From Desulfobacterales bacterium (GTDB taxonomy: Bacteria; Desulfobacterota; Desulfobacteria; Desulfobacterales; JAHEIW01): a stretch of 52,789 nt of DNA. Positions within the stretch are counted from its first letter, which is position 1, and each line of letters starts with the position of its first letter. This document shows, in pieces, positions 1 to 52,789 of this stretch. The notes below the pieces were generated by a model. That model saw only the letters and a list, made by a program, of their open reading frames with translations, ran no database searches and was not told the origin of the DNA. The stretch spans positions 1 to 52,789 of the forward strand of contig JBFFCW010000001.1 of the NCBI GenBank assembly GCA_041559695.1, written 5' to 3'. Both the position numbers and the translations under genes were made by a program.

Positions 1-1058
1 GGCGGGAAAGGGGCATACCCTAAAAATTCAGGGTTGAGTTTGAGCAGGATATGGTGCATAGCGGTGTTGCCGCCGAGGGTAATATCCTCAATATCTTCCC
101 GGGCAAGGCGCAGATAGGTTTTGCCTTCCTCCGGCACTTCCACATATTCAACCGGTCCTTCCTCGCCTTTTTTCTTTTTCTTTTTTTTCTTGGGCGGATG
201 CGTGTTCTGAATAGCCTGGTCAATCAAGGTGTTGAGCCCTTCGATGATATCATCGCTCATGCGCTGAAGCCCATCGGGTGTCGTCATATGGTAGGTGATG
301 CGGGCCATTACGTCTTCACCGTATTTACACTGCGGATTCATCATGGAAACCGTATCGATAACCTCCATTGTGGTAAGGTCGCAGAAATAGGCAGCCACTG
401 TGGTGGTGCCGACATCAATGGCCAGACCGTAAGCATGCTCAAATTTACCCGGCCGGAAGCGGAGGATTTCTTTGTCGTTCCACACGCTGGCCGTGATGCT
501 CCAATTCCCGTCACGCAGTGCCATCGAAAGCTGTCTTAGCGCAAATATATCGACTGTCAGATCCTTAAGGCCATAGTCTCTTTCTAGCGCCCTGCAGACG
601 CGCTCGAAATCCGCTGTCGGTTCCTCAAAGGTGGGCTCGTCCACCTCCACAAAATACAGTTTCACCGCCGGGTTGTGTTCGATGTGAATTTCCCGGGCAG
701 CCTTGCTCACCACCTGCTTACCGGCCCTGGATTCCTCAGGTACGAATACGAGGATATCTCCTTCTACCTGGGCGGTGCAGCCAAGTCGAAAACCTTTCTC
801 CCGCTGTTCGGGTGTTATAAACTTGTCCTCTTCCTCCAGCCAGGGGCTTACATGTGACATGCTGGATTGAATTCCGTATTTTTCGAAATACCCTTCCTCA
901 ATTCGAACAACACACTTTCCACATACCTTTTTCTCTCCACAGAGGGCTTCGATGTCTACACCCAGCAATCGCGATGCCTCTATCAGGGTGATACCTTTGA
1001 GAACTTCACCTCTGCGGCCTGAAGGCTGAAAAACTACCATCACTTTGTCTTCATCCAT
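1..1058 (-). CDS. Corrinoid reductive activase, RACo type (2Fe-2S ferredoxin plus ASKHA ATPase). Only the 5' part is present; the gene continues past the left edge.
   Basis: Absent from the ORF track because no stop lies in the window. My minus-strand translation from ATG 1058 (GGAG at 1067-1070) reads MDEDKVMVVFQPSGRRG..CGEKKVCGKCVV (2Fe-2S motif)..GLAIDVGTTTVAAYF..GGNTAMHHILL. It is colinear with the N-terminal third of the 37847 ORF. Confidence 0.8.
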   Translation of the reverse strand, partial: MDEDKVMVVFQPSGRRGEVLKGITLIEASRLLGVDIEALCGEKKVCGKCVVRIEEGYFEKYGIQSSMSHVSPWLEEEDKFITPEQREKGFRLGCTAQVEGDILVFVPEESRAGKQVVSKAAREIHIEHNPAVKLYFVEVDEPTFEEPTADFERVCRALERDYGLKDLTVDIFALRQLSMALRDGNWSITASVWNDKEILRFRPGKFEHAYGLAIDVGTTTVAAYFCDLTTMEVIDTVSMMNPQCKYGEDVMARITYHMTTPDGLQRMSDDIIEGLNTLIDQAIQNTHPPKKKKKKKKGEEGPVEYVEVPEEGKTYLRLAREDIEDITLGGNTAMHHILLKLNPEFLGYAPFP

Positions 1059-1267
1059 TTACACAACTCCTTCTTTCATATGATTTCGGCGGGTTATCGA
1101 TAAGCCCGTTCGCACAATTATTCGGATCGGGGTTAATGCTAAGATTTGACGCTTTACATGTGAAGACCCGGGCTTCGAATCAATGACAACCTGTCACAGG
1201 CCAGCGTCTGTGCAAAATCAGCAAGGGAAAGGCAATCTTGAACGGTGGGCGCTAAACCGGTGAACGC

Positions 1268-1633
1268 TTATTTCTTCGCTTGCTGGGTTTCATCTTTCTG
1301 CAGAAGAAGGGAACCCTGATGGCGTTTAAACTGAGTGGATGAATATTTGGCCAATTTCCAGTCGGGCACGCCGCAAACCCGGCAGACATCCGTGATCCAT
1401 TTATTGCGAAGCCAGCGGGCCGCTCTGCTGCTTCTGGAATTGTTGACCATGAATGTCTTGTTGCAGTGGGTGGTAATCTGAGCCTGGTCCCCCAGTTTTT
1501 CGATGGTTTTGATACCATGCAGAATTCCTTTTCGCGACGGCCACAGTTTAATTTTATCGATCAGGCGAAACAGCTCGACGCGTTTGCGATAGTATCGTTT
1601 GGCTGGTTTTTTTATTTTTTTCTCTGGCGCCAT
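1268..1633 (-). CDS. pylS: PylSn, the stand-alone N-terminal tRNA-Pyl-binding domain of a split bacterial pyrrolysyl-tRNA synthetase
   Basis: LWPSRKGILHGIK..MVNNSRSSRAARWLRNKW..CRVCGV matches the Methanosarcina PylRS N-terminus (LWMSRTGTIHKIK..VVNNSRSSRTARALRHHKY..CKRCRV). The start is taken at ATG 1633; the ORF track's upstream start at 1720 is a GTG and remains possible. Confidence 0.8.
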   Translation of the reverse strand: MAPEKKIKKPAKRYYRKRVELFRLIDKIKLWPSRKGILHGIKTIEKLGDQAQITTHCNKTFMVNNSRSSRAARWLRNKWITDVCRVCGVPDWKLAKYSSTQFKRHQGSLLLQKDETQQAKK

Positions 1634-2052
1634 GGCTGAATCAGCAGATCTTTCTGTAACGTGTTTGATATCATCTGTTCTCAGTCGGTCTGAATTCGAA
1701 GCGGTATATCGGTACAGCACTTACGTGCTTTTATCGCAATGGCTGTGGGCCGTCAATTTAATTCAGTAAATTTATAAAAATTACGTTTCGATCGGTTCGC
1801 TTCGCTCCTGGGGGGGACAGAAAAAAAATGGCCGGTCAATGCGAAGAAAGGCAGAAACAGAATAATATCCGGGCAAATTTCAGCAAAAATTTTTGAGTCC
1901 ATATAAAAGAGGTGGCATCTTACTGTGAGGCATGCTATGGATATGGTTTCTTGATTTTATCTATACAAGTAAGGTAACATACAGAAACTCAGGCTGTTCG
2001 CCCGTATTTAAGATTTTCAGAATTTCAATCATAATTCAAGCTGGCAATCAAC

Positions 2053-3954
2053 ATGAAATCGCCATCTAAAAAACCTGCCGTGCCCTCTGAACATCGGCCA
2101 GAGGAGCATACTCAGACCCGCAGCCGCCAGATAACGCAATCCGACAAGGTTCTCGGCCCGACTAACAGTAGATGGGATACGGCCCGCTGGCACGTTCCCA
2201 GGGCCCTGTGTACAGATCACAAAAAATTCGCCATCTCCGGGCAATTCGACCAATGCCTTACTTTCCCGGTATTTAATACCCATGCGGAGCCGGATTACCA
2301 TGGCTGGAGCAATTTTGTCCCTGATGAAGTCAAAAAATTTATCGAAAACACGTTCTGCAGCGCGCCGGTTCAAAAGCTAAAAGAAGACCTGGAACTTGCT
2401 GAGCGCAAATATCGACGTCTGTTTGAAGGCTCCAAGGACTTGATCTTTATTGCTCATAAGGATGGCGGATTCAGAGAGGTAAACCAGGCCTGTGTGGATC
2501 TGCTGCGATATGGCAGCAAGGAAGAGCTGTTTTCACTGGGTTCGGTGGGAAAGATTTACGATAAAACCACGCACTGGGAGGTATTTAAAAGACAAATCGA
2601 TCGTGACGGGTTTATAAAAGATTTTGAAGCCCTTTTCAGAAGAAAAGACGGAAGCCGCGTACACTGCCTGCTCAGCGGCAATGCGGTTCGAAGCAAGCAC
2701 GGAGAAATCATCGGCTATCAGGGCATTGCGAAAGACATCACGGCCCGCACGGATGCCACTCGAAATTTTTTCCAGCGACATCGGGAGCTTTGGGTTTTAA
2801 CCTCCGTGGCTTTTGCCATGAACCAGACCCAGGATTTGGACGCCATCCTGATGACCGCCTTGGAAAAGGCCCTGAAGGCGTTAAATCTCACCTGCGGCGG
2901 TATCTTTTTGATCGATTACGATAAACCCGCTTTTGTGCTAAAAGCGCAACAAGGATTTCCCGGGAATGCTACAAAAAAAACCAACCCGATACGGCTTCTT
3001 GACGAAACCCTCATGCGGTCACTGCTCCAAAAAGAGCTTATCCTCACTCCCGAGCCCATATTCCCCCCTTTCAAAGCGATTCTAAAAGGTGAAAATAATA
3101 ATCCGATACAGCTTATTTGTTTTTTGATAACTGCCAAAGAGAAGGCCTCCGGATTCCTTGCATTGGATGTCCCACCGGACAGGGACCTTGCGGCCGGTCA
3201 GGATTTTCACCTTTTGGGGTCATTGGGCAATTTTTTAGGCGGTGCCATTGAGAACAACCGCTTGGCTCAGACCATCGTCCGCCACCGGGAGGAACTCAAA
3301 GGGCTTACCGCCAGGCTGTTTCATTCTCAGGAGACAGAGCGGAGACGAATTGCACGGGAATTGCACGACGAAGTGGGCCAGGCTCTCACCGGGATCAATT
3401 TTACCCTTGAGACCGTTGAAAAAATCGCCGAGAAAGAGCCCGAGCGCCTCAGGCTTCATATTTTAGAAATAAAAAAACAAATCAACGGCACCTACCAGGA
3501 AATGCGCCGCCTGTCTCATTGGCTGCACCCGGCCCTTTTAAGTGATCTCGGGCTGGAGCCGGCGCTGGACGCCTATTTGAAAAATATTTCCGAACGCTGC
3601 GACCTTCGTATCGATTTTACAATGATGGGGTTCACAAAACGGTTGGATCTCGATATCGAAAGTGTTTTGTACCGGCTCGCCCAGGAGGCGCTCACCAACA
3701 CCCTGAAGTATGCCAGTGCAACCCGGTTTAAGCTTTCCATCATCAAGAGTTTTCCCAATATTATTTTCCTGGCTCAAGACGACGGAATCGGGTTTGACGC
3801 CGAAAAATTCATGGAAAACAAGCCGACCCTCGGGCTCTTGTCCATGCGTGAGCGGGCGGCTATGCTGGGCGGCAAATTCACACTGCATACATCAAAAGGG
3901 GCCGGTGTGCGCGTACGGATCGAAATCCCCCTGAAGGAGAGCGCTGATGAGTGA
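2053..3954 (+). CDS. Cytoplasmic sensor histidine kinase (PAS, GAF, HisKA_3, HATPase; NarX/LiaS-like)
   Basis: The H-box is ELHDEVGQALTG and the C-terminal region carries an ATPase G-box (DDGIGF, LGLLSMRERA). No transmembrane segment is apparent. Its stop overlaps the start of the response regulator by 8 nt. Confidence 0.8.
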   Translation: MKSPSKKPAVPSEHRPEEHTQTRSRQITQSDKVLGPTNSRWDTARWHVPRALCTDHKKFAISGQFDQCLTFPVFNTHAEPDYHGWSNFVPDEVKKFIENTFCSAPVQKLKEDLELAERKYRRLFEGSKDLIFIAHKDGGFREVNQACVDLLRYGSKEELFSLGSVGKIYDKTTHWEVFKRQIDRDGFIKDFEALFRRKDGSRVHCLLSGNAVRSKHGEIIGYQGIAKDITARTDATRNFFQRHRELWVLTSVAFAMNQTQDLDAILMTALEKALKALNLTCGGIFLIDYDKPAFVLKAQQGFPGNATKKTNPIRLLDETLMRSLLQKELILTPEPIFPPFKAILKGENNNPIQLICFLITAKEKASGFLALDVPPDRDLAAGQDFHLLGSLGNFLGGAIENNRLAQTIVRHREELKGLTARLFHSQETERRRIARELHDEVGQALTGINFTLETVEKIAEKEPERLRLHILEIKKQINGTYQEMRRLSHWLHPALLSDLGLEPALDAYLKNISERCDLRIDFTMMGFTKRLDLDIESVLYRLAQEALTNTLKYASATRFKLSIIKSFPNIIFLAQDDGIGFDAEKFMENKPTLGLLSMRERAAMLGGKFTLHTSKGAGVRVRIEIPLKESADE

Positions 3955-4642
3955 CAGGACCATCACCGTCTTTCTAGCGGACGATCACACGATTGTGCGG
4001 CAGGGGCTGGCAAAGATGCTGGAGGAAGAACCCCATTTCAAGGTCGTCGGGCAGGCGCACAATGGGCGGGAGGCCGTAAACATGGTAGAGGCGCTGAAAC
4101 CGAACATTGTCATTATGGACATTTCCATGCCCCTCTTAAATGGTATTGAAGCAACGCGGCTAATCAAGAAAAGCCGCCCTCAGACCAAAGTCATCATCCT
4201 CAGCATGCACAGCCATGATCGGTATATCGTGGAGCTTTTCAATCTTGGCATTTCGGGTTATCTGCTGAAAGACTCGACCGGTTCGGACATCATTCAGGCC
4301 ATTTCCGCAGCTGTCAGGGGAGATACCTACCTGAGCCCCTCCATCTCGCAACGGGTCATCGAAGATTACCTTTATTTAAAAAAAAGGTCTCCTCAGGAAG
4401 ACCTTTACGACAAACTTTCCAACCGGGAGCGCGAGGTGTTCCAGATGATTGCCGAAGGGCATTCAACCAAAAAGATTTCGGACATCCTCTGTATCAGCGC
4501 CAGTACGGTTAAAACCCACCGGGCAAATATCATGGAAAAGCTACAATTCGAAAATATTTCCCAGTTGATTCAATTTGCCATACATTTGGGAATTGTTGAC
4601 TTTCAATATTCCGCGCAAAGCCCGGATGAAACGGAAAGGTGA
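3947..4642 (+). CDS. NarL/LuxR-family response regulator (receiver plus HTH)
   Basis: The receiver reads VFLADDHTIVRQGL..MDISMP and the C-terminal LuxR HTH reads LSNREREVFQMIAEGHSTKKISDILCISASTVKTHRANIMEKL. Confidence 0.85.
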   Translation: MSDRTITVFLADDHTIVRQGLAKMLEEEPHFKVVGQAHNGREAVNMVEALKPNIVIMDISMPLLNGIEATRLIKKSRPQTKVIILSMHSHDRYIVELFNLGISGYLLKDSTGSDIIQAISAAVRGDTYLSPSISQRVIEDYLYLKKRSPQEDLYDKLSNREREVFQMIAEGHSTKKISDILCISASTVKTHRANIMEKLQFENISQLIQFAIHLGIVDFQYSAQSPDETER

Positions 4643-4731
4643 TGGTAGTTCAGATGTCTTTGCTCCGTGCAGGGCCGCTACTAAATCTCAAACTACGGGC
4701 GCCAAATTTCAAATTAGTGAACGATCGTCAT

Positions 4732-5859
4732 TCATGGGTGTGAAGCAAGACGGAAGGTTTGGGATGAGCATCGTGAACCAAGGGGTTTTCTGCGAGCCGC
4801 TGTTTCCTTGCGCTCCGCCATCCAGGATTCATATACGTTGCCACTGGCGACCCTCAGCCCCATAGCGGTGATCACTTTTTTAACTTCAGCCACGGTGCGC
4901 AGCCCCTGCTCGATGTCCAAAGCGCTTTGAGAAACTCCGGCCAGCCGGTTGTTGGGGGGAATAATGGATGTGATCACATTGGCTCCGGCATCCAGGCGCA
5001 TTTTGAGCCCTTTAATTCCGTCAACATCCAGCGAAGCGGGAATTAACCGGTCCGGCATGGCCAGACGCATCACCGCGATACACAAACATTCGATCATTCT
5101 CGAAGGGCTGGACATCCCGCAAAGCGGTGTCTCGGACTGGGGCACAAAACTCATCGTCCGGGCCTGGTCCACATCATTTTGCCGCATGGCCATAATGGAA
5201 TCCGCACGATCGTTGAGGGTTTCTCCGACGCCCAGCAAGATCCCGTCTTCCACCAGCATTCCGGCACGACGCGCGGCGTTTCTTTTATCGTTGCGGTATT
5301 TAAAGCGCTGGCCGGTTCTCAATTTTTTAAATAAAACGGAATTGTGAGTTTCCTGGTACAAAGCATACCAGTCCGTCTTAATTGCGGCGAACTGATGCAG
5401 GATTTCCTCGGGGACCACACCCGGTGAAATCATAACCGGTAAGCCTGTGTTTTTCTTTACCTGCGCAATCATTTCGATAAGAATATGGAAGTTGCCGCTA
5501 TCGTGTATCATTGGGTCTTCACCCAGGGTCAGGTCAACCAGATGCACGCCTGAATTTGCCAACTCGCAAGCGATTTCGATGACTTCTTCCAAACTCTTGC
5601 GGTAACGGGGGCTTTGTTTATTCGTTTTTCTATAAAAACAAAAAGTGCAATGATTTCGGCAATAAGTCGATAAATATATGAAACCATACAGGAATAATTG
5701 GTTCGCGAAATGCAGCCGGCACACCTTGCGAGCGGCTGACATAACCAGCTGAATCGATGCAGAATCTTTTAGAGACAATAATTGAAGGGTATCATCCGGT
5801 GATGGAGAAAATCCATGGATTGCCCTATCTAAAATATCGTTTAAACGACGCTGAGGCAT
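4732..5859 (-). CDS. pylB: Radical-SAM methylornithine synthase PylB (pyrrolysine biosynthesis)
   Basis: Colinear with Methanosarcina PylB: FIYLSTYCRNHCTFCFYR (CxxxCxxC), VDLTLGEDP, ALYQETHN, VEDGILLGVG and RLIPASLDVDGIKGLKMRLDAGANVITSIIPP. ATG at 5859. About 25 extra C-terminal residues. Confidence 0.8.
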   Translation of the reverse strand: MPQRRLNDILDRAIHGFSPSPDDTLQLLSLKDSASIQLVMSAARKVCRLHFANQLFLYGFIYLSTYCRNHCTFCFYRKTNKQSPRYRKSLEEVIEIACELANSGVHLVDLTLGEDPMIHDSGNFHILIEMIAQVKKNTGLPVMISPGVVPEEILHQFAAIKTDWYALYQETHNSVLFKKLRTGQRFKYRNDKRNAARRAGMLVEDGILLGVGETLNDRADSIMAMRQNDVDQARTMSFVPQSETPLCGMSSPSRMIECLCIAVMRLAMPDRLIPASLDVDGIKGLKMRLDAGANVITSIIPPNNRLAGVSQSALDIEQGLRTVAEVKKVITAMGLRVASGNVYESWMAERKETAARRKPLGSRCSSQTFRLASHP

Positions 5860-5885
5860 CGTATACCACCTTTTCCGTTTTCCGT

Positions 5886-7718
5886 TTAGTTTAAGCAGTC
5901 TAAAATCGCACAGGCAATTTCAGTCTCATCTTCGACAAACGAAAAGTCCCCTTCTCCCTTGACGGCCAATTGGCGGATTTTCTCACGCTTGGCCGGCGGA
6001 AAACCGATGACACCCAGTTTATCGAACCGCACCGCCGCCTCCAGGGGGTCTCCTCCCCGGTTCCAGGCCCCGTCCGTCAGAATCAGCCCTCTTTTCTCCT
6101 CAAACTTGGCTAAATGATCCAGGCCGGCTTCTAGCGCCAGTCGAATATCGGTATCCCCGCTCAATTGTAAAGCAAACAACCGTTCTAGCACCTCTTCCGG
6201 TCCTGTTGACTCATCGATACCTTTTAGAACGGTAATCTGGTTGCTAAATGCCAAAACACCGTAATCTTTTTTGAAGTGTTGGGCAATGGCGGCGGCCGTG
6301 ATGGCAGCGAGTATGATCTTCATTCCTTTCATGGAATAACTGTGATCAAACATCATGACAAATGCCCTTTTTTCCTGTTGCCTGATGTAAGATACGAGAT
6401 TATCCAAAATCCCCAGTTCCGGTTGCTGCGCATATCTTTCAAGGCTGCAGTCCAATTCTATTTCAGCGCCGTCTGAAAAACCATTTTTCAGTTTCATCCT
6501 TCCGGTGCGGCAGCCGGTGTCGGCAATTTGTTTGGCGATTTTAATGATTAAGCGACTCGCTATTTTTACAGCCAGCGCTCGAACATTTTCTTTCAACATG
6601 CCGATGACATTGGCGAATACTTCCAATGAATCTTGTTTTTCAAAAAAAAGATCAAGCTCGTCGGGATTGGCGTTAAGATAACAAGCCACACGGTAGAAAT
6701 AGGAGCAATGCTCCATTTCTTCGCTTAGAAACCAGTTTGCTACGTAGCGATCAGTTTTTTTTTTGGCCTTTAAGGCTTCATCCGAACTTTTTTCTTCATC
6801 CTCCTGTTGGGTGCCGGGGTCGGTATTCTGGTCCCCGCTGCTCTCAAAATAAGACGCGCCCTTACCCCTTAAGCTGTTCCAAAGATCTTCAATGATTTCA
6901 TCGGCGGATTTCGCCGCCATTTCATTCAACCAGATTTTGTTGGACATGGCCATCCAGGCGGATCTTAAAAAATTTTGCTCCGGTTTATCGCTCAGTTTTT
7001 GCATGCCGTTGAATAAATCAACCAGATCAATACCGGCCCGGATGGATGCGCCCAGCTTGATATCCGGGTGATTTCGCGTCTCGCGCACCATCTTGACGGC
7101 CAATTCAATGATTTTGAGGTTGTCCGATCCGGTCCGAAGTCGAACAATAGCGCGTTCCTCATCTTCGTTCTGGTATTTCATTTTGATCAGGCAAATGCGA
7201 TCCATAAAGGCGCGGCTGACTCTGACAGTGCCGACATCGTCGTAAGGGTTTTGGGCGGCGATCACGGTAAACGGACGAACAGACTTTATCGAGCCGAACC
7301 TGGGAATAGCTATTTCCCCTTCCTCCATCGGAGAAATCAGCACATTGGAAACATCCGCCGGCATCCGATTAAATTCTTCGATGTAAAGAATACCGCCTTT
7401 TTCCATGGCACTTGTTAGCGGTCCCTTCTCAAAATATTCGGGCAGGTAACTATCTGCCATCACTTTGGCCGGATTAAAATGGCCGACCAGTTTGGCGGGT
7501 GTCAGATCGACATTTCCTTCTATTATATAAAACGGAATACCGGCCGCCTTGGCGATTATCCGCAGCAAGGTTGACTTTGACGTGCCGGGCGGCCCTTCCA
7601 AAAGAATATGTTTTCCGGCTTCCATGGCCGTCAGAATCGATATTATTTCGATCTGCCGGCCGACCACCGTTTCACAGGCTTTACGATAGATTTCAGTGAT
7701 TTTAAGTTTTTGTCCCAT
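5886..7718 (-). CDS. MoxR-type AAA+ ATPase fused to a C-terminal von Willebrand factor A (VWA) domain
   Basis: Walker A GPPGTSKST, Walker B ILYIEEFN, AAQNP and AFMDR. An acidic linker follows, then a VWA MIDAS motif (DHSYSM, SGDTD, LTDG). ATG 7718 is preferred; the ORF track's start at 7733 is a GTG. Confidence 0.75.
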   Translation of the reverse strand: MGQKLKITEIYRKACETVVGRQIEIISILTAMEAGKHILLEGPPGTSKSTLLRIIAKAAGIPFYIIEGNVDLTPAKLVGHFNPAKVMADSYLPEYFEKGPLTSAMEKGGILYIEEFNRMPADVSNVLISPMEEGEIAIPRFGSIKSVRPFTVIAAQNPYDDVGTVRVSRAFMDRICLIKMKYQNEDEERAIVRLRTGSDNLKIIELAVKMVRETRNHPDIKLGASIRAGIDLVDLFNGMQKLSDKPEQNFLRSAWMAMSNKIWLNEMAAKSADEIIEDLWNSLRGKGASYFESSGDQNTDPGTQQEDEEKSSDEALKAKKKTDRYVANWFLSEEMEHCSYFYRVACYLNANPDELDLFFEKQDSLEVFANVIGMLKENVRALAVKIASRLIIKIAKQIADTGCRTGRMKLKNGFSDGAEIELDCSLERYAQQPELGILDNLVSYIRQQEKRAFVMMFDHSYSMKGMKIILAAITAAAIAQHFKKDYGVLAFSNQITVLKGIDESTGPEEVLERLFALQLSGDTDIRLALEAGLDHLAKFEEKRGLILTDGAWNRGGDPLEAAVRFDKLGVIGFPPAKREKIRQLAVKGEGDFSFVEDETEIACAILDCLN

Positions 7719-7819
7719 TGCCCCGTTTCTCACATATCCGCTAAATAGCTGATGGGTTGATAGATTGATTCGTACCTATTCAAAATTAAGTCTAAATTAC
7801 CATATGTCACGTTGGCTTT

Positions 7820-8386
7820 TCAGACAAGCAGCAGCCCGATAAAATTGACATATTCCTTTGGCGGCCATTCCACCGCCACACCGGCTTGCCGTGCCAGTTC
7901 GGTGATATCTATGCCGAAACCCTCGGGACTGGGGCGCGCTTTATAGGGGTGACGACAGGGTTCTCCCGGCGGCGCGCAGGCGTCGCACAATTTGCAGCCG
8001 CCCACGCATAGACCCAACGCCTGGTAGAATCCTTTCTCAAAAGCAGCCAATTCCAGATCAGCGACGGCTTCAGATAATTTTAGTTCAGCACTGAAATCCT
8101 GGCGATAATCATTTAGGTTTTTTATTTTTTCCCGTAGCACCACCAAAAACGCTTTACGGTAACTGCGCAAGGCCTCCCTGAATTCCGCCACACTTGGAAT
8201 ATGGGGTGGGCAAACCTTGCAAACGTCAAAATATTCACACAAGGGAACCTGGCACTTTAAGCGCATGCTCTGACGGGGATTAATTTCTTTGACTTCTATC
8301 GGGTAAATATCGACGCCCCACTTGCGCGCCACCGCCTCAAAGGTATCTGCTAAAGTCTGGCCGTTATCCATATCCCCTTTGCTCAC
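7820..8386 (-). CDS. DUF2284 Cys-rich predicted metal-binding protein
   Basis: LKCQVPLCEYFDVCKVCPP and CVGGCKLCDACAPPGEPC. It is a paralogue of the 42515 gene. The start (GTG 8386 or ATG 8371) is uncertain. Confidence 0.65.
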   Translation of the reverse strand: MSKGDMDNGQTLADTFEAVARKWGVDIYPIEVKEINPRQSMRLKCQVPLCEYFDVCKVCPPHIPSVAEFREALRSYRKAFLVVLREKIKNLNDYRQDFSAELKLSEAVADLELAAFEKGFYQALGLCVGGCKLCDACAPPGEPCRHPYKARPSPEGFGIDITELARQAGVAVEWPPKEYVNFIGLLLV

Positions 8387-8428
8387 TTTATTCGGGGCCC
8401 CTTTGTTTGATTTGATATTGTCAATATC

Positions 8429-8452
8429 AGGCCCCGGTGTGAACCGGGGCCT
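8429..8452 (-). other. GC-rich intercistronic hairpin after mtbB
   Basis: AGGCCCCGG-tgtgaa-CCGGGGCCT (9 bp, perfect). Confidence 0.55.
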
Positions 8453-8466
8453 TTTAAACCAAATGG

Positions 8467-9867
8467 TTAAAACTTCATTTTTTCCTTCAAACGATTGACG
8501 CCGGCGATTTCGATATCGAGCAGCTCGGCAATTCTTACTTTTGCCTCAATTCCCTTGGCGCAACCCGGGACAGACGTAATGATCCCTAAGTCCAGCTCCT
8601 CGCGGACCTCTCTCATTACGTGTACATCCGACAGGTCGGCCGGGGAAACTTTTAGCTTTTTGGCAACGTAGGCTTTTGCGTCGTTGATCCGCATCTTGCG
8701 GGCCATCTGCATGCGGGCCACCAGATCTCCGGCGGTCCTGATTCCACCCATTCCTGCTGCCACTCCGTGAGCTATCGACATCCCCATGGGATCTCCCACG
8801 CCAATCTACAAACCGTCTACTTTGGCAATTTCCACCATGGCCTTCGACGCCCGGCTGACTGAATCGATAGGCGGTGTCTCGAATATCGGCGAGCCGCCAA
8901 CACCCATTCCCATGTTCACATGGATGGGGATGTTGGACGCTTCAACGCACGCTTTTACAAAGGTCACCGCTCTGGCCACATTCCACGGCATGTTTTTGCT
9001 GGGCTTGGTGTTTACCACCGGGCCAAAAATATCCGCCCCGGCTTGCTCCACGAGCTTGACTTGATCATGGCAGTACAAACCAGCGAGTTGCTGACCTTCA
9101 TATTCCAGACCGCCGTGCATACCGAGTACAAATTCTCCGGCCATTCCCACTTCAATGCACATATCGGTGTTTTTTTTCAGATGCTCGACGGCGTGCAGGG
9201 TGGCCTTAAAATCCGTATCGCCCGCAGCCCCGGTGGTATCGAAGTTTATCCCGTCACAACCGACCTCTGCGAGTCTTTCGCATACATAAACCATGTCCCG
9301 AATGGCGTGCTCCACCGCCCCTTCCTGGGCCTCATAGGACTCCTGGATCTTGCCCGCGGGCAGCAAATCCGAAGGATTTCCAAAAGGCCCGTCGGGACTG
9401 TAGTACAGACCCAGGTTTGGCATGGCGCCATAAAAGAGCGGCAGAATCGTTACCAGCAGCGCATTTTCCATTTCCTGCTGTTCCATAGCAATAACCGGCT
9501 TTACCGGCTTAAAGCTATAATCGATATGTCCCAGCTCCATGGTATCGGCACAAAATGCCCTTTCATGGACCTGGATGCCCTGCACCCGGCTCAGCGGTAT
9601 GCCGACACCGCTGTTGCCCTGGTCTCCCATCACCCGCAGGGTTCCGATATCGTGGGTGACGACCACTTCGTTCCCCGGCTCCACACTTACAAACCGAGTG
9701 GGGTTGGTAAAGATGTCCAGCAGGATGTCCAGATCATCTTTTGACAGCGGCGCTATCTTGCCCTTGTCGGCGGCGTCTGCAGTGCCCGCCTCCAAGTCGC
9801 TCATTATTTCCTCGGAAGTCATTTCAATGAGCGCTCCGTCCCCCCGTCTAGTAAGGTATTTCGCCAT
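8467..9867 (-). CDS. mtbB: Dimethylamine:corrinoid methyltransferase MtbB with in-frame UAG (Pyl) at 8806-8808, codon 354
   Basis: ORFs 8806-9885 and 8467-8799 are in the same frame and are separated only by TAG. The junction [16 protein letters not shown] equals the Methanosarcina MtbB VDG(I/L)-Pyl-IGVGDPLGM. The alignment holds over the full length ([24 protein letters not shown]). A strong RBS (GGAGGTGA) precedes ATG 9867. Confidence 0.9.
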
Positions 9868-9881
9868 ATTCTCACCTCCTT

Positions 9882-10526
9882 TCAACTGAATATTTCTTTG
9901 AGTTTCATCACCGTATCACCGGCGTTTTCCGCCCAAAAAGTCGCACCGATTTTGGCAGCCCAGTGTTCAGTGGTCGCCGCACCGCCGACCATAGTGGTCA
10001 GCTTGTCTCGAATTCCCGCGTCTTTCAGGGCTTGCTCAAGGGCTTTTTGCCCCACCTGGGTCGTTGTCATCAGCGCCGAGGAACCGACAACATCTGCGTC
10101 GGCCTCTTTTGCTTTTTCCACAAACGTCGCAATCGGTACATCTCGGCCCAGATCGATGACCTCAAAGCCGTAAACCCTAAGCATGGTGGCGACAATGCCT
10201 TTGCCGATGTCATGCACGTCCCCTTCGACCGTCCCGATCACAACCTTGGCCAGTTTCTTGCCGACCTGGTCTGCGGGCATGGCCTGTTCCAGTACCTTTA
10301 CCGCTGCCGTCATCGCCTCGGACGCGATGATCAGATGCGGTAAAAAGACCTCTCCGCGATCAAAGAGGTCCCCCAGTTTCCGGATGCCTTCAGAAAGACC
10401 TTTTTCGATCATCTCAACCGGATCGAGACCCTCATCTAAATATTCCTGGGCCAATTTCACTGCAGCTTGCTCATTTGCATCAATGATGTGCTGGGCAGCC
10501 TTTTCCATGAATTCCGCTTTGTCCAT
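9882..10526 (-). CDS. mtbC: B12-binding corrinoid protein (MtbC-like)
   Basis: DxHxxG motif (GDVHDIGK) plus SALMTTT and GGA motifs. It lies immediately upstream of mtbB. Confidence 0.85.
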
Positions 10527-10696
10527 CGATATTCACCTCCTTTCTTGGTTAAGGTAAAAACCGCATTTGATTTTTCCTTTTTGATGTGTCTCTCTATGAA
10601 TACCTTAACTGCCGTGGTGACCGACTTGTTTTGGGTTGGATAAATTTGTGTGACTGGAATCATTTTCTATGCCTGACAGCGCACCGTTATTTCCCT

Positions 10697-12394
10697 TCAA
10701 GTTTCACCCTTGGCAGCATACAATTTTTTTTGTACAAAGACTTTTTCCTGACAGGATTTTTCACATCTCCTGCAGGCAAGCCCATTGCATCGGGCCAGAT
10801 CGATGGTAATAGAAAATTTCCCCTCCTCCTCTTCCAGGACAAGGGCCTCCTCGGGACATTCTTCGATACAGTCCTCACAGCCAACGCAGCCTTCGAAAGC
10901 AATCGTTTTATGTTCACCAATATCGGAAATAATCTCCAGGCCCTTGATCCCAAGATCCGGAATATCCTTTTGCACTGTTTTGATGACTTCTGGAATCATC
11001 TCAGTCTCTTTTAACGGTGGAAGACCGAATTTTTCCAAAAACTGCTGGTACTGATTCATGGGCATCCCCTGGGTCCAATAAGAAAGTTCCAGGATATACA
11101 CCTGTTCAAATACCTTGGACTCAGCGAACATGCAGTGATGCTGTCGAAGATCATCGGCGATGCGCTTCATGCGCCAGAGTTCATCCACACGCTTGACCAT
11201 ATCCCTGGCCATGGCCAGGGACGAGTTTCCCACCTGGTAGATTTTGTTAACCCCGGGCGGTATCATGCCGATTTCCTGGGCTTTGAGCGCATCTACGTAA
11301 GTACCAGAAGCACCGGACATATAAGCGGTTTCGACATCTTCCAGTCGGATCCCGGCCTCCTGACACAGGGAGATATGACCGGCCCTGACCGCGCCGATGG
11401 CCTTGCCGGCTTCCTCAAGATCTTTCTCCGTAAACTTGATCCCGTCGGGCAAATGGATTTTTGCGTCCGAAGTATGGATCTTGGGAAGCCGAATGGTATG
11501 GGTTTTAAGGTTCTGGCTGATCAGGGCAATAACCCCGGTCCCGGTTATGCCGACGGCTTTTTCCAGTCCTTTTTCAAGCAACGCTCCCGTGGCTGGATCC
11601 ACCGTATCGCCCGGCTGAACCGTCATCGTGTCATCGAGGATAAATGTTTTCATCCGCCTGCTGATCGCTTGATCTTCCTGCGGGTTGTCTGCAACGCCGA
11701 TACCTTCACCTTTTAACGCCTCAAACTCGACATCGCAGATGGCCCCGGGAAGCGCCAATAGTCCATCTTCTATGTGTTGACCTTCCAGGGCCGGTCCGGC
11801 GGCTGTTGAACCGGTATAAACCGTGCCGTCGACGATCAGGGCCATCTCGGCATTCGTACCGTAGTCTGTGGTAATGGCGATTTCATCGCTGTTCAGCATG
11901 CCGGTCTGAATCATCATCGCCAGTGCATCGGCACCGATTTCATGCCGAACCGCCGGGGGAACCAGGATATCCGTGTTTGGCGGCAGATTGAGCGCGGAAA
12001 TTTCGCGAGCTTTCATGATTTGCGCGTCTCTTTTGGGAGCCACCACTCCCAAAGACGCCAGTTTCCGTTTTCCCGCATAGGCAAGATCCCTGATTTCGAT
12101 CTCCTGGAAAAGGGAAAGCTGGATGGGGTTGCCACAGACCGCCAGCCTGACCACCTCATTATTTTCGATCTTTAGATGGTCAATTACCCGGTTGACGGCA
12201 TGCACCACAATTTTGTGGGCTCGATCAAGACCCATCTCAACGGCAAAATGAAGGTGATCCATGACATTGGCGCCCGGAAGGGGATGCCGGGTGGTGACAG
12301 CGGTGGACAAAATCCTTCCATTTTGATCCAGATCGAGGGCCTGCCCGCGAAAACCACTGGTGCCCAAATCCAATGCAACACCCAGTCTTGCCAT
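10697..12394 (-). CDS. ramA: RamA-type methylamine corrinoid activation protein (ASKHA ATPase plus C-terminal 2x[4Fe-4S] ferredoxin)
   Basis: Near-colinear with M. barkeri RamA: ALDLGTSGFR, RLAVCGNPIQLSLFQ, IGADALAMM, TDYGTNAEMAL and LSYWTQGMP. The C-terminus carries CVGCEDCIEECP and CRRCEKSC. Confidence 0.9.
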   Translation of the reverse strand: MARLGVALDLGTSGFRGQALDLDQNGRILSTAVTTRHPLPGANVMDHLHFAVEMGLDRAHKIVVHAVNRVIDHLKIENNEVVRLAVCGNPIQLSLFQEIEIRDLAYAGKRKLASLGVVAPKRDAQIMKAREISALNLPPNTDILVPPAVRHEIGADALAMMIQTGMLNSDEIAITTDYGTNAEMALIVDGTVYTGSTAAGPALEGQHIEDGLLALPGAICDVEFEALKGEGIGVADNPQEDQAISRRMKTFILDDTMTVQPGDTVDPATGALLEKGLEKAVGITGTGVIALISQNLKTHTIRLPKIHTSDAKIHLPDGIKFTEKDLEEAGKAIGAVRAGHISLCQEAGIRLEDVETAYMSGASGTYVDALKAQEIGMIPPGVNKIYQVGNSSLAMARDMVKRVDELWRMKRIADDLRQHHCMFAESKVFEQVYILELSYWTQGMPMNQYQQFLEKFGLPPLKETEMIPEVIKTVQKDIPDLGIKGLEIISDIGEHKTIAFEGCVGCEDCIEECPEEALVLEEEEGKFSITIDLARCNGLACRRCEKSCQEKVFVQKKLYAAKGET

Positions 12395-12464
12395 TCTATT
12401 GCTTATCTCCTGTCTCGATTGGAATTGCCATGCCGAAATTGGCAGAATTCGTTAATTTTCAACT

Positions 12465-12515
12465 TTGATGAATTCGTAAAAAGTTTGCTTTTCTGACTTT
12501 TTACGAGATTATCAA
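12465..12515. repeat. Palindromic element between the mtbA-like gene and ramA, related to 49119-49150
   Basis: TTGATGAATTCGTAAAAAGT-ttgcttttctg-ACTTTTTACGAGATTATCAA. The inner 10 bp are perfect. The 18-mer TTGATGAATTCGTAAAAA is identical to the reverse complement of 49133-49150. Confidence 0.65.
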
Positions 12516-12536
12516 CTTTCAATCGACACTTTTCAA

Positions 12537-13550
12537 TCAATGCGCCTCGGCCGCTTCCAGCATGGCCTTGAGGTTCAGCGTCGTCGTCGCCGGCCCGACC
12601 GCACAGCCCGGTGCCAGGATCTGGATGCCGTCGGCAATGGCCGTCTCGGCTTCCTGTTTTATCTCTTCGGGCCCATGCAAAAATAGGGTGGTCGCCACAT
12701 CTATTCCGCCCAACAACACAATATCCGGTCCGCATTTCTCCCTGGCAACCCGAGGATTTGTTTTCGGGTCCAGGCTTAGAACAGTCGCGCCGGTTTGCCC
12801 CATCCATTCGACAATGTTGTCGACCTTGCCGCAGATATGCAAAAGCGTCGGGACAGAGATGGCTTCAAACTGTCTGGTCTGATATTCCAATTCATAATCT
12901 TTGTATGTTTTCGGCGCAATCAGCTCAGGCGAGGCGGTCATATCTTCGCAGGAAATGATGTCGGCCCCGGCATCGATAAGCGCTTTTGCCAGCGTGGTTC
13001 CGGCCTTTTCCCCGATCTCCAACCAGGGCCGCATCTTTTCGGGTGCTTTGAAAGACGCCTTGAGAAGGGGAACCGTATCGATAAGAGAACCGGCAATGGT
13101 AAAAGGCCCGATGATTCCAGCCACCACCGGCACTTCATCGCCCAATTCCTTTTTTAAAATGCCGACGGCTTTGAGCAGTTCCGGAATAAACCCCCGCGAA
13201 AGAAAATCATCGGGGAATACCGGCGTGTCGTCAAGATTAAACGCCGGCGGGTGATCGATCCCCGGAATTCCTTCAACACCGCCCGGGCCCTTTCCCGGTT
13301 TTATCTTAGATCCTAAAGCGCGCGCTTCAAACGTTTGACAGAATGGAACTCTGACCGCGTCAAAACCCAGGACCGTATGTGAGGCAAGCGCCAGTTTGGC
13401 CATGGCTTCCCCGTCTTCATGCGCTTTGGGCCAAAAGGCTTGAACCGCATCCATTTGCTCGTAAGTTGCCATAGAGTTGGCTCCAAAACACGGCATCCGG
13501 TCCGGCTTTTCATGGTTGAGAACCGCCATAACACGTTCTTTCGAATTCAT
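12537..13550 (-). CDS. UroD-family methylcobamide methyltransferase (MtbA/MtaA-like)
   Basis: MNSKERVMAVLNHEKPDRMPCF..VRVPFCQTFEARALG..LHICG is typical of the MtaA/MtbA/UroD fold. RBS GGAGG before ATG 13550. Confidence 0.8.
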   Translation of the reverse strand: MNSKERVMAVLNHEKPDRMPCFGANSMATYEQMDAVQAFWPKAHEDGEAMAKLALASHTVLGFDAVRVPFCQTFEARALGSKIKPGKGPGGVEGIPGIDHPPAFNLDDTPVFPDDFLSRGFIPELLKAVGILKKELGDEVPVVAGIIGPFTIAGSLIDTVPLLKASFKAPEKMRPWLEIGEKAGTTLAKALIDAGADIISCEDMTASPELIAPKTYKDYELEYQTRQFEAISVPTLLHICGKVDNIVEWMGQTGATVLSLDPKTNPRVAREKCGPDIVLLGGIDVATTLFLHGPEEIKQEAETAIADGIQILAPGCAVGPATTTLNLKAMLEAAEAH

Positions 13551-13650
13551 TTAATAACCTCCTCGTCATTTAATTGGTTTTTTATTCATAACTGCCGCGC
13601 TATTTTTCAGATCTGGACGATTCTGTTGTATACCGAAAAAATAGGGGGCA

Positions 13651-13679
13651 TGAAGGGAAACTTGATTAGATTCCCTTCA
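13651..13679 (-). terminator. Possible intrinsic terminator or attenuator downstream of mttB
   Basis: A 9-bp stem (TGAAGGGAA / TTCCCTTCA) with an 11-nt loop. On the minus strand it is followed by UGCCCCCUAUUUUUUCGG. Confidence 0.35.
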
Positions 13680-13941
13680 AGCACCCCCCAATGCAAGACC
13701 CAATTAAAACAGTTCGAGTGTCTTGTTGCTTCGACTTAATGGATGATACATCCAGCCAATGTGAAGCGGGTGTGTGAATTCTGCAAAAAAGCGCCGGGCG
13801 GTTTCACCGGCCTCCTTGGTCGGAAATATTGCCCTGCTTTTTTACGAATTGCGCCTCCATCTGAAACGTCACTGCTGAAGTATCATCTGAATTTACCTGC
13901 CGAAATCGATTGCATCGCAAAATAGCAACCTGGCGGATCAA

Positions 13942-15435
13942 TTATTTCTCCGCGGCTTTTGCGGCTTCTTCCGCTTCTAAAGCTTCCTGCTCTTCAACGA
14001 TGGAACGTAGTTTCGACGACACATCTTTGGGCAACGGAACCGGCTTATGGTTTTCCAAAATGTGGCGGGCTTCTTCTGCAGCCGCCTCGGCCATATCTTT
14101 GCCGCCACGTTTTTGCCAGGCCCCTCTCATCCGCCGGTCGATCAGCTTTACCTTGGACTGCTCCGGTCCCATATACTGCCGGGTATGCTTCTGAGCTAAA
14201 AAGTCCTTTCCGGCCCCGACCCTCTTGATGAGTTCAACCGCCAGGGTGTCATCGTTGATGGGTACACCTTGAACAACTCTTTTGCACATCCGGGCGATCT
14301 CATTATCAATCACAAGCTGGGCAAAGCTGAAAGTCACACCTAACTCCAACATACCCATCCCATAAATGAGATTTGCGCCCGCCAATGCCGGCAGCAGGGA
14401 GGTCATGGTTTTCTCATGCCCTGCTTGGACATCGGAAACCTTGCTGTCAGCCTACGCACCGGCGACATAGCTGGGTAAAAGGTACTTGCGTGCCAATGCC
14501 GTAACACCGGCACTGATCATGCCCAGTTCCGGTGCTCCCACCGGAGCGGTGGCATAGGTTAAATCAAAGGTTGTAGTCGAGCTGCCGTAAATCACCGGAG
14601 CGCCTTTGGCAGTCAACTGGGCCAGAACAATGCCGGACAACACTTCGGCATTGTGGGTCACCAGGGTCCCGCCAACGGTGACAGGGGAAGAAGCCCCTGA
14701 CATGGCCATGGAAAGAACGTTCACCGGAACCCCCGCCTTGGCGCACTCGATAATGATTTCAGCCGTATGAGTATGCAGCTCCAACGGGCTGGTGGGACAC
14801 ACCAGAGCGGAAACCAGGGGCCGCCTCCGCAGCTCGTCCATTCCGCCAATGATTTCGGCGGCCATTTCAAAAAACTTTTTGGCCCCGTCTCCGCCGGTCA
14901 GGTCAATGTGCTGACAGTGCTTGGACGTATTGCTCAAAAACGCCTCGGCTTCGTTTAAATCGGTGGCCCGTTCGACGTCTCTGGCCACCACTGCGCTGGA
15001 GTAAACATCCACATTATCCATGGCGTCACATGCCAGCGCGGTATGTCCGACATCCTGTTTGTTGGATTCCCGGAACTCACCGTTAAAGGGATCCACCACC
15101 ATGACGCCGGCGCCAAAGCTGGTGAATCCGACTCTGCCACCCTGCAGGGTGACATCATATTCCGGGGTTCGTCCGGCCAGCAGGATGGTGCTGGGAGCGG
15201 AACTAATGGCATCTTCCACCAGATGGGGAGGAATTCGAACATGGTTGTTCTCACGGTCCACGTAGGCGCCGCCATTTTCGAAAATATCCATGGCTTCGTC
15301 ACAATGAACCCCGACGCCGTAGTTTTGCAGGACGTCCAAGGTGGCGAGATGAATCTCGGTCAATTCATCATCGGTGAACATGCTCAACCCCCAGCCATCC
15401 ATGGTGCTGATGCCTGGTTGAAGTCCTCTGATCAT
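13942..15435 (-). CDS. mttB: Trimethylamine:corrinoid methyltransferase MttB with in-frame UAG (Pyl) at 14452-14454, codon 328
   Basis: ORFs 14452-15444 and 13942-14406 are in the same frame. Reading through gives [49 protein letters not shown], against M. barkeri [40 protein letters not shown] before ATG 15435. Confidence 0.9.
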
Positions 15436-15455
15436 AAGTATCACCTCCTTTGCTG

Positions 15456-16100
15456 CTATTTGATTAATTCTTTGGCTTTGAGAACCGTATCGTTCGCATC
15501 CTCAGCATAGCAATCGCAACCGATTTTATCCGCCCATTCCTGGGTGGTTGCCGCTCCACCGATCATGGTTTTAAAATTATCCCTGATACCGGCTTTGCGC
15601 AGCTTTTCTTCAAGGATTTTTTGCCCACCCATGGTCGTGGTCATCAGGGAAGAAGAGCCCAGTATATCCGGTTTAAGCTCTTTGGCCTTCTCAACGAACT
15701 CGTCGATCGGCACATCCCGGCCCAGATCATGAACTTCAAAGCCATAAACTTTCAGCATTGTCGCCACAATCCGTTTGCCGATATCATGGATGTCACCTTC
15801 GATGGTTCCAATGACGACGGTGCCTAACGATTCTGCAACTTCTTCCTTTGGAATATGCGGTTCCATTATCGCAATGGCCTTTGTCATGGCCTCGGCGGCT
15901 ACCAGGACACCGGGAAGGGGAATTTCTTCATTTGCGAAACCGTCACCCACCTCGGTCATTGCCGGTGACAAGCCTTCATTAATGATTTCCACCGGGTTGA
16001 TCCCCTCTTCAATGACTTTTTTGGCCATGGCCTCGGCAGCTTCCTCGTCACCCTGCACGACAGCCTGCCGGGCCTCTTTTAACAGGTCTTCCTTGCTCAT
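15456..16100 (-). CDS. mttC: B12-binding corrinoid protein (MttC-like)
   Basis: GDIHDIGK, SSLMTTT and GGAATT motifs. RBS [9 protein letters not shown]. It is the first gene of the minus-strand string and ends in TAG, with a TGA five codons later. Confidence 0.85.
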   Translation of the reverse strand: MSKEDLLKEARQAVVQGDEEAAEAMAKKVIEEGINPVEIINEGLSPAMTEVGDGFANEEIPLPGVLVAAEAMTKAIAIMEPHIPKEEVAESLGTVVIGTIEGDIHDIGKRIVATMLKVYGFEVHDLGRDVPIDEFVEKAKELKPDILGSSSLMTTTMGGQKILEEKLRKAGIRDNFKTMIGGAATTQEWADKIGCDCYAEDANDTVLKAKELIK

Positions 16101-16404
16101 CGGATCACCTCCTTTCTATTTTTCTCATAGAATGTTAGTGTGTTACCGGTTGACTTTATTTCTCCCGCTTCGGTTCAGATATAACGGTTCGACGTCCCCC
16201 CTGGTGGGAATTTTGCAGGAATTCCTCTGATTTTCATCATCGGTTCCGGATTGCGTCCCTTGGGGATCGGATTATTCAATCCGGCAAATCCGCGTGAATA
16301 TATTATCACCTCCCTCCGAATCGTACGGTTTTGAAGATGAGGGGAATGAAACGTCGCCCATAAACAAACTGGATCAGAAAATGGCATAAAAAATATCTGA
16401 AATT

Positions 16405-16454
16405 ATTGCAATAGTCCATTGGATGATTTTTGTTGGCATGCGGGTCTATTTTGG
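16405..16454 (-). promoter_or_regulatory. Conserved ~50-bp operator/promoter box, copy A, upstream of mttC-mttB
   Basis: The minus strand reads CCAAAATAGACC-N12-AAAATCATCCAATGGACTATTGCAAT. The same 12+12+26 layout occurs in copies B-D and E. A TTGCAA hexamer is followed 17 bp later by TATGCC. Confidence 0.6.
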
Positions 16455-16605
16455 TTTCCATTGAGCCTGATAAGGATTTGTATATATATATGATATTTTA
16501 AAATTTTTGTAAACGCTCAGCCACCAGCACGCAACGGCATCTACTGTTTCCTGTGGAATGATTGTCGATTTAAGGTGTTCTGTCAATCTTAATTGGCAAA
16601 CAGTT

Positions 16606-16655
16606 AAAAAATAGTCCCGCATCCTTTTGAAAATCATCCAATGGACGATTGCAAT
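16606..16655 (+). promoter_or_regulatory. Conserved operator/promoter box, copy B, upstream of mtmC-mtmB
   Basis: AAAAAATAGTCC-N12-AAAATCATCCAATGGACGATTGCAAT. TTGCAA, then 17 bp, then TAATTA (16672-16677). It is divergent from copy A. Confidence 0.6.
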
Positions 16656-16975
16656 TCTATTACACCTTGACTAATTAAACTTCTTATTATTAACTGGCCG
16701 AACTAGCGCCTTTTGCAGACAAGAGGCGGCAACGGCCAATCGGCAGCCTGCCGTTTCAGTTACTGAATTCGGGAAAGTTTAGATTCTACCTCGATTGAGC
16801 GTTTTTTGAAAAGAAGTGTACCGGATTTGTGTCCATCAGGATTTGCGAAAACCGCAGGCATACCTGTGGCCAGATCGATGATTTTCGTCCCGCCCAGGCG
16901 AGAATGCGCAAGAGACCGGTACGTCTCAAGCAAAAAATCGCTCAATTCAGGTCCTCATGAAAGGAGGTGAAATTA

Positions 16976-17614
16976 ATGTCTGAAAAGGAAATGTTCGAGC
17001 GTTTGAAAAAAAGCGTTATTGATATGGACGAGGAGGGCGCCAAGGCGGCGGCCAATGATGCGATCGCACAAAAGCTTGATCCCCTTGCCTGTATTGAAGG
17101 GGGTTTGTCCGCAGCCATGAAGGTGATCAGCGACAAGTTTGATAGCGCCGAGATTTATGTGCCGCAGATCATTCTTGCGGCCGAGGCCTTTACAGCCGCC
17201 GTAGACATTCTGGCATCCCACATCGAGGGAGGCTACGCCGGCAAGGGTAAAATTATCCTTCATACCGTTGAAGGGGACATTCATGACATCGGCAAAAACA
17301 TTGTCGGGATCCTGTTGCAGGCCAACGGCTTTGAGGTTATCGATTTAGGGCGGGACGTGGCTGTCGTTGATGTGGTTGACGCAGCCGTTGAGAAGGGTGT
17401 TGATGTGATTGCCGGTTCGGCTCTGATGACGACCACGATGCCTGCTCAACGGGAGATCATGGATGAGTTGAAAGACCGCGGCATCAAGGACCAATTCAAG
17501 TGCCTCTTTGGTGGCGCCCCCACGAGTCAGGAATGGGTGGACCAGATCGGCGCTGATGCATGGGCGGAAAACGCCGCGGAAGCAGTGACTGTTGTCAACG
17601 AATTAACGAGCTAA
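16976..17614 (+). CDS. mtmC: B12-binding corrinoid protein (MtmC-like)
   Basis: GDIHDIGK, SALMTTT and GGAPT motifs. AAGGAGGTGA at 16961-16970 precedes ATG 16976. The ORF track's start at 16967 lies inside the RBS. Confidence 0.85.
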   Translation: MSEKEMFERLKKSVIDMDEEGAKAAANDAIAQKLDPLACIEGGLSAAMKVISDKFDSAEIYVPQIILAAEAFTAAVDILASHIEGGYAGKGKIILHTVEGDIHDIGKNIVGILLQANGFEVIDLGRDVAVVDVVDAAVEKGVDVIAGSALMTTTMPAQREIMDELKDRGIKDQFKCLFGGAPTSQEWVDQIGADAWAENAAEAVTVVNELTS

Positions 17615-17641
17615 ACGTTTTAGCGGAAAGGAGGGATATAC

Positions 17642-19027
17642 ATGGCTTTCAAAGAGAAAGTGGGCGTGTTCGAAACTTATGATCGAGCACGCACCGGTCC
17701 CAGGGTCGATGAAAAGGAATGGGATCGAAAGATCACATTTCAAACGGCAAGCAAGTTAAAGGAAAAATACAAACTTAAATTCGACCGATCCAAGATCATC
17801 CCCACTGATACCGACATGATAGATCGATTATACCAGGCCGGTCTTGAAATGCTTGTGGAAATGGGTGTTTTTTGCATGGATACGGGTCGCGTCATCAAGT
17901 ACACTGAAGATGAAGTCCTGATGGCTGTTGCCGGAGCGCCTCATGAGCTTACGTTGGGTGAAGGTCGCGATGCGCGCCAGCTGGCAGGCAGAAGTTTCGA
18001 TGATCCCCGCCCACCCCTGAATCAAGGTGGTCCTACCGGGGCTCCTGTATCGGAAAACATTTTTATTCCCATGCATGAGGCCTACGCTAGAGAACCTTTG
18101 GTAGATGCCATCGTTAACGGGGTCTTGTCCACCATCAACGGCAGGGAGCCTAAGCCCGGTTCTCCATGGGAGATAGCCGCCGTCAAAGGAGAGGTCTCAA
18201 TGATCCGGATGGCGATGACGCGGGCCGGTCGTCCCGGCATGGCCATGTAGGGGAGCGAAACATCACTGACTGCCGCCGGTGTGGTGGCGGCTGATTTTCC
18301 TGGGGGCATGAGAGCCTGCGACAGCCACGAAGTGAGCCAATTAAACGAGCTTAAAATTGACATCAATGCGCTCACCTTCACGGCACATTACAGGTTAGCG
18401 GGCGACATCATCATGAGCGAGCAGATGCCAATCATTGGGGGCTGGGCCGGAGGGGTCGAGGAGACCTCTATCGTGAACGTCGCCACCCATTTGGCCGCTT
18501 TTATTATGGTCGGAGCGGACTGGCATTTGGACGGACCCATTCACGTACGCTGGGGCAACACCACGGCCAGGGAGCCGTTGATGGTTGCCGGCCATGCGTG
18601 TCGGGCTGTGGATCGCAATACGCACCTGTTGCTGGGAAATCAGTACTATACCTCCGCGGGACCTTGCACTGAAATGTGTCTGCTGGAAGCGGCGGCCCAG
18701 GCCATAACGGATACGGCCAGTGGCCGCGAGATCATGAGCGGATGCGCTTCGGCCAAAGGCGTGGCCCTGGATTATACCACCGCCATGGAAGCCCGGTTCA
18801 TGGCTTACGCAGCCAGAGCGGTGGCGGGAGTCGAAACTGAAAAGGTCAATGCGATGCTGGATAAGCTGGTGAGCATGTATGAGACCAAGTTCAAAGAGGC
18901 GCCCAAAGGCAAGACCTTTCAAGATTGCTACGATGTGAGCACCCTGACGCCTTCCGATGAGTATTTGAAGGTGTTTGATGGCGCGCTTAAAACCATGGAG
19001 AAAATCGGATTTAAATTTAAAATTTAG
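17642..19027 (+). CDS. mtmB: Monomethylamine:corrinoid methyltransferase MtmB with in-frame UAG (Pyl) at 18248-18250, codon 203
   Basis: ORFs 17642-18250 and 18281-19027 are in the same frame. AGRPGMAM-TAG-GSETSLTAAG..DSHEVSQLNELKID matches M. barkeri AGRPGMGV-Pyl-GPETSLSAQG..DSHEVSQLNELKID. The remainder is also colinear (GPCTEMCLLEAAAQAITDTASGREI). Confidence 0.9.
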
Positions 19028-19059
19028 AAAGATGGTGGTGCGCCGAGTTGAAGATTGAG

Positions 19060-19092
19060 TTTGTGCCGGAGATCTACATCCTCCGGCACAAA
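19060..19092 (+). terminator. Perfect 12-bp stem-loop after mtmB (terminator or processing hairpin; no clear U-tract)
   Basis: TTTGTGCCGGAG-atctacatc-CTCCGGCACAAA. Confidence 0.35.
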
Positions 19093-19143
19093 TAATCTCC
19101 TTGATCAATGAATTAAAAATCTGCTATCGACAAAGGACACAAA

Positions 19144-19458
19144 TTGGCCAAATGTAAAATCGAAGGTGGAATCTGCGGTTTTGTCACTACGGTTGAGGCA
19201 CATCCGGCGGGGAAGCGAAACATACGTCTGAAGATAACCAGCGATTGCCCCAATGTTAGTAAGCTGACAGAGGAATTTGTTGAGGTTGATCCGCTTGACG
19301 AGATAGCAAAAAGAGCCAATTCAACCAAAACATATGAGATGGCCAGCAAACATTGTCCCCATCCCGCCTGTATTGTTCCATCAGGGATAATAAAAGCAAT
19401 CGAGGTCGCAGCCGGTTTCGCATTACCGAAAAATGCCGTCATAAAAATAGAAAAGTAG
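19144..19458 (+). CDS. Small Cys-containing hypothetical protein (104 aa)
   Basis: Clean ORF with five Cys (CKIEGGIC, DCP, HCPHPAC). I do not recognise a family with confidence. Confidence 0.4.
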   Translation: MAKCKIEGGICGFVTTVEAHPAGKRNIRLKITSDCPNVSKLTEEFVEVDPLDEIAKRANSTKTYEMASKHCPHPACIVPSGIIKAIEVAAGFALPKNAVIKIEK

Positions 19459-19480
19459 TCAGCAATTGTATTTATAAAGT

Positions 19481-19531
19481 CCAAAATAGACCTTGATTAT
19501 TATCAACATCCTCCAATGTAATGATTGCAAT
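19481..19531 (+). promoter_or_regulatory. Conserved operator box, copy E (degenerate, 1-nt insertion), upstream of ABC importer 1
   Basis: CCAAAATAGACC-N12-AACATCCTCCAATGTAATGATTGCAAT. The distal 12-mer is identical to that of copy A. Confidence 0.45.
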
Positions 19532-19690
19532 TTCTTCAACATATGATTTCTCAGATCTATTTCTTAAAAATAAGTGACGAGTGATCATTTTTTGGCAAGA
19601 GAGGACATTAAATGGAGAGGTTTTTTTTGGGTAAGCCCTCTTTATTCATTGCTCCAATCAATCAATAATCTATATCAAGGAGGTGGCGTT

Positions 19691-20965
19691 ATGGGTATTA
19701 CAAGGAGAGACTTTTTAAAAGCCGCAGCCGCTGGCACCGTATTAACAGGAATTGGGCTGCCAGGGATTGCATTCGGAGCCAATAAAACGGTAAAAATCGG
19801 CTTTTTAGCACCCCTCACAGGGGAGGTTGCCGGATGGGGCCTCCCGGGGCTTTATGGATGTGAGATCTGGGCAGAGTGGGTCAATGCCGCCGGCGGGATC
19901 AAAATCGGCGGCGATAATTATATGGTAGAATTTGTCTCATTTGACAATGAGTACCTGCCGGATAAAGCCCTGCAGGGCGGCAAAAAACTGGTCACGGAAG
20001 AAGATGTCAAATTCGTCATGATGCTCGGGGGGTCTACCTGGCCGGGAGTGCAGAAGTTTTTCAGCCGCAAAAAGATGCTTTCCAGCACCCTGCTGCCCAG
20101 CGATTTAAACCCCGATTCCCCGTATCATCTGGCGCCCTGTGAAGTTCATCCGATCTATAACATTACCGGTGTGGAATGGTTGGCCGAAAAGTTCCCAAAA
20201 GCGAAAAGAGCTGTCATCTGCGCCCAGGACGACGAATTGGGGATTCCTTCAGTTGCAACCTACCGGGCAGCGTTTGAAGTGGCCGGAATCGAGGTCATCG
20301 GAGAAAACATCTTCGATATCGCAACGACCGACTTTGCCCCCATCGTGACATCGTTGCTGGCTGAAAAACCGGATATTTTCTGCTTTGATACGGCCTATAC
20401 CGACTATGTCAACCTGATTGCGGTACAGCTTTATGAGCAGGGATACAAAGGCAAGATGATATCCTGCACCCTGGATAACTACCCGGCCATCATCGATAAG
20501 ACCAGCAAGGAATTTTTAGAAGGCTTTATTTTCCAGTTTCCGGATTTCGATGACCCCGCGCTCAACCAACCGCACATCAGCTTCAAAAACCCCAATAAGT
20601 TCTTTCAAGAGTACAACAAAAAACATCCGGCATCATGGACGGCGGTTTCATACGAGTATGCCTCCATCATGGACCTGTGGAAAGCGGGGGCTGAGAAAGC
20701 CGGGAGCGTAGAGCCCATGGCGGTATTTGAGGCGATGAAAGGTATGAAGACATTGCCGCATATATTCGGCCCGGCACAGTGGTGGGGCAAAGAGCTTTGG
20801 GGCATCGATAATGCCCTGGTGGGCAATTGGCCCGTGGTAACCATTCAAAACGGCAGAGCCAGGATTGTGGAGTACAAAAATATCCCGCGGTGGTGGGCCA
20901 AGCACAAAGATGTCTATATCAAGCACATGGAGAAGCTGAACCAAATGTGGTATCAGCAAAAGTGA
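19691..20965 (+). CDS. Periplasmic substrate-binding protein, LIV/amide/urea (Peripla_BP_6-like) family, with Tat signal
   Basis: MGITRRDFLKAAAAG twin-arginine leader after the GGAGGTGG RBS. VKIGFLAPLTGEVAGWGLPG is typical of family-4 substrate-binding proteins. Paralogue of the 27782 gene. Confidence 0.8.
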   Translation: MGITRRDFLKAAAAGTVLTGIGLPGIAFGANKTVKIGFLAPLTGEVAGWGLPGLYGCEIWAEWVNAAGGIKIGGDNYMVEFVSFDNEYLPDKALQGGKKLVTEEDVKFVMMLGGSTWPGVQKFFSRKKMLSSTLLPSDLNPDSPYHLAPCEVHPIYNITGVEWLAEKFPKAKRAVICAQDDELGIPSVATYRAAFEVAGIEVIGENIFDIATTDFAPIVTSLLAEKPDIFCFDTAYTDYVNLIAVQLYEQGYKGKMISCTLDNYPAIIDKTSKEFLEGFIFQFPDFDDPALNQPHISFKNPNKFFQEYNKKHPASWTAVSYEYASIMDLWKAGAEKAGSVEPMAVFEAMKGMKTLPHIFGPAQWWGKELWGIDNALVGNWPVVTIQNGRARIVEYKNIPRWWAKHKDVYIKHMEKLNQMWYQQK

Positions 20966-21012
20966 TGAGACATCATCCATCGCTGGCATGCTGCAACCTG
21001 TAAATGACCAAT

Positions 21013-21041
21013 GGGATCCAGGCGCTCAGCGCCTTGATCCC
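21013..21041 (+). terminator. Attenuator or terminator hairpin between the substrate-binding protein gene and the permease genes
   Basis: GGGATCCAGGCGC-tca-GCGCCTTGATCCC (13-bp stem, 1 mismatch), followed by ATTTATT. Confidence 0.45.
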
Positions 21042-21068
21042 ATTTATTGAGGAAAGGGGGAAGACCGC

Positions 21069-21938
21069 TTGGAAGTCGTTTTGCAGACCTCTGTAAATGC
21101 CCTTGTGGCGTGCGGATTTTCTGCACTCATGGCCGTAGGGCTCGTCATGATTTTTGGTGTGATGGGGATCGTGAATTTTGCCCACGGAGAGCTTTTTATG
21201 GCCGGGTCGTACACGGTGTGGTATCTCTATTCCATATCCGGCTGGCCGTTTATTCTCGCGGTTTTGGGAGCGCTCGTTGTCGTCATGGTGATTGGCCTGT
21301 TGATGGAACGCGGACTTTTCCGTCCCATGCGCGATAATCCGCTTGGCGGGCTCATTAACTCCATCGGCGTATTATTCATTCTCCAGGTGCTGGCCGTCAA
21401 AATCGGCGGATTGGGTTTGATGAAACATGTTCCGCCGGCCTTCCCCGGAGTCTGGGAGATTGTTGAGGGCGTCATGCTTTCAAAACAACGGCTTGTGGCC
21501 CTAATCATGGCTTCGGTTCTATTGTTTCTGATTTGGTTGTTTCTTACCCGCACAAAACTCGGTTGGGCGCTGCGCGCTACTGCACAGGACAGGGAGGCGG
21601 CGGCGTTGCAAGGGATCAACATCAATCGAATTTCAATGATCGCAATGGCGATGGGCGCCGGTGCCGCCGGGGTAGCCGGTGCACTCATGGCCCCCCTGAC
21701 CCGTGTACAGCCCTATATGGGTCATACCGTCATCATTACCGCATTTATCGTGACCATCGTCGGTGGCCTTGGAAGCCTTTCGGGCGCCATCTTGGCGGCT
21801 GTCCTTTATGCGTTTTTTCATACCTTTGTGACCACTTATTATGGGGGCGTCATCGCTACGATATTAGGACTCTTAATCATGCTCGTTGTTCTCATTGTTA
21901 AACCAACCGGACTAATGGGAACCCAAACAACTGAGTAA
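21069..21938 (+). CDS. ABC permease, LivH type
   Basis: Polytopic membrane protein with FAHGELFMAG and AAALQGININ motifs. TTG start. Confidence 0.8.
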   Translation: MEVVLQTSVNALVACGFSALMAVGLVMIFGVMGIVNFAHGELFMAGSYTVWYLYSISGWPFILAVLGALVVVMVIGLLMERGLFRPMRDNPLGGLINSIGVLFILQVLAVKIGGLGLMKHVPPAFPGVWEIVEGVMLSKQRLVALIMASVLLFLIWLFLTRTKLGWALRATAQDREAAALQGININRISMIAMAMGAGAAGVAGALMAPLTRVQPYMGHTVIITAFIVTIVGGLGSLSGAILAAVLYAFFHTFVTTYYGGVIATILGLLIMLVVLIVKPTGLMGTQTTE

Positions 21939-22010
21939 TTTACGTCCCGAAAATTGTGCAACTTAGTGAAGTTAACGGAATTTATTGAGACGTGGTGCTT
22001 TCCACTCACA

Positions 22011-22159
22011 CATGGAATAATGGAATGATGGAAGATTGGAATGTTGATTTTAAAGGAATTTTTTGAATATTCGGATAATAGCAACTTGGGTGTCCATAAG
22101 AAAATAGCCAATGAACCCATATCCCGGTTTTCCAGAACCCAATATTCCAACATTCCAAT
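22011..22159. repeat. GGAAT-rich repeats and a 12-bp inverted repeat inside an unusual 259-bp livH-livM spacer
   Basis: GGAATAATGGAATGATGGAAGATTGGAATG at 22013 onward. ATTGGAATGTTG (22035-22046) and CAACATTCCAAT (22148-22159) form a perfect inverted repeat. Confidence 0.6.
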
Positions 22160-22197
22160 TGTGAGCGAAGCGAACTAGCTTGTAGTGAGCGTGAGTA

Positions 22198-23184
22198 ATG
22201 GCTAACAAACGAGTGTACAAAGCGTTGGGGTTGGTTGCACTGTTCGTCATCCTGGCAGTGCTTCCCTTCAAACTGAAATTCCATCAACAGGATTTTATGA
22301 TTTTCCTGTTGATAAATATCCTGGTGGTAGCCAGCTATCGCCTCATGACCCTCACCGGTGAATGGTCACTCATACATGTTGTCTTGATGGGTGTCGGTGG
22401 GTATTCCAGTGCGTTGTTGGCGAAAAATTTTGCCCTGTCTTTCTGGCTGACCATGCCTTTAGCGGGAATCATCTGCGCCCTGCTCGCTGTTCTCCTCAGC
22501 GTCCCCCTCTTTCGCATGAAGCAGTTCTATTTTCTGATTGGCTCGTTTGCGGCCGGAGAAGCGATCCGCCTGGCCTGGGTCTATTTCAAAGTGCCCTTTG
22601 GGGGGGCGAAAGGGATCAAGCACATCCCATCGCCGAAAATTGTGTTTCCGGGCCTCAAGGAGGCAATTGAGATCTGGGAGCCAATCCCTTACTATTTCCT
22701 GACACTCGCAATCGTGACGCTGTGCTTATGGGTTCTTTATCGCCTCGAATACTCGCGTATTGGGTTGACGCTGCATTCTGTTCACTGGCGCGATGCGCTC
22801 GCAGAGTCCGTTGGCGTCAACACCTGGCGATACAGAACCCTTGCGTTTGGCGTTGCTTCATTTTTCGCCGGTATCGCCGGGGCGCTGTTTGCGCACTATC
22901 TGGGGTCGCTCAATCCCGCCCAGTTTGGTGTGGGCCTGATGGTTTATGTGCTGATATGGGTGATTGTCGGCGGCACAGCGACGTTCTACGGCCCCATCAT
23001 TGGGGTAACGGTTTTATCGTTGGTCAATGAATGGTTCCGCGCCTTTGAGATATGGCGCCCGGCCATTTACGGCTGTATCTTGATTGCCTCCATCATGTTC
23101 CTGCCCGACGGATTGGAGAGCCTTCCCGCCAAATTACGAAGCGGTTTCAACCGCTTGCGCGGTAAGGAAAAAATGAATGCCTGA
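22198..23184 (+). CDS. ABC permease, LivM type
   Basis: Polytopic membrane protein. Paralogue of 30033-31034. Confidence 0.8.
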   Translation: MANKRVYKALGLVALFVILAVLPFKLKFHQQDFMIFLLINILVVASYRLMTLTGEWSLIHVVLMGVGGYSSALLAKNFALSFWLTMPLAGIICALLAVLLSVPLFRMKQFYFLIGSFAAGEAIRLAWVYFKVPFGGAKGIKHIPSPKIVFPGLKEAIEIWEPIPYYFLTLAIVTLCLWVLYRLEYSRIGLTLHSVHWRDALAESVGVNTWRYRTLAFGVASFFAGIAGALFAHYLGSLNPAQFGVGLMVYVLIWVIVGGTATFYGPIIGVTVLSLVNEWFRAFEIWRPAIYGCILIASIMFLPDGLESLPAKLRSGFNRLRGKEKMNA

Positions 23185-23352
23185 GCCACCGATAGGGGAA
23201 ATCAGAAGAAATCGGAGCAGGCAACGATACCATTGAGATTAAAATCCGGGTGACTGCTTCACAGACCACCGTAAGGATTGTTTAAGCGATGCGTTCTGAT
23301 TGAGGACAGACTTTTGCAATGTGTTTACGGTTAGGATGGGAGAAGACCGCCA

Positions 23353-24105
23353 ATGGCGTTACTTGAAGTCAACATGATGACCAAACGGTTCGGGGGCCTC
23401 GTTGCGTTAGACAATGTCAGCTTTAGCGTTGAAGAAGGGGAGCTTCGTGGGCTGATCGGTCCGAACGGCGCCGGCAAAAGTGTTATGTTTAAGACCATTT
23501 CCGGCTTTTATCAGCCTACCAAAGGCCAGATCCGATACCAGGGAGAAGACATCACCGGCCGGGGTGCAAGCACGATTGCGGAACGCGGATTGGTGCGCAC
23601 TTTCCAGGAGACCACCCTGTTTCAGGAATTTACGGTGTATGATAACGTCCTGGTCGGCTGCCACTTGCGCGCCCGTTCCAATTTTTTCTCCGCGCTTTTG
23701 CGCACGGATCGCGCCAAACAGAAAGCGGCAGCGGCCAAGACTCTCGAGGTTCTCGACTTTATGGGATTGCTGGACCGCCAAGATCAATTGGCCTTAAACC
23801 TCCCGCTGGGATCGCAGCGAGCGTTGGCGGTTGCCGTCGCATTGGCTGCCGAACCGAAGCTTTTGTTGTTGGACGAGCCGTTTGCCGGTATGAATCCGGA
23901 AGAAACCTCTCAAATGATGCTGATGGTTAAAAAAGTCCATGAGTCCGGTGTTACGATCATTTTGGTGGAACATGATATGAAGGCCGTGATGGGGATCTGC
24001 CAGAAGCTTATGGTGCTGAACTTTGGGCAGTTGCTGGCTGAAGGCTCACCGGAAGAGATTCGAGCCAATGAACAGGTAATTAAAGCTTACTTGGGATCTG
24101 CTTAA
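23353..24105 (+). CDS. ABC ATPase, LivG type
   Basis: Walker A GPNGAGKS, signature LPLGSQRAL and Walker B LLLLDEP. Confidence 0.85.
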   Translation: MALLEVNMMTKRFGGLVALDNVSFSVEEGELRGLIGPNGAGKSVMFKTISGFYQPTKGQIRYQGEDITGRGASTIAERGLVRTFQETTLFQEFTVYDNVLVGCHLRARSNFFSALLRTDRAKQKAAAAKTLEVLDFMGLLDRQDQLALNLPLGSQRALAVAVALAAEPKLLLLDEPFAGMNPEETSQMMLMVKKVHESGVTIILVEHDMKAVMGICQKLMVLNFGQLLAEGSPEEIRANEQVIKAYLGSA

Positions 24106-24106
24106 A

Positions 24107-24814
24107 ATGTTATTAACGCTAAGCGATATCGTTGTCCATTATCAAAAGGTAGCTGCGGTTCAGGGCATTTCGCTTGAACTTCAAGAAGGGCAGCTTGTCA
24201 CCATTATCGGTTCCAACGGTGCCGGAAAGAGCACGACGCTGCGGACAATTTCCGGTCTCGTCCGTCCGAGTGCCGGAGAGATTCTGTTTGACGGACAGCG
24301 CATCGACGGCCATTCACCGGACAAAGTTCTCAAGCTGGGTATCGCCCATGTCCCTGAAGGCCGACGGGTGTTCCCGGGTCTCACCGTATTGGAGAATCTT
24401 TACACCGGTGCATTTGTCCGATCCGATAAGGAGGAAATCCAAAGAGATTTGGAAATCGTTTTCGATCATTTTCCGGTGCTTAAGGCCCGCCGCAAACAGA
24501 TGGCAAAAACCATGAGTGGCGGTGAACAGCAAATGCTCGCCATTGGCAGGGCGCTGATGTCGCAACCGCGGCTCCTCATGTTGGATGAACCCTCTTTGGG
24601 GCTTGCGCCCCTTGTCGTCCAGGAGATCACTCAAATCCTTAGGGAAATTAACAAAGAAGGGGTTTCCGTGATTTTGGTTGAACAAAACGCGGAGCTCGCG
24701 CTGGATCTTGCACATTATGCTTATGTTCTGGAAACCGGGCGTATCGCTTTGCACGGAAAAGGAAGCGAGCTCAAGGATGATGAACACGTGCGCAAGGCCT
24801 ACCTCGGGATTTGA
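24107..24814 (+). CDS. ABC ATPase, LivF type
   Basis: GSNGAGKST, MSGGEQQMLAIGRAL and LLMLDEPS. Confidence 0.85.
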   Translation: MLLTLSDIVVHYQKVAAVQGISLELQEGQLVTIIGSNGAGKSTTLRTISGLVRPSAGEILFDGQRIDGHSPDKVLKLGIAHVPEGRRVFPGLTVLENLYTGAFVRSDKEEIQRDLEIVFDHFPVLKARRKQMAKTMSGGEQQMLAIGRALMSQPRLLMLDEPSLGLAPLVVQEITQILREINKEGVSVILVEQNAELALDLAHYAYVLETGRIALHGKGSELKDDEHVRKAYLGI

Positions 24815-24867
24815 CGGTTTGCCGTAAATTTGTCATTTGCCCATTGGTCGTTGATGATACATAACAC

Positions 24868-25653
24868 ATGACGAATGACAATAATATCCGAAAAGATGGG
24901 GCCAGCCCGGAGTTTTTATGGGTGCGGGCCACTGAAACGGCCAACTCAGAATTTGACAGCGGCCGGTTTAGCGATGCGGCCGAAAATTGGCGAAATGCCC
25001 TCCATATTGCTCGCGAGTTTGACGGCCGCGATCCACGCCTTGCTGGCAGCCTGAATAATCTGGCGATTGCCTTTCGAATCAACCATGACTTCGATAAGGC
25101 TGAGCGAATTTATCACAACGCATTGGAAAATTGGCAGTCAGCGGCAGACTGGGTCGACAGGATGCAGTTAAGGCAGCGAGCACGCAGCTCACTTTTTCAT
25201 CTCAGGCTGGAAAGCAAGCACCGTACGAAATACGATAAAATGGCGCGCAAAAACTATCAGAAGCTGCTTTCGGCAGGCCGGGCCGGCACGCTCAATAACC
25301 TGGCAGAACTATTTCAAAGTACAAACCGGTTTAAAGAAGCGGAACAGTTTTATCGTCAAGCGCTTCGTATCCGCACCGGTTCCATGGATGGGCAAGAAGG
25401 CGGAGTGGCAATAATTAACACGAATCTGGCCAGCCTATCCGACACAGTCAACAAACCGCCGCGAACAGCGCTTCGTGCCACGCACAAATCGAAGGAAACT
25501 GCCGGTTTCATTTCAAGGGCCGAACAGCAGGGCTGGATTGTGGACAAACCCGCTGAATTTACGGATGAGGGTAGATTAATGGCAGCGATTTTTTTGACCC
25601 ACCTTGTCAATCATACCGCTATAAAACCGCTGAGGTCAAAACCGAATCGTTAG
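24868..25653 (+). CDS. TPR-repeat protein
   Basis: Repeated NNLA..(F/Y)..A(E/L) motifs, for example LNNLAIAFRINHDFDKAERIYHNAL and LNNLAELFQSTNRFKEAEQFYRQAL. Confidence 0.55.
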   Translation: MTNDNNIRKDGASPEFLWVRATETANSEFDSGRFSDAAENWRNALHIAREFDGRDPRLAGSLNNLAIAFRINHDFDKAERIYHNALENWQSAADWVDRMQLRQRARSSLFHLRLESKHRTKYDKMARKNYQKLLSAGRAGTLNNLAELFQSTNRFKEAEQFYRQALRIRTGSMDGQEGGVAIINTNLASLSDTVNKPPRTALRATHKSKETAGFISRAEQQGWIVDKPAEFTDEGRLMAAIFLTHLVNHTAIKPLRSKPNR

Positions 25654-26153
25654 TCCTGTTGGCTCTTTCCAATAACAGATTCTTCAAACGCCTTGAAAAA
25701 TTTGTCCTTTTCCTTCCAATCGGGGCCAAAGCGCTGGTTAAAATAGTCACCGAACCGATTGAAAAGTTTTCGCCAGATGGGCTTTCCCTCTTCCAAAACC
25801 ACCTGTTCAAGAAAATCTGCAAGATCCGCCATCTTTTCTTTGGGCAGAAAAGATACGGCGCCAAGTTTTATGGATGTTTTCAGGGCTTCCGGCGTAAGCG
25901 CATGGGCAGTAAGCATCAAAGTTGGAAACCCTCTTTCCACGGACTTTTTCAGAAGTTCAAAACCGTTAACCCCCATGATATCCAGGATGACCACATCATA
26001 GGTATACATCGAGATGGATTCAAGCGCCGTATGATAATCCTGCGCTTTGTGGATGATGCACATGTCCAGCTCATCTGCGATTGCTTCGAGCACATCCGGC
26101 TCATCATCAACAACCAGGATGACCTTATCTTTTAGAAGGCTATCTGAGCTCAT
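25650..26153 (-). CDS. Single-domain response-regulator receiver with a conserved C-terminal extension of unknown function
   Basis: VILVVDDEPDVLE..DVVILDIMGVNGFELL..MLTAH, then GKPIWRKLFNRFGDYFNQRFGPDWKEKDKFFKAF. Close paralogue of 32730-33230. Confidence 0.75.
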   Translation of the reverse strand: MSSDSLLKDKVILVVDDEPDVLEAIADELDMCIIHKAQDYHTALESISMYTYDVVILDIMGVNGFELLKKSVERGFPTLMLTAHALTPEALKTSIKLGAVSFLPKEKMADLADFLEQVVLEEGKPIWRKLFNRFGDYFNQRFGPDWKEKDKFFKAFEESVIGKSQQD

Positions 26154-26398
26154 ACCTTGTCTACCCTCCTGTGTCAGATTTTTCGCAAATCACCGTTTTT
26201 TTCATAGCAAAAAGTGTCTGTTGGGTCAAAGGTATTTCAAGGGCAGCCTAACAGTTCAATTCAAAATTGACGCTTACCGTTGCAGCATCGATTATTGCGG
26301 CATATGCGCCATTTGTTTTAAATCCTTTACCCGTGCTCCTTTTTTTGTTATTTTTTTTGTTGTTTTACCGTGGTCAATGAAAATTGAGGAAAAAGCCC

Positions 26399-27421
26399 AT
26401 GCAGAAATCATCTGTAATCCCCCCCCCACAAACAAAGGTCATTGTTCTGGCGGGGTTTCTGGGAGCCGGCAAGACCACGCTTTTAAAAAGGATACTCTCC
26501 TGGGAGGCCGACCTGTCGGACACGGTGGTCATTGTCAACGAATTCGGAGCGGTGGGAATCGACGGATCGCTGCTTGCGGATGCCGGCTCGGATGTGGTGG
26601 AATTGACCAGCGGATGCGTCTGCTGCTCCCTGCAAGCGGACCTGAACCAGACCCTGAAAAAGATCAGGCAACAGTTCAATCCCGGGCGAATTTTCATAGA
26701 GGCTACGGGGGTTGCCGACCCGCTGGCGATCACGGAAGTTTTTCAGGATTTGGAATTGCATCAGCACATGGCAATGGACAAAATCATCACGGTCCTGGAC
26801 GCCGATTTCTGGGAGATGCGCGAATGCCTCGGAACGCTGTTTTTTCGTCAACTCCGGCACGCGGACCTGATCCTCTTGAATAAAATCGACACCGTAGACC
26901 CTGGCAGCGTTCCCCTTATTTTGAAAGAACTCCATGAAACCGCACCGGGCCCTCAGGTGATACCGACCATCCAATGCGGAATCGATCCCGAGAGTTTGGG
27001 GACGGTCGGTCGCCGGAAAGATTTCGGGCTTAAGCCGGATCGGTTTTTTCAGATGGTTACGCCGGCCCCCGGGCCCGATCGCCGGCCGGATCACAGTCGC
27101 TCACCCGCCCCGGGTTCGGCCGGGACACCCCCCGACGACGTTGCCGAGGAAAAATCACATTACGTTGCCTTTTCCTTTAGCCATTCGGCGCCCCTGAACG
27201 AAAATTGCTTCAAGCGATTCGCCGAAAATTTACCGTGGGAATTATTTCGTATGAAAGGCCCGGTCCGTTTTCACGACCGCACGGTGCTGGTAAACTATGT
27301 AGGCGGCAAGTGCGGGTGGGCGGATTGGAGCGGTGCACAAGAGACGCGTCTGGCGTTTGTGGGATGGAAAGTCGATGGCAAAGAAACCATCGGGAAGCTG
27401 GAAAACTGCATCGCCCCCTGA
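26399..27421 (+). CDS. CobW/COG0523-family G3E GTPase (metallochaperone-like)
   Basis: P-loop GFLGAGKTTLL and GCVCCSL metal-binding motif. GAGGA RBS before ATG 26399. There is a Pro-rich insert before the C-terminal domain. Confidence 0.8.
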   Translation: MQKSSVIPPPQTKVIVLAGFLGAGKTTLLKRILSWEADLSDTVVIVNEFGAVGIDGSLLADAGSDVVELTSGCVCCSLQADLNQTLKKIRQQFNPGRIFIEATGVADPLAITEVFQDLELHQHMAMDKIITVLDADFWEMRECLGTLFFRQLRHADLILLNKIDTVDPGSVPLILKELHETAPGPQVIPTIQCGIDPESLGTVGRRKDFGLKPDRFFQMVTPAPGPDRRPDHSRSPAPGSAGTPPDDVAEEKSHYVAFSFSHSAPLNENCFKRFAENLPWELFRMKGPVRFHDRTVLVNYVGGKCGWADWSGAQETRLAFVGWKVDGKETIGKLENCIAP

Positions 27422-27544
27422 TCGTCCTCGGTCCCATAAACGCTTCCTTAGAAATAATTTCAAAACGCGCCCTTTGAACCAGGCTCTCGGCCTGCGCGGA
27501 TGGGCTCGCGACAATTCTCAAGATATGCCCGTGCCGAAAAGTCC

Positions 27545-27594
27545 AAAAAATAGTCCCCCACGCTTAGAAAAATCGTCCAATGGACTATTGCATT
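27545..27594 (+). promoter_or_regulatory. Conserved operator/promoter box, copy C, upstream of ABC importer 2
   Basis: AAAAAATAGTCC-N12-AAAATCGTCCAATGGACTATTGCATT. TTGCAT, then 17 bp, then TATTTA (27611-27616). Confidence 0.6.
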
Positions 27595-27781
27595 TTATTA
27601 TCATGTAAAATATTTAAATCTCGGCTGTATTGCGCCCATAAAACGGGGGGTATAAAGCTGGGATTCAAAATATCACGACTGAATAATATAAAAGTGGCAC
27701 TAAGGAGGTGATAAAGCGCCGGCAAGGAAAAGCGTAATTAAACTTTAAATGGACTCAATTGTTGGCACGGAGGTGATTACA

Positions 27782-29089
27782 ATGAAAAAGAAAAAAATAT
27801 TTGGCCTTTCTGTCCGTATCCCGCTGTTATTGGCATTAATAGTGACTTTCTCTGTCGTCAGCGGCACGACCGCGCTATCGGCAGAAGATACGATTAACAT
27901 TGGTTTTCTGGCGGCTTTATCGGGACCCGACGCCGGATGGGGCCTGCCGGGACTTACCGGAAATCAGATCTTTATCGACAGGGTCAACGCCGAGGGGGGG
28001 CTTTTAGTCGGCGGGAAGCGATATAAGCTTAAGATGCATGCCTTCGACGATGAGGCAACCGGCAGTAAGGCCCTGCAGGGTGCCCGGCAACTGGTTTTGG
28101 AACATGACGTCAAATTTATCAGCGCCATTGGCGGGACTCCCGCTGACGCCACACACCCGTTTCTCACCAAGAAGAAGGTCTTCTACGCCACGCTGATATC
28201 GACGGACATCATGCCGGACAGACCATACTTGATCGGGGGCGGAGATGTGACCCCCAGAATCGATATGTTAAGGCCCTGGTATCACAAATTTAATAATCCC
28301 AAGTTAAAGAGATGGGCGGTCACTTCTCAAGACGAGACCATCGGCCGCACCTGTCAGGCCTGGGAGGTGGGATCAGCCATCGCTGAGGGCTGGGATGTCG
28401 TCTATGACAAGCATTTTTCTTTGGAGACCACCGATTTCGCTCCGGTGGTGACTGCCATTTTGGCCACCAAGCCCGACGTGGTCAGCCTGAACCTTACCTG
28501 GCCCGATTTTGTTACCCTGATCATCGAGCAGCTATACCTCCAGGGCTACAAGGGGATCATATCGGCCAACTATATCGACACGGAATCCGTTATGCAGAAG
28601 GTGCCGATCGAGTATATGGAGCTTACCAAAAGCGCCAACAGCTTTCCCCTGTTCGATGACCCCTGGTGGGGAGAGCAATCCTGGCAGCACGAGTTTATCA
28701 AAGAGTGGAATGCCAAATTCGGTCCGGGCGCCCCCCAGGATGTGAAACGTAAAATAACCGGGATCGACTGGGACCACGTGATCATGCTCATGGTGTGGGC
28801 CCATGGGGCCCAGCTGGCAGGCTCCTTTGACCCGGATGAGATCTTAAAAGCGCTGCGGGCGGCACCGATGATTCCCACCATTTTGGGACCGGCCGTGATG
28901 TACGGCAAAGAGATGTGGGGCATCGATAACATGGTATCGCCCCCTGTTCCGATCGCCGAGGTAAAGGCGGACTGCAAATGTAAGCGTATTCAAGCCCATA
29001 TTAAATTCGAAGAGTGGTTCGAATCGAGAAAGGATACGATCATCAAAGTGGTCAAAGAAAAAGGGCAGTACTTTGACCAGCGGAAATAA
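27782..29089 (+). CDS. Periplasmic substrate-binding protein, LIV/amide/urea family, with Sec signal
   Basis: MKKKKIFGLSVRIPLLLALIV signal after the GGAGGTGA RBS. INIGFLAALSGPDAGWGLPG. Paralogue of the 19691 gene. Confidence 0.8.
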   Translation: MKKKKIFGLSVRIPLLLALIVTFSVVSGTTALSAEDTINIGFLAALSGPDAGWGLPGLTGNQIFIDRVNAEGGLLVGGKRYKLKMHAFDDEATGSKALQGARQLVLEHDVKFISAIGGTPADATHPFLTKKKVFYATLISTDIMPDRPYLIGGGDVTPRIDMLRPWYHKFNNPKLKRWAVTSQDETIGRTCQAWEVGSAIAEGWDVVYDKHFSLETTDFAPVVTAILATKPDVVSLNLTWPDFVTLIIEQLYLQGYKGIISANYIDTESVMQKVPIEYMELTKSANSFPLFDDPWWGEQSWQHEFIKEWNAKFGPGAPQDVKRKITGIDWDHVIMLMVWAHGAQLAGSFDPDEILKALRAAPMIPTILGPAVMYGKEMWGIDNMVSPPVPIAEVKADCKCKRIQAHIKFEEWFESRKDTIIKVVKEKGQYFDQRK

Positions 29090-29099
29090 CAGGGAAAAT

Positions 29100-29129
29100 A
29101 CAAGGGGCGGCATCTTTGTCGTCCCTTGT
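29100..29129 (+). terminator. Attenuator or terminator hairpin after the substrate-binding protein gene
   Basis: ACAAGGG..CCCTTGT stem followed by TTTTG. It occupies the same position as the hairpin in importer 1. Confidence 0.4.
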
Positions 29130-29176
29130 TTTGTAACAATACAGTCGAGAATCGATCTTAAAGAGCAGAGAAAAAT

Positions 29177-30046
29177 ATGGAACTGGCAACTTTTATACAA
29201 ACGATAGCGAATTCCGTGGTCGCAGGATCCATTTACGCCACCGTCGCCGTGGGATTGGCCTTGGCTTTTGGGGTCATGCAAATGGCCAATCACGCCCACG
29301 GCGAGTTCTTCATGTTAGGGGCCTATGTGGTATACGTATTCTACGCTTTGGGTGGGATGCCTTTCCCTTTCGCCGTACTATTGGCCATTCCAACGATTGC
29401 CGTTATTGGTTTATTGACCGAGCGATTAATTTTCCGGCCCACCAGGGGAAATGTTCTGGCCGGGTTTATGGCAACGGCCGGGTTAACCTGGATTTTACAG
29501 GTAGCCGCGGGGCGGATTTGGGGGTTGGCTTTTATGAAAAAAATACCCACACCGTACATGGGCGCAGCAACCATTGCCGGCGCCCAGATCGGTCTGCAAA
29601 GAGTTATCATCATACCGGCTGCCTGCATCCTGCTCGGGCTGCTTTGGTTCTTCCTGTATCGGGTTAAGCTAGGCAAGGGGCTGCGCGCCTGCGCCCAAGA
29701 TCCGGAAGCCGCTGCGTTGCAAGGGATCAGCATTAACAAGATGACGGCCCTTGCCATGGGCATCGCCGGGGCATATGCCGGAGTGGCCGGAGCCCTCATG
29801 GCACCCATCCATGCCGTTACCCCCTATATGGGCCGCGATCTTCTGATTACCGCTTTTATCGTCGTCATCGTAGGGGGGATGGCAAGCATCGAGGGCGCTG
29901 TTTTAGCCGCTTTTCTTTTAGGCTTTATACACACCTTTATCACCACCATATTCGATGCAACGTCGGGTGTTATGGTCGGCGTTGCGTTTATGGCTTTTAT
30001 CTTAATCGTAAAACCAACGGGGTTAATGGGCCGTGTCAAAGCATAA
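29177..30046 (+). CDS. ABC permease, LivH type
   Basis: Paralogue of 21069-21938 (HAHGEFFMLGAY, AAALQGISIN). Confidence 0.8.
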   Translation: MELATFIQTIANSVVAGSIYATVAVGLALAFGVMQMANHAHGEFFMLGAYVVYVFYALGGMPFPFAVLLAIPTIAVIGLLTERLIFRPTRGNVLAGFMATAGLTWILQVAAGRIWGLAFMKKIPTPYMGAATIAGAQIGLQRVIIIPAACILLGLLWFFLYRVKLGKGLRACAQDPEAAALQGISINKMTALAMGIAGAYAGVAGALMAPIHAVTPYMGRDLLITAFIVVIVGGMASIEGAVLAAFLLGFIHTFITTIFDATSGVMVGVAFMAFILIVKPTGLMGRVKA

Positions 30047-31034
30047 GGTATTATCAATAATCGGTGTAACGGCATTGCTTGGCGTCATGAGTGTCCTGCC
30101 GTTTTTTGCCAGAGAATACCATGTTGAAATTCTGATCATATTCCTGATTAACGTCATCCTCGCGACAAGCTACCGGCTGATCGCTACAACCGGAGACTGG
30201 ACGCTTTGCCATGTGGTTTTGTTGGGTGTGGGCGCTTACGCCAGTGCCCTCATGGCCAAGCATTTTGGTTGGCCCTTTTGGATGACCGCGCCACTGGCAG
30301 GCGCAACTGCAGGACTGGTTGGTTTGGGAATTGTGTATCCGCTGCTGAGGACCGTGGGTTTCGGCTTTTTTATTGCGTCTTTAGCTATCGGGGAATTCAT
30401 CAGACTCATCTGGATCAAGTTCCACACTCCTTTCGGAGGTCCCCGCGGTATGATAAACATTCCCTATGTGGGCGAATTAGGACCGATCGATTTCTATGAA
30501 GCCATCCCTTACTATTTTATGACGCTGGTGATCACCTTGGTGTGCGTGATCATTATGTATCGAATTGACAGATCGCGCATCGGGGATACCTTCAAATCGA
30601 TTTATGAGGACGATATTTTGGCAGCGTCTATCGGCATCAGGGTCGGGCGATACAGAAGTTTGGCTTTTGTCCTCGGCTCTTTTTTCGCCGGAATCGCCGG
30701 TGCTCTCATGGCGCATCGGCTCAATGCCATAGACCCGCATATCTTTGGCCTGGATGAAATGGTGTATCTCCTTGTTTGGGTGGTTGCAGGGGGCACGGCC
30801 ACCTTTGCAGGTCCTATCATCGGGGTTGCCGTGATGAGTTTTCTCTTTGAATGGACGCGTCCGCTGCTGGAATGGCGGCCCTTATTCTTTGGCGCTATCT
30901 TGATCGGGTTTTTGATATTTATGCCGGGCGGGCTCGAGAGTTTGATTCCGAAATTTACACGCCTGTTTGGAAACCGAAATGCGGTGCCGGCGAAGGCCGA
31001 GCAGCCCGCAGGAGCAAAAGAGCCCGTTGTTTAA
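30033..31034 (+). CDS. ABC permease, LivM type
   Basis: The GTG start overlaps the end of livH by 14 nt. Paralogue of 22198-23184. Confidence 0.8.
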   Translation: MSKHKVLSIIGVTALLGVMSVLPFFAREYHVEILIIFLINVILATSYRLIATTGDWTLCHVVLLGVGAYASALMAKHFGWPFWMTAPLAGATAGLVGLGIVYPLLRTVGFGFFIASLAIGEFIRLIWIKFHTPFGGPRGMINIPYVGELGPIDFYEAIPYYFMTLVITLVCVIIMYRIDRSRIGDTFKSIYEDDILAASIGIRVGRYRSLAFVLGSFFAGIAGALMAHRLNAIDPHIFGLDEMVYLLVWVVAGGTATFAGPIIGVAVMSFLFEWTRPLLEWRPLFFGAILIGFLIFMPGGLESLIPKFTRLFGNRNAVPAKAEQPAGAKEPVV

Positions 31035-31184
31035 AACCCATGACGACCAGGGGCTTCCTGTAAGCCTTGGAGGCGCGCCGCGTATGAATTGAACGCTTTG
31101 GGCAGCAACGCTGTCCGGAAAAAGCGGTGTTGTCTGACTTGAGATCATTGTTCTATTTCAGATAAGAAGGGGGAAAAAGCGCTT

Positions 31185-31979
31185 ATGGCAATGTTCGAGG
31201 TGAAAAGTTTAAGCAAAAATTTCGGAGGGTTGACGGCTATAAGCGAGCTGGATCTGGAAGTGGAGGCGAGCGAGATCAGAGGCGTCATCGGACCGAATGG
31301 GGCGGGGAAAACAACCCTATTTAACGTTATCAGCGGGGTTTATCGGCCCACCAAAGGAAAAATAATATACCAGGAAGAAGAATTATCCGGCCTCAAAGCA
31401 AGTCAAATAGCGGAAAAAGGCGTTGTGCGAACTTTTCAGAGAACGGCCCTTTTCCATAAATTCACTGTTCTGGGCAATGTGCTGGTGGCCCGCCATTTAC
31501 AGGCCAAGGGAGGGCTTTTCAAGACCATATTCGGAACAAACCGGCGCATTGAACAAGCACATGAGAAGAAGGCCATGGAAATCATCGACTTTATGGGCCT
31601 GTCGGACCTCAAGGACGAACTGGCCTATAACCTGCCGCATGGCCATCAAAGGGCATTGGGTATTGCCATTGCGCTGGCTGCTGAGCCCAAACTGCTCATG
31701 TTGGATGAACCAGTTACCGGCATGGATCCCACGGAAACGCATCACATGACAGGCTTAATCAAAAAGGTGCGTGATCAATGGGGAATGACGATTTTACTGG
31801 TAGAGCATGATATGAAGGTGGTGATGGGCATCTGCGATAAGATAAGCGTTCTGAATTTCGGGAAAAAACTGGCCGAAGGTCTACCTGAAGAAATACAGGC
31901 GCACCCGGACGTTATCGAGGCCTATCTGGGCGGAGAAGAGGTTGCGACCTTATTGGGCGGAGAAGCGGTTGCGGCCTAA
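31185..31979 (+). CDS. ABC ATPase, LivG type, with a C-terminal extension created by a 22-nt tandem duplication
   Basis: GPNGAGKTT and LLMLDEP. The 3' end carries GGGCGGAGAAGAGGTTGCGACC (31928-31949) and GGGCGGAGAAGCGGTTGCGGCC (31955-31976). Confidence 0.85.
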   Translation: MAMFEVKSLSKNFGGLTAISELDLEVEASEIRGVIGPNGAGKTTLFNVISGVYRPTKGKIIYQEEELSGLKASQIAEKGVVRTFQRTALFHKFTVLGNVLVARHLQAKGGLFKTIFGTNRRIEQAHEKKAMEIIDFMGLSDLKDELAYNLPHGHQRALGIAIALAAEPKLLMLDEPVTGMDPTETHHMTGLIKKVRDQWGMTILLVEHDMKVVMGICDKISVLNFGKKLAEGLPEEIQAHPDVIEAYLGGEEVATLLGGEAVAA

Positions 31980-31995
31980 CGAAGAGGGGGAAAAA

Positions 31996-32703
31996 TTGCT
32001 GCTCAATGTCAAAGACATTACCGTTCATTATAAAAAGGTGGACGCTATTCGTAACATCTCCATTGAAGTGGAACAGGGCGAAATCGTTACCCTTATCGGT
32101 TCCAACGGGGCCGGCAAGACGACCACTTTAAGAACCATTTCAGGGCTCAGTCATCCGACAACCGGCGAAATCTGGTTTGAGGGTCAGCGCATCGACAAAA
32201 AGCCTCCGGAAAAAATAAACAAAGCCGGAATTGCTCAAGTCCCGGAAAACAGAAGAGTTTTTCCCTATATGACGGTTGCGGAAAACCTGGAAATGGGAGC
32301 TTTTCTGCGTAAAGATGAAGAAGGGATGAATCGGGACCTGGAAGGGGTTTTCAAGCATTTTCCCATACTGAAGTTACGTCAGAAGCAGATGGCGGGCACA
32401 ATGAGCGGCGGTGAACAGCAGATGCTGGCCATGGGCCGCGCCCTGATGTCCAATCCGAAACTGCTGCTATTAGATGAACCTTCATTGGGTTTGTCCCCGA
32501 TTATGTGCCTTGAAATCGCCAAAATCATAAGGGACATTCACAACGAAGGCAACACAATTGTCCTGGTGGAGCAAAATGCCCGTCTTGCACTGGCTCTGGC
32601 CCAGAAGGGCTACGTCCTGGAAACCGGGAATATCGTCCTGAAAGGTGATGCAAAAGAGTTACGTGACAATGAGAAGGTGAAGAATGCTTATTTGGGTGGC
32701 TGA
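31996..32703 (+). CDS. ABC ATPase, LivF type
   Basis: A TTG start after GAGGGGGA is preferred, by analogy with the N-terminus of 24107 (LLL..DI.VHY). GSNGAGKTT and MSGGEQQMLAMGRAL. Confidence 0.8.
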   Translation: MLLNVKDITVHYKKVDAIRNISIEVEQGEIVTLIGSNGAGKTTTLRTISGLSHPTTGEIWFEGQRIDKKPPEKINKAGIAQVPENRRVFPYMTVAENLEMGAFLRKDEEGMNRDLEGVFKHFPILKLRQKQMAGTMSGGEQQMLAMGRALMSNPKLLLLDEPSLGLSPIMCLEIAKIIRDIHNEGNTIVLVEQNARLALALAQKGYVLETGNIVLKGDAKELRDNEKVKNAYLGG

Positions 32704-32729
32704 CCGCACAAAAGGAGGCAAAAAAAACG

Positions 32730-33230
32730 ATGGCAACGGAAAGCACCTTGAAAGACAAGACCGTCCTGATTGTCGATGACGAGCCTGATGTGCTTGAGGT
32801 GGTGGCAGAGGAACTGGACATGTGCCTGGTTCACAAGGCCCAGGATTACAAAACCGCCCTGCAATATCTCGCCAGCTACAACTATGATATTGTCATCCTG
32901 GATATTATGGGGGTTAACGGTTTTGAACTTTTAAAAGAAGCCGTATCCAGGGGGTTTCCTGCCGTCATGCTCACTGCTTATGCTGTTTCACCGGAATCGT
33001 TGAAAAAATCCATTAAGCTCGGCGCCGTTTCTTTCCTTCCCAAGGACAAAATTGTGGAGCTCAGTTCATTTCTTGAAGATGTGGTCCTGGGTGGCGGCAA
33101 GCCGGTCTGGCATAAGGTTTTTGATAAATTAGGCGGATATTTTAAAAAACGATTCGGCCCCGATTGGGAAGAAAAAGACCAATTTTTCAAGGAATTTCAA
33201 GAAGCGTTTACAAAGAGCAAAGGTGACTAA
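32730..33230 (+). CDS. Single-domain receiver protein, paralogue of 25650-26153
   Basis: VLIVDDEPDVLE..DIVILDIMGVNGFELL, then GKPVWHKVFDKLGGYFKKRFGPDWEEKDQFFKEF. Confidence 0.75.
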   Translation: MATESTLKDKTVLIVDDEPDVLEVVAEELDMCLVHKAQDYKTALQYLASYNYDIVILDIMGVNGFELLKEAVSRGFPAVMLTAYAVSPESLKKSIKLGAVSFLPKDKIVELSSFLEDVVLGGGKPVWHKVFDKLGGYFKKRFGPDWEEKDQFFKEFQEAFTKSKGD

Positions 33231-35581
33231 TCCTGCGGGCTTTTAGGCGCGGGTGAAAAGTAAATTGAAAAAGCCGTTCCGCCTGAGCCATAACAATCCT
33301 CCTGTCTTTTGCAATGGGTGCACTCGCTGATATTGTCCGGGCAAATATCACTTTCCTGCGGTATGTATCCACATCGCGAGGTGTCCACGTCTATTTTAAA
33401 ATGATAGCGCTCCGAAAAGATTTTCATCCGCAACAGATCCACCCCTTTGCCTCCGGCACTGAAGTCAAAGGGGGTTTTGGTTGAATAGGCCATGGTATCG
33501 TGGGTTGTAAAAAAGCCCTCAAATATCCGTTTTTTGTTTTCTTGCGTAACGCCGACACCGTAATCACGAACCACAAGCGCAGTGCCCTGCCTTTTTTTTT
33601 GGACACTCACCTCCACCTTCCCCTCATCCGGCGTGTTTTCCACGGCATTGCGAATCAGACCATCAACGATCTTTTGCAGAACATATACCGGAATGCATAT
33701 GGCCGGCGCCGGCTCCAGCCGGCTGATGATGTTCATCTGGCGGTGGGAAAAGGACGGGCTCAAATGCTCGAGCCTTTGCTTGACAAATTCATTCAGCAGA
33801 ATGTTTATCGAAACAAAATCACTGGAACCATATATGGCGTCAATCCGGTTTCTTACACGCTTTAAAATCGGCTGCTCACCGCCTTCGTCGGTGAGCAGCG
33901 CATCCAGTTCATCGATGCACTGATCGAGTATGTTCGAAAGAACCTGATGATGGGTGTTATACTGCTTATTTCGCATGATGTCTTCCACAACGTATTGAAT
34001 CTCCATAATGCGATTCAGATTCCGTCGGGCCCTTTCCATTACGGCGGTCCAATCCTTCGGGGGCAGCGCCGCCATTTTTTTTGCCAGAGAGCGCAGGGAA
34101 AGGGAAAGGACGGAGACCGGGGTTTTCAATTCATGCGATAAGTGACTGATAACCTTGTCTTTGGCCCGATTCAAACTCATGACTTCCCGGTGGGCTTGCT
34201 TTATTTCCTCGGAAAACCTGGCGTTCTCAATGGAAAGGGCGACGGTTCCCGATATCATACTCAACAGCTCAATATCGGTTTGATCAAAGACCCCTTCCTT
34301 CTTGTTGATGGCGCATAACACCCCGATCGTGCGATCGCTGCTTTTTAAAGGCACCTCAAGAAGGTTCCGGGTATGGTATCCGAATTGCTTGTCTCTTTCG
34401 GGATAAAGATCGGGGTCCTTGGAGGCATCGGGCACAATAATCGGCTCACCGGTCTGAATGACCTTTCCCGCGACGATTTGATCCATATGAAAACGCGTTT
34501 CCTTGACCCTTTTTTGGGTGGTCATATCATCATAAGCCGCACCGGGAAAATAAAGCTCCTGACGCTTTTCATCCAGCAATATAACAAGGGCGCCTTCGGA
34601 GCCCAGGAGCCGCTTGACCTCGCTGCTGATAAAATCCAAAAGGCCTTCCAGATCAGGATGTTCCGGAAGTGCCATGCTGATCCGGCGCATCACCCCCTTG
34701 TTTCGCGCAATACCCTTTTCCAGGGTGATATCTCTGAGGATAATGAGCGCTCCAGCCGGTTCGCCTTTGGACTCGGTATAGACAACACCCCTGGTCACGA
34801 CGTCCAGAATCCGACCATCTTTTGTCATCCGTTTGGTTTCATACGGAAAGAGCCCGCCTTCTTCGAGGAGTCTCCGGAAGCTTTCACCGGCTTCCAACTC
34901 AATTTCCGGGGATCCATAGGGGAGTTTCTTTCCCTTTAGTTCCTCAATGGTCCAGCCGAAAAGTTTTGTGAAGGATGGGTTCAGATAGGAAACCCGGCCG
35001 TCCAGGTTAAATACCACAATCGGGCTGGGAACCACATCCAACAAAGCCCTGAATCGTTTCTCCGACTCGCGCAGGGCCTCCTCGGCAAGCGTCCGCTCGG
35101 TGATATCGGTGATGAAACCCTCTAAGGCCAGCAGGTCGCCGTTCTCCACAAACACCCCTTGACCCTGTTCCCAGACCCATTTTTCCCGACCTGAAGCCGT
35201 TTGGATGCGGTATACCATCCGGAAGGGCTGACGTTTCGCCAGGGCTTTCTGTACCTGCTTCCAGGCAGACTGACGATCATCGGGATGGATCAACTCACTG
35301 TAAGAAAGCGTCCGATTTCCAATCAGCTCCGAAGGGGCATAACCGGTCAGCTCATAGCACCCCTCGCTAATGAATTCCATGGTCCAGTTTTCATCGTTCA
35401 GACAGCGATAAGCCATGCCCGGCAGATTGCCGATCAGTGTGGACAGCACCCGTTGGCTCTCATGCAGCGATTCCTGGGTTTGAGCATGCTTGATTTCACA
35501 GGCTTCCAACTCGGATATCCGCCGACGCAATTCGGTCAGCTCATTTTCGAGTTGTTCTTTGGATTTATTTTCCTTTTTCAT
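33227..35581 (-). CDS. Sensor histidine kinase (coiled coil, two PAS domains, GAF, HisKA, HATPase, Cys-rich tail)
   Basis: H-box ISHLSHELKTP and ATPase DYGVGV. The tail reads CPDNISECTHCKRQEDC. No transmembrane segment. It converges on the 32730 receiver gene with a 4-nt overlap. Confidence 0.8.
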   Translation of the reverse strand: MKKENKSKEQLENELTELRRRISELEACEIKHAQTQESLHESQRVLSTLIGNLPGMAYRCLNDENWTMEFISEGCYELTGYAPSELIGNRTLSYSELIHPDDRQSAWKQVQKALAKRQPFRMVYRIQTASGREKWVWEQGQGVFVENGDLLALEGFITDITERTLAEEALRESEKRFRALLDVVPSPIVVFNLDGRVSYLNPSFTKLFGWTIEELKGKKLPYGSPEIELEAGESFRRLLEEGGLFPYETKRMTKDGRILDVVTRGVVYTESKGEPAGALIILRDITLEKGIARNKGVMRRISMALPEHPDLEGLLDFISSEVKRLLGSEGALVILLDEKRQELYFPGAAYDDMTTQKRVKETRFHMDQIVAGKVIQTGEPIIVPDASKDPDLYPERDKQFGYHTRNLLEVPLKSSDRTIGVLCAINKKEGVFDQTDIELLSMISGTVALSIENARFSEEIKQAHREVMSLNRAKDKVISHLSHELKTPVSVLSLSLRSLAKKMAALPPKDWTAVMERARRNLNRIMEIQYVVEDIMRNKQYNTHHQVLSNILDQCIDELDALLTDEGGEQPILKRVRNRIDAIYGSSDFVSINILLNEFVKQRLEHLSPSFSHRQMNIISRLEPAPAICIPVYVLQKIVDGLIRNAVENTPDEGKVEVSVQKKRQGTALVVRDYGVGVTQENKKRIFEGFFTTHDTMAYSTKTPFDFSAGGKGVDLLRMKIFSERYHFKIDVDTSRCGYIPQESDICPDNISECTHCKRQEDCYGSGGTAFSIYFSPAPKSPQD

Positions 35582-35716
35582 TTGGCCGCACCCATATGAG
35601 CGATCATATTACCATAAACAAAGTGCAATTATAATTATTCTACCCAACATTCTCAACCCCAAAACCGTTGCACTCCTGATAATCCGTAAAAATGCCTTTT
35701 GTAGCGTCAATTAAAC

Positions 35717-35766
35717 TGAAAATAGTCCTGCGTGCTAATAAAAATCATCCATCGGACCATTGAAAT
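35717..35766 (+). promoter_or_regulatory. Conserved operator/promoter box, copy D, upstream of the mtrH-like operon
   Basis: TGAAAATAGTCC-N12-AAAATCATCCATCGGACCATTGAAAT. TTGAAA, then 17 bp, then TATACG (35783-35788). Confidence 0.55.
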
Positions 35767-36017
35767 CATTTTGGATATTGTTTATACGGTCAACTATAAA
35801 AAGCATCACAATCATTTGCATTCCTTTTGGAGCGCATTGTTAATTTCAAAGCGATCGAGGGCGGTAAAAATTGGTCAGTCGCTGGCTATTTATACGCACT
35901 GATTTAAGCCGTTCAGCATACGTTTGTCAGGGGCGGAATTTCCCTCGAATTCCAATTTTTTGGTTCGCTCTACGAAGGAAATTCATATAATTCTTAAACA
36001 TTAGGGGAGGTTAAATC

Positions 36018-36968
36018 ATGTTTAAATTTGAAACCGAGCAAAAAGTTTGTGAGGTAGGCGGAGTGAAGTTTGGCGGGCAACCCGGAGAGTACCCCACGGC
36101 GGTTTGCGCTTCCATCTTCCAAAAAGGGGATAAAGTTTTCACCGGAAAGCGTAAGGAGGGGTTCGACGAAAAGCGGGCTGAGGAACTGCTCAAAACCCAG
36201 GATCGCTTGACGGAAGAAACCGGCATCCCGGGCATGGCCGACATCGTGGCCAATACGGGACAGGAATTTGAAACATTTATTGATTTTGTTGCCTCTGCCA
36301 GCGATATGCCGTTTTGCATCGATGCCTGGGTGATGAAGCCTAAATTGGCAGGCGCAGCCTACTGCGCGGAAAAGGGCCTTTTGGACCGCATGTTTTACAA
36401 CAGCCTGACCGTATGGGAAAAAGATCTGGAAACGGAAATCCGCGAAATATCTCAAATTGGTGTCAAGCACGTGCTTTTGGTGGCCTTTGACCAGGAAGAT
36501 CAATTGCCCAGCGGCCGCATTACCGGAACCCAAAAGCTTTTAGACGCCATCGAGAAGGTCGGCGCCGAGTTTGAAAGCATTTTTGTCGACACCTCCGTGA
36601 TGAATGGCCCGGCCACAGCCTTTTGCGGTATTGCAAACCGGATGATCAAGGAGAAATGGGGATTTCCAGGGGCCAGTGCGCCAAGCAACGGCTCCTATAT
36701 GTGGAAAAAAGCCCAGGAGTTATGGGGTTTCAAAGGCTGGGCTGCTGCCGATGCCGGCCTGGAGGCTCTTTCTGCTTTCATGTACCACGACATGATATTC
36801 TCCGGGCCCATGGCCGGAGCAACAAGGATCTTTCCGGCCGTAGCGATGGCCGACGCCTTTTTGGCCACCGCAGCGTTCGCCGAGACAAAGGAATTTCCCA
36901 AAGATCAAAATCACCCGTTGTATAAGTTGTTCCCGGAGTTTGTTGAACAGCTTAAAACCATTGGATAA
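36018..36968 (+). CDS. MtrH-family methyltransferase (probable methylcorrinoid:pterin methyltransferase)
   Basis: MFKFETEQKVCEVGGVKFGGQPGEYPTAV matches the archaeal MtrH N-terminus MFKFDKEQMVIDFAGAKFGGQPGEYPTAL. FPAVAMADAF is also conserved. Confidence 0.8.
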   Translation: MFKFETEQKVCEVGGVKFGGQPGEYPTAVCASIFQKGDKVFTGKRKEGFDEKRAEELLKTQDRLTEETGIPGMADIVANTGQEFETFIDFVASASDMPFCIDAWVMKPKLAGAAYCAEKGLLDRMFYNSLTVWEKDLETEIREISQIGVKHVLLVAFDQEDQLPSGRITGTQKLLDAIEKVGAEFESIFVDTSVMNGPATAFCGIANRMIKEKWGFPGASAPSNGSYMWKKAQELWGFKGWAAADAGLEALSAFMYHDMIFSGPMAGATRIFPAVAMADAFLATAAFAETKEFPKDQNHPLYKLFPEFVEQLKTIG

Positions 36969-37064
36969 GTCTCTGATTATTTCTGAGAATCAGATTGTCG
37001 GATAAGATTCGAGAAAACAATACAACAATAATCAAGTGCGACTAAATGTATAAGGAGGTTAAAA

Positions 37065-37742
37065 ATGGCTTCAGAAGAAAGAACAAAAGAAATCATAAAC
37101 GAGATTCGTCAGGCACTGATAAACTATGATGAGGATGGCGTGCAAGAGTGGTGCAAAACTGCCCTGGACGAAGGTGTTGACCCATTCCGCGCAACCATGG
37201 AAGGGATTGCCGACGGGATGATAGAGGTGGGAGATCTTTACAATAAAAAGGAATACTTTGTCCCTGAACTGCTGCTTTGCTCGGATGCATTATATGCCGG
37301 ACTGGACATTCTAAGGCCGGCCATCAAGGAATCGGGCCGGGAATCCGAGGCCAAAGGCTCCATCGTCCTGGGTGTGGTCGAGGGCGATGTTCATGACATC
37401 GGTAAGAACCTGATCAAGATGATGTTCGATGTCGCCGGATGGACCGTTTATGATCTGGGAAAGGATGTGCCGCTAGAAAAATTTCTGGAAGAGCAGATGA
37501 AGACGGATTGCGACATCGTCGGTCTCTCCGCACTGATGACCACCAGCATGGTGGCGATGCCCGAAATTGTAAAGAAGCTGAAAGAGAAAAATCCCAACGT
37601 CCGCATCATGCTCGGTGGCGCTCCCATCACACCGGAACTTGTAGACACGTACGGCGCTGACGGCTATGCAGAAAGCGCCGGGACCGCCGTTGACGAAGCG
37701 ATCAAACTGATCAAGATGCTGAAGGAAGAAGAAATGAAATAG
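37065..37742 (+). CDS. B12-binding corrinoid protein
   Basis: [15 protein letters not shown] and GGAP motifs. AAGGAGG RBS. It ends TAG-TCC-TGA. Confidence 0.85.
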   Translation: MASEERTKEIINEIRQALINYDEDGVQEWCKTALDEGVDPFRATMEGIADGMIEVGDLYNKKEYFVPELLLCSDALYAGLDILRPAIKESGRESEAKGSIVLGVVEGDVHDIGKNLIKMMFDVAGWTVYDLGKDVPLEKFLEEQMKTDCDIVGLSALMTTSMVAMPEIVKKLKEKNPNVRIMLGGAPITPELVDTYGADGYAESAGTAVDEAIKLIKMLKEEEMK

Positions 37743-37846
37743 TCCTGATGGCTTAAAACCGCGACGGTACCAATATTGAAGGCCCGGTAAGGGATTCATC
37801 AAGCGCTAACAGTACTTAACCACAATATATCGAAAGGGAATGAAGT

Positions 37847-40800
37847 ATGCCAGGAAATGAGGAAGATAAATATTTAGTCATTTTTCAGCCATCCGGGTGC
37901 CGGGGCTACCTTGAGAAAGGAACGAGCCTTAAAGAGGCCTCGGTGGCGCTGGGTGTTGATATAGAGGGCGTATGCGGCGAAAAGGCCATTTGCGGCACGT
38001 GCAAGGTTCGCATCGAAGAAGGTAATTTCGAGAAATACGGCATAACGTCAACCCGGGAAAATCTTTCCCCCATGGGGCCGACGGAAAGAAAGTTCTTCAA
38101 TCTCCAGCAGGAGGAAGAAGGCTACCGTCTGGCCTGCCAGACAAAGATACTGGGAGATGTCGTCCTGTTCGTCCCCGAGGAGAGCCGCATGGGCAAACAG
38201 GTCGTCCGCAAAGCGGCCACCGACAGGCCGATGAATTTAAACCCGGCGGTAAAGAAGTACTATGTGGAGCTTAAAAAGGCCACCCTGGAGGATACCCTCG
38301 GCGACCTGGAGCGGCTTACAAACGCACTTGAAAAAGAGTACAACCTGAGTAATCTCTCGATTGATTATCAGGTGCTCATGGAACTCCAAACCGTCGTACG
38401 TGAAGGTGATTGGAAGATAACCGCAACCGTCTGGCATAATAAAGAGATCATCAAAGTCGAGCCGGGACGTGTCGAAAAGGTTTACGGTCTTGCGGTGGAT
38501 GTGGGTACATCCACAGTTGCCGGTTACCTTTGTGATTTGACGGACGGCAAAGTTCTGACGACCGGCTCCATGATGAATCCGCAGGTGGTATATGGCGAAG
38601 ATGTAATGTCCCGTATCAGTTTCACCATGACCAACCCCAGAGGTCTCGAGATCCTAAACGGTGCCATTATTGACGGCCTCAACGGAGTTGCGGATGAGGT
38701 TGCATCCGCAGTGGGTATTAAACGACAGGATATCGTCGATATGTCCATCGTGGGCAATACCTGTATGCACCATATCTACCTGAATACCGATCCGAAATAT
38801 ATCGGTCGTTCCCCTTTCCCGCCCGCACTTCATCACTCAATCGATATTAAAGCCCGGGACTTTGGACTCAAAATAGAACCGGAGGCTGAAGTCGCCGGCA
38901 AGGGTATCTGGCCGCCCTGCCAGGTCGCATGCCCGGCCGGGGTCAACGGACAGGACTTCCTGTATCTCATCGCCCAGGGCAAGCACCGGGAAGCCCTCGA
39001 ACTGGTTAGGATGGCCATTCCCTTTGCCGGAGCGCTCGGGCGTATTTGCAACCATCCCTGTGAAACCGAATGCGAAAGACAATTTGTGGAAGAACCGCTT
39101 TCCATCCGCTCGCTGCATCGTTTTATTGCCGATTACGAGATCGAGCAGGGCCGGGAGAAAGCGGCACCCATCGAGAAAACAAAAGAGGAAAAGATTGCTG
39201 TCGTCGGTTCCGGGCCGGCCGGGCTTGCCTGCGCTTTTGAGCTGGTCAAAAACGGATATCCGGTGACGGTCTTTGAGGCGGAATCCGAGTGCGGCGGAAT
39301 GATGCGTTATGGCATACCCGAATACCGGCTGCCCAAAGAGATCCTGGATGACGAGATCAACTATATTAAGGAACTGGGTGTGGAGATAAAAACCAACAGC
39401 CCGGTGGACAGCATTGAGAGCCTTTTCAATCAGGGGTATAAGGCGATCTTTCTGGGTACGGGCGCCTGGTCAAGCTTGAAGCTGGAAATTCCTGATGAAG
39501 ATGCGGACGGCGTCATCCACGCCCTTGATTTTCTTAAGAAGGCCAATACCGGTGAAACGGTCGCGCTGGGTGATAAGGTGGCGGTTATTGGCGGCGGAAG
39601 CGTCGCCATCGATTCCGCCAGGCTGGCCCAGCGGCTGGGCGCCGGCGAAGTCAACCTGATTTGTCTGGAATCCACCGACCTGACCTGTGCGGACAGAATG
39701 ACGGCCCAGGACATGGAAATTGGACAGGCCGCGGAAGAAGGCGTTATTGTGCATCCGAATCTCGGCGTCGCCAAGATCCTGACGCAGGACGGCAAGGTCA
39801 CGGCCCTCGAAACTTCAAGTTGCGTCTCCGTGCTCGATTCGGAAGGCAGATTTGATCCTAAATTCAGCGACGAACCGACCCCCACCATACCGGCGGACAC
39901 CGTGATTGTTGCCATCGGTCAGAAACCGGACGGAAAAGACTTTAGCGAGCTGGAAAAATACCCGTCCGGTATTATCAAAGCAGACAAAACCACCCTGGAA
40001 ACAAATATTGCAGGGGTCTTTGCCGGCGGTGATGTGGCCTCCGGGCCGGCTGACGTCATCGGTGCTGTTGCCGGCGGTAAGAACGCCGCTATTTCCATTG
40101 AGCTTTATCTGGCCGGAATGGATGTTAAGGAATCCAGACCTGCGCCTCTTTTACGCATCGAAGAGGTGCCCAAGGATGGCGTGGTAAAAGAGGCGAGACA
40201 GGCGGAGCCCCTGCTCGAACTGCAAAAACGCAAAGGGCTTGCCGAGGTCGAGCTGGGCTATGAGGAGCAGGCGGCCAAACAGGAATCACAGCGTTGTCTG
40301 CACTGTGGCGTTTTTGCCCAGAAGGAATCCTCCGATATTGCCCAGGCCCGCGGCGTCGGGCTTAAAATCTCCCCGGGGGCCTATGTCCATGTGCTTCCGA
40401 TCGAGGCTGGCTTTGTCGGAGCCGATAATGTCGGGGTGCTCATTGCCGAAGAGCCTTACAAGCAGGATAAAATAAAGCTTATTATCGATATCGGAACCAA
40501 CGGTGAGATCATCTTCGGTAATAAAAAGATGCTGATCTCGGCATCCTGCGCCACCGGTCCTGCCTTTGAGGGCGCCGAGCTGAAATTCGGCATGCGCGCG
40601 GCGCCGGGGGCGATTGAAAAGGTGGAAATTAATCCGGAAACCAAAGATGTCCGCTTCAAAATTATTGATGAAACCCGCTGGAATACCGAGATGAAGTCGG
40701 AGGAAGTGGGCGCCAAGGGGCTCTGTGGATCCGGCATCATTGATGCCATCCCCCAGCTTTTTCTGGCAGGCGTTATCGACAAAACGGGAAAGTTTTTAAA

Positions 40801-41299
40801 GGACGATTCCAATCCCCGCCTGCGTATAGCGGATGACCAGTACGAGTATGTTATTGCCTGGGCCAAGGAGACGTCAATCGGTCAGGATGTTGTCGTCTGT
40901 CAGGACGATATCCGGGCGATACAGCTGGGTAAGGGTGCCATGTATGCGGGCAGCAAGATCCTGCTGGAAACCCTCGGAGTCGAGAAGGTAGACGAGGTCG
41001 TTTTGGCCGGTGCCTTTGGAAGTTACATAGACAAGGAATCGGCAGCGGTACTGGGGATGTTTCCCGACTGTGAACCGGAGAATGTCTATTCCGTGGGGAA
41101 TGCTGCGGGCGATGGTGCGCGTATGGCGCTGCTCGACGTTGATAAACGCAAGGAGGCCGATGAATTCGCCAGGAAGGTGGAGTACATAGAACTGACGGTG
41201 AATCCTGAGTTTGAAAAGACGTTTGCCAAATCTATGTGGATACCGCATATGAAGGATAAGTTTCCGAACCTCAGTCACATTTTACCGCAAAAAAAGTAA
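37847..41299 (+). CDS. RACo-type corrinoid reductive activase with an inserted GltD-like NAD(P)H/FAD/FeS oxidoreductase module (1150 aa)
   Basis: The N-terminus has a 2Fe-2S motif (CGEKAICGTCKV) and ASKHA motif GLAVDVGTSTVAGY. The insert at 38894-40345 carries CQVACPAG..CNHPCETECER, KIAVVGSGPAGLACAFEL, KVAVIGGGSVAIDSAR and FAGGDV. The ASKHA fold then resumes (AGFVGADN, IDIGTNGE, CATGPAFEGA). Confidence 0.85.
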   Translation: MPGNEEDKYLVIFQPSGCRGYLEKGTSLKEASVALGVDIEGVCGEKAICGTCKVRIEEGNFEKYGITSTRENLSPMGPTERKFFNLQQEEEGYRLACQTKILGDVVLFVPEESRMGKQVVRKAATDRPMNLNPAVKKYYVELKKATLEDTLGDLERLTNALEKEYNLSNLSIDYQVLMELQTVVREGDWKITATVWHNKEIIKVEPGRVEKVYGLAVDVGTSTVAGYLCDLTDGKVLTTGSMMNPQVVYGEDVMSRISFTMTNPRGLEILNGAIIDGLNGVADEVASAVGIKRQDIVDMSIVGNTCMHHIYLNTDPKYIGRSPFPPALHHSIDIKARDFGLKIEPEAEVAGKGIWPPCQVACPAGVNGQDFLYLIAQGKHREALELVRMAIPFAGALGRICNHPCETECERQFVEEPLSIRSLHRFIADYEIEQGREKAAPIEKTKEEKIAVVGSGPAGLACAFELVKNGYPVTVFEAESECGGMMRYGIPEYRLPKEILDDEINYIKELGVEIKTNSPVDSIESLFNQGYKAIFLGTGAWSSLKLEIPDEDADGVIHALDFLKKANTGETVALGDKVAVIGGGSVAIDSARLAQRLGAGEVNLICLESTDLTCADRMTAQDMEIGQAAEEGVIVHPNLGVAKILTQDGKVTALETSSCVSVLDSEGRFDPKFSDEPTPTIPADTVIVAIGQKPDGKDFSELEKYPSGIIKADKTTLETNIAGVFAGGDVASGPADVIGAVAGGKNAAISIELYLAGMDVKESRPAPLLRIEEVPKDGVVKEARQAEPLLELQKRKGLAEVELGYEEQAAKQESQRCLHCGVFAQKESSDIAQARGVGLKISPGAYVHVLPIEAGFVGADNVGVLIAEEPYKQDKIKLIIDIGTNGEIIFGNKKMLISASCATGPAFEGAELKFGMRAAPGAIEKVEINPETKDVRFKIIDETRWNTEMKSEEVGAKGLCGSGIIDAIPQLFLAGVIDKTGKFLKDDSNPRLRIADDQYEYVIAWAKETSIGQDVVVCQDDIRAIQLGKGAMYAGSKILLETLGVEKVDEVVLAGAFGSYIDKESAAVLGMFPDCEPENVYSVGNAAGDGARMALLDVDKRKEADEFARKVEYIELTVNPEFEKTFAKSMWIPHMKDKFPNLSHILPQKK

Positions 41300-41308
41300 A
41301 CCAACGGT

Positions 41309-41345
41309 TGTGAAATTCCCCGCCCAAAAGGGCGGGGAATTCACA
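41309..41345 (+). other. Strong GC-rich intercistronic stem-loop
   Basis: TGTGAAATTCCCCGCCC-aaaa-GGGCGGGGAATTCACA (12 perfect bp plus a 4-bp extension with one bulge). There is no U-tract. Confidence 0.6.
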
Positions 41346-41365
41346 AAACAGGAGGAAAATGAGAT

Positions 41366-42409
41366 ATGAACACAGAACTTAGCTCCAAAGAGAGAGTGCT
41401 TAAATTTTTTGCACGGGAACAGATAGACCGTCTTCCGGTCTTCAGCGGCTATGGGAATGTAACCGTACACGGACTTGAGAAATACGGCTGGAATTTTGCC
41501 GAGATACATGTGGACGCCAATAAAATGGCAAGCGTGGCGGCGTCCACCTATCAGCTCTTTGGTTTAGAATGTGCAGCCGTCCCCTTTGATATGGGGGTTG
41601 AGGCCGAAGCCCTTGGCGCCGGCGTAAACTTTTATTCCCACCACACCGATATCGTTTACCCCACCATAACAAAAAAGGTGTCGGAAACCGTAGCGGATCT
41701 GGACCTGCAGGTCCCGTCGGATCTGGCCGAGGCGGGGCGGATTCCTTTGGTCGTAGACGCGATTGGCCAGTTAAAAGCGGAAATCGGCGATCAAGTGCCG
41801 ATCGCGGCATGGGTGCTGGGGCCCTATACCCTGGCCGGGCAACTTGTCGATATTGGCGATTTGGCCAAGATGGCGTTTAAAAAGAAAGACATGGTCGATG
41901 GGGTACTGGACAAGCTAGCGGATGTACTCATCGAAATATCGGGGATCTATAGAGAAGCGGGGGCTGACTACATTACCGTCCGCGAGATGGGGGCTGGGCC
42001 GGATATATTGAGCCCGCGTATGTTTAAAACCCTTATTCGGCCCCATCTGGAGAAAGTCTTCAAGGGCTTGGCATCGCCCAAAATCCTGCATATTTGTGGA
42101 GATACGAATACCATTGTCGAGGAGATGGCCCTCTGCGGGGCAGACGCCATCAGCGTAGACCAGGTGAACGACGTGGCGGAATCGCGCAAGAAGTTGGGAT
42201 CGGATGTATGTATTTTGGGCAATGTCGATCCTTATAAAGTAATTGTGACCGGAAGCCCGGAGGATGTGGACAATGCCGTAAAAGAAGCCGTTGCGAACGG
42301 TGTCAGTGCCATCTGGCCCGGGTGTGACATTTTCCCGGCCGCTCCCAAGGAGAACATGGAAGCGCTGATTGCCGCGACGCAGAAATATGGTAAGCTCGAG
42401 CCTTGTTAA
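41366..42409 (+). CDS. UroD-family (MtaA/MtbA-like) methyltransferase
   Basis: KERVLKFFAREQIDRLPVF..AAVPFDMGVEAEALG..LHICGD. GGAGG RBS. Confidence 0.8.
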   Translation: MNTELSSKERVLKFFAREQIDRLPVFSGYGNVTVHGLEKYGWNFAEIHVDANKMASVAASTYQLFGLECAAVPFDMGVEAEALGAGVNFYSHHTDIVYPTITKKVSETVADLDLQVPSDLAEAGRIPLVVDAIGQLKAEIGDQVPIAAWVLGPYTLAGQLVDIGDLAKMAFKKKDMVDGVLDKLADVLIEISGIYREAGADYITVREMGAGPDILSPRMFKTLIRPHLEKVFKGLASPKILHICGDTNTIVEEMALCGADAISVDQVNDVAESRKKLGSDVCILGNVDPYKVIVTGSPEDVDNAVKEAVANGVSAIWPGCDIFPAAPKENMEALIAATQKYGKLEPC

Positions 42410-42514
42410 AAAGGTATAGACCTTTTGATTTGAAGAGGCATCGCCGCATGTGTTCAGTAATGGGCTGTGCCTCTTCAGTTTTCTGCGAATCTTCTTTATA
42501 CGGAGAAAATTCAC

Positions 42515-43111
42515 ATGAAAGGTAATAAAGTCGTACCGTTCCAAAGCACCGGCAATATTTCCCAATCATTGCTGCAACGGCTCTTTGATAAGGGAAAAAC
42601 TCATGGCCTGGAGGCCATCACGCCTATTTGTACAGAAGATATCATTGTTGCCGAATGGGTCAATTTGAAATGCCGCTATGGTTGCAACCGCTATAACACC
42701 ACCTGGTGTTGTCCGCCGGCCACACCTGGACCTGATGAGGCGCGTAAGATTCTTGGAGAATTTTCTTCAGCGCTGCTTTTGGAGGTCCGGCAGCGGTATC
42801 CGGAATTTTATCTAAATAATACCCGAAAAAGAATAAAACAGGTACGCGGCTGGAAGGTAACCGTTAGCTTGGAACGTCTACTTTTTCTGGAAGGATTTTA
42901 TAAAGCGTTCAGCCTGGTGGGGGAATGCTGCGCCCTGTGCAAGGAATGCATCTACCCGGAAAATTGTCGTTTTCCGCAGGAAAAACGGCCATCGGTGGAG
43001 TCGTTTTCGATTGATGTGATCGGGACACTTCAACTTCTTGGCAAAACTCCCCAGGTTGCTGAAAATACGAAAGATTCATTTAATTACTACAGCATCATAC
43101 TATTGGAGTAA
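42515..43111 (+). CDS. DUF2284 Cys-rich predicted metal-binding protein
   Basis: LKCRYGCNRYNTTWCCPP and GECCALCKECIYPENC. GGAG lies 9 nt before ATG 42515. Confidence 0.65.
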   Translation: MKGNKVVPFQSTGNISQSLLQRLFDKGKTHGLEAITPICTEDIIVAEWVNLKCRYGCNRYNTTWCCPPATPGPDEARKILGEFSSALLLEVRQRYPEFYLNNTRKRIKQVRGWKVTVSLERLLFLEGFYKAFSLVGECCALCKECIYPENCRFPQEKRPSVESFSIDVIGTLQLLGKTPQVAENTKDSFNYYSIILLE

Positions 43112-43120
43112 ACGGTTTGT

Positions 43121-43708
43121 TTACACATTCACTCCGATGAGAATCGTTCCCAATCCTTTTTCATGGATGCCATCGAAATACTGCGCTTTTAAAAACGTAT
43201 CGCCAAGTGTACTCGGATTTGCATAGATAATGGAATGATTCTCAATCGCCTCATCGTCCAGCTGGCACCAATCCGCTTGAAGACCCGGAATTTCAAAATG
43301 GCATATTTTTTTCATTAAATCTTGCGGAAAAGAGACTTTGTCTTTATAAATAACAAAGTTTTGGTGCATAAACCAGACATCTTTACGGTCCGACAATTCG
43401 GCAAGGTGCTCTTTATCCCGGACCTCTTCACCCACCAGGTCCTGTCCTTTTTTCATAACCAAACTGGGCTGACAGCCCCAGTCAAAATCCATATTCGTCA
43501 GGGCGACATAAATAAATTCGCAGGTCAAAACTTCCCGTACGCCGGCATTGACGACATTACCGAGTCCCATAAAGGCCTTCTTTTCCGCTTCCTGCTCAAC
43601 ATCAAGCATCTTCCGGCGATCATCGCTTGCAAAAGGGCCGGCTTTCACTATGCCCTTTACGCTTTTTAAGGCTATGGTCATACTCTTGTCTATTTTCCGT
43701 CTATTCAT
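43121..43708 (-). CDS. Hypothetical protein (195 aa), family not recognised
   Basis: Clean ORF convergent with the DUF2284 gene. I could not identify any motifs. Confidence 0.4.
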   Translation of the reverse strand: MNRRKIDKSMTIALKSVKGIVKAGPFASDDRRKMLDVEQEAEKKAFMGLGNVVNAGVREVLTCEFIYVALTNMDFDWGCQPSLVMKKGQDLVGEEVRDKEHLAELSDRKDVWFMHQNFVIYKDKVSFPQDLMKKICHFEIPGLQADWCQLDDEAIENHSIIYANPSTLGDTFLKAQYFDGIHEKGLGTILIGVNV

Positions 43709-43815
43709 GGCCTTAGCGCCTTTAACGATAGGTTTGAATTGAAATGATGACGATTTGGCACGAACAAATTTACAAATCCGGCTTTTCCATGCGCTCGTAT
43801 CTCTTAAAAATCGAA

Positions 43816-44328
43816 TTACTTTTCGATTCCAATCCTGGCTCCAACGCCTTTCTGGTAATAATGCTTGATTAATCGCATCTCAGTGACCAGGTCTGCATGT
43901 TCAATAATCTGGGGGGAAGCACCGCGGCCTGTTATCACAAGTTCTAAATCAGGAGGTTTGTTTACGATTAAGTTGATAAGTTCCTGTACGGAGAAAAGGT
44001 TATGCTTCACCGCAACATTGGCCTCTTCCAAAATAATAACGTTATACGCATCAGAAAAGATGATCTTCTTTACCTTATCAAGCCCTTTCTGAGCAGCTTC
44101 GAAATCTTCTGGCGAAGGATTATTTTCGAAAAGGCCGAGCCCGAATTGTTCTACCGTAATCAGGTCGGAAAACCGCTTCAGTGATTTAATCTCACTGAAG
44201 TCTCCCAATTTAATAAACTGGGCAATGAATACCTTTAACCCGGCACCTGCAGCTCGTATGGCCAGACCCAATGCGGCTGTGGTTTTGCCTTTTCCATTAC
44301 CGGTATAAACCTGCGTATATCCTTTCAT
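43816..44328 (-). CDS. cobO: Cob(I)yrinic acid a,c-diamide / cob(I)alamin adenosyltransferase (CobO/BtuR type)
   Basis: VYTGNGKGKTTAALGLAIRAAG P-loop. The length (170 aa) and the HYY..G motif are typical. Confidence 0.8.
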   Translation of the reverse strand: MKGYTQVYTGNGKGKTTAALGLAIRAAGAGLKVFIAQFIKLGDFSEIKSLKRFSDLITVEQFGLGLFENNPSPEDFEAAQKGLDKVKKIIFSDAYNVIILEEANVAVKHNLFSVQELINLIVNKPPDLELVITGRGASPQIIEHADLVTEMRLIKHYYQKGVGARIGIEK

Positions 44329-44629
44329 AGCGCTTTAAATGTCCTTTACTTTCAACGATTATCATTATCTCGATCGGGTGAGGCCCACTCGACTGGACCA
44401 TACCCCAACTCACCCCCCAATACAATAGACAAACCGGAAAGAGAGTCAATTGCTTCCGGAAAATTTGGGTTATCAAATTATAATCGAATTGATTGAAATC
44501 ACGCCCAAAATAGCAGCTCCCAAAAACCTAAGCGGCATGATTTGAATTTAAAAGAGTTGCACCCGGTTGACTTTATCCTTATCATTTTTATGCACAGTAA
44601 CGATAAAGCATTTATCGGTTCCGGATCAA

Positions 44630-45664
44630 ATGAAACTCAGCCCAAAGAAAAGAGCATTCAAAGCGCTATTGGGAAGCAGAACCGATCGCGTGCCCGTCAC
44701 AACATTGACGGGTTGTGGCGGTTCCGTAAATGTTGACATGCAAAAGGCAACCGGCATCTTTTGGCCTGCTGCTCATAAGGACCCAAAATTAATGGCCAAA
44801 CTTGCTATTGCCGGCTATGAAATCGGCGGCATAGAATGTGTGAAGCTCCCATTTCACAACATCGTGGAAGCCGAAGCTTTAGGATGTAAAACAAGATATC
44901 CCAAACAACGGCATCTTTACCCTGTCGTCGTGGAGCATCCCTGCACGAATCCTCAGGACTTAAAGATGCCGAATCGCATCCTTGATTCGGGCAGACTGCC
45001 GGTTGTTCTGGAAGCAATACGAATAGCAAGAGAACTCGTAGGAGACTTTCTTCCGGTCTCGAGCCATGTTATCGGTCCGTTCACGCTTGCTTGCGAACTG
45101 GTCGGGATAGAGCGCTTTTCGATATGGTCTCTCAAAAATATTGAGCATGTAAGATCCGTTCTTGATTTTGCGACCGAATTTATCATTGCGTTCGGTAAAG
45201 CTCAATACCGGGCCGGTTCTGATTTTGTAACCGTTGCAGACGGCTCTCTCGCGCAGAATTTGGTAACACCTGAAGTGCTTCATCGCTTCTTAAAACCCGC
45301 TTTAATTCGAATTGCTGAAAATTTTTATGGTATCCGGCTGCTATACATCGGCGGCAAAGAAGAACCGATGGTTCCGTTTCTGGCGGAGTGCGGTTATGAT
45401 GGAATCAGCGTGGCAGAGACAGTGGATATTGCCAAGATCAAACCTCTTGTCGGGGAAGTCAAAATCCTTGGCAATGTCAGCTCTAAAACCACGTTAACCC
45501 GGGGCTCTCCCAAAGAGGTTAAATCCGAAGTCAAGAAGGCGATTGAAGGTGGGGCGGATCTGATTGAGCCCAGTTGTGGTATTCCCCCCGAAACCCCTAC
45601 CGCCAACATCAGGGCGATGGTTGAAGCGGTGAAAACATATGGGGGCCCGCTAAAGCCGAGCTGA
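44630..45664 (+). CDS. UroD-family (MtaA/MtbA-like) methyltransferase
   Basis: KKRAFKALLGSRTDRVPV..ECVKLPFHNIVEAEALG..LYIGG. ATG 44630 is chosen although its RBS is weak; the ORF track's start is at 44567. Confidence 0.7.
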   Translation: MKLSPKKRAFKALLGSRTDRVPVTTLTGCGGSVNVDMQKATGIFWPAAHKDPKLMAKLAIAGYEIGGIECVKLPFHNIVEAEALGCKTRYPKQRHLYPVVVEHPCTNPQDLKMPNRILDSGRLPVVLEAIRIARELVGDFLPVSSHVIGPFTLACELVGIERFSIWSLKNIEHVRSVLDFATEFIIAFGKAQYRAGSDFVTVADGSLAQNLVTPEVLHRFLKPALIRIAENFYGIRLLYIGGKEEPMVPFLAECGYDGISVAETVDIAKIKPLVGEVKILGNVSSKTTLTRGSPKEVKSEVKKAIEGGADLIEPSCGIPPETPTANIRAMVEAVKTYGGPLKPS

Positions 45665-45708
45665 TGCCGGTCGTTGATTGCGGCCTTGAGCCTAGGGAGA
45701 ATAAAACA

Positions 45709-45945
45709 ATGAAACATATAGATTTTAATAAATATCTAAGCAGTCGAAATAAGAAGTTAAAAAAAAGAAGTCCGGAAAGTACCCGGATCCAGACCGAGAA
45801 AGAACCATCGGCAATCATTATCCCCTTTCACGCCATGTTAAAAAATGAGTTGAAGCTATACCGCGGTAAATCCAAATCCGCTCGTCTGGGTGTGCTTGGG
45901 AAATACGATGAACTCATCGCCATGGCCCGCAAAAGGAAGTCCTAA
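45709..45945 (+). CDS. Small basic hypothetical protein (78 aa)
   Basis: GGGAG RBS 9 nt before ATG 45709. No recognisable family. Confidence 0.3.
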   Translation: MKHIDFNKYLSSRNKKLKKRSPESTRIQTEKEPSAIIIPFHAMLKNELKLYRGKSKSARLGVLGKYDELIAMARKRKS

Positions 45946-46040
45946 AATGCGTTTTCACCGTGAGGGAGAACCGAGGCCCATGGGTGTTTGGATTCGATGC
46001 CAATATGGATTAAAAATAGACCAGACAGGAAGGGACCGTC

Positions 46041-46517
46041 ATGGGAATAATCTGCCATGGGTGGGATGCCAATGATTTCAAATTTATCGAGAATTGTTTG
46101 CCCCAAAAAGCATCTTGCTCAACAGCAGGGTGAGGTTCAAGCATCGTTCGAGGGGTCCTCGAAAAGTTGCTGAACGTTCTAAAAGCGATTGAAGCAAAAA
46201 AGGCAACGGCGGAGTTTGAAGTTTCTGAGAGCGCAACTGAAAAGCTCCAGGCGCTGTTAGCCCGACGGAAGAATGCTTCTTCTATCCGGATCCTATTGGT
46301 AGAAGCTGCATGACCCGGTCAGACGCTGGCAATGGTTCTGGATGAACCAAGAAATGGCGATACGGTAATCGATCACAATGGGATCACCTTTGTCATGGCA
46401 CAAGAATTTTTCGATCGTGTCAAACCGATGGCCGTGGATTTCAATACCGCCCCCAACAGTTCCGCGTTTTCCATTTCCTCGGTTGCCTATAATTTTTCCT
46501 TGCGGGTTCTATTGTAA
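46041..46517 (+). CDS. Candidate HesB/IscA-like selenoprotein with two in-frame UGA codons (46131-46133 and 46311-46313)
   Basis: ATG 46041 follows AGGAAGG. Reading through gives ..SCSTAG-U-GSS..FEVSESATEKLQALL..IRILLVEAA-U-PGQTLAMVLDEPRNGDTVIDHNGITFVM. The second U sits where IscA/HesB proteins have the first conserved Cys (..GCSG..). No ATG or GTG lies in frame between the two UGAs. Confidence 0.45.
46147..46163 (+). other. SECIS-like hairpin after the first UGA
   Basis: TTCGAGG-GGT-CCTCGAA (7-bp perfect stem, G-rich apical loop). It starts 14 nt after the UGA. Confidence 0.35.
46333..46349 (+). other. SECIS-like hairpin after the second UGA
   Basis: TGGTTC-TGGAT-GAACCA (6-bp stem, loop containing GG). 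It starts 20 nt after the UGA. Confidence 0.35.
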
Positions 46518-46624
46518 AGGAGAAAAAGAGCGCCTCAATCGGTGGAACGCTTTTGCAGTTCTCTCCGGCGCCAAGATACAAGGGCTTGGGTAATCGGTAA
46601 CAACTTTTTTCCGTTTGCCCTCAA

Positions 46625-48007
46625 TCAAGATATTTTTTGTTTAAACTTGTTGACACAGTTAATTTCCAAATTTAGCAATTTTGCGATGCGAAACTTGGCA
46701 TCAATTCCTTTTGCCACGCCAGGGCATTCATTCAGGGCCCCAAGATCCATATCTTCCCTGACTTCTCTCATGGCAACCGGATCTGCGATATCTTCCACCG
46801 AAACCCCGAGCCTGCCGGCCACATACTTCTTGGCGTCCTCAATCCGCATCGCCCGGTTCAGCTGCAAACGCGCCACCAGATCTCCGGCAGTGCGTAATCC
46901 GCCCATCCCCGAAACGATTGCATGTGCCGCATGCATCCCGTAAGGGTCGCCAACGCCCACCTACAATCCGTCCAATCTACAAATCTCAACATGCGCTTTG
47001 GAAGCTCTCGCCAGGGCGTCCACCGGCGGGGAAATCGCCATTGGAACGCCACCCACACCCATTCCCAGATTGGCATGTACCGGGATATCGGATGCCTCCG
47101 AACAGGCCTTTGTATAGGTGAGGGCCCGGGCCAGGTTGAAAGGCAGTGATTTGCTGGGGACGACATTGATGGCCGGTCCGAAGATCGTAGCCCCTGCTTT
47201 TTGTGCCAGTTTTATTTGGTCGTGGGGATAGAGCCCCGCCAATCGGACCCCATCGTATTCGACCTCACCATGCAACCCCATTATGAATTCCGAAGCCATT
47301 CCCATTTCAATGCCCATCTCGGGATATTTCTTTTTAAGGATCTCCACTGCTTGGAGCGCCGCGAGAAACTCCGCATCTCCCGCCGCAGCGGTGGTGTCAA
47401 AATTAATGCCATCTGCTCCGGTTTCATACATTTCACTGCCCACATAGACCATGTCTTTTACCGCATAATCTATCGCCTCTTCAAAAGAGGCCCTGCCTTC
47501 GGCGATCTTCCCCTGAGCGAACAGATCCAGTGGATTGGGGCAGGGACCGACGGGTTGGCTGTACAATCCCAAATTCGGCATCGCACCATAAAGAAGGGCC
47601 GGAATGGTAATTAATAACGCCTGTTCCATGATGGGTTTCTCGAATACCACGATGGGTTTTACCGGTTTATAGCTGTAGTCAATGTGAGCAAGCTCCAGGG
47701 TATCGGCGCCGAGTGCCCTTTCAAAAATCTGTAATGATTGGATTTTACTCAGCGAGACGTGTGCGCGCTTGATTTTAGTGGTACAGCTGTCGTAGGTAAG
47801 GCAAACCTCCTTTCCTTTTTCAACACCGACCACCCGATCCGTACATTTGTGGATTTCATACAAGTACTGAAGTTCATCTTTGGTAAGAACCGGGATCTTT
47901 GCTCTGTCTGCAGCATCGGTCGTCCCTTTTTCAAGATCTTCCCGGAGTTCGGCTCCGGTCATTTCGCACCTGATACCGTCACCCATTCTGGTTTGGATTT
48001 TTTCCAT
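46625..48007 (-). CDS. Divergent MtbB-family methyltransferase with in-frame UAG (Pyl) at 46961-46963, codon 349
   Basis: ORFs 46961-48028 and 46625-46960 abut in the same frame. LDGL-TAG-VGVGDPYGM retains the MtbB Pyl context. Other regions are conserved ([36 protein letters not shown]), but the [11 protein letters not shown] segment of canonical MtbB is missing. GGAGGAAG RBS before ATG 48007. Confidence 0.85.
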
Positions 48008-48024
48008 TGTCTTCCTCCATTTAC

Positions 48025-48792
48025 TCAATCGGTTTTAGAATTCAGATATGCCTTGACCGAATCCCAGGTCTTTAATAAGATTCTATGGGTGCCTTCACAG
48101 ACGTCCGTACGGAAACCAAACATCTCATTGAAAGCCTCGATATTTCGTCTCATTTCTGCAAGACACATAATCGGTGTTTGAATCAGCAGAGAGCGTTCAT
48201 AATGCTTGAATAGCCGTTTCGCCATTTCAGCGCTTAGGTTGCCGAACTCCTGCTCGAACATGCGCTTCCAATGGTATGTCCAGCCGGGTATCATAAAAAA
48301 GGTGCCCGCCACCCGGCACTGTTCTTCGTAATAGCGTTTGCGCCCACCGATAATCAGACCGATACAATCGTCAACCGGATGATCCTCATCCATGGGGATA
48401 AAAACAGGCACCCCGGCATCGGACAGCAGTCCCCCGGGATTTTCAAATGCGTTCCCGCACAAACCGTATCCAAGCATCAGAGCATCCACGCGAGGCCCAA
48501 ATGCCATTGCTGCCTCAATTAATCCCTGTTGAAGGGTGTGTTTGCGAATATGCAAGGCCAGCTCTAAAACACCGACCAAGACTTCCAGAGCAATTTGGGG
48601 ATCCGGGGTGAAATCATTCAGATGGGCGATCCGATTTAACTTGTCTTTATTGGTGGACTCAAAGGCAGCAATCAAGCGCGCGGATCGCTCATTCTCAAGA
48701 ACCGTAATGCGGCCGACTTCCTTATCCACCGCCAACAATTCGGCAAATTCCAGTTCCAGAATCTCACAGGTCAGCACGCCCAAAATTGCCAT
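48025..48792 (-). CDS. DUF1638-like protein (family assignment tentative)
   Basis: 255-aa ORF with an LGYGLCGN motif. It lies immediately upstream of the mtbB paralogue, with its stop 18 nt before that gene's start. Confidence 0.5.
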   Translation of the reverse strand: MAILGVLTCEILELEFAELLAVDKEVGRITVLENERSARLIAAFESTNKDKLNRIAHLNDFTPDPQIALEVLVGVLELALHIRKHTLQQGLIEAAMAFGPRVDALMLGYGLCGNAFENPGGLLSDAGVPVFIPMDEDHPVDDCIGLIIGGRKRYYEEQCRVAGTFFMIPGWTYHWKRMFEQEFGNLSAEMAKRLFKHYERSLLIQTPIMCLAEMRRNIEAFNEMFGFRTDVCEGTHRILLKTWDSVKAYLNSKTD

Positions 48793-48880
48793 TGATCTTC
48801 GTCTCCCTAAATCTAATTAACTTAATTTATAAAATCTCTGAAATTAGTTCAAGTCTGTCATGACCATCATTAAAACCTGG

Positions 48881-48901
48881 ATGCCCGCCTGACGCGGGCA
48901 T
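48881..48901. other. Perfect 8-bp GC-rich hairpin in a divergent intergenic region
   Basis: ATGCCCGC-ctgac-GCGGGCAT. Confidence 0.6.
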
Positions 48902-48964
48902 GACGGCAAAACTCCCAGACCGCTCGGTTAAGGAATATTCCTTTCATGATTTTGTGTCAAGCTT

Positions 48965-49000
48965 GGCAACAGAAGGTTGTTGTCTGTTACCGGCTTTTTT
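48965..49000 (+). terminator. Intrinsic-terminator-like hairpin plus T6, with no upstream plus-strand gene
   Basis: GGCAACAGA-aggttgttg-TCTGTTACC (9-bp stem, 1 mismatch), then GGCTTTTTT. Confidence 0.35.
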
Positions 49001-49009
49001 GCTACGAGA

Positions 49010-49118
49010 GTGTTTAGTATTTGGTGTTTAGTATTTGGTGTTTAGTGTTTAGAATTGTATCAAATTGATAAAAAGTCATATACGCTATACTAAACACAAA
49101 ATACGAAACACCAAACAC
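49010..49118. repeat. Tandem 14-bp GTGTTTAGTATTTG units with an imperfect inverted copy
   Basis: GTGTTTAG occurs at 49010, 49024, 49038 and 49045. The reverse complement of the right arm (49090-49118) is GTGTTTGGTGTTTCGTATTTTGTGTTTAG, matching the left arm at 26 of 29 positions. Confidence 0.7.
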
Positions 49119-49150
49119 TTGATGAATTCAGTTTTTTACGAATTCATCAA
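49119..49150. repeat. Perfect 11-bp palindrome just upstream of the DUF169 gene RBS; shares an 18-mer with 12465-12482
   Basis: TTGATGAATTC-agttttttac-GAATTCATCAA. Confidence 0.7.
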
Positions 49151-49174
49151 AATTTAAATGCTGAGGAAGACGAT

Positions 49175-49897
49175 ATGAACGATTTTCAAACCATTTCTCG
49201 AAACCTGGTTAAAAGCCTGTCCCTTCAATATGAGCCGGTTGGCGTCCTGCTTTACCAGGAAACAGACCCGCTGCCGGTCGAACTGCCCTTCACCCAAAGA
49301 GAATACAAAAGCTATTGCCATGCGCTGGTCGCCGCCGGTGAGGGTGAGGTCCTGCTTTTGAAAAAAGAGCAAATGGGCTGCAAACTGGGAACATCCGTTT
49401 TGGGTTTTGAAAAAGACATGGCGGCCTTCCTGGATGACGGAGTCTTAGAAAAGTATGGTGTGGGCCTCTTTGAAACTGAAGCGGCTTCGGCTGAAACGAT
49501 TCTCAAATCGTCGTACCTGGAAAAAGGCAAAACCCGGGCCGCGCTGATCGCCCCGCTGTCATATTTTAAACAAACGCCCCAGGTTATGATATTTACCGCC
49601 AACAGTGAGCAGGTCATGTGGTTGCTTTACGCCCTGAATTATGAAAAAGGCGGGCGCATGCAGCTTCCGCAATCCGGCGGCGCCTTGGGCGGCTGTGCCG
49701 ATATTACGGCCCTGCCCCTTCTGGAGGGGATTTCCAACATTACCTTTTTGGGTCTGGGGTGCCGGCTGAAATCAGCGGTGGATCCATGTGATCTGATGCT
49801 GGGCGCACCCGGGGATCGGCTGGAGATGATTCACAACCATATCCTGGATATGGTAAAGCCGATCGCCATGCTTAAACAGCAAAGCGCCGCTTCTTGA
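49175..49897 (+). CDS. DUF169-like protein (assignment tentative)
   Basis: 240-aa ORF with a GAGGAAG RBS. The LGLGCRLKS motif and overall length resemble DUF169. Confidence 0.5.
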   Translation: MNDFQTISRNLVKSLSLQYEPVGVLLYQETDPLPVELPFTQREYKSYCHALVAAGEGEVLLLKKEQMGCKLGTSVLGFEKDMAAFLDDGVLEKYGVGLFETEAASAETILKSSYLEKGKTRAALIAPLSYFKQTPQVMIFTANSEQVMWLLYALNYEKGGRMQLPQSGGALGGCADITALPLLEGISNITFLGLGCRLKSAVDPCDLMLGAPGDRLEMIHNHILDMVKPIAMLKQQSAAS

Positions 49898-49919
49898 AAA
49901 CAGGCCAGGACAATCAGCC

Positions 49920-50573
49920 GTGGACAACGTTTGGATCATCGGTGGCGGCAAATTTGGCCTCAGGGCCGCCAATACGCTCAGCAAAAAACATCCCTTAACG
50001 AACCTGACCGTTGTGGAGAAGGAAAAAGCCGTTTGCAGGCAGTTGGGCCGGCTGGGGTTTGAGGCGGTTTGCACGGACGGTATCCAATACCTTGAACGCA
50101 ACCTGGTGAGCGCGCCATACCCCGACTGGATTGTGCCCGCCATCCCTTTGCATGCGGCATATGAGTGGATCAGAACCAAACTATCAAAGACCCACAACGT
50201 ACAAAAAATCGCCGTACCGCAGGACCTCGTCACTGAGCTTCCCTATCCGACAAACGCAGAAACCGGCCGACTTTATATCAGCATCGCCGATTTTAAATGC
50301 CCCGAAAACTGCCCCGAGCCGGATGAAATCTGCACCCATACGGGTAAACCGCGGTTAATGGTCCTGCATGAATTTCTGAAATCAATTCAGCGAAAAGACC
50401 TAAAAACCGTTGTGATCCGAAGCCATCAACTGGCCCCCGGGGTGGGCGGATACACACCCGGGGCCCTGTTTGCTGCCTTAAATGAAATTGAGGCCGCCCA
50501 AGGGCCGATAGTACTCAGTACCGCCTGCAGCTGTCATGGCGTCATTGACGCATTTAAATTATCAGCAAGATAA
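49920..50573 (+). CDS. Rossmann-fold (NAD/FAD-binding-like) protein with a Cys motif; function unknown
   Basis: VWIIGGGKFGLRAA dinucleotide-binding motif and CPENCPEPDEIC. GTG start. Confidence 0.5.
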   Translation: MDNVWIIGGGKFGLRAANTLSKKHPLTNLTVVEKEKAVCRQLGRLGFEAVCTDGIQYLERNLVSAPYPDWIVPAIPLHAAYEWIRTKLSKTHNVQKIAVPQDLVTELPYPTNAETGRLYISIADFKCPENCPEPDEICTHTGKPRLMVLHEFLKSIQRKDLKTVVIRSHQLAPGVGGYTPGALFAALNEIEAAQGPIVLSTACSCHGVIDAFKLSAR

Positions 50574-50655
50574 CTCCTGGCTTCTGGCAGCCACATAGGG
50601 TTGACCTTTAGGAGGGTTCCATTGGGGTGGCGAATTTTACAGAGCTTATTTTTAT

Positions 50656-50726
50656 AATCTGTGTAATCTGTGTGATCTGCGGATATTTTTTATAGATCAT
50701 CTGTGTGGGTCTGTGTGGGCCCGTGG
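50656..50726. repeat. Short tandem ATCTGTGT-type repeats flanking an AT-rich core
   Basis: AATCTGTGT AATCTGTGT GATCTGCGG, then atattttttatagatc, then ATCTGTGTGGG TCTGTGTGGG. Confidence 0.6.
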
Positions 50727-50773
50727 CTATTAAAATTCCGAAATCCGCAATCACCTGGACCTGTCCTCTGTCA

Positions 50774-51217
50774 TCAATACATGCTGTCGATTAATTCGCA
50801 AAAGGCCTCATTGACAAACTTGCGCTTGACTTTCATGGTGGGGGTGACTTCGCCGTCTTCCTCGTAGAGTTTTTTGGGCAGGACACAAAACTTTTTAATC
50901 GTTTCAACTCTCGCCAAAGTTTTGTTCACCGCTCGAACTTCATCCCCAATCATCTTTCGAATATCATCATGCAGGGTCAGATCCTTGTAGGTTGAAAACT
51001 GAATTTTATGATCCTGAGCATATTTAACCACGTTGTCTTCATCAATCATAATCAAACAGGTTAAATATTTACGCCGGTCGCCGATAACCACCGCATCATT
51101 AATATAGACGCTGGCCTTGAATTTGTTTTCGATATACTGGGGCGTAATATTCTTGCCGCCGGCAGTGACGATGATATCTTTTTTGCGAGCCGATTCAGGT
51201 TTTAAAAAAATCAGCAA
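50774..51217 (-). pseudogene. 3' remnant of a long-chain acyl-CoA synthetase (AMP-binding family)
   Basis: Only the last ~140 residues are present (RKKDIIVTAGGKNITPQYIE..EVTPTMKVKRKF). Full-length enzymes are ~550-600 aa, and similarity stops within ~10 codons of 51217. Confidence 0.65.
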
Positions 51218-51253
51218 ATCGCGGGCCCGGGAGTTGCCGGCTCTGGCAGGAAT

Positions 51254-52186
51254 TCAGGTTGATTTTAATTTTCGATGGACAAAATCTAAAATAAGGCGGG
51301 CGCTTTCCTGCGGTTTTTCCATCGGCGGGAAGTGTCCGGTATCAGGAATGGTCTGCAGCTCATAATCAGCAATGATGCCCCCCAATCGCCGGGCCGCGTC
51401 AGCATAGAACGTATCGGATAATTCTCCGCGAATGGCCATTACGGGGCACTTGATCTTTTTCGCATATCGCCAGACTTTCAGCGGAATGGATTCAAAGATC
51501 TGGGCTTCGAGCTCCGGATCGCATTTTAAAACCGCTGTCTTTTCATCTTTTTCGAGAAGCCCGCATTCTAAATATGCCTGCACAAATTCTTTGGACCAGT
51601 TTTTAAAGATGCCTCGTCCGGCGGCAAAGAGCCTCAGAGCCTCTTGCTTGCTCTTAAAGATCCGCCGCCGCCGTCTGGCCATCTTCGCCAGAGGTAACGC
51701 CCCCCCTAACCCCAGAAATTTCAAAGCGGCAAGCAACCATAACAGCCGTCGGGGTAAAATAACCGGGTCGATCAAAACGATACCGCCAAAAAGATGCGGA
51801 TATTTAGCCGCAGCCATGTAAGTTGTCACGGCGCCCAGCGAATGGCCCAGGCCGATAACCGGCGGCGACATTTTTTGCTCGATCAGATTTCTTAAATCTT
51901 CTGCAAAAATGTCCCAATGGCGGACGCGTTCAACTCTGGGCTGATCGGAGCCCCCGTGACCGCGCACATCACTGGCCAGAATGTGGAGATCATCAACAAG
52001 ATATCGCATAAACGGCGTATAGGTTCCCGCACAAAAACCATTGCCATGCAAAAAATGCGCTGGTAAACCGTCACCGCCCCAATCCAGGTAGTGGATCCGC
52101 CCATCGGGCAATTCTAAAAATTGTTCGGTTGGCTCCGGACCCGGGTCTGTTTCAGTGGTTCCCGCTGTTTCCATGGTTGATTCCAT
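51254..52186 (-). CDS. Alpha/beta-fold hydrolase
   Basis: HGNGF oxyanion region and GHSLGA nucleophile elbow. 310 aa. Confidence 0.75.
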   Translation of the reverse strand: MESTMETAGTTETDPGPEPTEQFLELPDGRIHYLDWGGDGLPAHFLHGNGFCAGTYTPFMRYLVDDLHILASDVRGHGGSDQPRVERVRHWDIFAEDLRNLIEQKMSPPVIGLGHSLGAVTTYMAAAKYPHLFGGIVLIDPVILPRRLLWLLAALKFLGLGGALPLAKMARRRRRIFKSKQEALRLFAAGRGIFKNWSKEFVQAYLECGLLEKDEKTAVLKCDPELEAQIFESIPLKVWRYAKKIKCPVMAIRGELSDTFYADAARRLGGIIADYELQTIPDTGHFPPMEKPQESARLILDFVHRKLKST

Positions 52187-52239
52187 TGACGTTTGTTCCC
52201 TTTACCCCGATGGGTATATCTGATATTTAGCGATAAGAG

Positions 52240-52789
52240 ATGAATGCTGCAAACAAAAAAGACGGTTTTTTTCTAAAAGGGCGCTATACGCAATTTCTGC
52301 CGATCATCCTGCCGATAGCCCTGGCCATTGCCGTCTATATAAACGCCCTGCCAAATGGCTTTGTCTTTGATGATATGACAACAATCGTGCACAACGTGCA
52401 CATTAAGGATCTCGCTAAAAACTTTCCGGCATTTTTTAGTCTGGATTACTTTAAAATTGCCCAGGCCGAAGTCAGTTATCGCCCCATCGCGACGCTGTCA
52501 TACTTTCTGATATACGCCCTGTTTAACCTAAATCCGCTGGCATTCCATCTAACCAGTCTGCTGCTGCATATTTTAAATGTGATCGGGGTCTACGTGCTGG
52601 TGGACATTATCCGGCAAAATAAAAGATATTCTCTGGTCGCCGCCTTGGTATTTGCCTGTCACCCGGTGCTGACCGAGACCGTTAATTGTATTTCCTACAA
52701 CGAAGATCTTTTAGCGACCTTTTTTTATTTGCTGGCTCTGGTACTGTACATCAAAGCTGCCGCAAAAGAGAATCGCTCCGGTTTGCCAA
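52240..52789 (+). CDS. Polytopic membrane protein of the TPR-linked glycosyltransferase-39/TMTC-like type; N-terminal part only, continuing past the right edge
   Basis: My translation from ATG 52240 reads MNAANKKDGFFLKGRYTQFLPIILPIALAIAVYINALPNGFVFDDMTTIVHN..SYRPIATLSY. The FVFDD..I..N motif is typical of this family. Confidence 0.55.
   Translation, partial: MNAANKKDGFFLKGRYTQFLPIILPIALAIAVYINALPNGFVFDDMTTIVHNVHIKDLAKNFPAFFSLDYFKIAQAEVSYRPIATLSYFLIYALFNLNPLAFHLTSLLLHILNVIGVYVLVDIIRQNKRYSLVAALVFACHPVLTETVNCISYNEDLLATFFYLLALVLYIKAAAKENRSGLP

What the first reader, a model, noticed from the sequence alone, without database searches (positions are those of the whole stretch)
37847..41299. A corrinoid reductive activase carries a complete GltD-like NAD(P)H flavoenzyme inserted inside its ATPase domain
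The ORF begins as a normal RACo-type activase and is colinear with the partial RACo at 1-1058. It has a plant-type 2Fe-2S motif and then the ASKHA phosphate-1 motif GLAVDVGTSTVAGY. After ARDFGLKIEPEAEV (38852-38893), about 484 codons (38894-40345) encode a full glutamate-synthase-small-subunit-like module. That module has the Cys cluster CQVACPAG..CNHPCETECER, the FAD fold KIAVVGSGPAGLACAFEL, a second Rossmann fold KVAVIGGGSVAIDSAR and FAGGDV. The ASKHA fold then resumes with a near-duplicate junction peptide (ARGVGLKISPGAYV, from 40346), followed by AGFVGADN and IDIGTNGE. This is a domain insertion with a duplicated seam, not an end-to-end fusion. Characterised activases (RamA, RACo, O-demethylase activating enzymes) rely on an external low-potential donor. 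This architecture could hard-wire electron flow from NAD(P)H through FAD and FeS clusters to the 2Fe-2S centre and then to Co(II), coupled to ATP. I am not aware of this architecture having been described.
Basis: partly seen in the sequence, partly recalled or inferred. Interest (0 to 1): 0.75.

Follow-up and report, generated by a model that had tools for sequence, protein, structure and literature searches.

The report
Corrinoid activase with built-in NAD(P)H reductase
A repair enzyme that uses ATP to re-reduce oxidised vitamin-B12-type cofactors carries a complete NAD(P)H-flavin-iron-sulfur reductase module spliced into its ATPase fold, so it probably supplies its own electrons; the design is conserved in many uncultured anaerobes, and I found no study of it.

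Summary
ORF 37847-41299 is an intact 1150-aa gene. It has the [2Fe-2S] domain, linker and first ASKHA lobe of a RACo-type activase. A 484-codon Fer4_20 + FAD + NAD(P)H module follows (aa 350-833). The ASKHA fold then resumes after a repeated 14-residue seam. It is not a misassembly. The exact protein belongs to a 90%-identity cluster of 61 members, and at least 120 such clusters share the full architecture (61-93% identity). Members occur in Desulfobacterota and Dehalococcoidia and sit in a conserved operon: corrinoid protein, this gene, an MtrH-like methyltransferase and a UroD-type methyltransferase.

First, the insert is not a canonical GltD. It is the circularly permuted cassette of StnC/NfnABC-A, whose RCLxC segment lies at its C-terminal end, so both ends probably meet at the Fe-S subdomain. 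Second, among 1.84 billion 50%-identity representatives, only one carries this architecture. Third, sister operons have insert-free activases, and one relative (L005) keeps both seams but has lost the module.

The best reading is a self-sufficient, ATP-dependent activase fed by NAD(P)H (confidence about 0.6; not tested biochemically). I found no paper that describes it. I rate it a new variant of a known kind.

The parts
37847..41299 (+). Whole gene: 1150-aa RACo-type corrinoid reductive activase with an inserted NAD(P)H/FAD/Fe-S module
   Evidence: Intact ORF. Pfam and NCBIfam domains. At least 120 full-length homologue clusters.
37868..38176 (+). N-terminal plant-type [2Fe-2S] ferredoxin domain (aa 8-110; ligands Cys43, Cys49, Cys52, Cys97)
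   Evidence: Pfam Fer2, 30 bits against a cutoff of 21. The four Cys are invariant in 31 family members. Aligns to RACo 3ZYY residues 3-88.
38216..38476 (+). RACo linker region (aa 124-210)
   Evidence: Pfam RACo_linker, 98 bits.
38483..38893 (+). First ASKHA lobe (aa 213-349) with the phosphate-1 motif DVGTST (aa 218-223); ends at Raco_middle profile position 137 of 163
   Evidence: Pfam Raco_middle. D218, G220 and T223 are invariant.
38852..38893 (+). Seam copy 1, ARDFGLKIEPEAEV (aa 336-349)
   Evidence: The AF2 model shows strand 332-335 and helix 336-339, then a low-confidence linker.
38894..40345 (+). Inserted module (aa 350-833): a circularly permuted GltD/NfnB-like cassette of the StnC/NfnABC-A type
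   Evidence: Sequence match to 9bov_A residues 101-569, E 2.5e-102. Foldseek to 9bov_A, 9n5u_A and 8oh5_C: rmsd 3.1-4.1 A, 37-40% identity. NCBIfam PRK12771, 437 bits. dN/dS 0.12 against L002.
38912..39151 (+). Fe-S subdomain (aa 356-435) with invariant Cys358, 362, 401, 405, 409 and invariant His424; predicted to bind two [4Fe-4S] clusters
   Evidence: Pfam Fer4_20 positions 30-112 of 113. Invariant residues. H424 aligns with StnC Lys170 and the NfnB Glu cluster ligand.
39191..40078 (+). FAD and NAD(P)H Rossmann domains (aa 449-744): GSGPAGL, GGGSVAID, FAGGDV. The beta2 motif is CLESTDLTC in place of YRRS.
   Evidence: Pfam Pyr_redox_2, 114 bits. Motif survey of the family.
40199..40312 (+). 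Permuted tail of the insert (aa 785-822) carrying ..AEVELGYEEQAAKQESQRCLHCG. It supplies Cys817 and Cys820 to the Fe-S subdomain.
   Evidence: Moving the tail in front of aa 355 extends the Fer4_20 match from 30-112 (68.6 bits) to 3-112 (85.5 bits). The rearranged sequence then aligns colinearly with NfnB 4ylf_B residues 15-211.
40346..40387 (+). Seam copy 2, ARGVGLKISPGAYV (aa 834-847)
   Evidence: Strand 846-849 (YVHV) rejoins the ASKHA fold in the AF2 model.
40388..41272 (+). Rest of the ASKHA ATPase (aa 848-1142) with phosphate-2 IDIGTNGE (aa 880-887) and the adenosine motif AGAFGSY
   Evidence: Pfam RACo_C_ter, 316 bits. Aligns to 3ZYY residues 334-623. Motifs are invariant.
36018..36968 (+). 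MtrH-family methyltransferase (probable methyl-corrinoid:tetrahydrofolate methyltransferase)
   Evidence: Pfam MtrH. NCBIfam NF002142, 289.6 bits against a cutoff of 287. Role of bacterial MtrH homologues from PMC8630106.
37065..37742 (+). Corrinoid (B12-binding) protein, the presumed substrate of the activase
   Evidence: Pfam B12-binding_2 + B12-binding. Orthologue adjacent to the fusion gene in L001, L002, L003, L004, L081-L083.
41366..42409 (+). UroD-fold MtaA/CmuA-family methyltransferase
   Evidence: Pfam URO-D. TIGR01463, 241 bits against a cutoff of 235. 58-69% identical orthologue beside the fusion gene in L001 and L004; a URO-D gene sits in the same place in L081/L082 and L083.
42467..43111 (+). 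DUF2284 predicted metal-binding protein, last gene of the same-strand cluster
   Evidence: Pfam DUF2284, 143.7 bits.

Best explanation
The gene encodes a self-sufficient reductive activase for the neighbouring corrinoid protein.

Shown:
- It is a RACo/RACE-type activase with all parts present: the [2Fe-2S] domain, the linker, and an ASKHA ATPase with intact ATP motifs.
- Between the two ATP-phosphate motifs of the ASKHA fold it carries a complete Fe-S flavoprotein cassette.
- That cassette is the kind which, in StnC of the StnABC transhydrogenase, oxidises NADPH at FAD and passes single electrons along two [4Fe-4S] clusters.

Inferred mechanism:
- NAD(P)H reduces the FAD.
- Electrons leave one at a time through the His424-ligated proximal cluster and the distal [4Fe-4S] cluster.
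- They reach the tethered N-terminal [2Fe-2S] domain.
- That domain delivers them to Co(II) of the corrinoid protein while ATP binding and hydrolysis raise the Co(II)/Co(I) potential, as in canonical activases.
- The module therefore replaces the external ferredoxin or flavodoxin donor.
- The window's subclade may prefer NADH, because its YRR motif is replaced by CLE.

Origin: most likely one insertion of a pre-existing permuted cassette whose two ends lie together. The event left a 14-codon duplicated seam and was followed by spread between phyla.
For: Architecture and cofactor motifs:
- Domain layout and motifs.
- The 2Fe-2S cysteines, seven insert cysteines plus His424, the FAD and NAD(P)H glycine motifs, and ASKHA phosphate-1, phosphate-2 and adenosine motifs are invariant in 31 members spanning 61-93% identity.
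- Purifying selection acts on the insert (dN/dS 0.12) as on the flanks (0.07-0.08). The linkers are the least conserved parts.

Identity of the insert:
- The closest solved structures are the NADPH/FAD/2x[4Fe-4S] module of NfnABC and StnC.
- In StnC this module (aa 102-565) follows a [2Fe-2S] domain, is itself an inserted domain, is non-bifurcating, and feeds electrons linearly from NADPH (PMC10482914).
- The permutation brings the insert's N and C ends to the same Fe-S subdomain.

Context:
- The corrinoid protein, activase, MtrH and UroD genes sit together in Syntrophales, Dehalococcoidia and two further metagenome contigs; Desulfobacteraceae L002 keeps only the corrinoid protein next to the gene.
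- Orthologous operons in the sister clade use an insert-free activase, so the module is an add-on to a working activase.

Thermodynamics:
- Activase [2Fe-2S] is at -330 mV. Co(II)/Co(I) shifts to -250 mV with activase plus ATP (PMC6739815).
- NAD(P)H E0' of -320 mV is established knowledge.
Against: - There is no biochemical evidence. Cofactor content, donor specificity and ATP dependence are all inferred from sequence.
- The AF2 model is only moderate (pLDDT 72.7, pTM 0.44), and both junctions have low confidence. Nothing is therefore known about the distance between the distal [4Fe-4S] cluster and the [2Fe-2S] domain.
- L005, nested in the clade, lost the module yet keeps an intact gene. The module is thus dispensable in at least one lineage.
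- One insert-bearing member (P0098) groups with insert-free proteins at 78% NJ bootstrap. The gain and loss history is not a clean single event.
- NAD(P)H at -320 mV is nearly isopotential with the [2Fe-2S] cluster, so the driving force depends on the cellular NAD(P)H/NAD(P)+ ratio and on ATP.
Confidence: 0.6

Rival explanations
1. The module is an electron input, but it works by flavin-based electron bifurcation or confurcation. The NfnB-like FAD would send one electron down the low-potential [4Fe-4S] path towards Co(II) and the other to a higher-potential acceptor such as the [2Fe-2S] cluster or a partner. This would lower or replace the ATP requirement.
For: The fold is that of NfnB, the bifurcating subunit of NfnAB. 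The Arg next to the flavin (R494, equivalent to StnC R239 and NfnB R201) is invariant. One polypeptide offers both a [2Fe-2S] centre and a two-cluster [4Fe-4S] branch.
Against: The nearest relatives are StnC/NfnABC-A cassettes, whose FAD was shown not to bifurcate (PMC10482914). The proximal-cluster ligand is His, not the Glu of bifurcating NfnB. All ATP-binding motifs remain invariant, which argues that ATP is still needed. No second acceptor is encoded in the operon.
Confidence: 0.07
2. The module does not donate the activating electron. Instead it senses or buffers the NAD(P)H/NAD(P)+ ratio to gate ATPase and activase activity, or it drains electrons from the [2Fe-2S] cluster to NAD(P)+. 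Ferredoxin or flavodoxin remains the true donor.
For: NAD(P)H and the activase [2Fe-2S] cluster are nearly isopotential, so flow could run either way. L005 lost the module and keeps an intact gene. P0043's contig also encodes a canonical activase next to the fusion gene.
Against: Every known context of this cassette is electron transfer between NAD(P)H and Fe-S chains: StnC, NfnABC, and fusions to DHO_dh, HdrA/FlpD and FAD_binding_2. Full conservation of two clusters plus FAD is costly for a mere sensor.
Confidence: 0.12
3. The module performs a separate NAD(P)H-dependent reaction of the same pathway, such as reducing a disulfide or another product of the UroD-type methyltransferase. It would be fused to the activase only for co-expression or scaffolding.
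For: The UroD-type neighbours belong to the MtaA/CmuA family, which often uses thiol acceptors. The substrate of the operon is unknown.
Against: The cassette has no substrate domain of its own. It lacks a redox-active CxxC disulfide of the thioredoxin-reductase type. Its only conserved extra features are Fe-S ligands. Insertion inside a fold with short linkers is an unlikely way to join two unrelated activities.
Confidence: 0.08
4. Artefact: a chimeric assembly or a decaying pseudogene that joins a RACo gene and a gltD-like gene.
For: The contig comes from a metagenome. Read-level data could not be inspected.
Against: The exact protein has a 61-member 90% cluster drawn from independent JGI, ENA and NCBI assemblies. 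At least 120 clusters carry the same junctions. The reading frame is intact. dN/dS is about 0.1.
Confidence: 0.01

Closest known systems
RACo (AcsV) of Carboxydothermus hydrogenoformans (PDB 3ZYY, 4C1N) and the [2Fe-2S] activating enzymes of O-demethylase and methoxydotrophy systems (A. dehalogenans AE, MtoD, RamQ)
   Same: Same order of [2Fe-2S] domain, linker and ASKHA ATPase. Aligns over RACo residues 3-338 and 334-623. Encoded next to a corrinoid protein and its methyltransferases. MtoD is likewise a 2Fe-2S activase in an MtrH, UroD-type and corrinoid-protein operon (PMC8630106).
   Different: Known members are about 630-690 aa and need an external reductant: Ti(III) citrate in vitro, ferredoxin or flavodoxin proposed in vivo. 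This protein has 484 extra residues inside the ASKHA fold and a duplicated seam. It scores below the AcsV cutoff (447.6 against 800).
GltD-like NADPH module of StnC (StnABC transhydrogenase, PDB 8OH5) and of NfnABC subunit A (PDB 9BOV, 9N5U)
   Same: 37-40% identity, rmsd 3.1-4.1 A over 476-505 aligned columns. Same permuted order with RCLxC after the flavoprotein domains. Binds FAD, NADPH and two [4Fe-4S] clusters. It is itself an inserted domain following a [2Fe-2S] domain and passes electrons linearly.
   Different: The host is a NuoG/FdhF-like scaffold in a bifurcating complex, not an ATPase. The proximal-cluster ligand is Lys170 in StnC but an invariant His424 here. StnC Cys114 has no counterpart (Gly368). 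The window clade lacks the YRR motif.
NfnB / glutamate synthase small subunit GltD / dihydropyrimidine dehydrogenase N-terminal domains
   Same: Fer4_20 + Pyr_redox_2 fold, FAD and NAD(P)H Rossmann motifs.
   Different: In these proteins the RCLxC segment is N-terminal, so they are not permuted. This protein scores well below the GltD cutoffs (TIGR01317: 202 against 447.7). There is no partner large subunit.
RamA (methanogen-type activase with two C-terminal [4Fe-4S] clusters)
   Same: ASKHA corrinoid activase. A RamA-type gene lies in the same window at 10697-12394.
   Different: RamA lacks the N-terminal [2Fe-2S] domain and has no flavin module. TIGR04270 scores 124.5 against a cutoff of 500.
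Methionine synthase reductase, flavodoxin/FNR systems, and 'self-sufficient' fusions such as reductase-fused reductive dehalogenases (functional analogues; my own knowledge plus the title and abstract of PMC10463259)
   Same: NADPH-derived electrons are used to re-reduce or reduce a protein-bound corrinoid. The reductase is fused or dedicated.
   Different: Unrelated folds. Methionine synthase is reactivated by reductive methylation with SAM, not by ATP hydrolysis.

Membership tests
RACo/RACE-type corrinoid reductive activase ([2Fe-2S] + ASKHA) | N-terminal plant-type [2Fe-2S] domain with four Cys ligands | tested here: met
   Pfam Fer2, 30 bits against a cutoff of 21. Cys43, 49, 52 and 97 are invariant. 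Aligns to 3ZYY.
RACo/RACE-type corrinoid reductive activase ([2Fe-2S] + ASKHA) | RACo_linker, Raco_middle and RACo_C_ter domains in order | tested here: met
   98, 174 and 316 bits, all far above their cutoffs. Raco_middle is split at profile position 137 of 163 by the insert.
RACo/RACE-type corrinoid reductive activase ([2Fe-2S] + ASKHA) | ASKHA ATP-binding motifs (phosphate 1, phosphate 2, adenosine) | tested here: met
   DVGTST, IDIGTNGE and AGAFGS are invariant across 31 members. The motif names rest on established knowledge of the ASKHA superfamily.
RACo/RACE-type corrinoid reductive activase ([2Fe-2S] + ASKHA) | Encoded with a corrinoid protein and corrinoid methyltransferases | tested here: met
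   Window genes. Conserved in L001, L004, L081-L083; L002 and L003 keep only the corrinoid protein next to the gene.
RACo/RACE-type corrinoid reductive activase ([2Fe-2S] + ASKHA) | ATP-dependent reduction of Co(II) to Co(I) on the corrinoid protein | not testable with these tools
   Needs purified protein and an anoxic UV/vis assay.
AcsV (CoFeSP-specific RACo, NCBIfam NF040756) | Score at or above the curated cutoff of 800 bits | tested here: not met
   447.6 bits. No CoFeSP or ACS genes were seen nearby.
RamA (TIGR04270) | Score at or above 500 bits; C-terminal two-[4Fe-4S] ferredoxin domain | tested here: not met
   124.5 bits. No C-terminal Fer4 domain.
StnC/NfnABC-A-type permuted GltD cassette | Fer4_20 Fe-S subdomain completed by an RCLxC segment located after the flavoprotein domains | tested here: met
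   Permutation test, 68.6 to 85.5 bits, profile coverage 30-112 to 3-112. The tail aligns to 9bov_A 541-568, 8oh5_C 540-567 and 9n5u_A 568-595.
StnC/NfnABC-A-type permuted GltD cassette | FAD (GxGxxG) and NAD(P)H (GxGxxA) Rossmann folds | tested here: met
   GSGPAG and GGGSVA are present and their glycines invariant. Foldseek rmsd 3.1 A.
StnC/NfnABC-A-type permuted GltD cassette | Basic YRR(S/T) motif after beta2 of the NADPH fold (its role in binding the 2'-phosphate is my own knowledge of Rossmann folds) | tested here: not met
   The window has CLESTDLTC. 18 of 31 family members have the CLE variant and 13 of 31 keep YRR(S/T).
StnC/NfnABC-A-type permuted GltD cassette | Lys ligand (StnC K170) to the FAD-proximal [4Fe-4S] cluster | tested here: not met
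   The equivalent residue is an invariant His424.
Glutamate synthase small subunit GltD (TIGR01317/TIGR01318) | Score at or above the curated cutoff; canonical N-terminal RCLxC; partner GltB | tested here: not met
   202 bits against 447.7 and 199 bits against 483. The module is permuted. No gltB gene was seen among the ORFs scanned in the window.

The most novel reading that the evidence does not exclude
The fused flavin/Fe-S module does more than replace ferredoxin. The NfnB-like FAD, a His-ligated proximal cluster and the ASKHA ATPase would act together, so that NAD(P)H oxidation is bifurcated or conformationally gated by ATP. This would generate a low-potential electron for Co(II). It would be the first enzyme to combine flavin-based energy coupling and ATP-driven electron transfer in one polypeptide.
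Probability: 0.07. Interest if true: 0.85.

Novelty: new variant of a known kind. Interest (0 to 1): 0.6.

Why it matters
The physiological electron donor of RACE/RACo-type activases is poorly defined. In vitro work relies on Ti(III) citrate or Eu(II)-DTPA, and ferredoxin or flavodoxin are only proposed donors. A natural activase with a built-in NAD(P)H reductase has three uses:
- It gives a directly testable answer for one lineage.
- It is a practical tool: corrinoid methyltransferases could be activated with NAD(P)H plus ATP instead of strong chemical reductants.
- It is a clean case study of domain insertion. A permuted cassette whose ends meet has been reused as an inserted module in two unrelated hosts, the NuoG-like StnC and an ASKHA ATPase. 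Here a seam duplication and a scarred deletion derivative (L005) are still visible.

The protein also marks a conserved, uncharacterised four-gene methyltransferase operon shared by marine-sediment-type Desulfobacterota and Dehalococcoidia.

Tried and rejected
- Misassembly or pseudogene: rejected, because the same junctions recur independently and the gene is under purifying selection.
- Canonical GltD identity: rejected. Scores fall below the family cutoffs and the order is permuted.
- AF2 model for inter-domain geometry: uninformative. pTM is 0.44, the junctions have low confidence, and no coordinates were available.
- Promoter and terminator scan of 35500-43800: no more sites than in shuffled sequence.
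- Composition profile: the insert is only slightly GC-richer (0.54-0.58 against about 0.51), with no sign of recent foreign origin.
- A stand-alone gltD-like gene next to insert-free sister activases (a pre-fusion state): none found within 6 kb in any of 76 insert-free loci.
- RACo structure paper (PNAS 2012): not held in the library. Domain statements therefore rest on Pfam, motifs and alignment to 3ZYY.
- Nine literature searches for the fusion found nothing relevant. The only DUF4445 paper concerns reactivation of a split methionine synthase; that reading is from my memory of the paper, as one search returned only its title and abstract.
- Strict single origin: not fully supported. P0098 groups with insert-free L006 and L009 at 78% NJ bootstrap.

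Full report
**1. Observation**

The ORF 37847..41299 (+) is open for 1150 codons. A plausible ribosome-binding site (AAGGGA) lies 7 nt upstream of the ATG.

Pfam places the domains in this order:
- Fer2, aa 25-101
- RACo_linker, aa 124-210
- Raco_middle, aa 213-349, stopping at profile position 137 of 163
- Fer4_20, aa 356-435
- Pyr_redox_2, aa 449-744
- RACo_C_ter, aa 876-1142

NCBIfam matches the two flanks to the activase AcsV and matches aa 354-822 to PRK12771 'NAD(P)-binding protein'.

The phosphate-1 motif (DVGTST, aa 218-223) lies upstream of the insert. The phosphate-2 motif (IDIGTNGE, aa 880-887) lies downstream. The module therefore sits inside the ASKHA ATPase fold, not at an end.

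**2. The seam**

The two seam copies share 28 of 42 nt. Extended by one residue to a 15-mer, they share 9 of 15 residues, and no other 15-mer in the protein shares more than 5 residues with copy 1.

Both copies correspond to one segment of ordinary activases:
- RACo 3ZYY residues 334-338 are aligned twice.
- Insert-free relatives read KARDLGI-KI.P.AYVHVLPIEAGFVGADN once.
- In those relatives the tblastn matches of the N and C halves overlap by exactly 14 codons.

In the AF2 model (pLDDT 72.7, pTM 0.44) the N-terminal half of copy 1 (strand 332-335, helix 336-339) and the C-terminal half of copy 2 (strand 846-849) are structured. Residues 341-359 and 821-837 are low-confidence linkers. The linkers are also the least conserved parts of the family.

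**3. Not an artefact, and a compact family**

- The exact protein is in the public collection, on a 52,789-bp NCBI contig (the length of this window). Its 90% cluster has 61 members from independent assemblies.
- A word-indexed search returned at least 120 clusters of 1097-1188 aa. All but two match at 99-100% of the query (those two at 95% and 97%); identity is 61-93% and the Pfam set is the same.
- An exhaustive HMMER scan of 1.84 billion 50%-identity representatives found only one representative (P0074) aligned end to end. All other hits are ordinary activases or GltD-like modules in other contexts.
- In one-genome-per-species contigs, four loci carry the insert: Syntrophales L001, Desulfobacteraceae L002 (77% identity, the closest), Thermodesulfobacteriota L003 and Dehalococcoidia L004. 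The other 76 loci returned encode insert-free activases of roughly 620-790 aa where full length.
- dN/dS against L002 is 0.07, 0.12 and 0.08 for the N flank, the insert and the C flank.

**4. What the insert is**

Its best sequence and structure matches are the NADPH/FAD module of NfnABC subunit A (9BOV, 9N5U) and of StnC (8OH5). These give E about 1e-100, 37-40% identity and rmsd 3.1-4.1 A over 476-505 aligned columns. NfnB, GltD and dihydropyrimidine dehydrogenase match less well.

The Stn paper describes this region as follows (PMC10482914):
- StnC aa 102-565 binds FAD, NADPH and two [4Fe-4S] clusters.
- It does not bifurcate.
- It passes electrons linearly.
- It is itself inserted into a NuoG-like scaffold directly after a [2Fe-2S] domain.

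The insert is circularly permuted relative to GltD and NfnB. Pfam Fer4_20 covers only positions 30-112 of the native insert (68.6 bits). When the tail (aa 785-821..AEVELGYEEQAAKQESQRCLHCG) is placed in front, coverage becomes 3-112 (85.5 bits). The rearranged sequence then aligns colinearly with NfnB residues 15-211. In StnC and NfnABC-A the same tail aligns after their flavoprotein domains. The two ends of the cassette should therefore meet at the Fe-S subdomain, which is what makes it insertable.

Invariant residues are Cys358, 362, 401, 405, 409, 817 and 820 plus His424. His424 occupies the position of StnC Lys170 and the NfnB Glu, the non-Cys ligand of the FAD-proximal cluster.

The same permuted type of cassette (Fer4_20 matched from about position 19-30 onward) is fused elsewhere to DHO_dh, HdrA/FlpD, FAD_binding_2 and ferredoxin domains. 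It is a promiscuous NAD(P)H input module.

**5. Donor specificity**

After beta2 of the NAD(P)H fold, 13 of 31 family members keep YRR(S/T), as do StnC, NfnABC and NfnB. The other 18, including the window, have CLE(S/T)xDLxx, which is five residues longer. By general Rossmann-fold rules (my own knowledge), loss of the arginines and gain of an acidic residue suggests a shift towards NADH. This is an inference only.

**6. Context**

The gene lies in a same-strand cluster with intergenic gaps of 57-104 nt:
- MtrH-family methyltransferase, 36018-36968
- corrinoid protein, 37065-37742
- this gene
- MtaA/CmuA-family UroD-fold methyltransferase, 41366-42409
- DUF2284, 42467-43111

Corrinoid protein, fusion gene, MtrH and a UroD-type gene sit together in L001, L004, L081/L082 and L083. 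L002 and L003 keep only the corrinoid protein next to the gene.

The insert-free sister loci L006 and L008 (Dehalococcoidia/Chloroflexi) and the more distant L013 (Actinomycetes) have the orthologous operon. Their UroD orthologues are 50-62% identical. The module is therefore an addition to a working four-component methyltransferase system of the O-demethylase/Mto type. The roles of MT1, MT2, corrinoid protein and activase are set out in PMC8630106. The methyl donor remains unknown.

**7. Evolution**

- NJ trees of the RACo core put all insert-bearing proteins except P0098, together with L005, in one clade with 100% bootstrap support.
- L005 (about 692 aa) keeps both seam copies and a few tail residues but lacks the module. 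It is a scarred deletion derivative.
- P0098 groups with insert-free L006 and L009 (78% bootstrap).
- The 14-codon direct repeat could mediate precise loss that restores a single seam. Flanking homology could mediate transfer of the cassette. Both ideas are speculation.
- The spread across Desulfobacterota and Chloroflexota at 60% identity or more implies lateral transfer of the operon.

**8. Mechanism**

Shown:
- All parts of a 2Fe-2S/ASKHA activase and of an NAD(P)H-FAD-2x[4Fe-4S] module are present, conserved and under selection.
- The protein is genetically linked to a corrinoid protein.

Inferred:
- The electron path is NAD(P)H, FAD, proximal [4Fe-4S] (His424), distal [4Fe-4S], tethered [2Fe-2S] domain, then Co(II).
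- ATP raises the Co(II)/Co(I) potential, as measured for a canonical activase (-530 to -250 mV, with the activase cluster at -330 mV; PMC6739815).
- With NAD(P)H at -320 mV (established knowledge) the chain is feasible but has little driving force before the ATP step.

Confidence in the self-sufficient activase reading is about 0.6. The rivals are bifurcation, redox gating or electron drain, a separate activity, and artefact. They are listed with their tests in the Rival explanations section.

**9. Comparison and novelty**

The protein is a member of the RACo/RACE activase family by every testable criterion. It is not AcsV or RamA, because it scores below their cutoffs. The insert is a member of the StnC/NfnABC-type cassette family by fold and permutation. 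It differs from that family in the proximal-cluster ligand and, in this clade, in the nucleotide motif. It is not a glutamate synthase subunit.

Nine full-text searches found no description of the fusion. Databases label it only generically.

Verdict: a real, conserved, apparently unstudied new variant of a known kind. Interest is about 0.6: it is moderately surprising to specialists, directly testable, and potentially useful.

Noticed in passing
window 17642-19027 (+); 8806-9885 (-) plus about 336 nt downstream; 14452-15444 (-) plus about 507 nt downstream; 46961-48028 (-) plus about 333 nt downstream: Four methylamine methyltransferase genes (mtmB, two mtbB, mttB) each contain an in-frame TAG at the position where the Pfam match breaks. 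The frame stays open for 111-258 further codons. This is the signature of pyrrolysine decoding, here in a probable Desulfobacteraceae contig.
   Followed up: partly
window 1-1058 (-), 10697-12394 (-), 37847-41299 (+): One contig carries three different kinds of corrinoid activase. The first is a partial 2Fe-2S RACo-type paralogue that runs off the contig end. The second is a RamA-type protein with a C-terminal 4Fe-4S dicluster domain, beside mtbB and a corrinoid protein. The third is the insertion-bearing activase.
   Followed up: partly
window about 160-190 (-): The partial RACo-type gene contains an A-rich tract (aagaaaaaaaagaaaaagaaaaaa) encoding eight consecutive lysines inside an extra acidic/basic loop. 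This could be a slippage-prone site or a sequencing-error hotspot.
   Followed up: no
window 39650-39700 (aa 602-618 of the fusion protein): The NAD(P)H-fold beta2 motif is CLESTDLTC in the window and in 18 of 31 family members. The other 13, like StnC and NfnB, have YRR(S/T). This may be a switch from NADPH to NADH within one family. P0053 and P0060 are sisters in the tree yet differ in this motif.
   Followed up: partly
window 39116-39118 (His424): An invariant His occupies the position of the non-Cys ligand of the FAD-proximal [4Fe-4S] cluster (Lys170 in StnC, Glu in NfnB). A His-ligated cluster would be a third variant at this position, possibly tuning the potential.
   Followed up: partly
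L005 4946-7111 (Deltaproteobacteria bacterium UBA5758): An activase of about 692 aa, nested in the insert-bearing clade, retains both seam copies and a few residues of the insert's tail but lacks the whole flavoprotein module. It is a natural scarred deletion.
   Followed up: partly
P0098 against L006 and L009: One insert-bearing protein groups with insert-free Dehalococcoidales activases (78% NJ bootstrap). This hints at precise loss or recombinational transfer of the cassette through the 14-codon seam repeat.
   Followed up: partly
window 7820-8386 (-) and 42467-43111 (+): Two DUF2284 (predicted metal-binding) genes each sit at the end of a corrinoid methyltransferase gene set. L008 also has one near its operon. 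The role is unknown.
   Followed up: no
P0122, P0127 (representative library): Other end-to-end fusions of RACo-type activases exist. One carries a C-terminal cyclic-nucleotide-binding domain (784 aa). Another carries a C-terminal partial UroD-type methyltransferase (911 aa).
   Followed up: no

What the first reader, a model, noticed from the sequence alone, without database searches (positions are those of the whole stretch)
46041..46517. A candidate selenoprotein: a HesB/IscA-like ORF with two in-frame UGA codons, each followed by a G-loop hairpin
The ORF track shows only a 61-aa fragment (46332-46517), whose sequence (LDEPRNGDTVIDHNGITFVM..) is the C-terminal half of a HesB/IscA-like fold. 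Extending upstream in frame gives FEVSESATEKLQALL..IRILLVEAA-UGA-PGQTLAMVLDEP. The UGA (46311-46313) sits where IscA/HesB proteins have their first conserved Cys. No ATG or GTG start lies between this UGA and an earlier in-frame UGA (46131-46133). An ATG with a good RBS is at 46041. Each UGA is followed 14-20 nt later by a stable hairpin with GG in the apical loop (46147-46163, TTCGAGG-GGT-CCTCGAA; 46333-46349, TGGTTC-TGGAT-GAACCA), which is the general layout of bacterial SECIS elements. HesB-like selenoproteins are known from deltaproteobacteria and methanogens. A two-Sec version with an extra N-terminal CSTAG-U-G segment would be unusual. The locus would then combine UAG=Pyl and UGA=Sec recoding within 1 kb.
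Basis: partly seen in the sequence, partly recalled or inferred. Interest (0 to 1): 0.7.

Follow-up and report, generated by a model that had tools for sequence, protein, structure and literature searches.

The report
Two-selenocysteine fusion: small selenoprotein plus HesB
This gene most likely encodes a 158-residue protein containing two selenocysteines, formed by fusing a known HesB/IscA-type selenoprotein to a previously undescribed 61-residue selenoprotein that in related bacteria is a separate neighbouring gene.

Summary
ORF 46041-46517 (+) has in-frame TGA codons at 46131-46133 and 46311-46313, each followed by the described hairpin.

The second TGA lies at the first conserved Cys of an IscA/HesB domain (NCBIfam NF038090 'IscA_HesB_Se'). 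It is TGA in every relative whose DNA was read, and its hairpin shows a U-A / U.G / C-G covariation series.

The N-terminal 'extra segment' is a separate 61-aa gene in relatives. It was found in about 20 loci, always with TGA at codon 31 and the GGU-loop hairpin. pN/pS is 0.34 before the TGA and 0.19 after it, against 1.3-2.9 in shifted frames, so translation runs through the TGA. It matches no Pfam or NCBIfam family and has no Cys-containing homologue among 1.84 billion representative proteins.

The small gene and HesB lie next to each other in either order. They overlap as ATGTTTGA in one lineage and are fused in frame in the window and two independent metagenome contigs. Those two contigs have no canonical start codon from which the HesB domain could begin on its own.

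UGA ends 17 of 49 long ORFs in the window, so the genetic code is standard. The neighbours are 74-87% identical to a Desulfobacteraceae MAG. Sec machinery could not be checked, and function is inferred only.

The parts
46027..46035 (+). Shine-Dalgarno-like AGGAAGGGA, 5 nt before ATG 46041
   Evidence: Read directly from the sequence. Similar AGGAAGG(A/G)A occurs upstream of the ATG in L007 and L008.
46041..46517 (+). Complete fused ORF: 158 codons (two of them TGA) plus stop TAA
   Evidence: Translation. The same in-frame fusion is present in L007 and L008, which differ from the window by 40-57 nt, mostly at third positions (15/9/33 and 11/5/24).
46041..46214 (+). N-terminal module (codons 1-58), homologous to a stand-alone 61-aa selenoprotein gene. 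Conserved features are GWD, C19, C26, G30, U31, GSS and a long helix
   Evidence: About 20 loci carry it. pN/pS is 0.34 and 0.19 in this frame against 0.63-2.9 in the others. No Pfam or NCBIfam hit. No relatives among 1.84e9 representatives except N-halves truncated at the UGA.
46131..46133 (+). UGA1, predicted Sec31
   Evidence: TGA at this codon in all 15 distinct copies, with purifying selection on both sides.
46147..46163 (+). SECIS-like hairpin 1: UUCGAGG-GGU-CCUCGAA
   Evidence: 7 bp, GGU loop, 20 nt from UGA to loop, -7.6 kcal/mol. Conserved in 14 sequences; the A-U pair becomes G.U in 5. The 60-nt local fold is -19.5 kcal/mol, z = -2.6.
46215..46514 (+). HesB/IscA-like domain (codons 59-158) with a Cys-free C-terminal tail
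   Evidence: NF038090 at 80.6 bits (cut-off 85). Stand-alone relatives score 86.3 and 101 bits. PF01521 24-25 bits. PDB 2apn E = 0.0056.
46311..46313 (+). UGA2, predicted Sec91, at the first conserved Cys position of A-type carriers
   Evidence: Aligned to Cys in 2apn and 1s98. TGA in 10 distinct DNA copies, including a Desulfobacteraceae MAG.
46333..46349 (+). SECIS-like hairpin 2: UGGUUC-UGGAU-GAACCA
   Evidence: 6 bp, loop UGGAU, spacing always 25 nt. One stem pair occurs as U-A (7 copies), U.G (1) and C-G (2).
45664..45945 (+). Conserved upstream neighbour, a 93-aa ORF with no family
   Evidence: 70-75% identical copies lie upstream of HesB or the small ORF in L007, L010 and L018. No Pfam or NCBIfam hit.
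46625..48028 (-). Convergent mtbB (dimethylamine:corrinoid methyltransferase) with Pyl codon TAG at 46961-46963 and PYLIS at 46864-46963
   Evidence: TIGR02368 E = 3.5e-109. In most related loci the small ORF sits about 45 nt upstream of mtbB on the same strand.

Best explanation
The ORF 46041-46517 encodes one 158-residue protein with selenocysteine at positions 31 and 91. Each UGA is recoded by the bacterial SelB/tRNA-Sec route, directed by its own small hairpin with a G-rich loop inside the coding sequence, 20 and 25 nt downstream. These steps are inferred from the anatomy; the conservation and coding selection are shown. The protein is a natural fusion of two selenoprotein genes that are separate in relatives. 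One is a 61-aa small selenoprotein with no known family and the motif C19-x6-C26-x4-U31-GSS followed by a helix. The other is a HesB/IscA-type selenoprotein of the NF038090 family, whose Sec replaces the first ligand Cys of A-type Fe-S carriers. The two genes occur next to each other in both orders, overlap (ATGTTTGA) in a lineage where they stand alone, and are fused here, so they most likely work as one unit. The proposed function is inferred and of lower confidence. This HesB clade has lost the Cys-rich C-terminal tail that more distant family members keep. The small module, whose 'STAG-U-GSS' resembles the ErpA/IscA 'STCGCGSSF' tail, may supply the missing ligands. Sec91 together with Cys26 and Sec31 would then hold a metal, an Fe-S cluster or a sulfur/selenium species. 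In this organism that activity would serve the Fe-S-rich, corrinoid-dependent, Pyl-dependent dimethylamine methyltransferase system in which the gene sits.
For: Sequence and both TGAs.
UGA is otherwise a normal stop, ending 17 of 49 long ORFs.
HesB identity and Sec position.
TGA conserved at UGA2 in 10 distinct DNA copies with fixed 25-nt spacing and a U-A/U.G/C-G series.
HesB-like is an experimentally verified selenoprotein family that is common in Deltaproteobacteria (PMC13188914; PMC1794560).
Small ORF: TGA at codon 31 in 15 distinct copies. Third-position bias 10/10/22. pN/pS 0.34 upstream and 0.19 downstream of the TGA, against 1.3-2.9 in shifted frames for the downstream half. Hairpin conserved in 14 sequences.
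Both hairpins meet the published bacterial SECIS geometry from PMC13188914 Fig. 2.
Fusion: in-frame junction in the window, L007 and L008, from three independent assemblies that differ by 40-57 nt, mostly at third positions. L007 and L008 have no canonical start between UGA1 and codon 85.
Partnership: HesB followed by the small ORF in L001, L002 and L010. The small ORF overlapping HesB in L020/L021 and L027-L029, in a context without methylamine genes.
Tail loss: P0019 and P0020 end in ...SCGSSCSC and ...CGPSCGTSCG, whereas this clade ends ...SISSVAYNFSLRVLL. Local motif match to the 2apn tail.
Bacterial origin: neighbours are 74-87% identical to a Desulfobacteraceae MAG. Marine Deltaproteobacteria that use both Sec and Pyl are documented (PMC1976440, PMC8318568).
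Against: No Sec machinery gene and no tRNA-Sec is in the window, and no other selenoprotein gene is evident there.
The small ORF has no Cys-containing homologue, which is the usual criterion for predicting a selenoprotein.
The hairpins are small. About 3-6% of arbitrary TGAs in the window do as well, and hairpin 2 alone (-6.8) misses the -7.5 kcal/mol cut-off.
Covariation at hairpin 1 is limited to A-U to G.U. Constraint on its synonymous sites is only a trend (p = 0.07).
The window's HesB domain scores 80.6 bits, just under the NF038090 cut-off of 85.
The motif resemblance to the IscA/ErpA tail is not statistically significant (-0.1 bits).
L005 has a tail-less HesB(U) with no small ORF within its 16.6-kb locus. 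Many loci have the small ORF without an intact HesB.
One distant homologue has a true Trp codon at the Sec column.
The structure model of the small protein is a low-confidence single-sequence prediction.
Confidence: 0.78

Rival explanations
1. There are two separate products. Translation from ATG 46041 stops at UGA1 and gives a 30-aa peptide. The HesB selenoprotein, with one Sec, starts independently downstream, for example at TTG 46167.
For: In most relatives HesB is a separate gene that starts with its own ATG at 'MFEVSE'. The window has an in-frame TTG at 46167. Gene callers report the N-terminal 30-aa half as a product.
Against: TTG 46167 is TTT in L007 and CTT in L008, and those loci have no ATG, GTG or TTG in frame before codon 85, which lies inside the HesB fold. 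The HesB ATG itself has been replaced by GAG or GGG in all three fused copies. Codons 32-51 after UGA1 are under purifying selection in the same frame, with pN/pS 0.19. In stand-alone copies those codons are followed by a proper stop, not by HesB.
Confidence: 0.07
2. The locus is a decaying pseudogene. A rearrangement joined a leader fragment to a HesB gene that lost its start codon, and the TGAs are ordinary stops.
For: The locus is rearrangement-prone. Gene order is swapped among loci, L012 and L013 keep only a HesB remnant, and L011 has a partial second copy of the small ORF with an inverted mtbB.
Against: Three diverged copies keep the same frame, both TGAs, both hairpins and the final stop. 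Their differences are concentrated at third positions: 15/9/33 with 26 synonymous against 23 non-synonymous codons, 11/5/24 and 10/5/21. There are no frameshifts and no extra stops.
Confidence: 0.05
3. The UGAs are read through, but not as selenocysteine. They would be decoded as Trp, Cys or Gly by a suppressor or near-cognate tRNA, or under a lineage-specific code.
For: Gene callers translated these genes with UGA = Trp. One distant homologue (P0021) has a genuine TGG Trp at the HesB Sec column. Sec machinery was not observed.
Against: UGA terminates 17 of 49 long ORFs in the window, so there is no genome-wide reassignment. The UGA2 position is the ligand Cys of A-type carriers and the known Sec site of the HesB-like selenoprotein family. 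Both UGAs are followed at fixed spacing by conserved hairpins with G-rich loops, which unspecific suppression would not need.
Confidence: 0.05
4. The small-ORF region is conserved as a regulatory leader or RNA element of mtbB, for example a selenium-responsive upstream ORF, and does not encode a functional protein module.
For: In most loci it lies about 45 nt upstream of mtbB on the same strand. It contains a stable conserved hairpin.
Against: The substitution pattern is that of a protein: pN/pS 0.19-0.34 only in this frame. The unit also occurs with HesB far from any mtbB. In the window it faces away from mtbB, which is convergent. No Rfam family matches.
Confidence: 0.05

Closest known systems
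HesB-like / IscA-HesB selenoproteins (NCBIfam NF038090 'IscA_HesB_Se'; TIGR01911 'HesB_rel_seleno')
   Same: IscA/HesB fold. Sec is encoded by UGA at the first conserved ligand Cys, with a SECIS hairpin immediately downstream. The family is typical of Deltaproteobacteria and other anaerobes.
   Different: The window's copy has no start codon of its own and is fused behind another selenoprotein module. The local motif is U-P-G-Q, not the 'UxGP' listed for TIGR01911. The TIGR01911 score is only 20-29 bits against a cut-off of 66. The C-terminal tail has no Cys, whereas more distant NF038090-like members end in Cys-rich tails.
A-type Fe-S cluster carriers IscA / SufA / ErpA (PDB 1r94, 1s98, 1x0g, 2apn)
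   Same: Same domain. The Sec column corresponds to Cys35 of IscA. The small module carries 'STAG-U-GSS', which resembles the C-terminal 'STCGCGSSF' ligand motif.
   Different: Canonical carriers have three Cys ligands in one chain, one central and a C-terminal CxC. Here the central ligand is Sec and the C-terminal CxC is absent. The tail-like motif lies on a separate or N-terminally fused module, is followed by a long helix, and has Ala where the first Cys of CGC would be.
Known double-Sec fusion selenoproteins (e.g. HUGP/GUXX-star fusion NF041212, MbdU NF045648, arsenite methyltransferase/DUF2284 NF041536) listed in PMC13188914
   Same: Bacterial proteins with 2-3 Sec that arose by joining two selenoprotein modules, each UGA with its own SECIS.
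   Different: The families are unrelated. None combines a HesB-like domain with a second selenoprotein, and the small module matches none of the NCBIfam selenoprotein models.
Bacterial SECIS elements (E. coli fdhF type; consensus model of Zhang and Gladyshev as summarised in PMC13188914)
   Same: [quoted passage not shown]
   Different: The core stems are very short (7 and 6 bp). Hairpin 2 alone is weaker than the model's -7.5 kcal/mol. No covariance model exists in Rfam to score them.
Dual Sec + Pyl users among marine Deltaproteobacteria (Olavius delta-1 symbiont, PMC1976440; sediment Deltaproteobacteria, PMC8318568)
   Same: The same kind of organism and gene set: mttB, mtbB and mtmB with Pyl, pylB, and many selenoproteins including HesB-like.
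   Different: Those papers do not describe a small selenoprotein next to mtbB or HesB, or a two-Sec HesB fusion. 'HesB' does not occur in the main text of PMC8318568.

Membership tests
NF038090 IscA_HesB_Se (HesB/IscA-type selenoprotein) | Whole-protein HMM score at or above the curated cut-off of 85 bits | tested here: inconclusive
   The window's protein scores 80.6 bits with U read as C and 75.6 with X, just below the cut-off. Stand-alone relatives at 64-77% identity score 86.3 (P0002) and 101 (L020) and pass; L005 scores 82.8.
NF038090 IscA_HesB_Se (HesB/IscA-type selenoprotein) | Sec (UGA) or Cys at the first conserved ligand position of the IscA fold | tested here: met
   UGA2 aligns with the conserved Cys of 2apn and 1s98. 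TGA is present in 10 distinct homologous DNA sequences.
TIGR01911 HesB_rel_seleno (the 'HesB-like' family of the selenoprotein literature) | HMM score of at least 66.35 bits; motif UxGP | tested here: not met
   Scores are 20.3-29.1 bits and the motif here is U-P-G-Q. The protein is related to this sub-family but is not a member.
A-type Fe-S carrier (IscA/SufA/ErpA, Pfam PF01521) | Pfam gathering score of 26.3 bits | tested here: inconclusive
   24.2-25.4 bits, E = 2-4e-5. Precomputed PF01521 hits exist on relatives P0019-P0021.
A-type Fe-S carrier (IscA/SufA/ErpA, Pfam PF01521) | C-terminal CxC (CGCGxSF) ligand motif in the same chain | tested here: not met
   The domain ends ...FSISSVAYNFSLRVLL with no Cys. 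All NF038090 matches stop at model position 91 of 101.
Bacterial SECIS-dependent selenoprotein (applies to both UGAs) | In-frame UGA conserved among homologues, with coding conservation on both sides | tested here: met
   UGA1: 15 copies, pN/pS 0.34 upstream and 0.19 downstream. UGA2: 10 copies. Fused ORF: third-position bias.
Bacterial SECIS-dependent selenoprotein (applies to both UGAs) | [quoted passage not shown] | tested here: met
   Hairpin 1: loop GGU, 7 bp, 20 nt, -7.6 kcal/mol. Hairpin 2: loop UGGAU, 6 bp, 25 nt, -6.8 kcal/mol for the core and -15 kcal/mol for the 60-nt local fold. This was my own re-implementation, not bSECISearch. The background pass rate is about 3%.
Bacterial SECIS-dependent selenoprotein (applies to both UGAs) | Existence of Cys-containing homologues (Sec/Cys pair) | tested here: not met
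   For the small module no such homologue was found, by word-indexed search or by exhaustive HMMER over 1.84e9 representatives. For the HesB domain no Cys form was found among the close relatives retrieved here, but the literature reports Cys forms of HesB-like proteins (PMC1794560).
Bacterial SECIS-dependent selenoprotein (applies to both UGAs) | selA, selB, selC (tRNA-Sec) and selD present in the genome | not testable with these tools
   No tRNA gene is in the window and no sel genes are among the annotated ORFs. The rest of the genome is not available. Support is indirect only: the Desulfobacteraceae affinity and the published Sec trait of such bacteria.
Bacterial SECIS-dependent selenoprotein (applies to both UGAs) | Selenium shown in the protein (75Se labelling or mass spectrometry) | not testable with these tools
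   This needs an experiment.

The most novel reading that the evidence does not exclude
The 61-aa module may be a new, obligately Sec-containing protein family with no Cys form anywhere. It would act as the detachable 'ligand tail' of an A-type carrier. Together with a HesB protein that has lost its own Cys tail, it would form a split carrier, or in this window a circularly permuted and fused one. The binding site of that carrier would be built from two selenocysteines plus a cysteine. [quoted passage not shown]
Probability: 0.25. Interest if true: 0.75.

Novelty: new variant of a known kind. Interest (0 to 1): 0.58.

Why it matters
HesB-like selenoproteins are already known, so that half of the finding is routine, although it is mis-annotated by every gene caller.

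Three things are new. First, the small gene appears to be a selenoprotein family absent from Pfam, from NCBIfam and from a 2026 inventory of 119 prokaryotic selenoprotein families. It also lacks the Cys homologues on which most selenoprotein discovery pipelines depend, which explains why it has been missed. Second, a natural gene fusion, together with adjacency in both orders and an overlapping-gene arrangement, ties this small protein to HesB. That gives a concrete and testable hypothesis for the still unknown function of HesB-like selenoproteins: a two-part selenium-based ligand site. Third, the fused gene sits inside a pyrrolysine-dependent methylamine operon of marine sulfate-reducer-like bacteria. 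One mRNA neighbourhood therefore needs both expansions of the genetic code, which is relevant for annotating metagenomes from such sediments.

Tried and rejected
- Rfam, at gathering threshold on the whole window and at E <= 10 on 45900-46700, found no SECIS or other RNA family at the locus. It found only PYLIS elements elsewhere.
- The promoter and terminator scan gave nothing above background.
- A search for a second copy of either module in the window found none.
- A scan for other TGA-interrupted genes in the window, as in-window evidence of Sec use, found none that was convincing.
- Pfam and NCBIfam at E <= 10 on three versions of the small ORF gave no hits.
- The exhaustive HMMER search with the small ORF returned only truncated N-halves and a spurious 938-aa repeat protein, P0016, which I rejected as low-complexity repetition.
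- An alignment-based prediction was abandoned because MAFFT misplaced the C-terminal fragments.
- The single-sequence AF2 model of the small protein (pLDDT 79 for the best model, 53-62 for the others, pTM 0.36) gave no Foldseek match in the PDB (best E = 6.8). I use it only as a weak hint that U31 caps a helix.
- Excess constraint on synonymous sites in hairpin 1 was only a trend: 2 of 5 variable against 39 of 48, p = 0.07.
- I considered that UGA might be reassigned genome-wide, because homologues are stored with W. I rejected this because UGA ends 17 of 49 genes and the stored W is TGA in the DNA, with one true TGG exception in a distant homologue.
- I considered an archaeal origin, which would require a SECIS in the 3' UTR. 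I rejected it on the 74-87% identity of neighbours to a Desulfobacteraceae MAG and on the bacterial two-component and ABC-transporter genes.
Full report
**1. Observation**

The frame that starts at ATG 46041 is preceded by AGGAAGGGA at 46027-46035. It reads MGIICHGWDANDFKFIENCLPQKASCSTAG-TGA-GSSIVRGVLEKLLNVLKAIEAKKATAEFEVSES...IRILLVEAA-TGA-PGQTLAMVLDEP...SISSVAYNFSLRVLL-TAA. The TGAs are at 46131-46133 and 46311-46313. The mechanical ORF list shows only the pieces: 30 aa, 48 aa from TTG 46167, and 61 aa from ATG 46332.

The two hairpins are at the stated coordinates. The first is TTCGAGG-GGT-CCTCGAA at 46147-46163. The second is TGGTTC-TGGAT-GAACCA at 46333-46349. [quoted passage not shown] The first hairpin has a 7-bp stem, a GGU loop, 20-nt spacing and -7.6 kcal/mol. 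The second has a 6-bp stem, a UGGAU loop, 25-nt spacing and -6.8 kcal/mol. Its 60-nt local fold is -15 kcal/mol, and that of the first is -19.5 kcal/mol with z = -2.6. About 3% of the 1888 TGA triplets in the window have an equal or better hairpin. The hairpins alone are therefore suggestive, not decisive.

**2. Context and organism**

The window is a methylamine-utilisation island. Rfam finds three PYLIS elements, two for mtbB and one for mttB. The window also holds an mtmB split at TAG, a pylB (TIGR03910, 441 bits), corrinoid proteins and two RACo/RamA-like activators, one of them fused to a flavoprotein (1150 aa). It further holds URO-D-type methyltransferases, an MtrH/MtgA-like protein, DUF2284, CobO, DUF1638 and DUF169.

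UGA is an ordinary stop here: 17 of 49 long ORFs end in TGA. No tRNA gene is present, and I found no other TGA-interrupted gene.

A genome-collection scan found one syntenic locus in an uncultured Desulfobacteraceae MAG (L005). Its neighbouring proteins are 74-87% identical to those of the window. NarL-type two-component genes and periplasmic binding proteins are also present. This places the window in a Desulfobacterales-like bacterium, so the bacterial rule applies, with the SECIS inside the ORF directly after the UGA. Marine Deltaproteobacteria that use both Sec and Pyl are documented (PMC1976440, PMC8318568).

**3. The HesB half**

Residues 59-158 match NCBIfam NF038090 'IscA_HesB_Se' (80.6 bits, E = 8e-23, cut-off 85) and Pfam Fe-S_biosyn (24-25 bits, cut-off 26.3). 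Stand-alone relatives pass the NF038090 cut-off at 86.3 and 101 bits. In alignments to the solved A-type carriers 2apn and 1s98, the UGA2 column is the conserved central Cys.

Ten database homologues all begin 'MFEVSEK...' and show 'W' at this column. Their DNA shows TGA, so the W comes from code-4 gene models chosen on short contigs. In 10 distinct DNA copies, including the Desulfobacteraceae MAG and a 52%-identical relative, the TGA is followed at an invariant 25 nt by the same hairpin. One stem pair appears as U-A (7 copies), U.G (1) and C-G (2), which is a stepwise compensatory series.

HesB-like proteins are an experimentally verified selenoprotein family that is common in Deltaproteobacteria (PMC13188914; PMC1794560). 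This half is therefore a known kind of selenoprotein, although it is truncated or mistranslated in the databases.

**4. The N-terminal half is a separate, undescribed selenoprotein gene in relatives**

One homologue (P0001) contained, downstream of its HesB part, the string MGIICRGWD...CCTAG-W-GSSVIRGVLERLLNVLKAIE. Protein and metagenome searches then produced about 20 loci with this unit. In every one it is 30 codons, then TGA, then about 30 codons, ending in a normal stop.

It is protein-coding through the TGA. Differences between the window and L001 fall 10/10/22 by codon position, and 13 of 27 differing codons are synonymous, against 2-6 in the other frames. Over 15 distinct copies, pN/pS is 0.34 for codons 1-30 and 0.19 for codons 32-51. 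For codons 32-51 the shifted frames give 1.3 and 2.9.

The hairpin after the TGA is conserved in 14 sequences. Its only frequent change is A-U to G.U. Constraint on synonymous sites in the stem is a non-significant trend (p = 0.07).

The invariant residues are G7, W8, D9, C19, C26, G30, U31 and G32-S33-S34, followed by an amphipathic helix. C5 is not invariant.

The unit has no Pfam or NCBIfam match even at E <= 10. An exhaustive HMMER search of 1.84 billion representative proteins found no relative other than N-terminal halves cut at the UGA, so no Cys form exists. A 2026 table of 119 prokaryotic selenoprotein families has no counterpart.

A single-sequence AlphaFold model gives a beta-alpha-beta-alpha unit with residue 31 at the N-cap of the long helix. 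It is of low reliability (best pLDDT 79, the others 53-62, pTM 0.36). Foldseek finds nothing similar in the PDB.

**5. Relation between the two genes, and the fusion**

Three arrangements occur:
- (a) [orf93] - HesB(U) - small(U) - mtbB on one strand (L001, L002, L010). In many loci the HesB gene is absent or reduced to a remnant (L004, L012-L014, L018).
- (b) Small(U) directly followed by HesB(U), with the stop of the first overlapping the start of the second in another frame (GCGATGTTTGA). This is seen in L020/L021 and three assemblies, L027-L029. There the pair stands alone among peptide-transport, amidohydrolase and radical-SAM genes, far from any methylamine gene.
- (c) The same order but fused in frame, with the HesB ATG replaced by GAG or GGG and no stop. 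This is seen in the window and in two independent metagenome contigs, L007 and L008.

The three fused copies differ by 40-57 nt, mostly at third positions (15/9/33, 11/5/24 and 10/5/21). They keep both TGAs, both hairpins and the final stop.

Those loci have no ATG, GTG or TTG in frame between UGA1 and codon 85, which lies inside the HesB fold. The HesB domain of this sub-lineage can therefore be made only by reading through UGA1. The fusion is real and under selection. It also shows that the two proteins are functionally linked.

**6. How it most likely works**

*Shown:* two conserved in-frame UGAs; coding selection across them; conserved hairpins of SECIS geometry; a standard code elsewhere in the window; and the fusion.

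*Inferred from established knowledge of bacterial Sec insertion:* SelB bound to GTP and Sec-tRNA(Sec) binds each hairpin as the ribosome reaches the UGA and inserts Sec. The product is a 158-residue protein with Sec31 and Sec91.

*Function (inferred, lower confidence):* canonical A-type carriers hold their cluster with one central Cys and a C-terminal CxC. More distant members of this HesB(U) family keep Cys-rich tails (...SCGSSCSC...CGPSCGTSCG; TGA verified in L026). The clade associated with the small gene ends in a Cys-free tail, and all its NF038090 matches stop at model position 91 of 101. The small protein's 'S-T-A-G-U-G-S-S-[IV]' resembles the ErpA/IscA tail 'S-T-C-G-C-G-S-S-F'. phmmer aligned the two locally, but the score (-0.1 bits) is not significant.

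I therefore propose that the small module supplies the missing ligands, in trans where it is a separate gene and in cis here. The result would be a carrier site built from Sec91, Sec31 and Cys26 (and perhaps Cys19) for a metal, an Fe-S cluster or a sulfur/selenium species. In this organism it would plausibly serve the Fe-S-rich RACo/RamA activators or the corrinoid proteins of the dimethylamine pathway.

Two observations count against this proposal. L005 has a tail-less HesB(U) with no small gene within its 16.6-kb locus. Many loci keep the small gene next to mtbB without an intact HesB.

**7. Rival explanations**

- Termination at UGA1 with an independent HesB start is contradicted by the missing start codons and by selection downstream of UGA1.
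- A pseudogene is contradicted by three intact, diverged copies that show a coding substitution pattern.
- Read-through as another amino acid is unlikely. UGA is a frequent stop, the site is the known Sec/Cys ligand position, and both sites carry fixed-distance hairpins. One distant homologue, P0021, does have a true TGG at the column. It lies next to an FdhA gene split at CART-TGA-H.
- A purely regulatory leader of mtbB is contradicted by the protein-type substitution pattern and by the occurrence of the pair away from mtbB.

**8. Comparison with what is known, and novelty**

The HesB half is a member of, or immediately adjacent to, NF038090. It is not TIGR01911: the scores are 20-29 bits against 66, and the motif is UPGQ, not UxGP. 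Double-Sec fusion selenoproteins are known as a class, and so are organisms that use both Sec and Pyl.

The new elements are the small family, which has no Cys homologue; its linkage to HesB and mtbB; and this particular two-Sec architecture. I rate the finding as a new variant of a known kind, of moderate to good interest.

The main gap is that the Sec machinery and the protein product could not be examined. The decisive tests are a search of the source genome for selABCD, mass spectrometry for three diagnostic peptides, 75Se labelling, and interaction and metal-binding assays.

Noticed in passing
window 17642-19027 (+): This is an mtmB (monomethylamine methyltransferase) gene split by an in-frame TAG at 18248-18250. 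The first 202 aa match Pfam MtmB positions 2-195 of 450. Unlike mtbB and mttB, it gave no PYLIS hit in Rfam at the gathering threshold.
   Followed up: partly
window 4732-5859 (-): pylB (methylornithine synthase, TIGR03910, 440.7 bits against a cut-off of 348) lies in the same window as four Pyl-containing methyltransferase genes. pylT, pylS, pylC and pylD were not seen, and ARAGORN finds no tRNA gene.
   Followed up: partly
window 8467-9885 (-) and 7820-8386 (-), 10697-12394 (-): A second, diverged mtbB copy (54% identical to the first, with its own PYLIS) has a DUF2284 protein and a RamA-like RACo/ferredoxin activator beside it. It has no small selenoprotein ORF and no HesB gene nearby.
   Followed up: partly
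window 37847-41299 (+): A 1150-aa protein fuses a complete RACo-type corrinoid activator (Fer2, linker, middle and ASKHA C-terminal domains) with an inserted Fer4_20 and FAD/NAD(P) pyridine-nucleotide-disulfide oxidoreductase module. It is conserved at 74-94% in L004, L005 and L018.
   Followed up: no
L011 4224-4298 and 4686-6177: A partial second copy of the small ORF (first 25 codons) follows the MtaA-like gene. mtbB is inverted between it and a complete small ORF. This suggests that the small ORF region is a breakpoint for inversions in this locus.
   Followed up: no
L012 5196-5270; L013 3391-3465: Only the last 25 codons of a HesB gene survive upstream of an intact small ORF and mtbB. HesB is therefore decaying in some lineages while the small selenoprotein gene is kept.
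   Followed up: no
L025 8001-8366 and 8514-11210: A distant HesB-family member (P0021, 43% identical) has a genuine TGG (Trp) at the Sec/Cys ligand column and a long Cys-containing tail. It sits next to an FdhA gene that is called as two ORFs because of an in-frame TGA in the classic CART-U-H motif.
   Followed up: partly
window 45664-45945 (+): A 93-aa basic ORF with no Pfam or NCBIfam match is conserved at 70-75% immediately upstream of HesB or the small ORF in L007, L010 and L018. It appears to belong to the same gene cluster.
   Followed up: partly
L001 722-886; L002 1075-1299: The spacer between HesB and the small ORF is conserved between these two contigs in the small ORF's frame, and includes another in-frame TGA (RRWIFHC[KE]L-TGA-KAFSGLSFVWYGDTFD). 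The two contigs are closely related, so this may be plain relatedness or a conserved 5' leader. The window and L007 have stops there.
   Followed up: no
P0001-P0010, P0019, P0020 (protein database entries): Public protein collections store these selenoproteins with Trp at the Sec position, because a code-4 gene model was chosen on short contigs, or as fragments cut at the UGA. 'W' in such entries is an annotation artefact that can be used to find UGA-containing genes.
   Followed up: yes

Follow-up and report, generated by a model that had tools for sequence, protein, structure and literature searches.

A second pyrrolysine-type mtbB gene in a Desulfobacterales bacterium is intact and probably encodes a short-form dimethylamine methyltransferase

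A 52,789-nucleotide stretch of a Desulfobacterales contig (hereafter the window) carries two genes of the MtbB family, and the second of them, mtbB2 (46625-48007, reverse strand), is retained under strong purifying selection both before and after an in-frame UAG codon. We consider it probable (roughly 0.7) that mtbB2 encodes a functional pyrrolysine (Pyl)-containing dimethylamine:corrinoid methyltransferase from the family's short-form branch, which is bacterial. Most likely, this enzyme acts on dimethylamine together with a corrinoid protein that is encoded elsewhere, and its gene is co-transcribed with that of a corrinoid-maintenance factor. The presence of an intact second Pyl mtbB copy is thus a real finding, albeit an ordinary one.

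Gene identity and family assignment

The mtbB2 gene comprises 460 codons including the UAG and ends in a TGA stop codon (46627-46625, reverse strand). Its product matches the Pfam family Dimeth_Pyl (PF09505) from residue 4 to 458 (E = 3.6e-193, 642.8 bits, cutoff 25) and also passes the cutoff of the NCBIfam equivalog for dimethylamine:corrinoid methyltransferase (TIGR02368, 508.1 bits, cutoff 369.1). The start codon was placed at the ATG at 48007 and not at the alternative TTG at 48028, a choice supported by more than 100 homologues in which exactly 348 residues precede the TAG.

As a comparison we used mtbB1 (8467-9867, reverse strand; TIGR02368, 663 bits), a long-form (archaeal-type) Pyl dimethylamine methyltransferase gene of the same window that is 64% identical to the MtbB of Methanohalophilus. 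The original prediction, made from the sequence alone, had judged the two copies by eye to be about half identical, with a segment missing from MtbB2 and a stretch replaced, and the alignment bears this out: the proteins share 56% identity with a single 6-residue gap, and the loop TYDSCTTKIKRAHVSLSK (residues 71-88; 47744-47797, reverse strand) takes the place of the long-form GDQGNSG segment, a net deletion of six residues. Within the alignment of the clade defined by this loop, K78 and R81 are invariant. A long-form loop (GDQxNSG) conserved in about 90% of sequences is replaced in the short form by a differently conserved K-I-K/R-R loop.

An MtbB-family phylogeny, which had been proposed along with the original prediction, places MtbB2 in a short-form clade separate from the archaeal-type enzymes, with a bootstrap of 0.95 in a tree that is neighbour-joining only and contains no M. 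barkeri sequences. Its placement apart from the archaeal-type copy is also reflected in the identities of only 47-48% to the N-terminal parts of the archaeal MtbB proteins of Methanohalophilus and Methanohalarchaeum. The 6-residue deletion is derived, given that the long loop is present in the outgroups (P0128 and P0129), and the whole short-form clade shares it. What did not hold was the description of MtbB2 as an orphan, divergent paralogue. It is one of many members of a bacterial clade that as a rule shows both the deletion and the exchanged loop. More than 120 protein clusters share at least 68% identity with MtbB2 (nearly all exactly 348 aa to the TAG), and 254 genome hits are spread over several phyla, the members including Desulfobacterales, Spirochaetota, Dehalococcoidia, and other phyla. 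The view of MtbB2 as the odd one out was therefore rejected.

In an AF2 model of the 348-residue N-terminal part, the loop at residues 71-88 forms short helical turns (pLDDT ~80-86). A fold search of the PDB retrieved generic TIM barrels only (among them BHMT, HisF, and the Hcy domain of MetH; TM-scores 0.3-0.44), and no protein related to MtbB turned up there in a search by sequence.

Substrate and corrinoid partner

No corrinoid-protein (B12-binding) gene was found within ~9 kb of mtbB2, the nearest being located at 37065-37742 and 9882-10526. The original prediction had correctly pointed out the missing neighbour and had treated it as something special; this second part fails, as only 24 of 63 short-form copies in the clade have a corrinoid gene within 1.5 kb. 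Among relatives at 66-77% identity, mtbC lies at most 1.5 kb away in 16 of 31. The most plausible partner in trans would be the MtbC of the window itself, the corrinoid protein of the mtbB1 operon (9882-10526, reverse strand; Pfam B12-binding and B12-binding_2). A further component may be contributed by the MtaA/CmuA-family methylcobamide methyltransferase gene with a URO-D fold at 44567-45664 (forward strand; Pfam URO-D, PRK06252 310 bits, TIGR01463 267 bits), which is convergent with mtbB2 and adjoins it also in two related loci (L090 and L091); its product is a candidate for the second methyltransferase of the module. In the mechanism that we propose, MtbB2 would activate dimethylamine via pyrrolysine and methylate a corrinoid protein in its Co(I) state whose gene lies elsewhere, with the window's MtbC as the likeliest acceptor, after which the methyl group would be passed on by a second methyltransferase of the MtaA/CmuA or the MtrH type.

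The assignment of dimethylamine as the substrate draws entirely on homology and gene context, as the literature that we searched contains no biochemically characterised short-form MtbB. The product of Pyl-containing MttB is dimethylamine. A Pyl-mttB gene lies immediately upstream of mtbB in 6 of the 15 relatives that are at least 78% identical, and such frequent co-operonic arrangements among close relatives argue for dimethylamine as the substrate of MtbB2 as well. The same arrangement weighs against the idea, put forward in the original prediction, that MtbB2 is a neofunctionalised paralogue in which the short-form loop and a W290F replacement retune the pocket for another methylated amine. 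This idea has several observations in its favour: the short form is a clade apart from the archaeal-type enzymes, its loop has been exchanged for one conserved in a different manner, Phe290 (47138-47140, reverse strand) is the sole subclade-specific replacement at a strongly conserved position (Trp elsewhere), and the carrier genomes usually hold more mtbB copies (the window, L013, and L018), a pattern typical of subfunctionalisation. However, apart from the loop, the N-terminal part differs at strongly conserved columns only in positions 125 (short versus long form) and 290 (subclade), the curated equivalog cutoff is passed, many short-form genes stand in classic mtbB-mtbC pairs, and it is precisely the closest subclade that is co-operonic with Pyl-mttB. 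We therefore regard a changed substrate as unlikely. A broader version, in which the short-form branch or the Desulfobacterales subclade (with F290 and no cognate corrinoid gene) comprises Pyl methyltransferases for another methylated amine, with DUF1638 as a specific corrinoid-handling partner in the present lineage, seems to us a long shot; if true, it would represent a new specificity for a Pyl enzyme.

The DUF1638 gene and its pairing with mtbB2

The gene upstream of mtbB2 (48025-48792, reverse strand) is the first of a two-gene unit and encodes a DUF1638 protein of 255 aa, as the original prediction had suspected (PF07796, E = 2.5e-32, 112.4 bits, gathering score 27). Its stop codon (TGA, 48027-48025) is separated from the mtbB2 ATG by a 17-nt spacer (48008-48024, reverse strand) that contains a Shine-Dalgarno sequence (GGAGGA, 48013-48018) and is identical in loci L090 and L094. 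With this spacing the two genes are most likely co-transcribed. The translational close coupling claimed before stands as far as the short spacer with its ribosome-binding site is concerned, but the genes do not overlap. The unit also lacks the conserved promoter box, as had been stated: the core CAATAGTCCATTGG, common to the regions upstream of mtmC, mttC, and the ABC transporter, has no match in 48793-49174 with up to three mismatches allowed. A promoter and terminator scan of 45600-49300 returned sites no more numerous than in shuffled sequence, hence no promoter was assigned.

Orthologous DUF1638 genes are found in contexts with BtuFCD, a reductase, CobO, TSCPD, and CobW, and in related genomes the usual neighbour is a CobO-type ATP:corrinoid adenosyltransferase gene such as the one located in the window at 43816-44328 (reverse strand). 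Published genetics connect DUF1638 and a RamA-like activase with methionine synthesis that depends on B12 (PMC5764234, with fitness data from Phaeobacter inhibens; PMC12478193). Based on these gene contexts and the published genetics, DUF1638 is predicted to be a corrinoid-maintenance accessory protein, which in our scheme would serve as a general factor keeping corrinoid cofactors or proteins active.

Alternatively, DUF1638 could be a dedicated partner of MtbB2, for instance a corrinoid carrier or chaperone that replaces MtbC in a new two-component system. Loci L090, L091, and L094 share the 17-nt coupling with its Shine-Dalgarno sequence, no corrinoid gene adjoins mtbB2, and DUF1638 fusions occur 3-5 kb from its closest orthologues, all of which would suit such a role. 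Nevertheless, no B12-binding domain was detected in DUF1638, and the genomic survey speaks against such a pairing: the gene adjoins mtbB only in relatives (near-identical genomes) with a DUF1638 at least 85% identical, while orthologues at 69-79% identity are located in B12-uptake/CobO/CobW clusters without mtbB. The co-occurrence of DUF1638 with the clade as a whole, which the original prediction had suggested surveying, did not materialise either. A DUF1638 domain of any kind is present within 8 kb of mtbB at just 3 of 79 other loci (L013, L014, and L035), the same three being recovered by single-sequence tblastn, which we judged too insensitive, and subsequently by a profile search; all three carry it as a fusion with an ASKHA ATPase, downstream of mtbB or mtbB-mtbC. 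A dedicated partnership is thus very improbable. The position of the orthologues in clusters for cobalamin uptake, adenosylation, and CobW indicates that the juxtaposition of DUF1638 and mtbB2 is a recent rearrangement at roughly the genus level and not a conserved functional pair.

The UAG codon and purifying selection

The original prediction had proposed an MtbB-family gene with an in-frame UAG that is functional because Pyl is retained, and both parts are supported. The TAG is located at 46961-46963 (reverse strand; residue 349, context LDGL-TAG-VGVGDPYGM) inside the full-length Pfam match, and a TAG occupies the equivalent position in 100 of 100 MtbB copies from related loci. MtbB2 keeps all 112 of the 112 near-invariant columns (at least 97% conserved across 90 other MtbB sequences). 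The dN/dS is 0.05-0.12 for the whole gene and 0.10-0.14 for the 111 codons 3' of the TAG, a segment with 79-88% amino-acid identity to its orthologues. Of the further disabling lesions that had been named as evidence against the earlier reading, none were found.

The capacity to decode the codon is indicated by pylB (methylornithine synthase; 4732-5859, reverse strand; NCBIfam TIGR03910, 441 bits, cutoff 348), whose presence in the window implies that the organism makes pyrrolysine. Besides mtbB2, the window holds three UAG-containing methylamine methyltransferase genes (mtbB1, mttB, and mtmB); ARAGORN detected no tRNA, and hence no tRNA-Pyl, anywhere in it. From the family alignment and this gene content we infer that the UAG is read through as pyrrolysine.

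A match to Rfam PYLIS_2 (RF02509; 67.3 bits, gathering score 36), the pyrrolysine insertion sequence of mtbB, covers the 100 nt from the UAG onwards (46864-46963, reverse strand). Its 3' hairpin (46868-46895, reverse strand) shows apparent covariation at synonymous sites among 26 clade sequences: 94% of the cells are paired in register, compared with 32-44% when the partner is slid along, in a set of related sequences and for a helix that overlaps a quasi-palindromic codon run. Cells with double changes number 20 versus 6.7 ± 2.4 in shuffles (0 of 500 shuffles), again among related sequences. The mtbB2 element resembles PYLIS_2 in scoring above the gathering threshold and, as far as these related sequences suggest, in a conserved 3' helix with apparent covariation, and differs in several non-standard pairs of the 5' helix; its role in UAG decoding is putative.

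Given that TAG serves as an ordinary stop in 6 of the 43 ORFs of the window, one could propose a decaying gene whose product is a 348-residue fragment followed by a mere remnant, but the selection on and identity of the post-TAG segment, the conservation of both the TAG and the tail in all 100 copies, the lack of other lesions, and the presence of pylB leave this reading next to no credit, and the view of mtbB2 as a pseudogene was rejected on dN/dS and conservation.

Comparison with known systems

MtbB2 shares with the MtbB characterised in Methanosarcina (PF09505, TIGR02368) full-length homology, the position of Pyl, the near-invariant residues, and a predicted TIM-barrel core, and its gene likewise forms part of a methylamine island, alongside mtbC, mttBC, mtmBC, pylB, and the gene of a RamA-like activase. 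It differs in its affiliation to the bacterial short-form clade (47-48% identity to two archaeal MtbB sequences over their N-terminal parts), in the 6-residue deletion in place of the GDQGNSG loop, in the absence of an adjacent mtbC and, as bacterial physiology suggests, in the methyl acceptor, which is likely tetrahydrofolate and not coenzyme M (PMC8318568).

Excerpts of the reports on the Olavius delta-1 symbiont (PMC1976440) and on Deltaproteobacteria-bbl (PMC8318568) describe several Pyl mtbB/mttB genes per genome, some of them clustered with mttB. The window comes from the same order as these marine Desulfobacterales and has the same multi-paralogue pattern, and its DUF1638 shares 69% identity with a protein of Olavius Delta 1. 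Neither the split into short and long forms nor the juxtaposition with DUF1638 is described in those excerpts. The DUF1638 of Phaeobacter inhibens (PMC5764234) is comparable in its PF07796 domain, its connection to corrinoid-dependent methyl transfer, and its association with B12-handling genes, whereas in the window the gene directly precedes a Pyl methyltransferase gene; in both organisms the function is a predicted one.

Implications

The basic picture of several Pyl methyltransferase paralogues in marine Desulfobacterales, known since 2007, is unchanged, and the practical value of the finding is modest. For annotation, it means that bacterial Pyl-type mtbB comes in two forms, an archaeal-like long one and a widespread short one with a replaced loop. 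The use of dimethylamine inferred for sulfate reducers, spirochaetes, and Dehalococcoidia leans on the short-form branch, for which this activity is a predicted one. Lastly, the B12-uptake/CobO/CobW contexts, the fusions to ASKHA ATPases, and the position in front of mtbB2 provide independent support for DUF1638 as a corrinoid-maintenance factor.

Locus and gene structure

The window covers a methylamine island from a Desulfobacterales MAG, and the same locus is found in NCBI assembly GCA_041571295.1 and in three others. It carries pylB, the long-form mtbB1 with its mtbC, a RamA-like activase and an MtaA-type gene, the Pyl-type pairs mttB-mttC and mtmC-mtmB, two Liv-type ABC transporters, an MtrH/corrinoid/RACo module, and CobW and CobO genes. 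A 1150-residue fusion at 37847-41299 (+), adjoining MtrH-like and corrinoid genes, is built of the domains of a RACo-type corrinoid activase (Fer2, linker, middle, and ASKHA C-terminal), into which a pyridine-nucleotide-disulphide oxidoreductase module is inserted.

The second dimethylamine methyltransferase gene, mtbB2, consists of two same-frame ORFs on the minus strand, 48007-46964 (348 codons) and 46960-46625 (111 codons plus a TGA stop), split by the TAG at 46961-46963 alone. The joined product of 460 residues (junction LDGL-TAG-VGVGDPYGM) is covered over its full length by Pfam Dimeth_Pyl (E 3.6e-193) and scores 508 bits against the NCBI equivalog model for [dimethylamine--corrinoid protein] Co-methyltransferase (cutoff 369), in agreement with the MtbB-family gene with an in-frame UAG that had been proposed here. 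Directly upstream lies the DUF1638 gene (48792-48025, minus strand; 255 residues; PF07796, E 2.5e-32), whose TGA is followed by a 17-nt spacer, GTAAATGGAGGAAGACA, and the mtbB2 ATG; the two genes are thus tightly coupled, as had been noted, and do not overlap. A TTG at 48028, which would create an overlap, was rejected in favour of this ATG because more than 100 homologues have exactly 348 residues before the TAG. MtbB2 and MtbB1 are 56% identical with a single 6-residue gap, where a stretch of 24 letters in MtbB1 gives way to TYDSCTTKIKRAHVSLSK in MtbB2; the observation that the gene is about half identical to the canonical copy and has a missing and replaced segment was therefore correct, like all other parts of the original description of the locus.

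Phylogenetic placement

A search of 5.8 billion proteins with the N-terminal part of MtbB2 returned over 120 clusters sharing at least 68% identity with it, nearly all exactly 348 residues long, which means that the homologues end at the same TAG. Scanning one genome per species, with patterns biased toward the short form, yielded 254 relatives, the best 80 of which were chiefly from Desulfobacterales, with others from Spirochaetota, Dehalococcoidia/Chloroflexota, Acidobacteriota, and one Gemmatimonadaceae MAG. About 15 extra mtbB copies detected in those loci by tblastn were short-form as well, and in 100/100 copies examined the TAG stood at the equivalent position, with the reading frame staying open for about 110 further codons.

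When 129 N-terminal parts were placed in a neighbour-joining tree, the deletion-bearing sequences formed one clade (89 taxa, bootstrap 0.95), within which MtbB2 fell into a Desulfobacterales subclade with the related loci L011-L014 (bootstrap 0.98), enlarged by L015-L018, L020, and L079 at a bootstrap of 0.90. MtbB1 clustered with long-form sequences, archaeal MtbB among them, and was 64% identical to the Methanohalophilus and Methanohalarchaeum proteins, versus 47–48% for MtbB2. The deletion is derived, as the long loop is present in two outgroup-like proteins, P0128 and P0129. The latter is a 463-residue full-length homologue without a stop codon, 39% identical to MtbB2, with Trp at the pyrrolysine position (VDMLWATTGDPY); it represents a non-Pyl branch within the MtbB family, a parallel to the non-Pyl MttB superfamily.

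Integrity and UAG decoding

MtbB2 retains all 112 of the 112 columns conserved at ≥ 97% among 90 other MtbB sequences, and dN/dS against orthologues was 0.05–0.12 for the whole gene and 0.10–0.14 for the part after the TAG. By every available sequence test mtbB2 thus appears functional. Within the strongly conserved N-terminal columns, position 125 (Pro versus Gln) is all that separates short from long forms besides the loop, and position 290 (Phe for Trp) all that sets the MtbB2 subclade apart from every other sequence. AlphaFold2 confidently models the N-terminal part as a TIM barrel (pLDDT 91.6), with the loop folded as short helical turns (pLDDT about 80–86); PDB searches found no solved MtbB structure.

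In both mtbB genes, Rfam PYLIS_2 covers 100 nt starting at the UAG (mtbB2 67 bits, mtbB1 81 bits). Its 3' helix corresponds to a hairpin 66–96 nt past the UAG (46868-46895) that is 94% paired in 26 short-form sequences, against 32–44% when the partners are slid, with 20 double-change cells at paired synonymous sites versus 6.7 ± 2.4 in shuffles. This covariation is suggestive only, since the 26 sequences are related and the underlying R-T-A-G-D-L-V-A-R codons are inherently quasi-palindromic.

Regulatory elements and neighbouring sequence

A conserved upstream box, AAAAAATAGTCCC ... TCCAATGGACKATTGCA, occurs at 16603-16665 and 27543-27602 (+), with a half site at 16400-16425 on the mttC side. 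In the form AAAAAATAGTCCC-N-GAAAAATCRTCCAATGGACKATTGCA it is common to the mtmC promoter region and the second Liv-type ABC transporter, and it is probably a methylamine regulon operator. Its core had no match upstream of DUF1638-mtbB2 with up to 3 mismatches allowed, as had been noted. A perfect 11-bp inverted repeat, TTGATGAATTC-N-GAATTCATCAA, lies at 49118-49151 just upstream of the DUF169 start, and a related 19-mer, TTTGATGAATTCGTAAAAA, at 12464-12482 in the mtbB1 operon, where it separates the RamA-like gene from the MtaA-like one; the two are possibly a shared operator. The DUF1638/DUF169 intergenic region also contains a short tandem repeat of GTGTTTAGTATTTG-like units (49010-49055).

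Convergent with mtbB2 is a candidate selenoprotein gene, 46167-46517 (+), composed of two same-frame ORFs split by a TGA at 46311-46313 (...IRILLVEAA-TGA-PGQTLAMVLDEP...). With Cys at the TGA, Pfam Fe-S_biosyn (HesB/IscA) matches across the junction (E 1.7e-5, 25.4 bits, below the 26.3 cutoff), and a hairpin starting 13 nt past the UGA was no better than shuffles. HesB-like proteins are listed as a known selenoprotein family in the account of the Olavius delta-1 symbiont (PMC1976440).

Context of DUF1638

When all ORFs of 79 other mtbB genome loci were searched with a profile, DUF1638 turned up within 8 kb in just three (L013, L014, and L035), so that the suggested pairing does not extend to the clade. 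In these three it makes up the N-terminal domain of a fusion of about 945 residues with a hydantoinase/oxoprolinase-type ASKHA ATPase (L013:12192-15026, -; L014:7882-10722, -; L035:11332-14187, +), each lying at a distance of a few kb from mtbB; the one in L035 is downstream of mtbB-mtbC. Such Rosetta-stone fusions hint that DUF1638 may act with an ATP-dependent activase.

The DUF1638 protein of the window is itself highly conserved: over 120 clusters share 66% identity or more with it, including an Olavius Delta 1 symbiont protein. Orthologues 69–79% identical reside in clusters of BtuF/BtuC/BtuD, FAD-NAD reductase, CobO, DUF1638, TSCPD ... CobW, always divergent from a DUF169 and TrkA_N/AF_1314_C pair; synteny is conserved in loci L092, L093, L095, and L096, where an AAA ATPase is also among the flanking genes. 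No mtbB was found in these clusters, which look like an uncharacterised cobalamin-handling system. An mtbB2 gene behind DUF1638, at the same 17-nt distance, occurs only in relatives at least 85% identical. The window, too, has the DUF169/TrkA_N pair (49175-50573), and a recent placement of mtbB2 behind DUF1638 in this lineage is the simplest reading. In Phaeobacter inhibens, fitness data show that B12-dependent methionine synthesis needs both a RamA-like gene and one encoding DUF1638, to which the authors assigned no specific function (PMC5764234), and in a 2025 study the Ruegeria homologue is taken as predicted to aid cobalamin recharging (PMC12478193); the contexts and fusions described here fit that role.

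Corrinoid protein and substrate

No corrinoid gene adjoins mtbB2, as originally stated, the nearest being at 37065-37742 and 9882-10526. Among MtbB copies flanked by 1.5 kb or more of sequence, a corrinoid gene was present within 1.5 kb in 2/15 copies ≥ 78% identical to MtbB2, 16/31 at 66–77%, and 6/17 below 66%, and its absence here is nothing special. In 6 of the 15 closest copies an mttB with its own in-frame TAG lies directly upstream on the same strand. Two-gene mttB(Pyl)-mtbB(Pyl) operons were seen in L004-L006, L015-L018, and L020 (marine Desulfobacterales and Tara Oceans contigs), and no corrinoid-protein gene was found near them; both enzymes, like MtbB2, must need corrinoid proteins encoded elsewhere. 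Such an operon is biochemically sensible only if the second enzyme uses dimethylamine, the product of the first, which is the best contextual argument for assigning MtbB2 to this substrate. A different amine, as had been suggested, is unproven and somewhat disfavoured.

Relation to known systems

Of the original interpretation, a functional gene in a clade distinct from that of MtbB1 stands, whereas "orphan", "divergent", and "paired with DUF1638" fail at the clade level. The 2007 description of the Olavius delta-1 symbiont reports multiple Pyl-containing mtbB and mttB in one Desulfobacterales genome, including six MtbB (PMC1976440), and such multiplicity is said to be usual among marine Deltaproteobacteria that use selenocysteine as well (PMC8318568). 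mtbB2 joins this known multi-copy pattern of Desulfobacterales, to which the split into short and long forms and the DUF1638 context add useful details rather than a new system.
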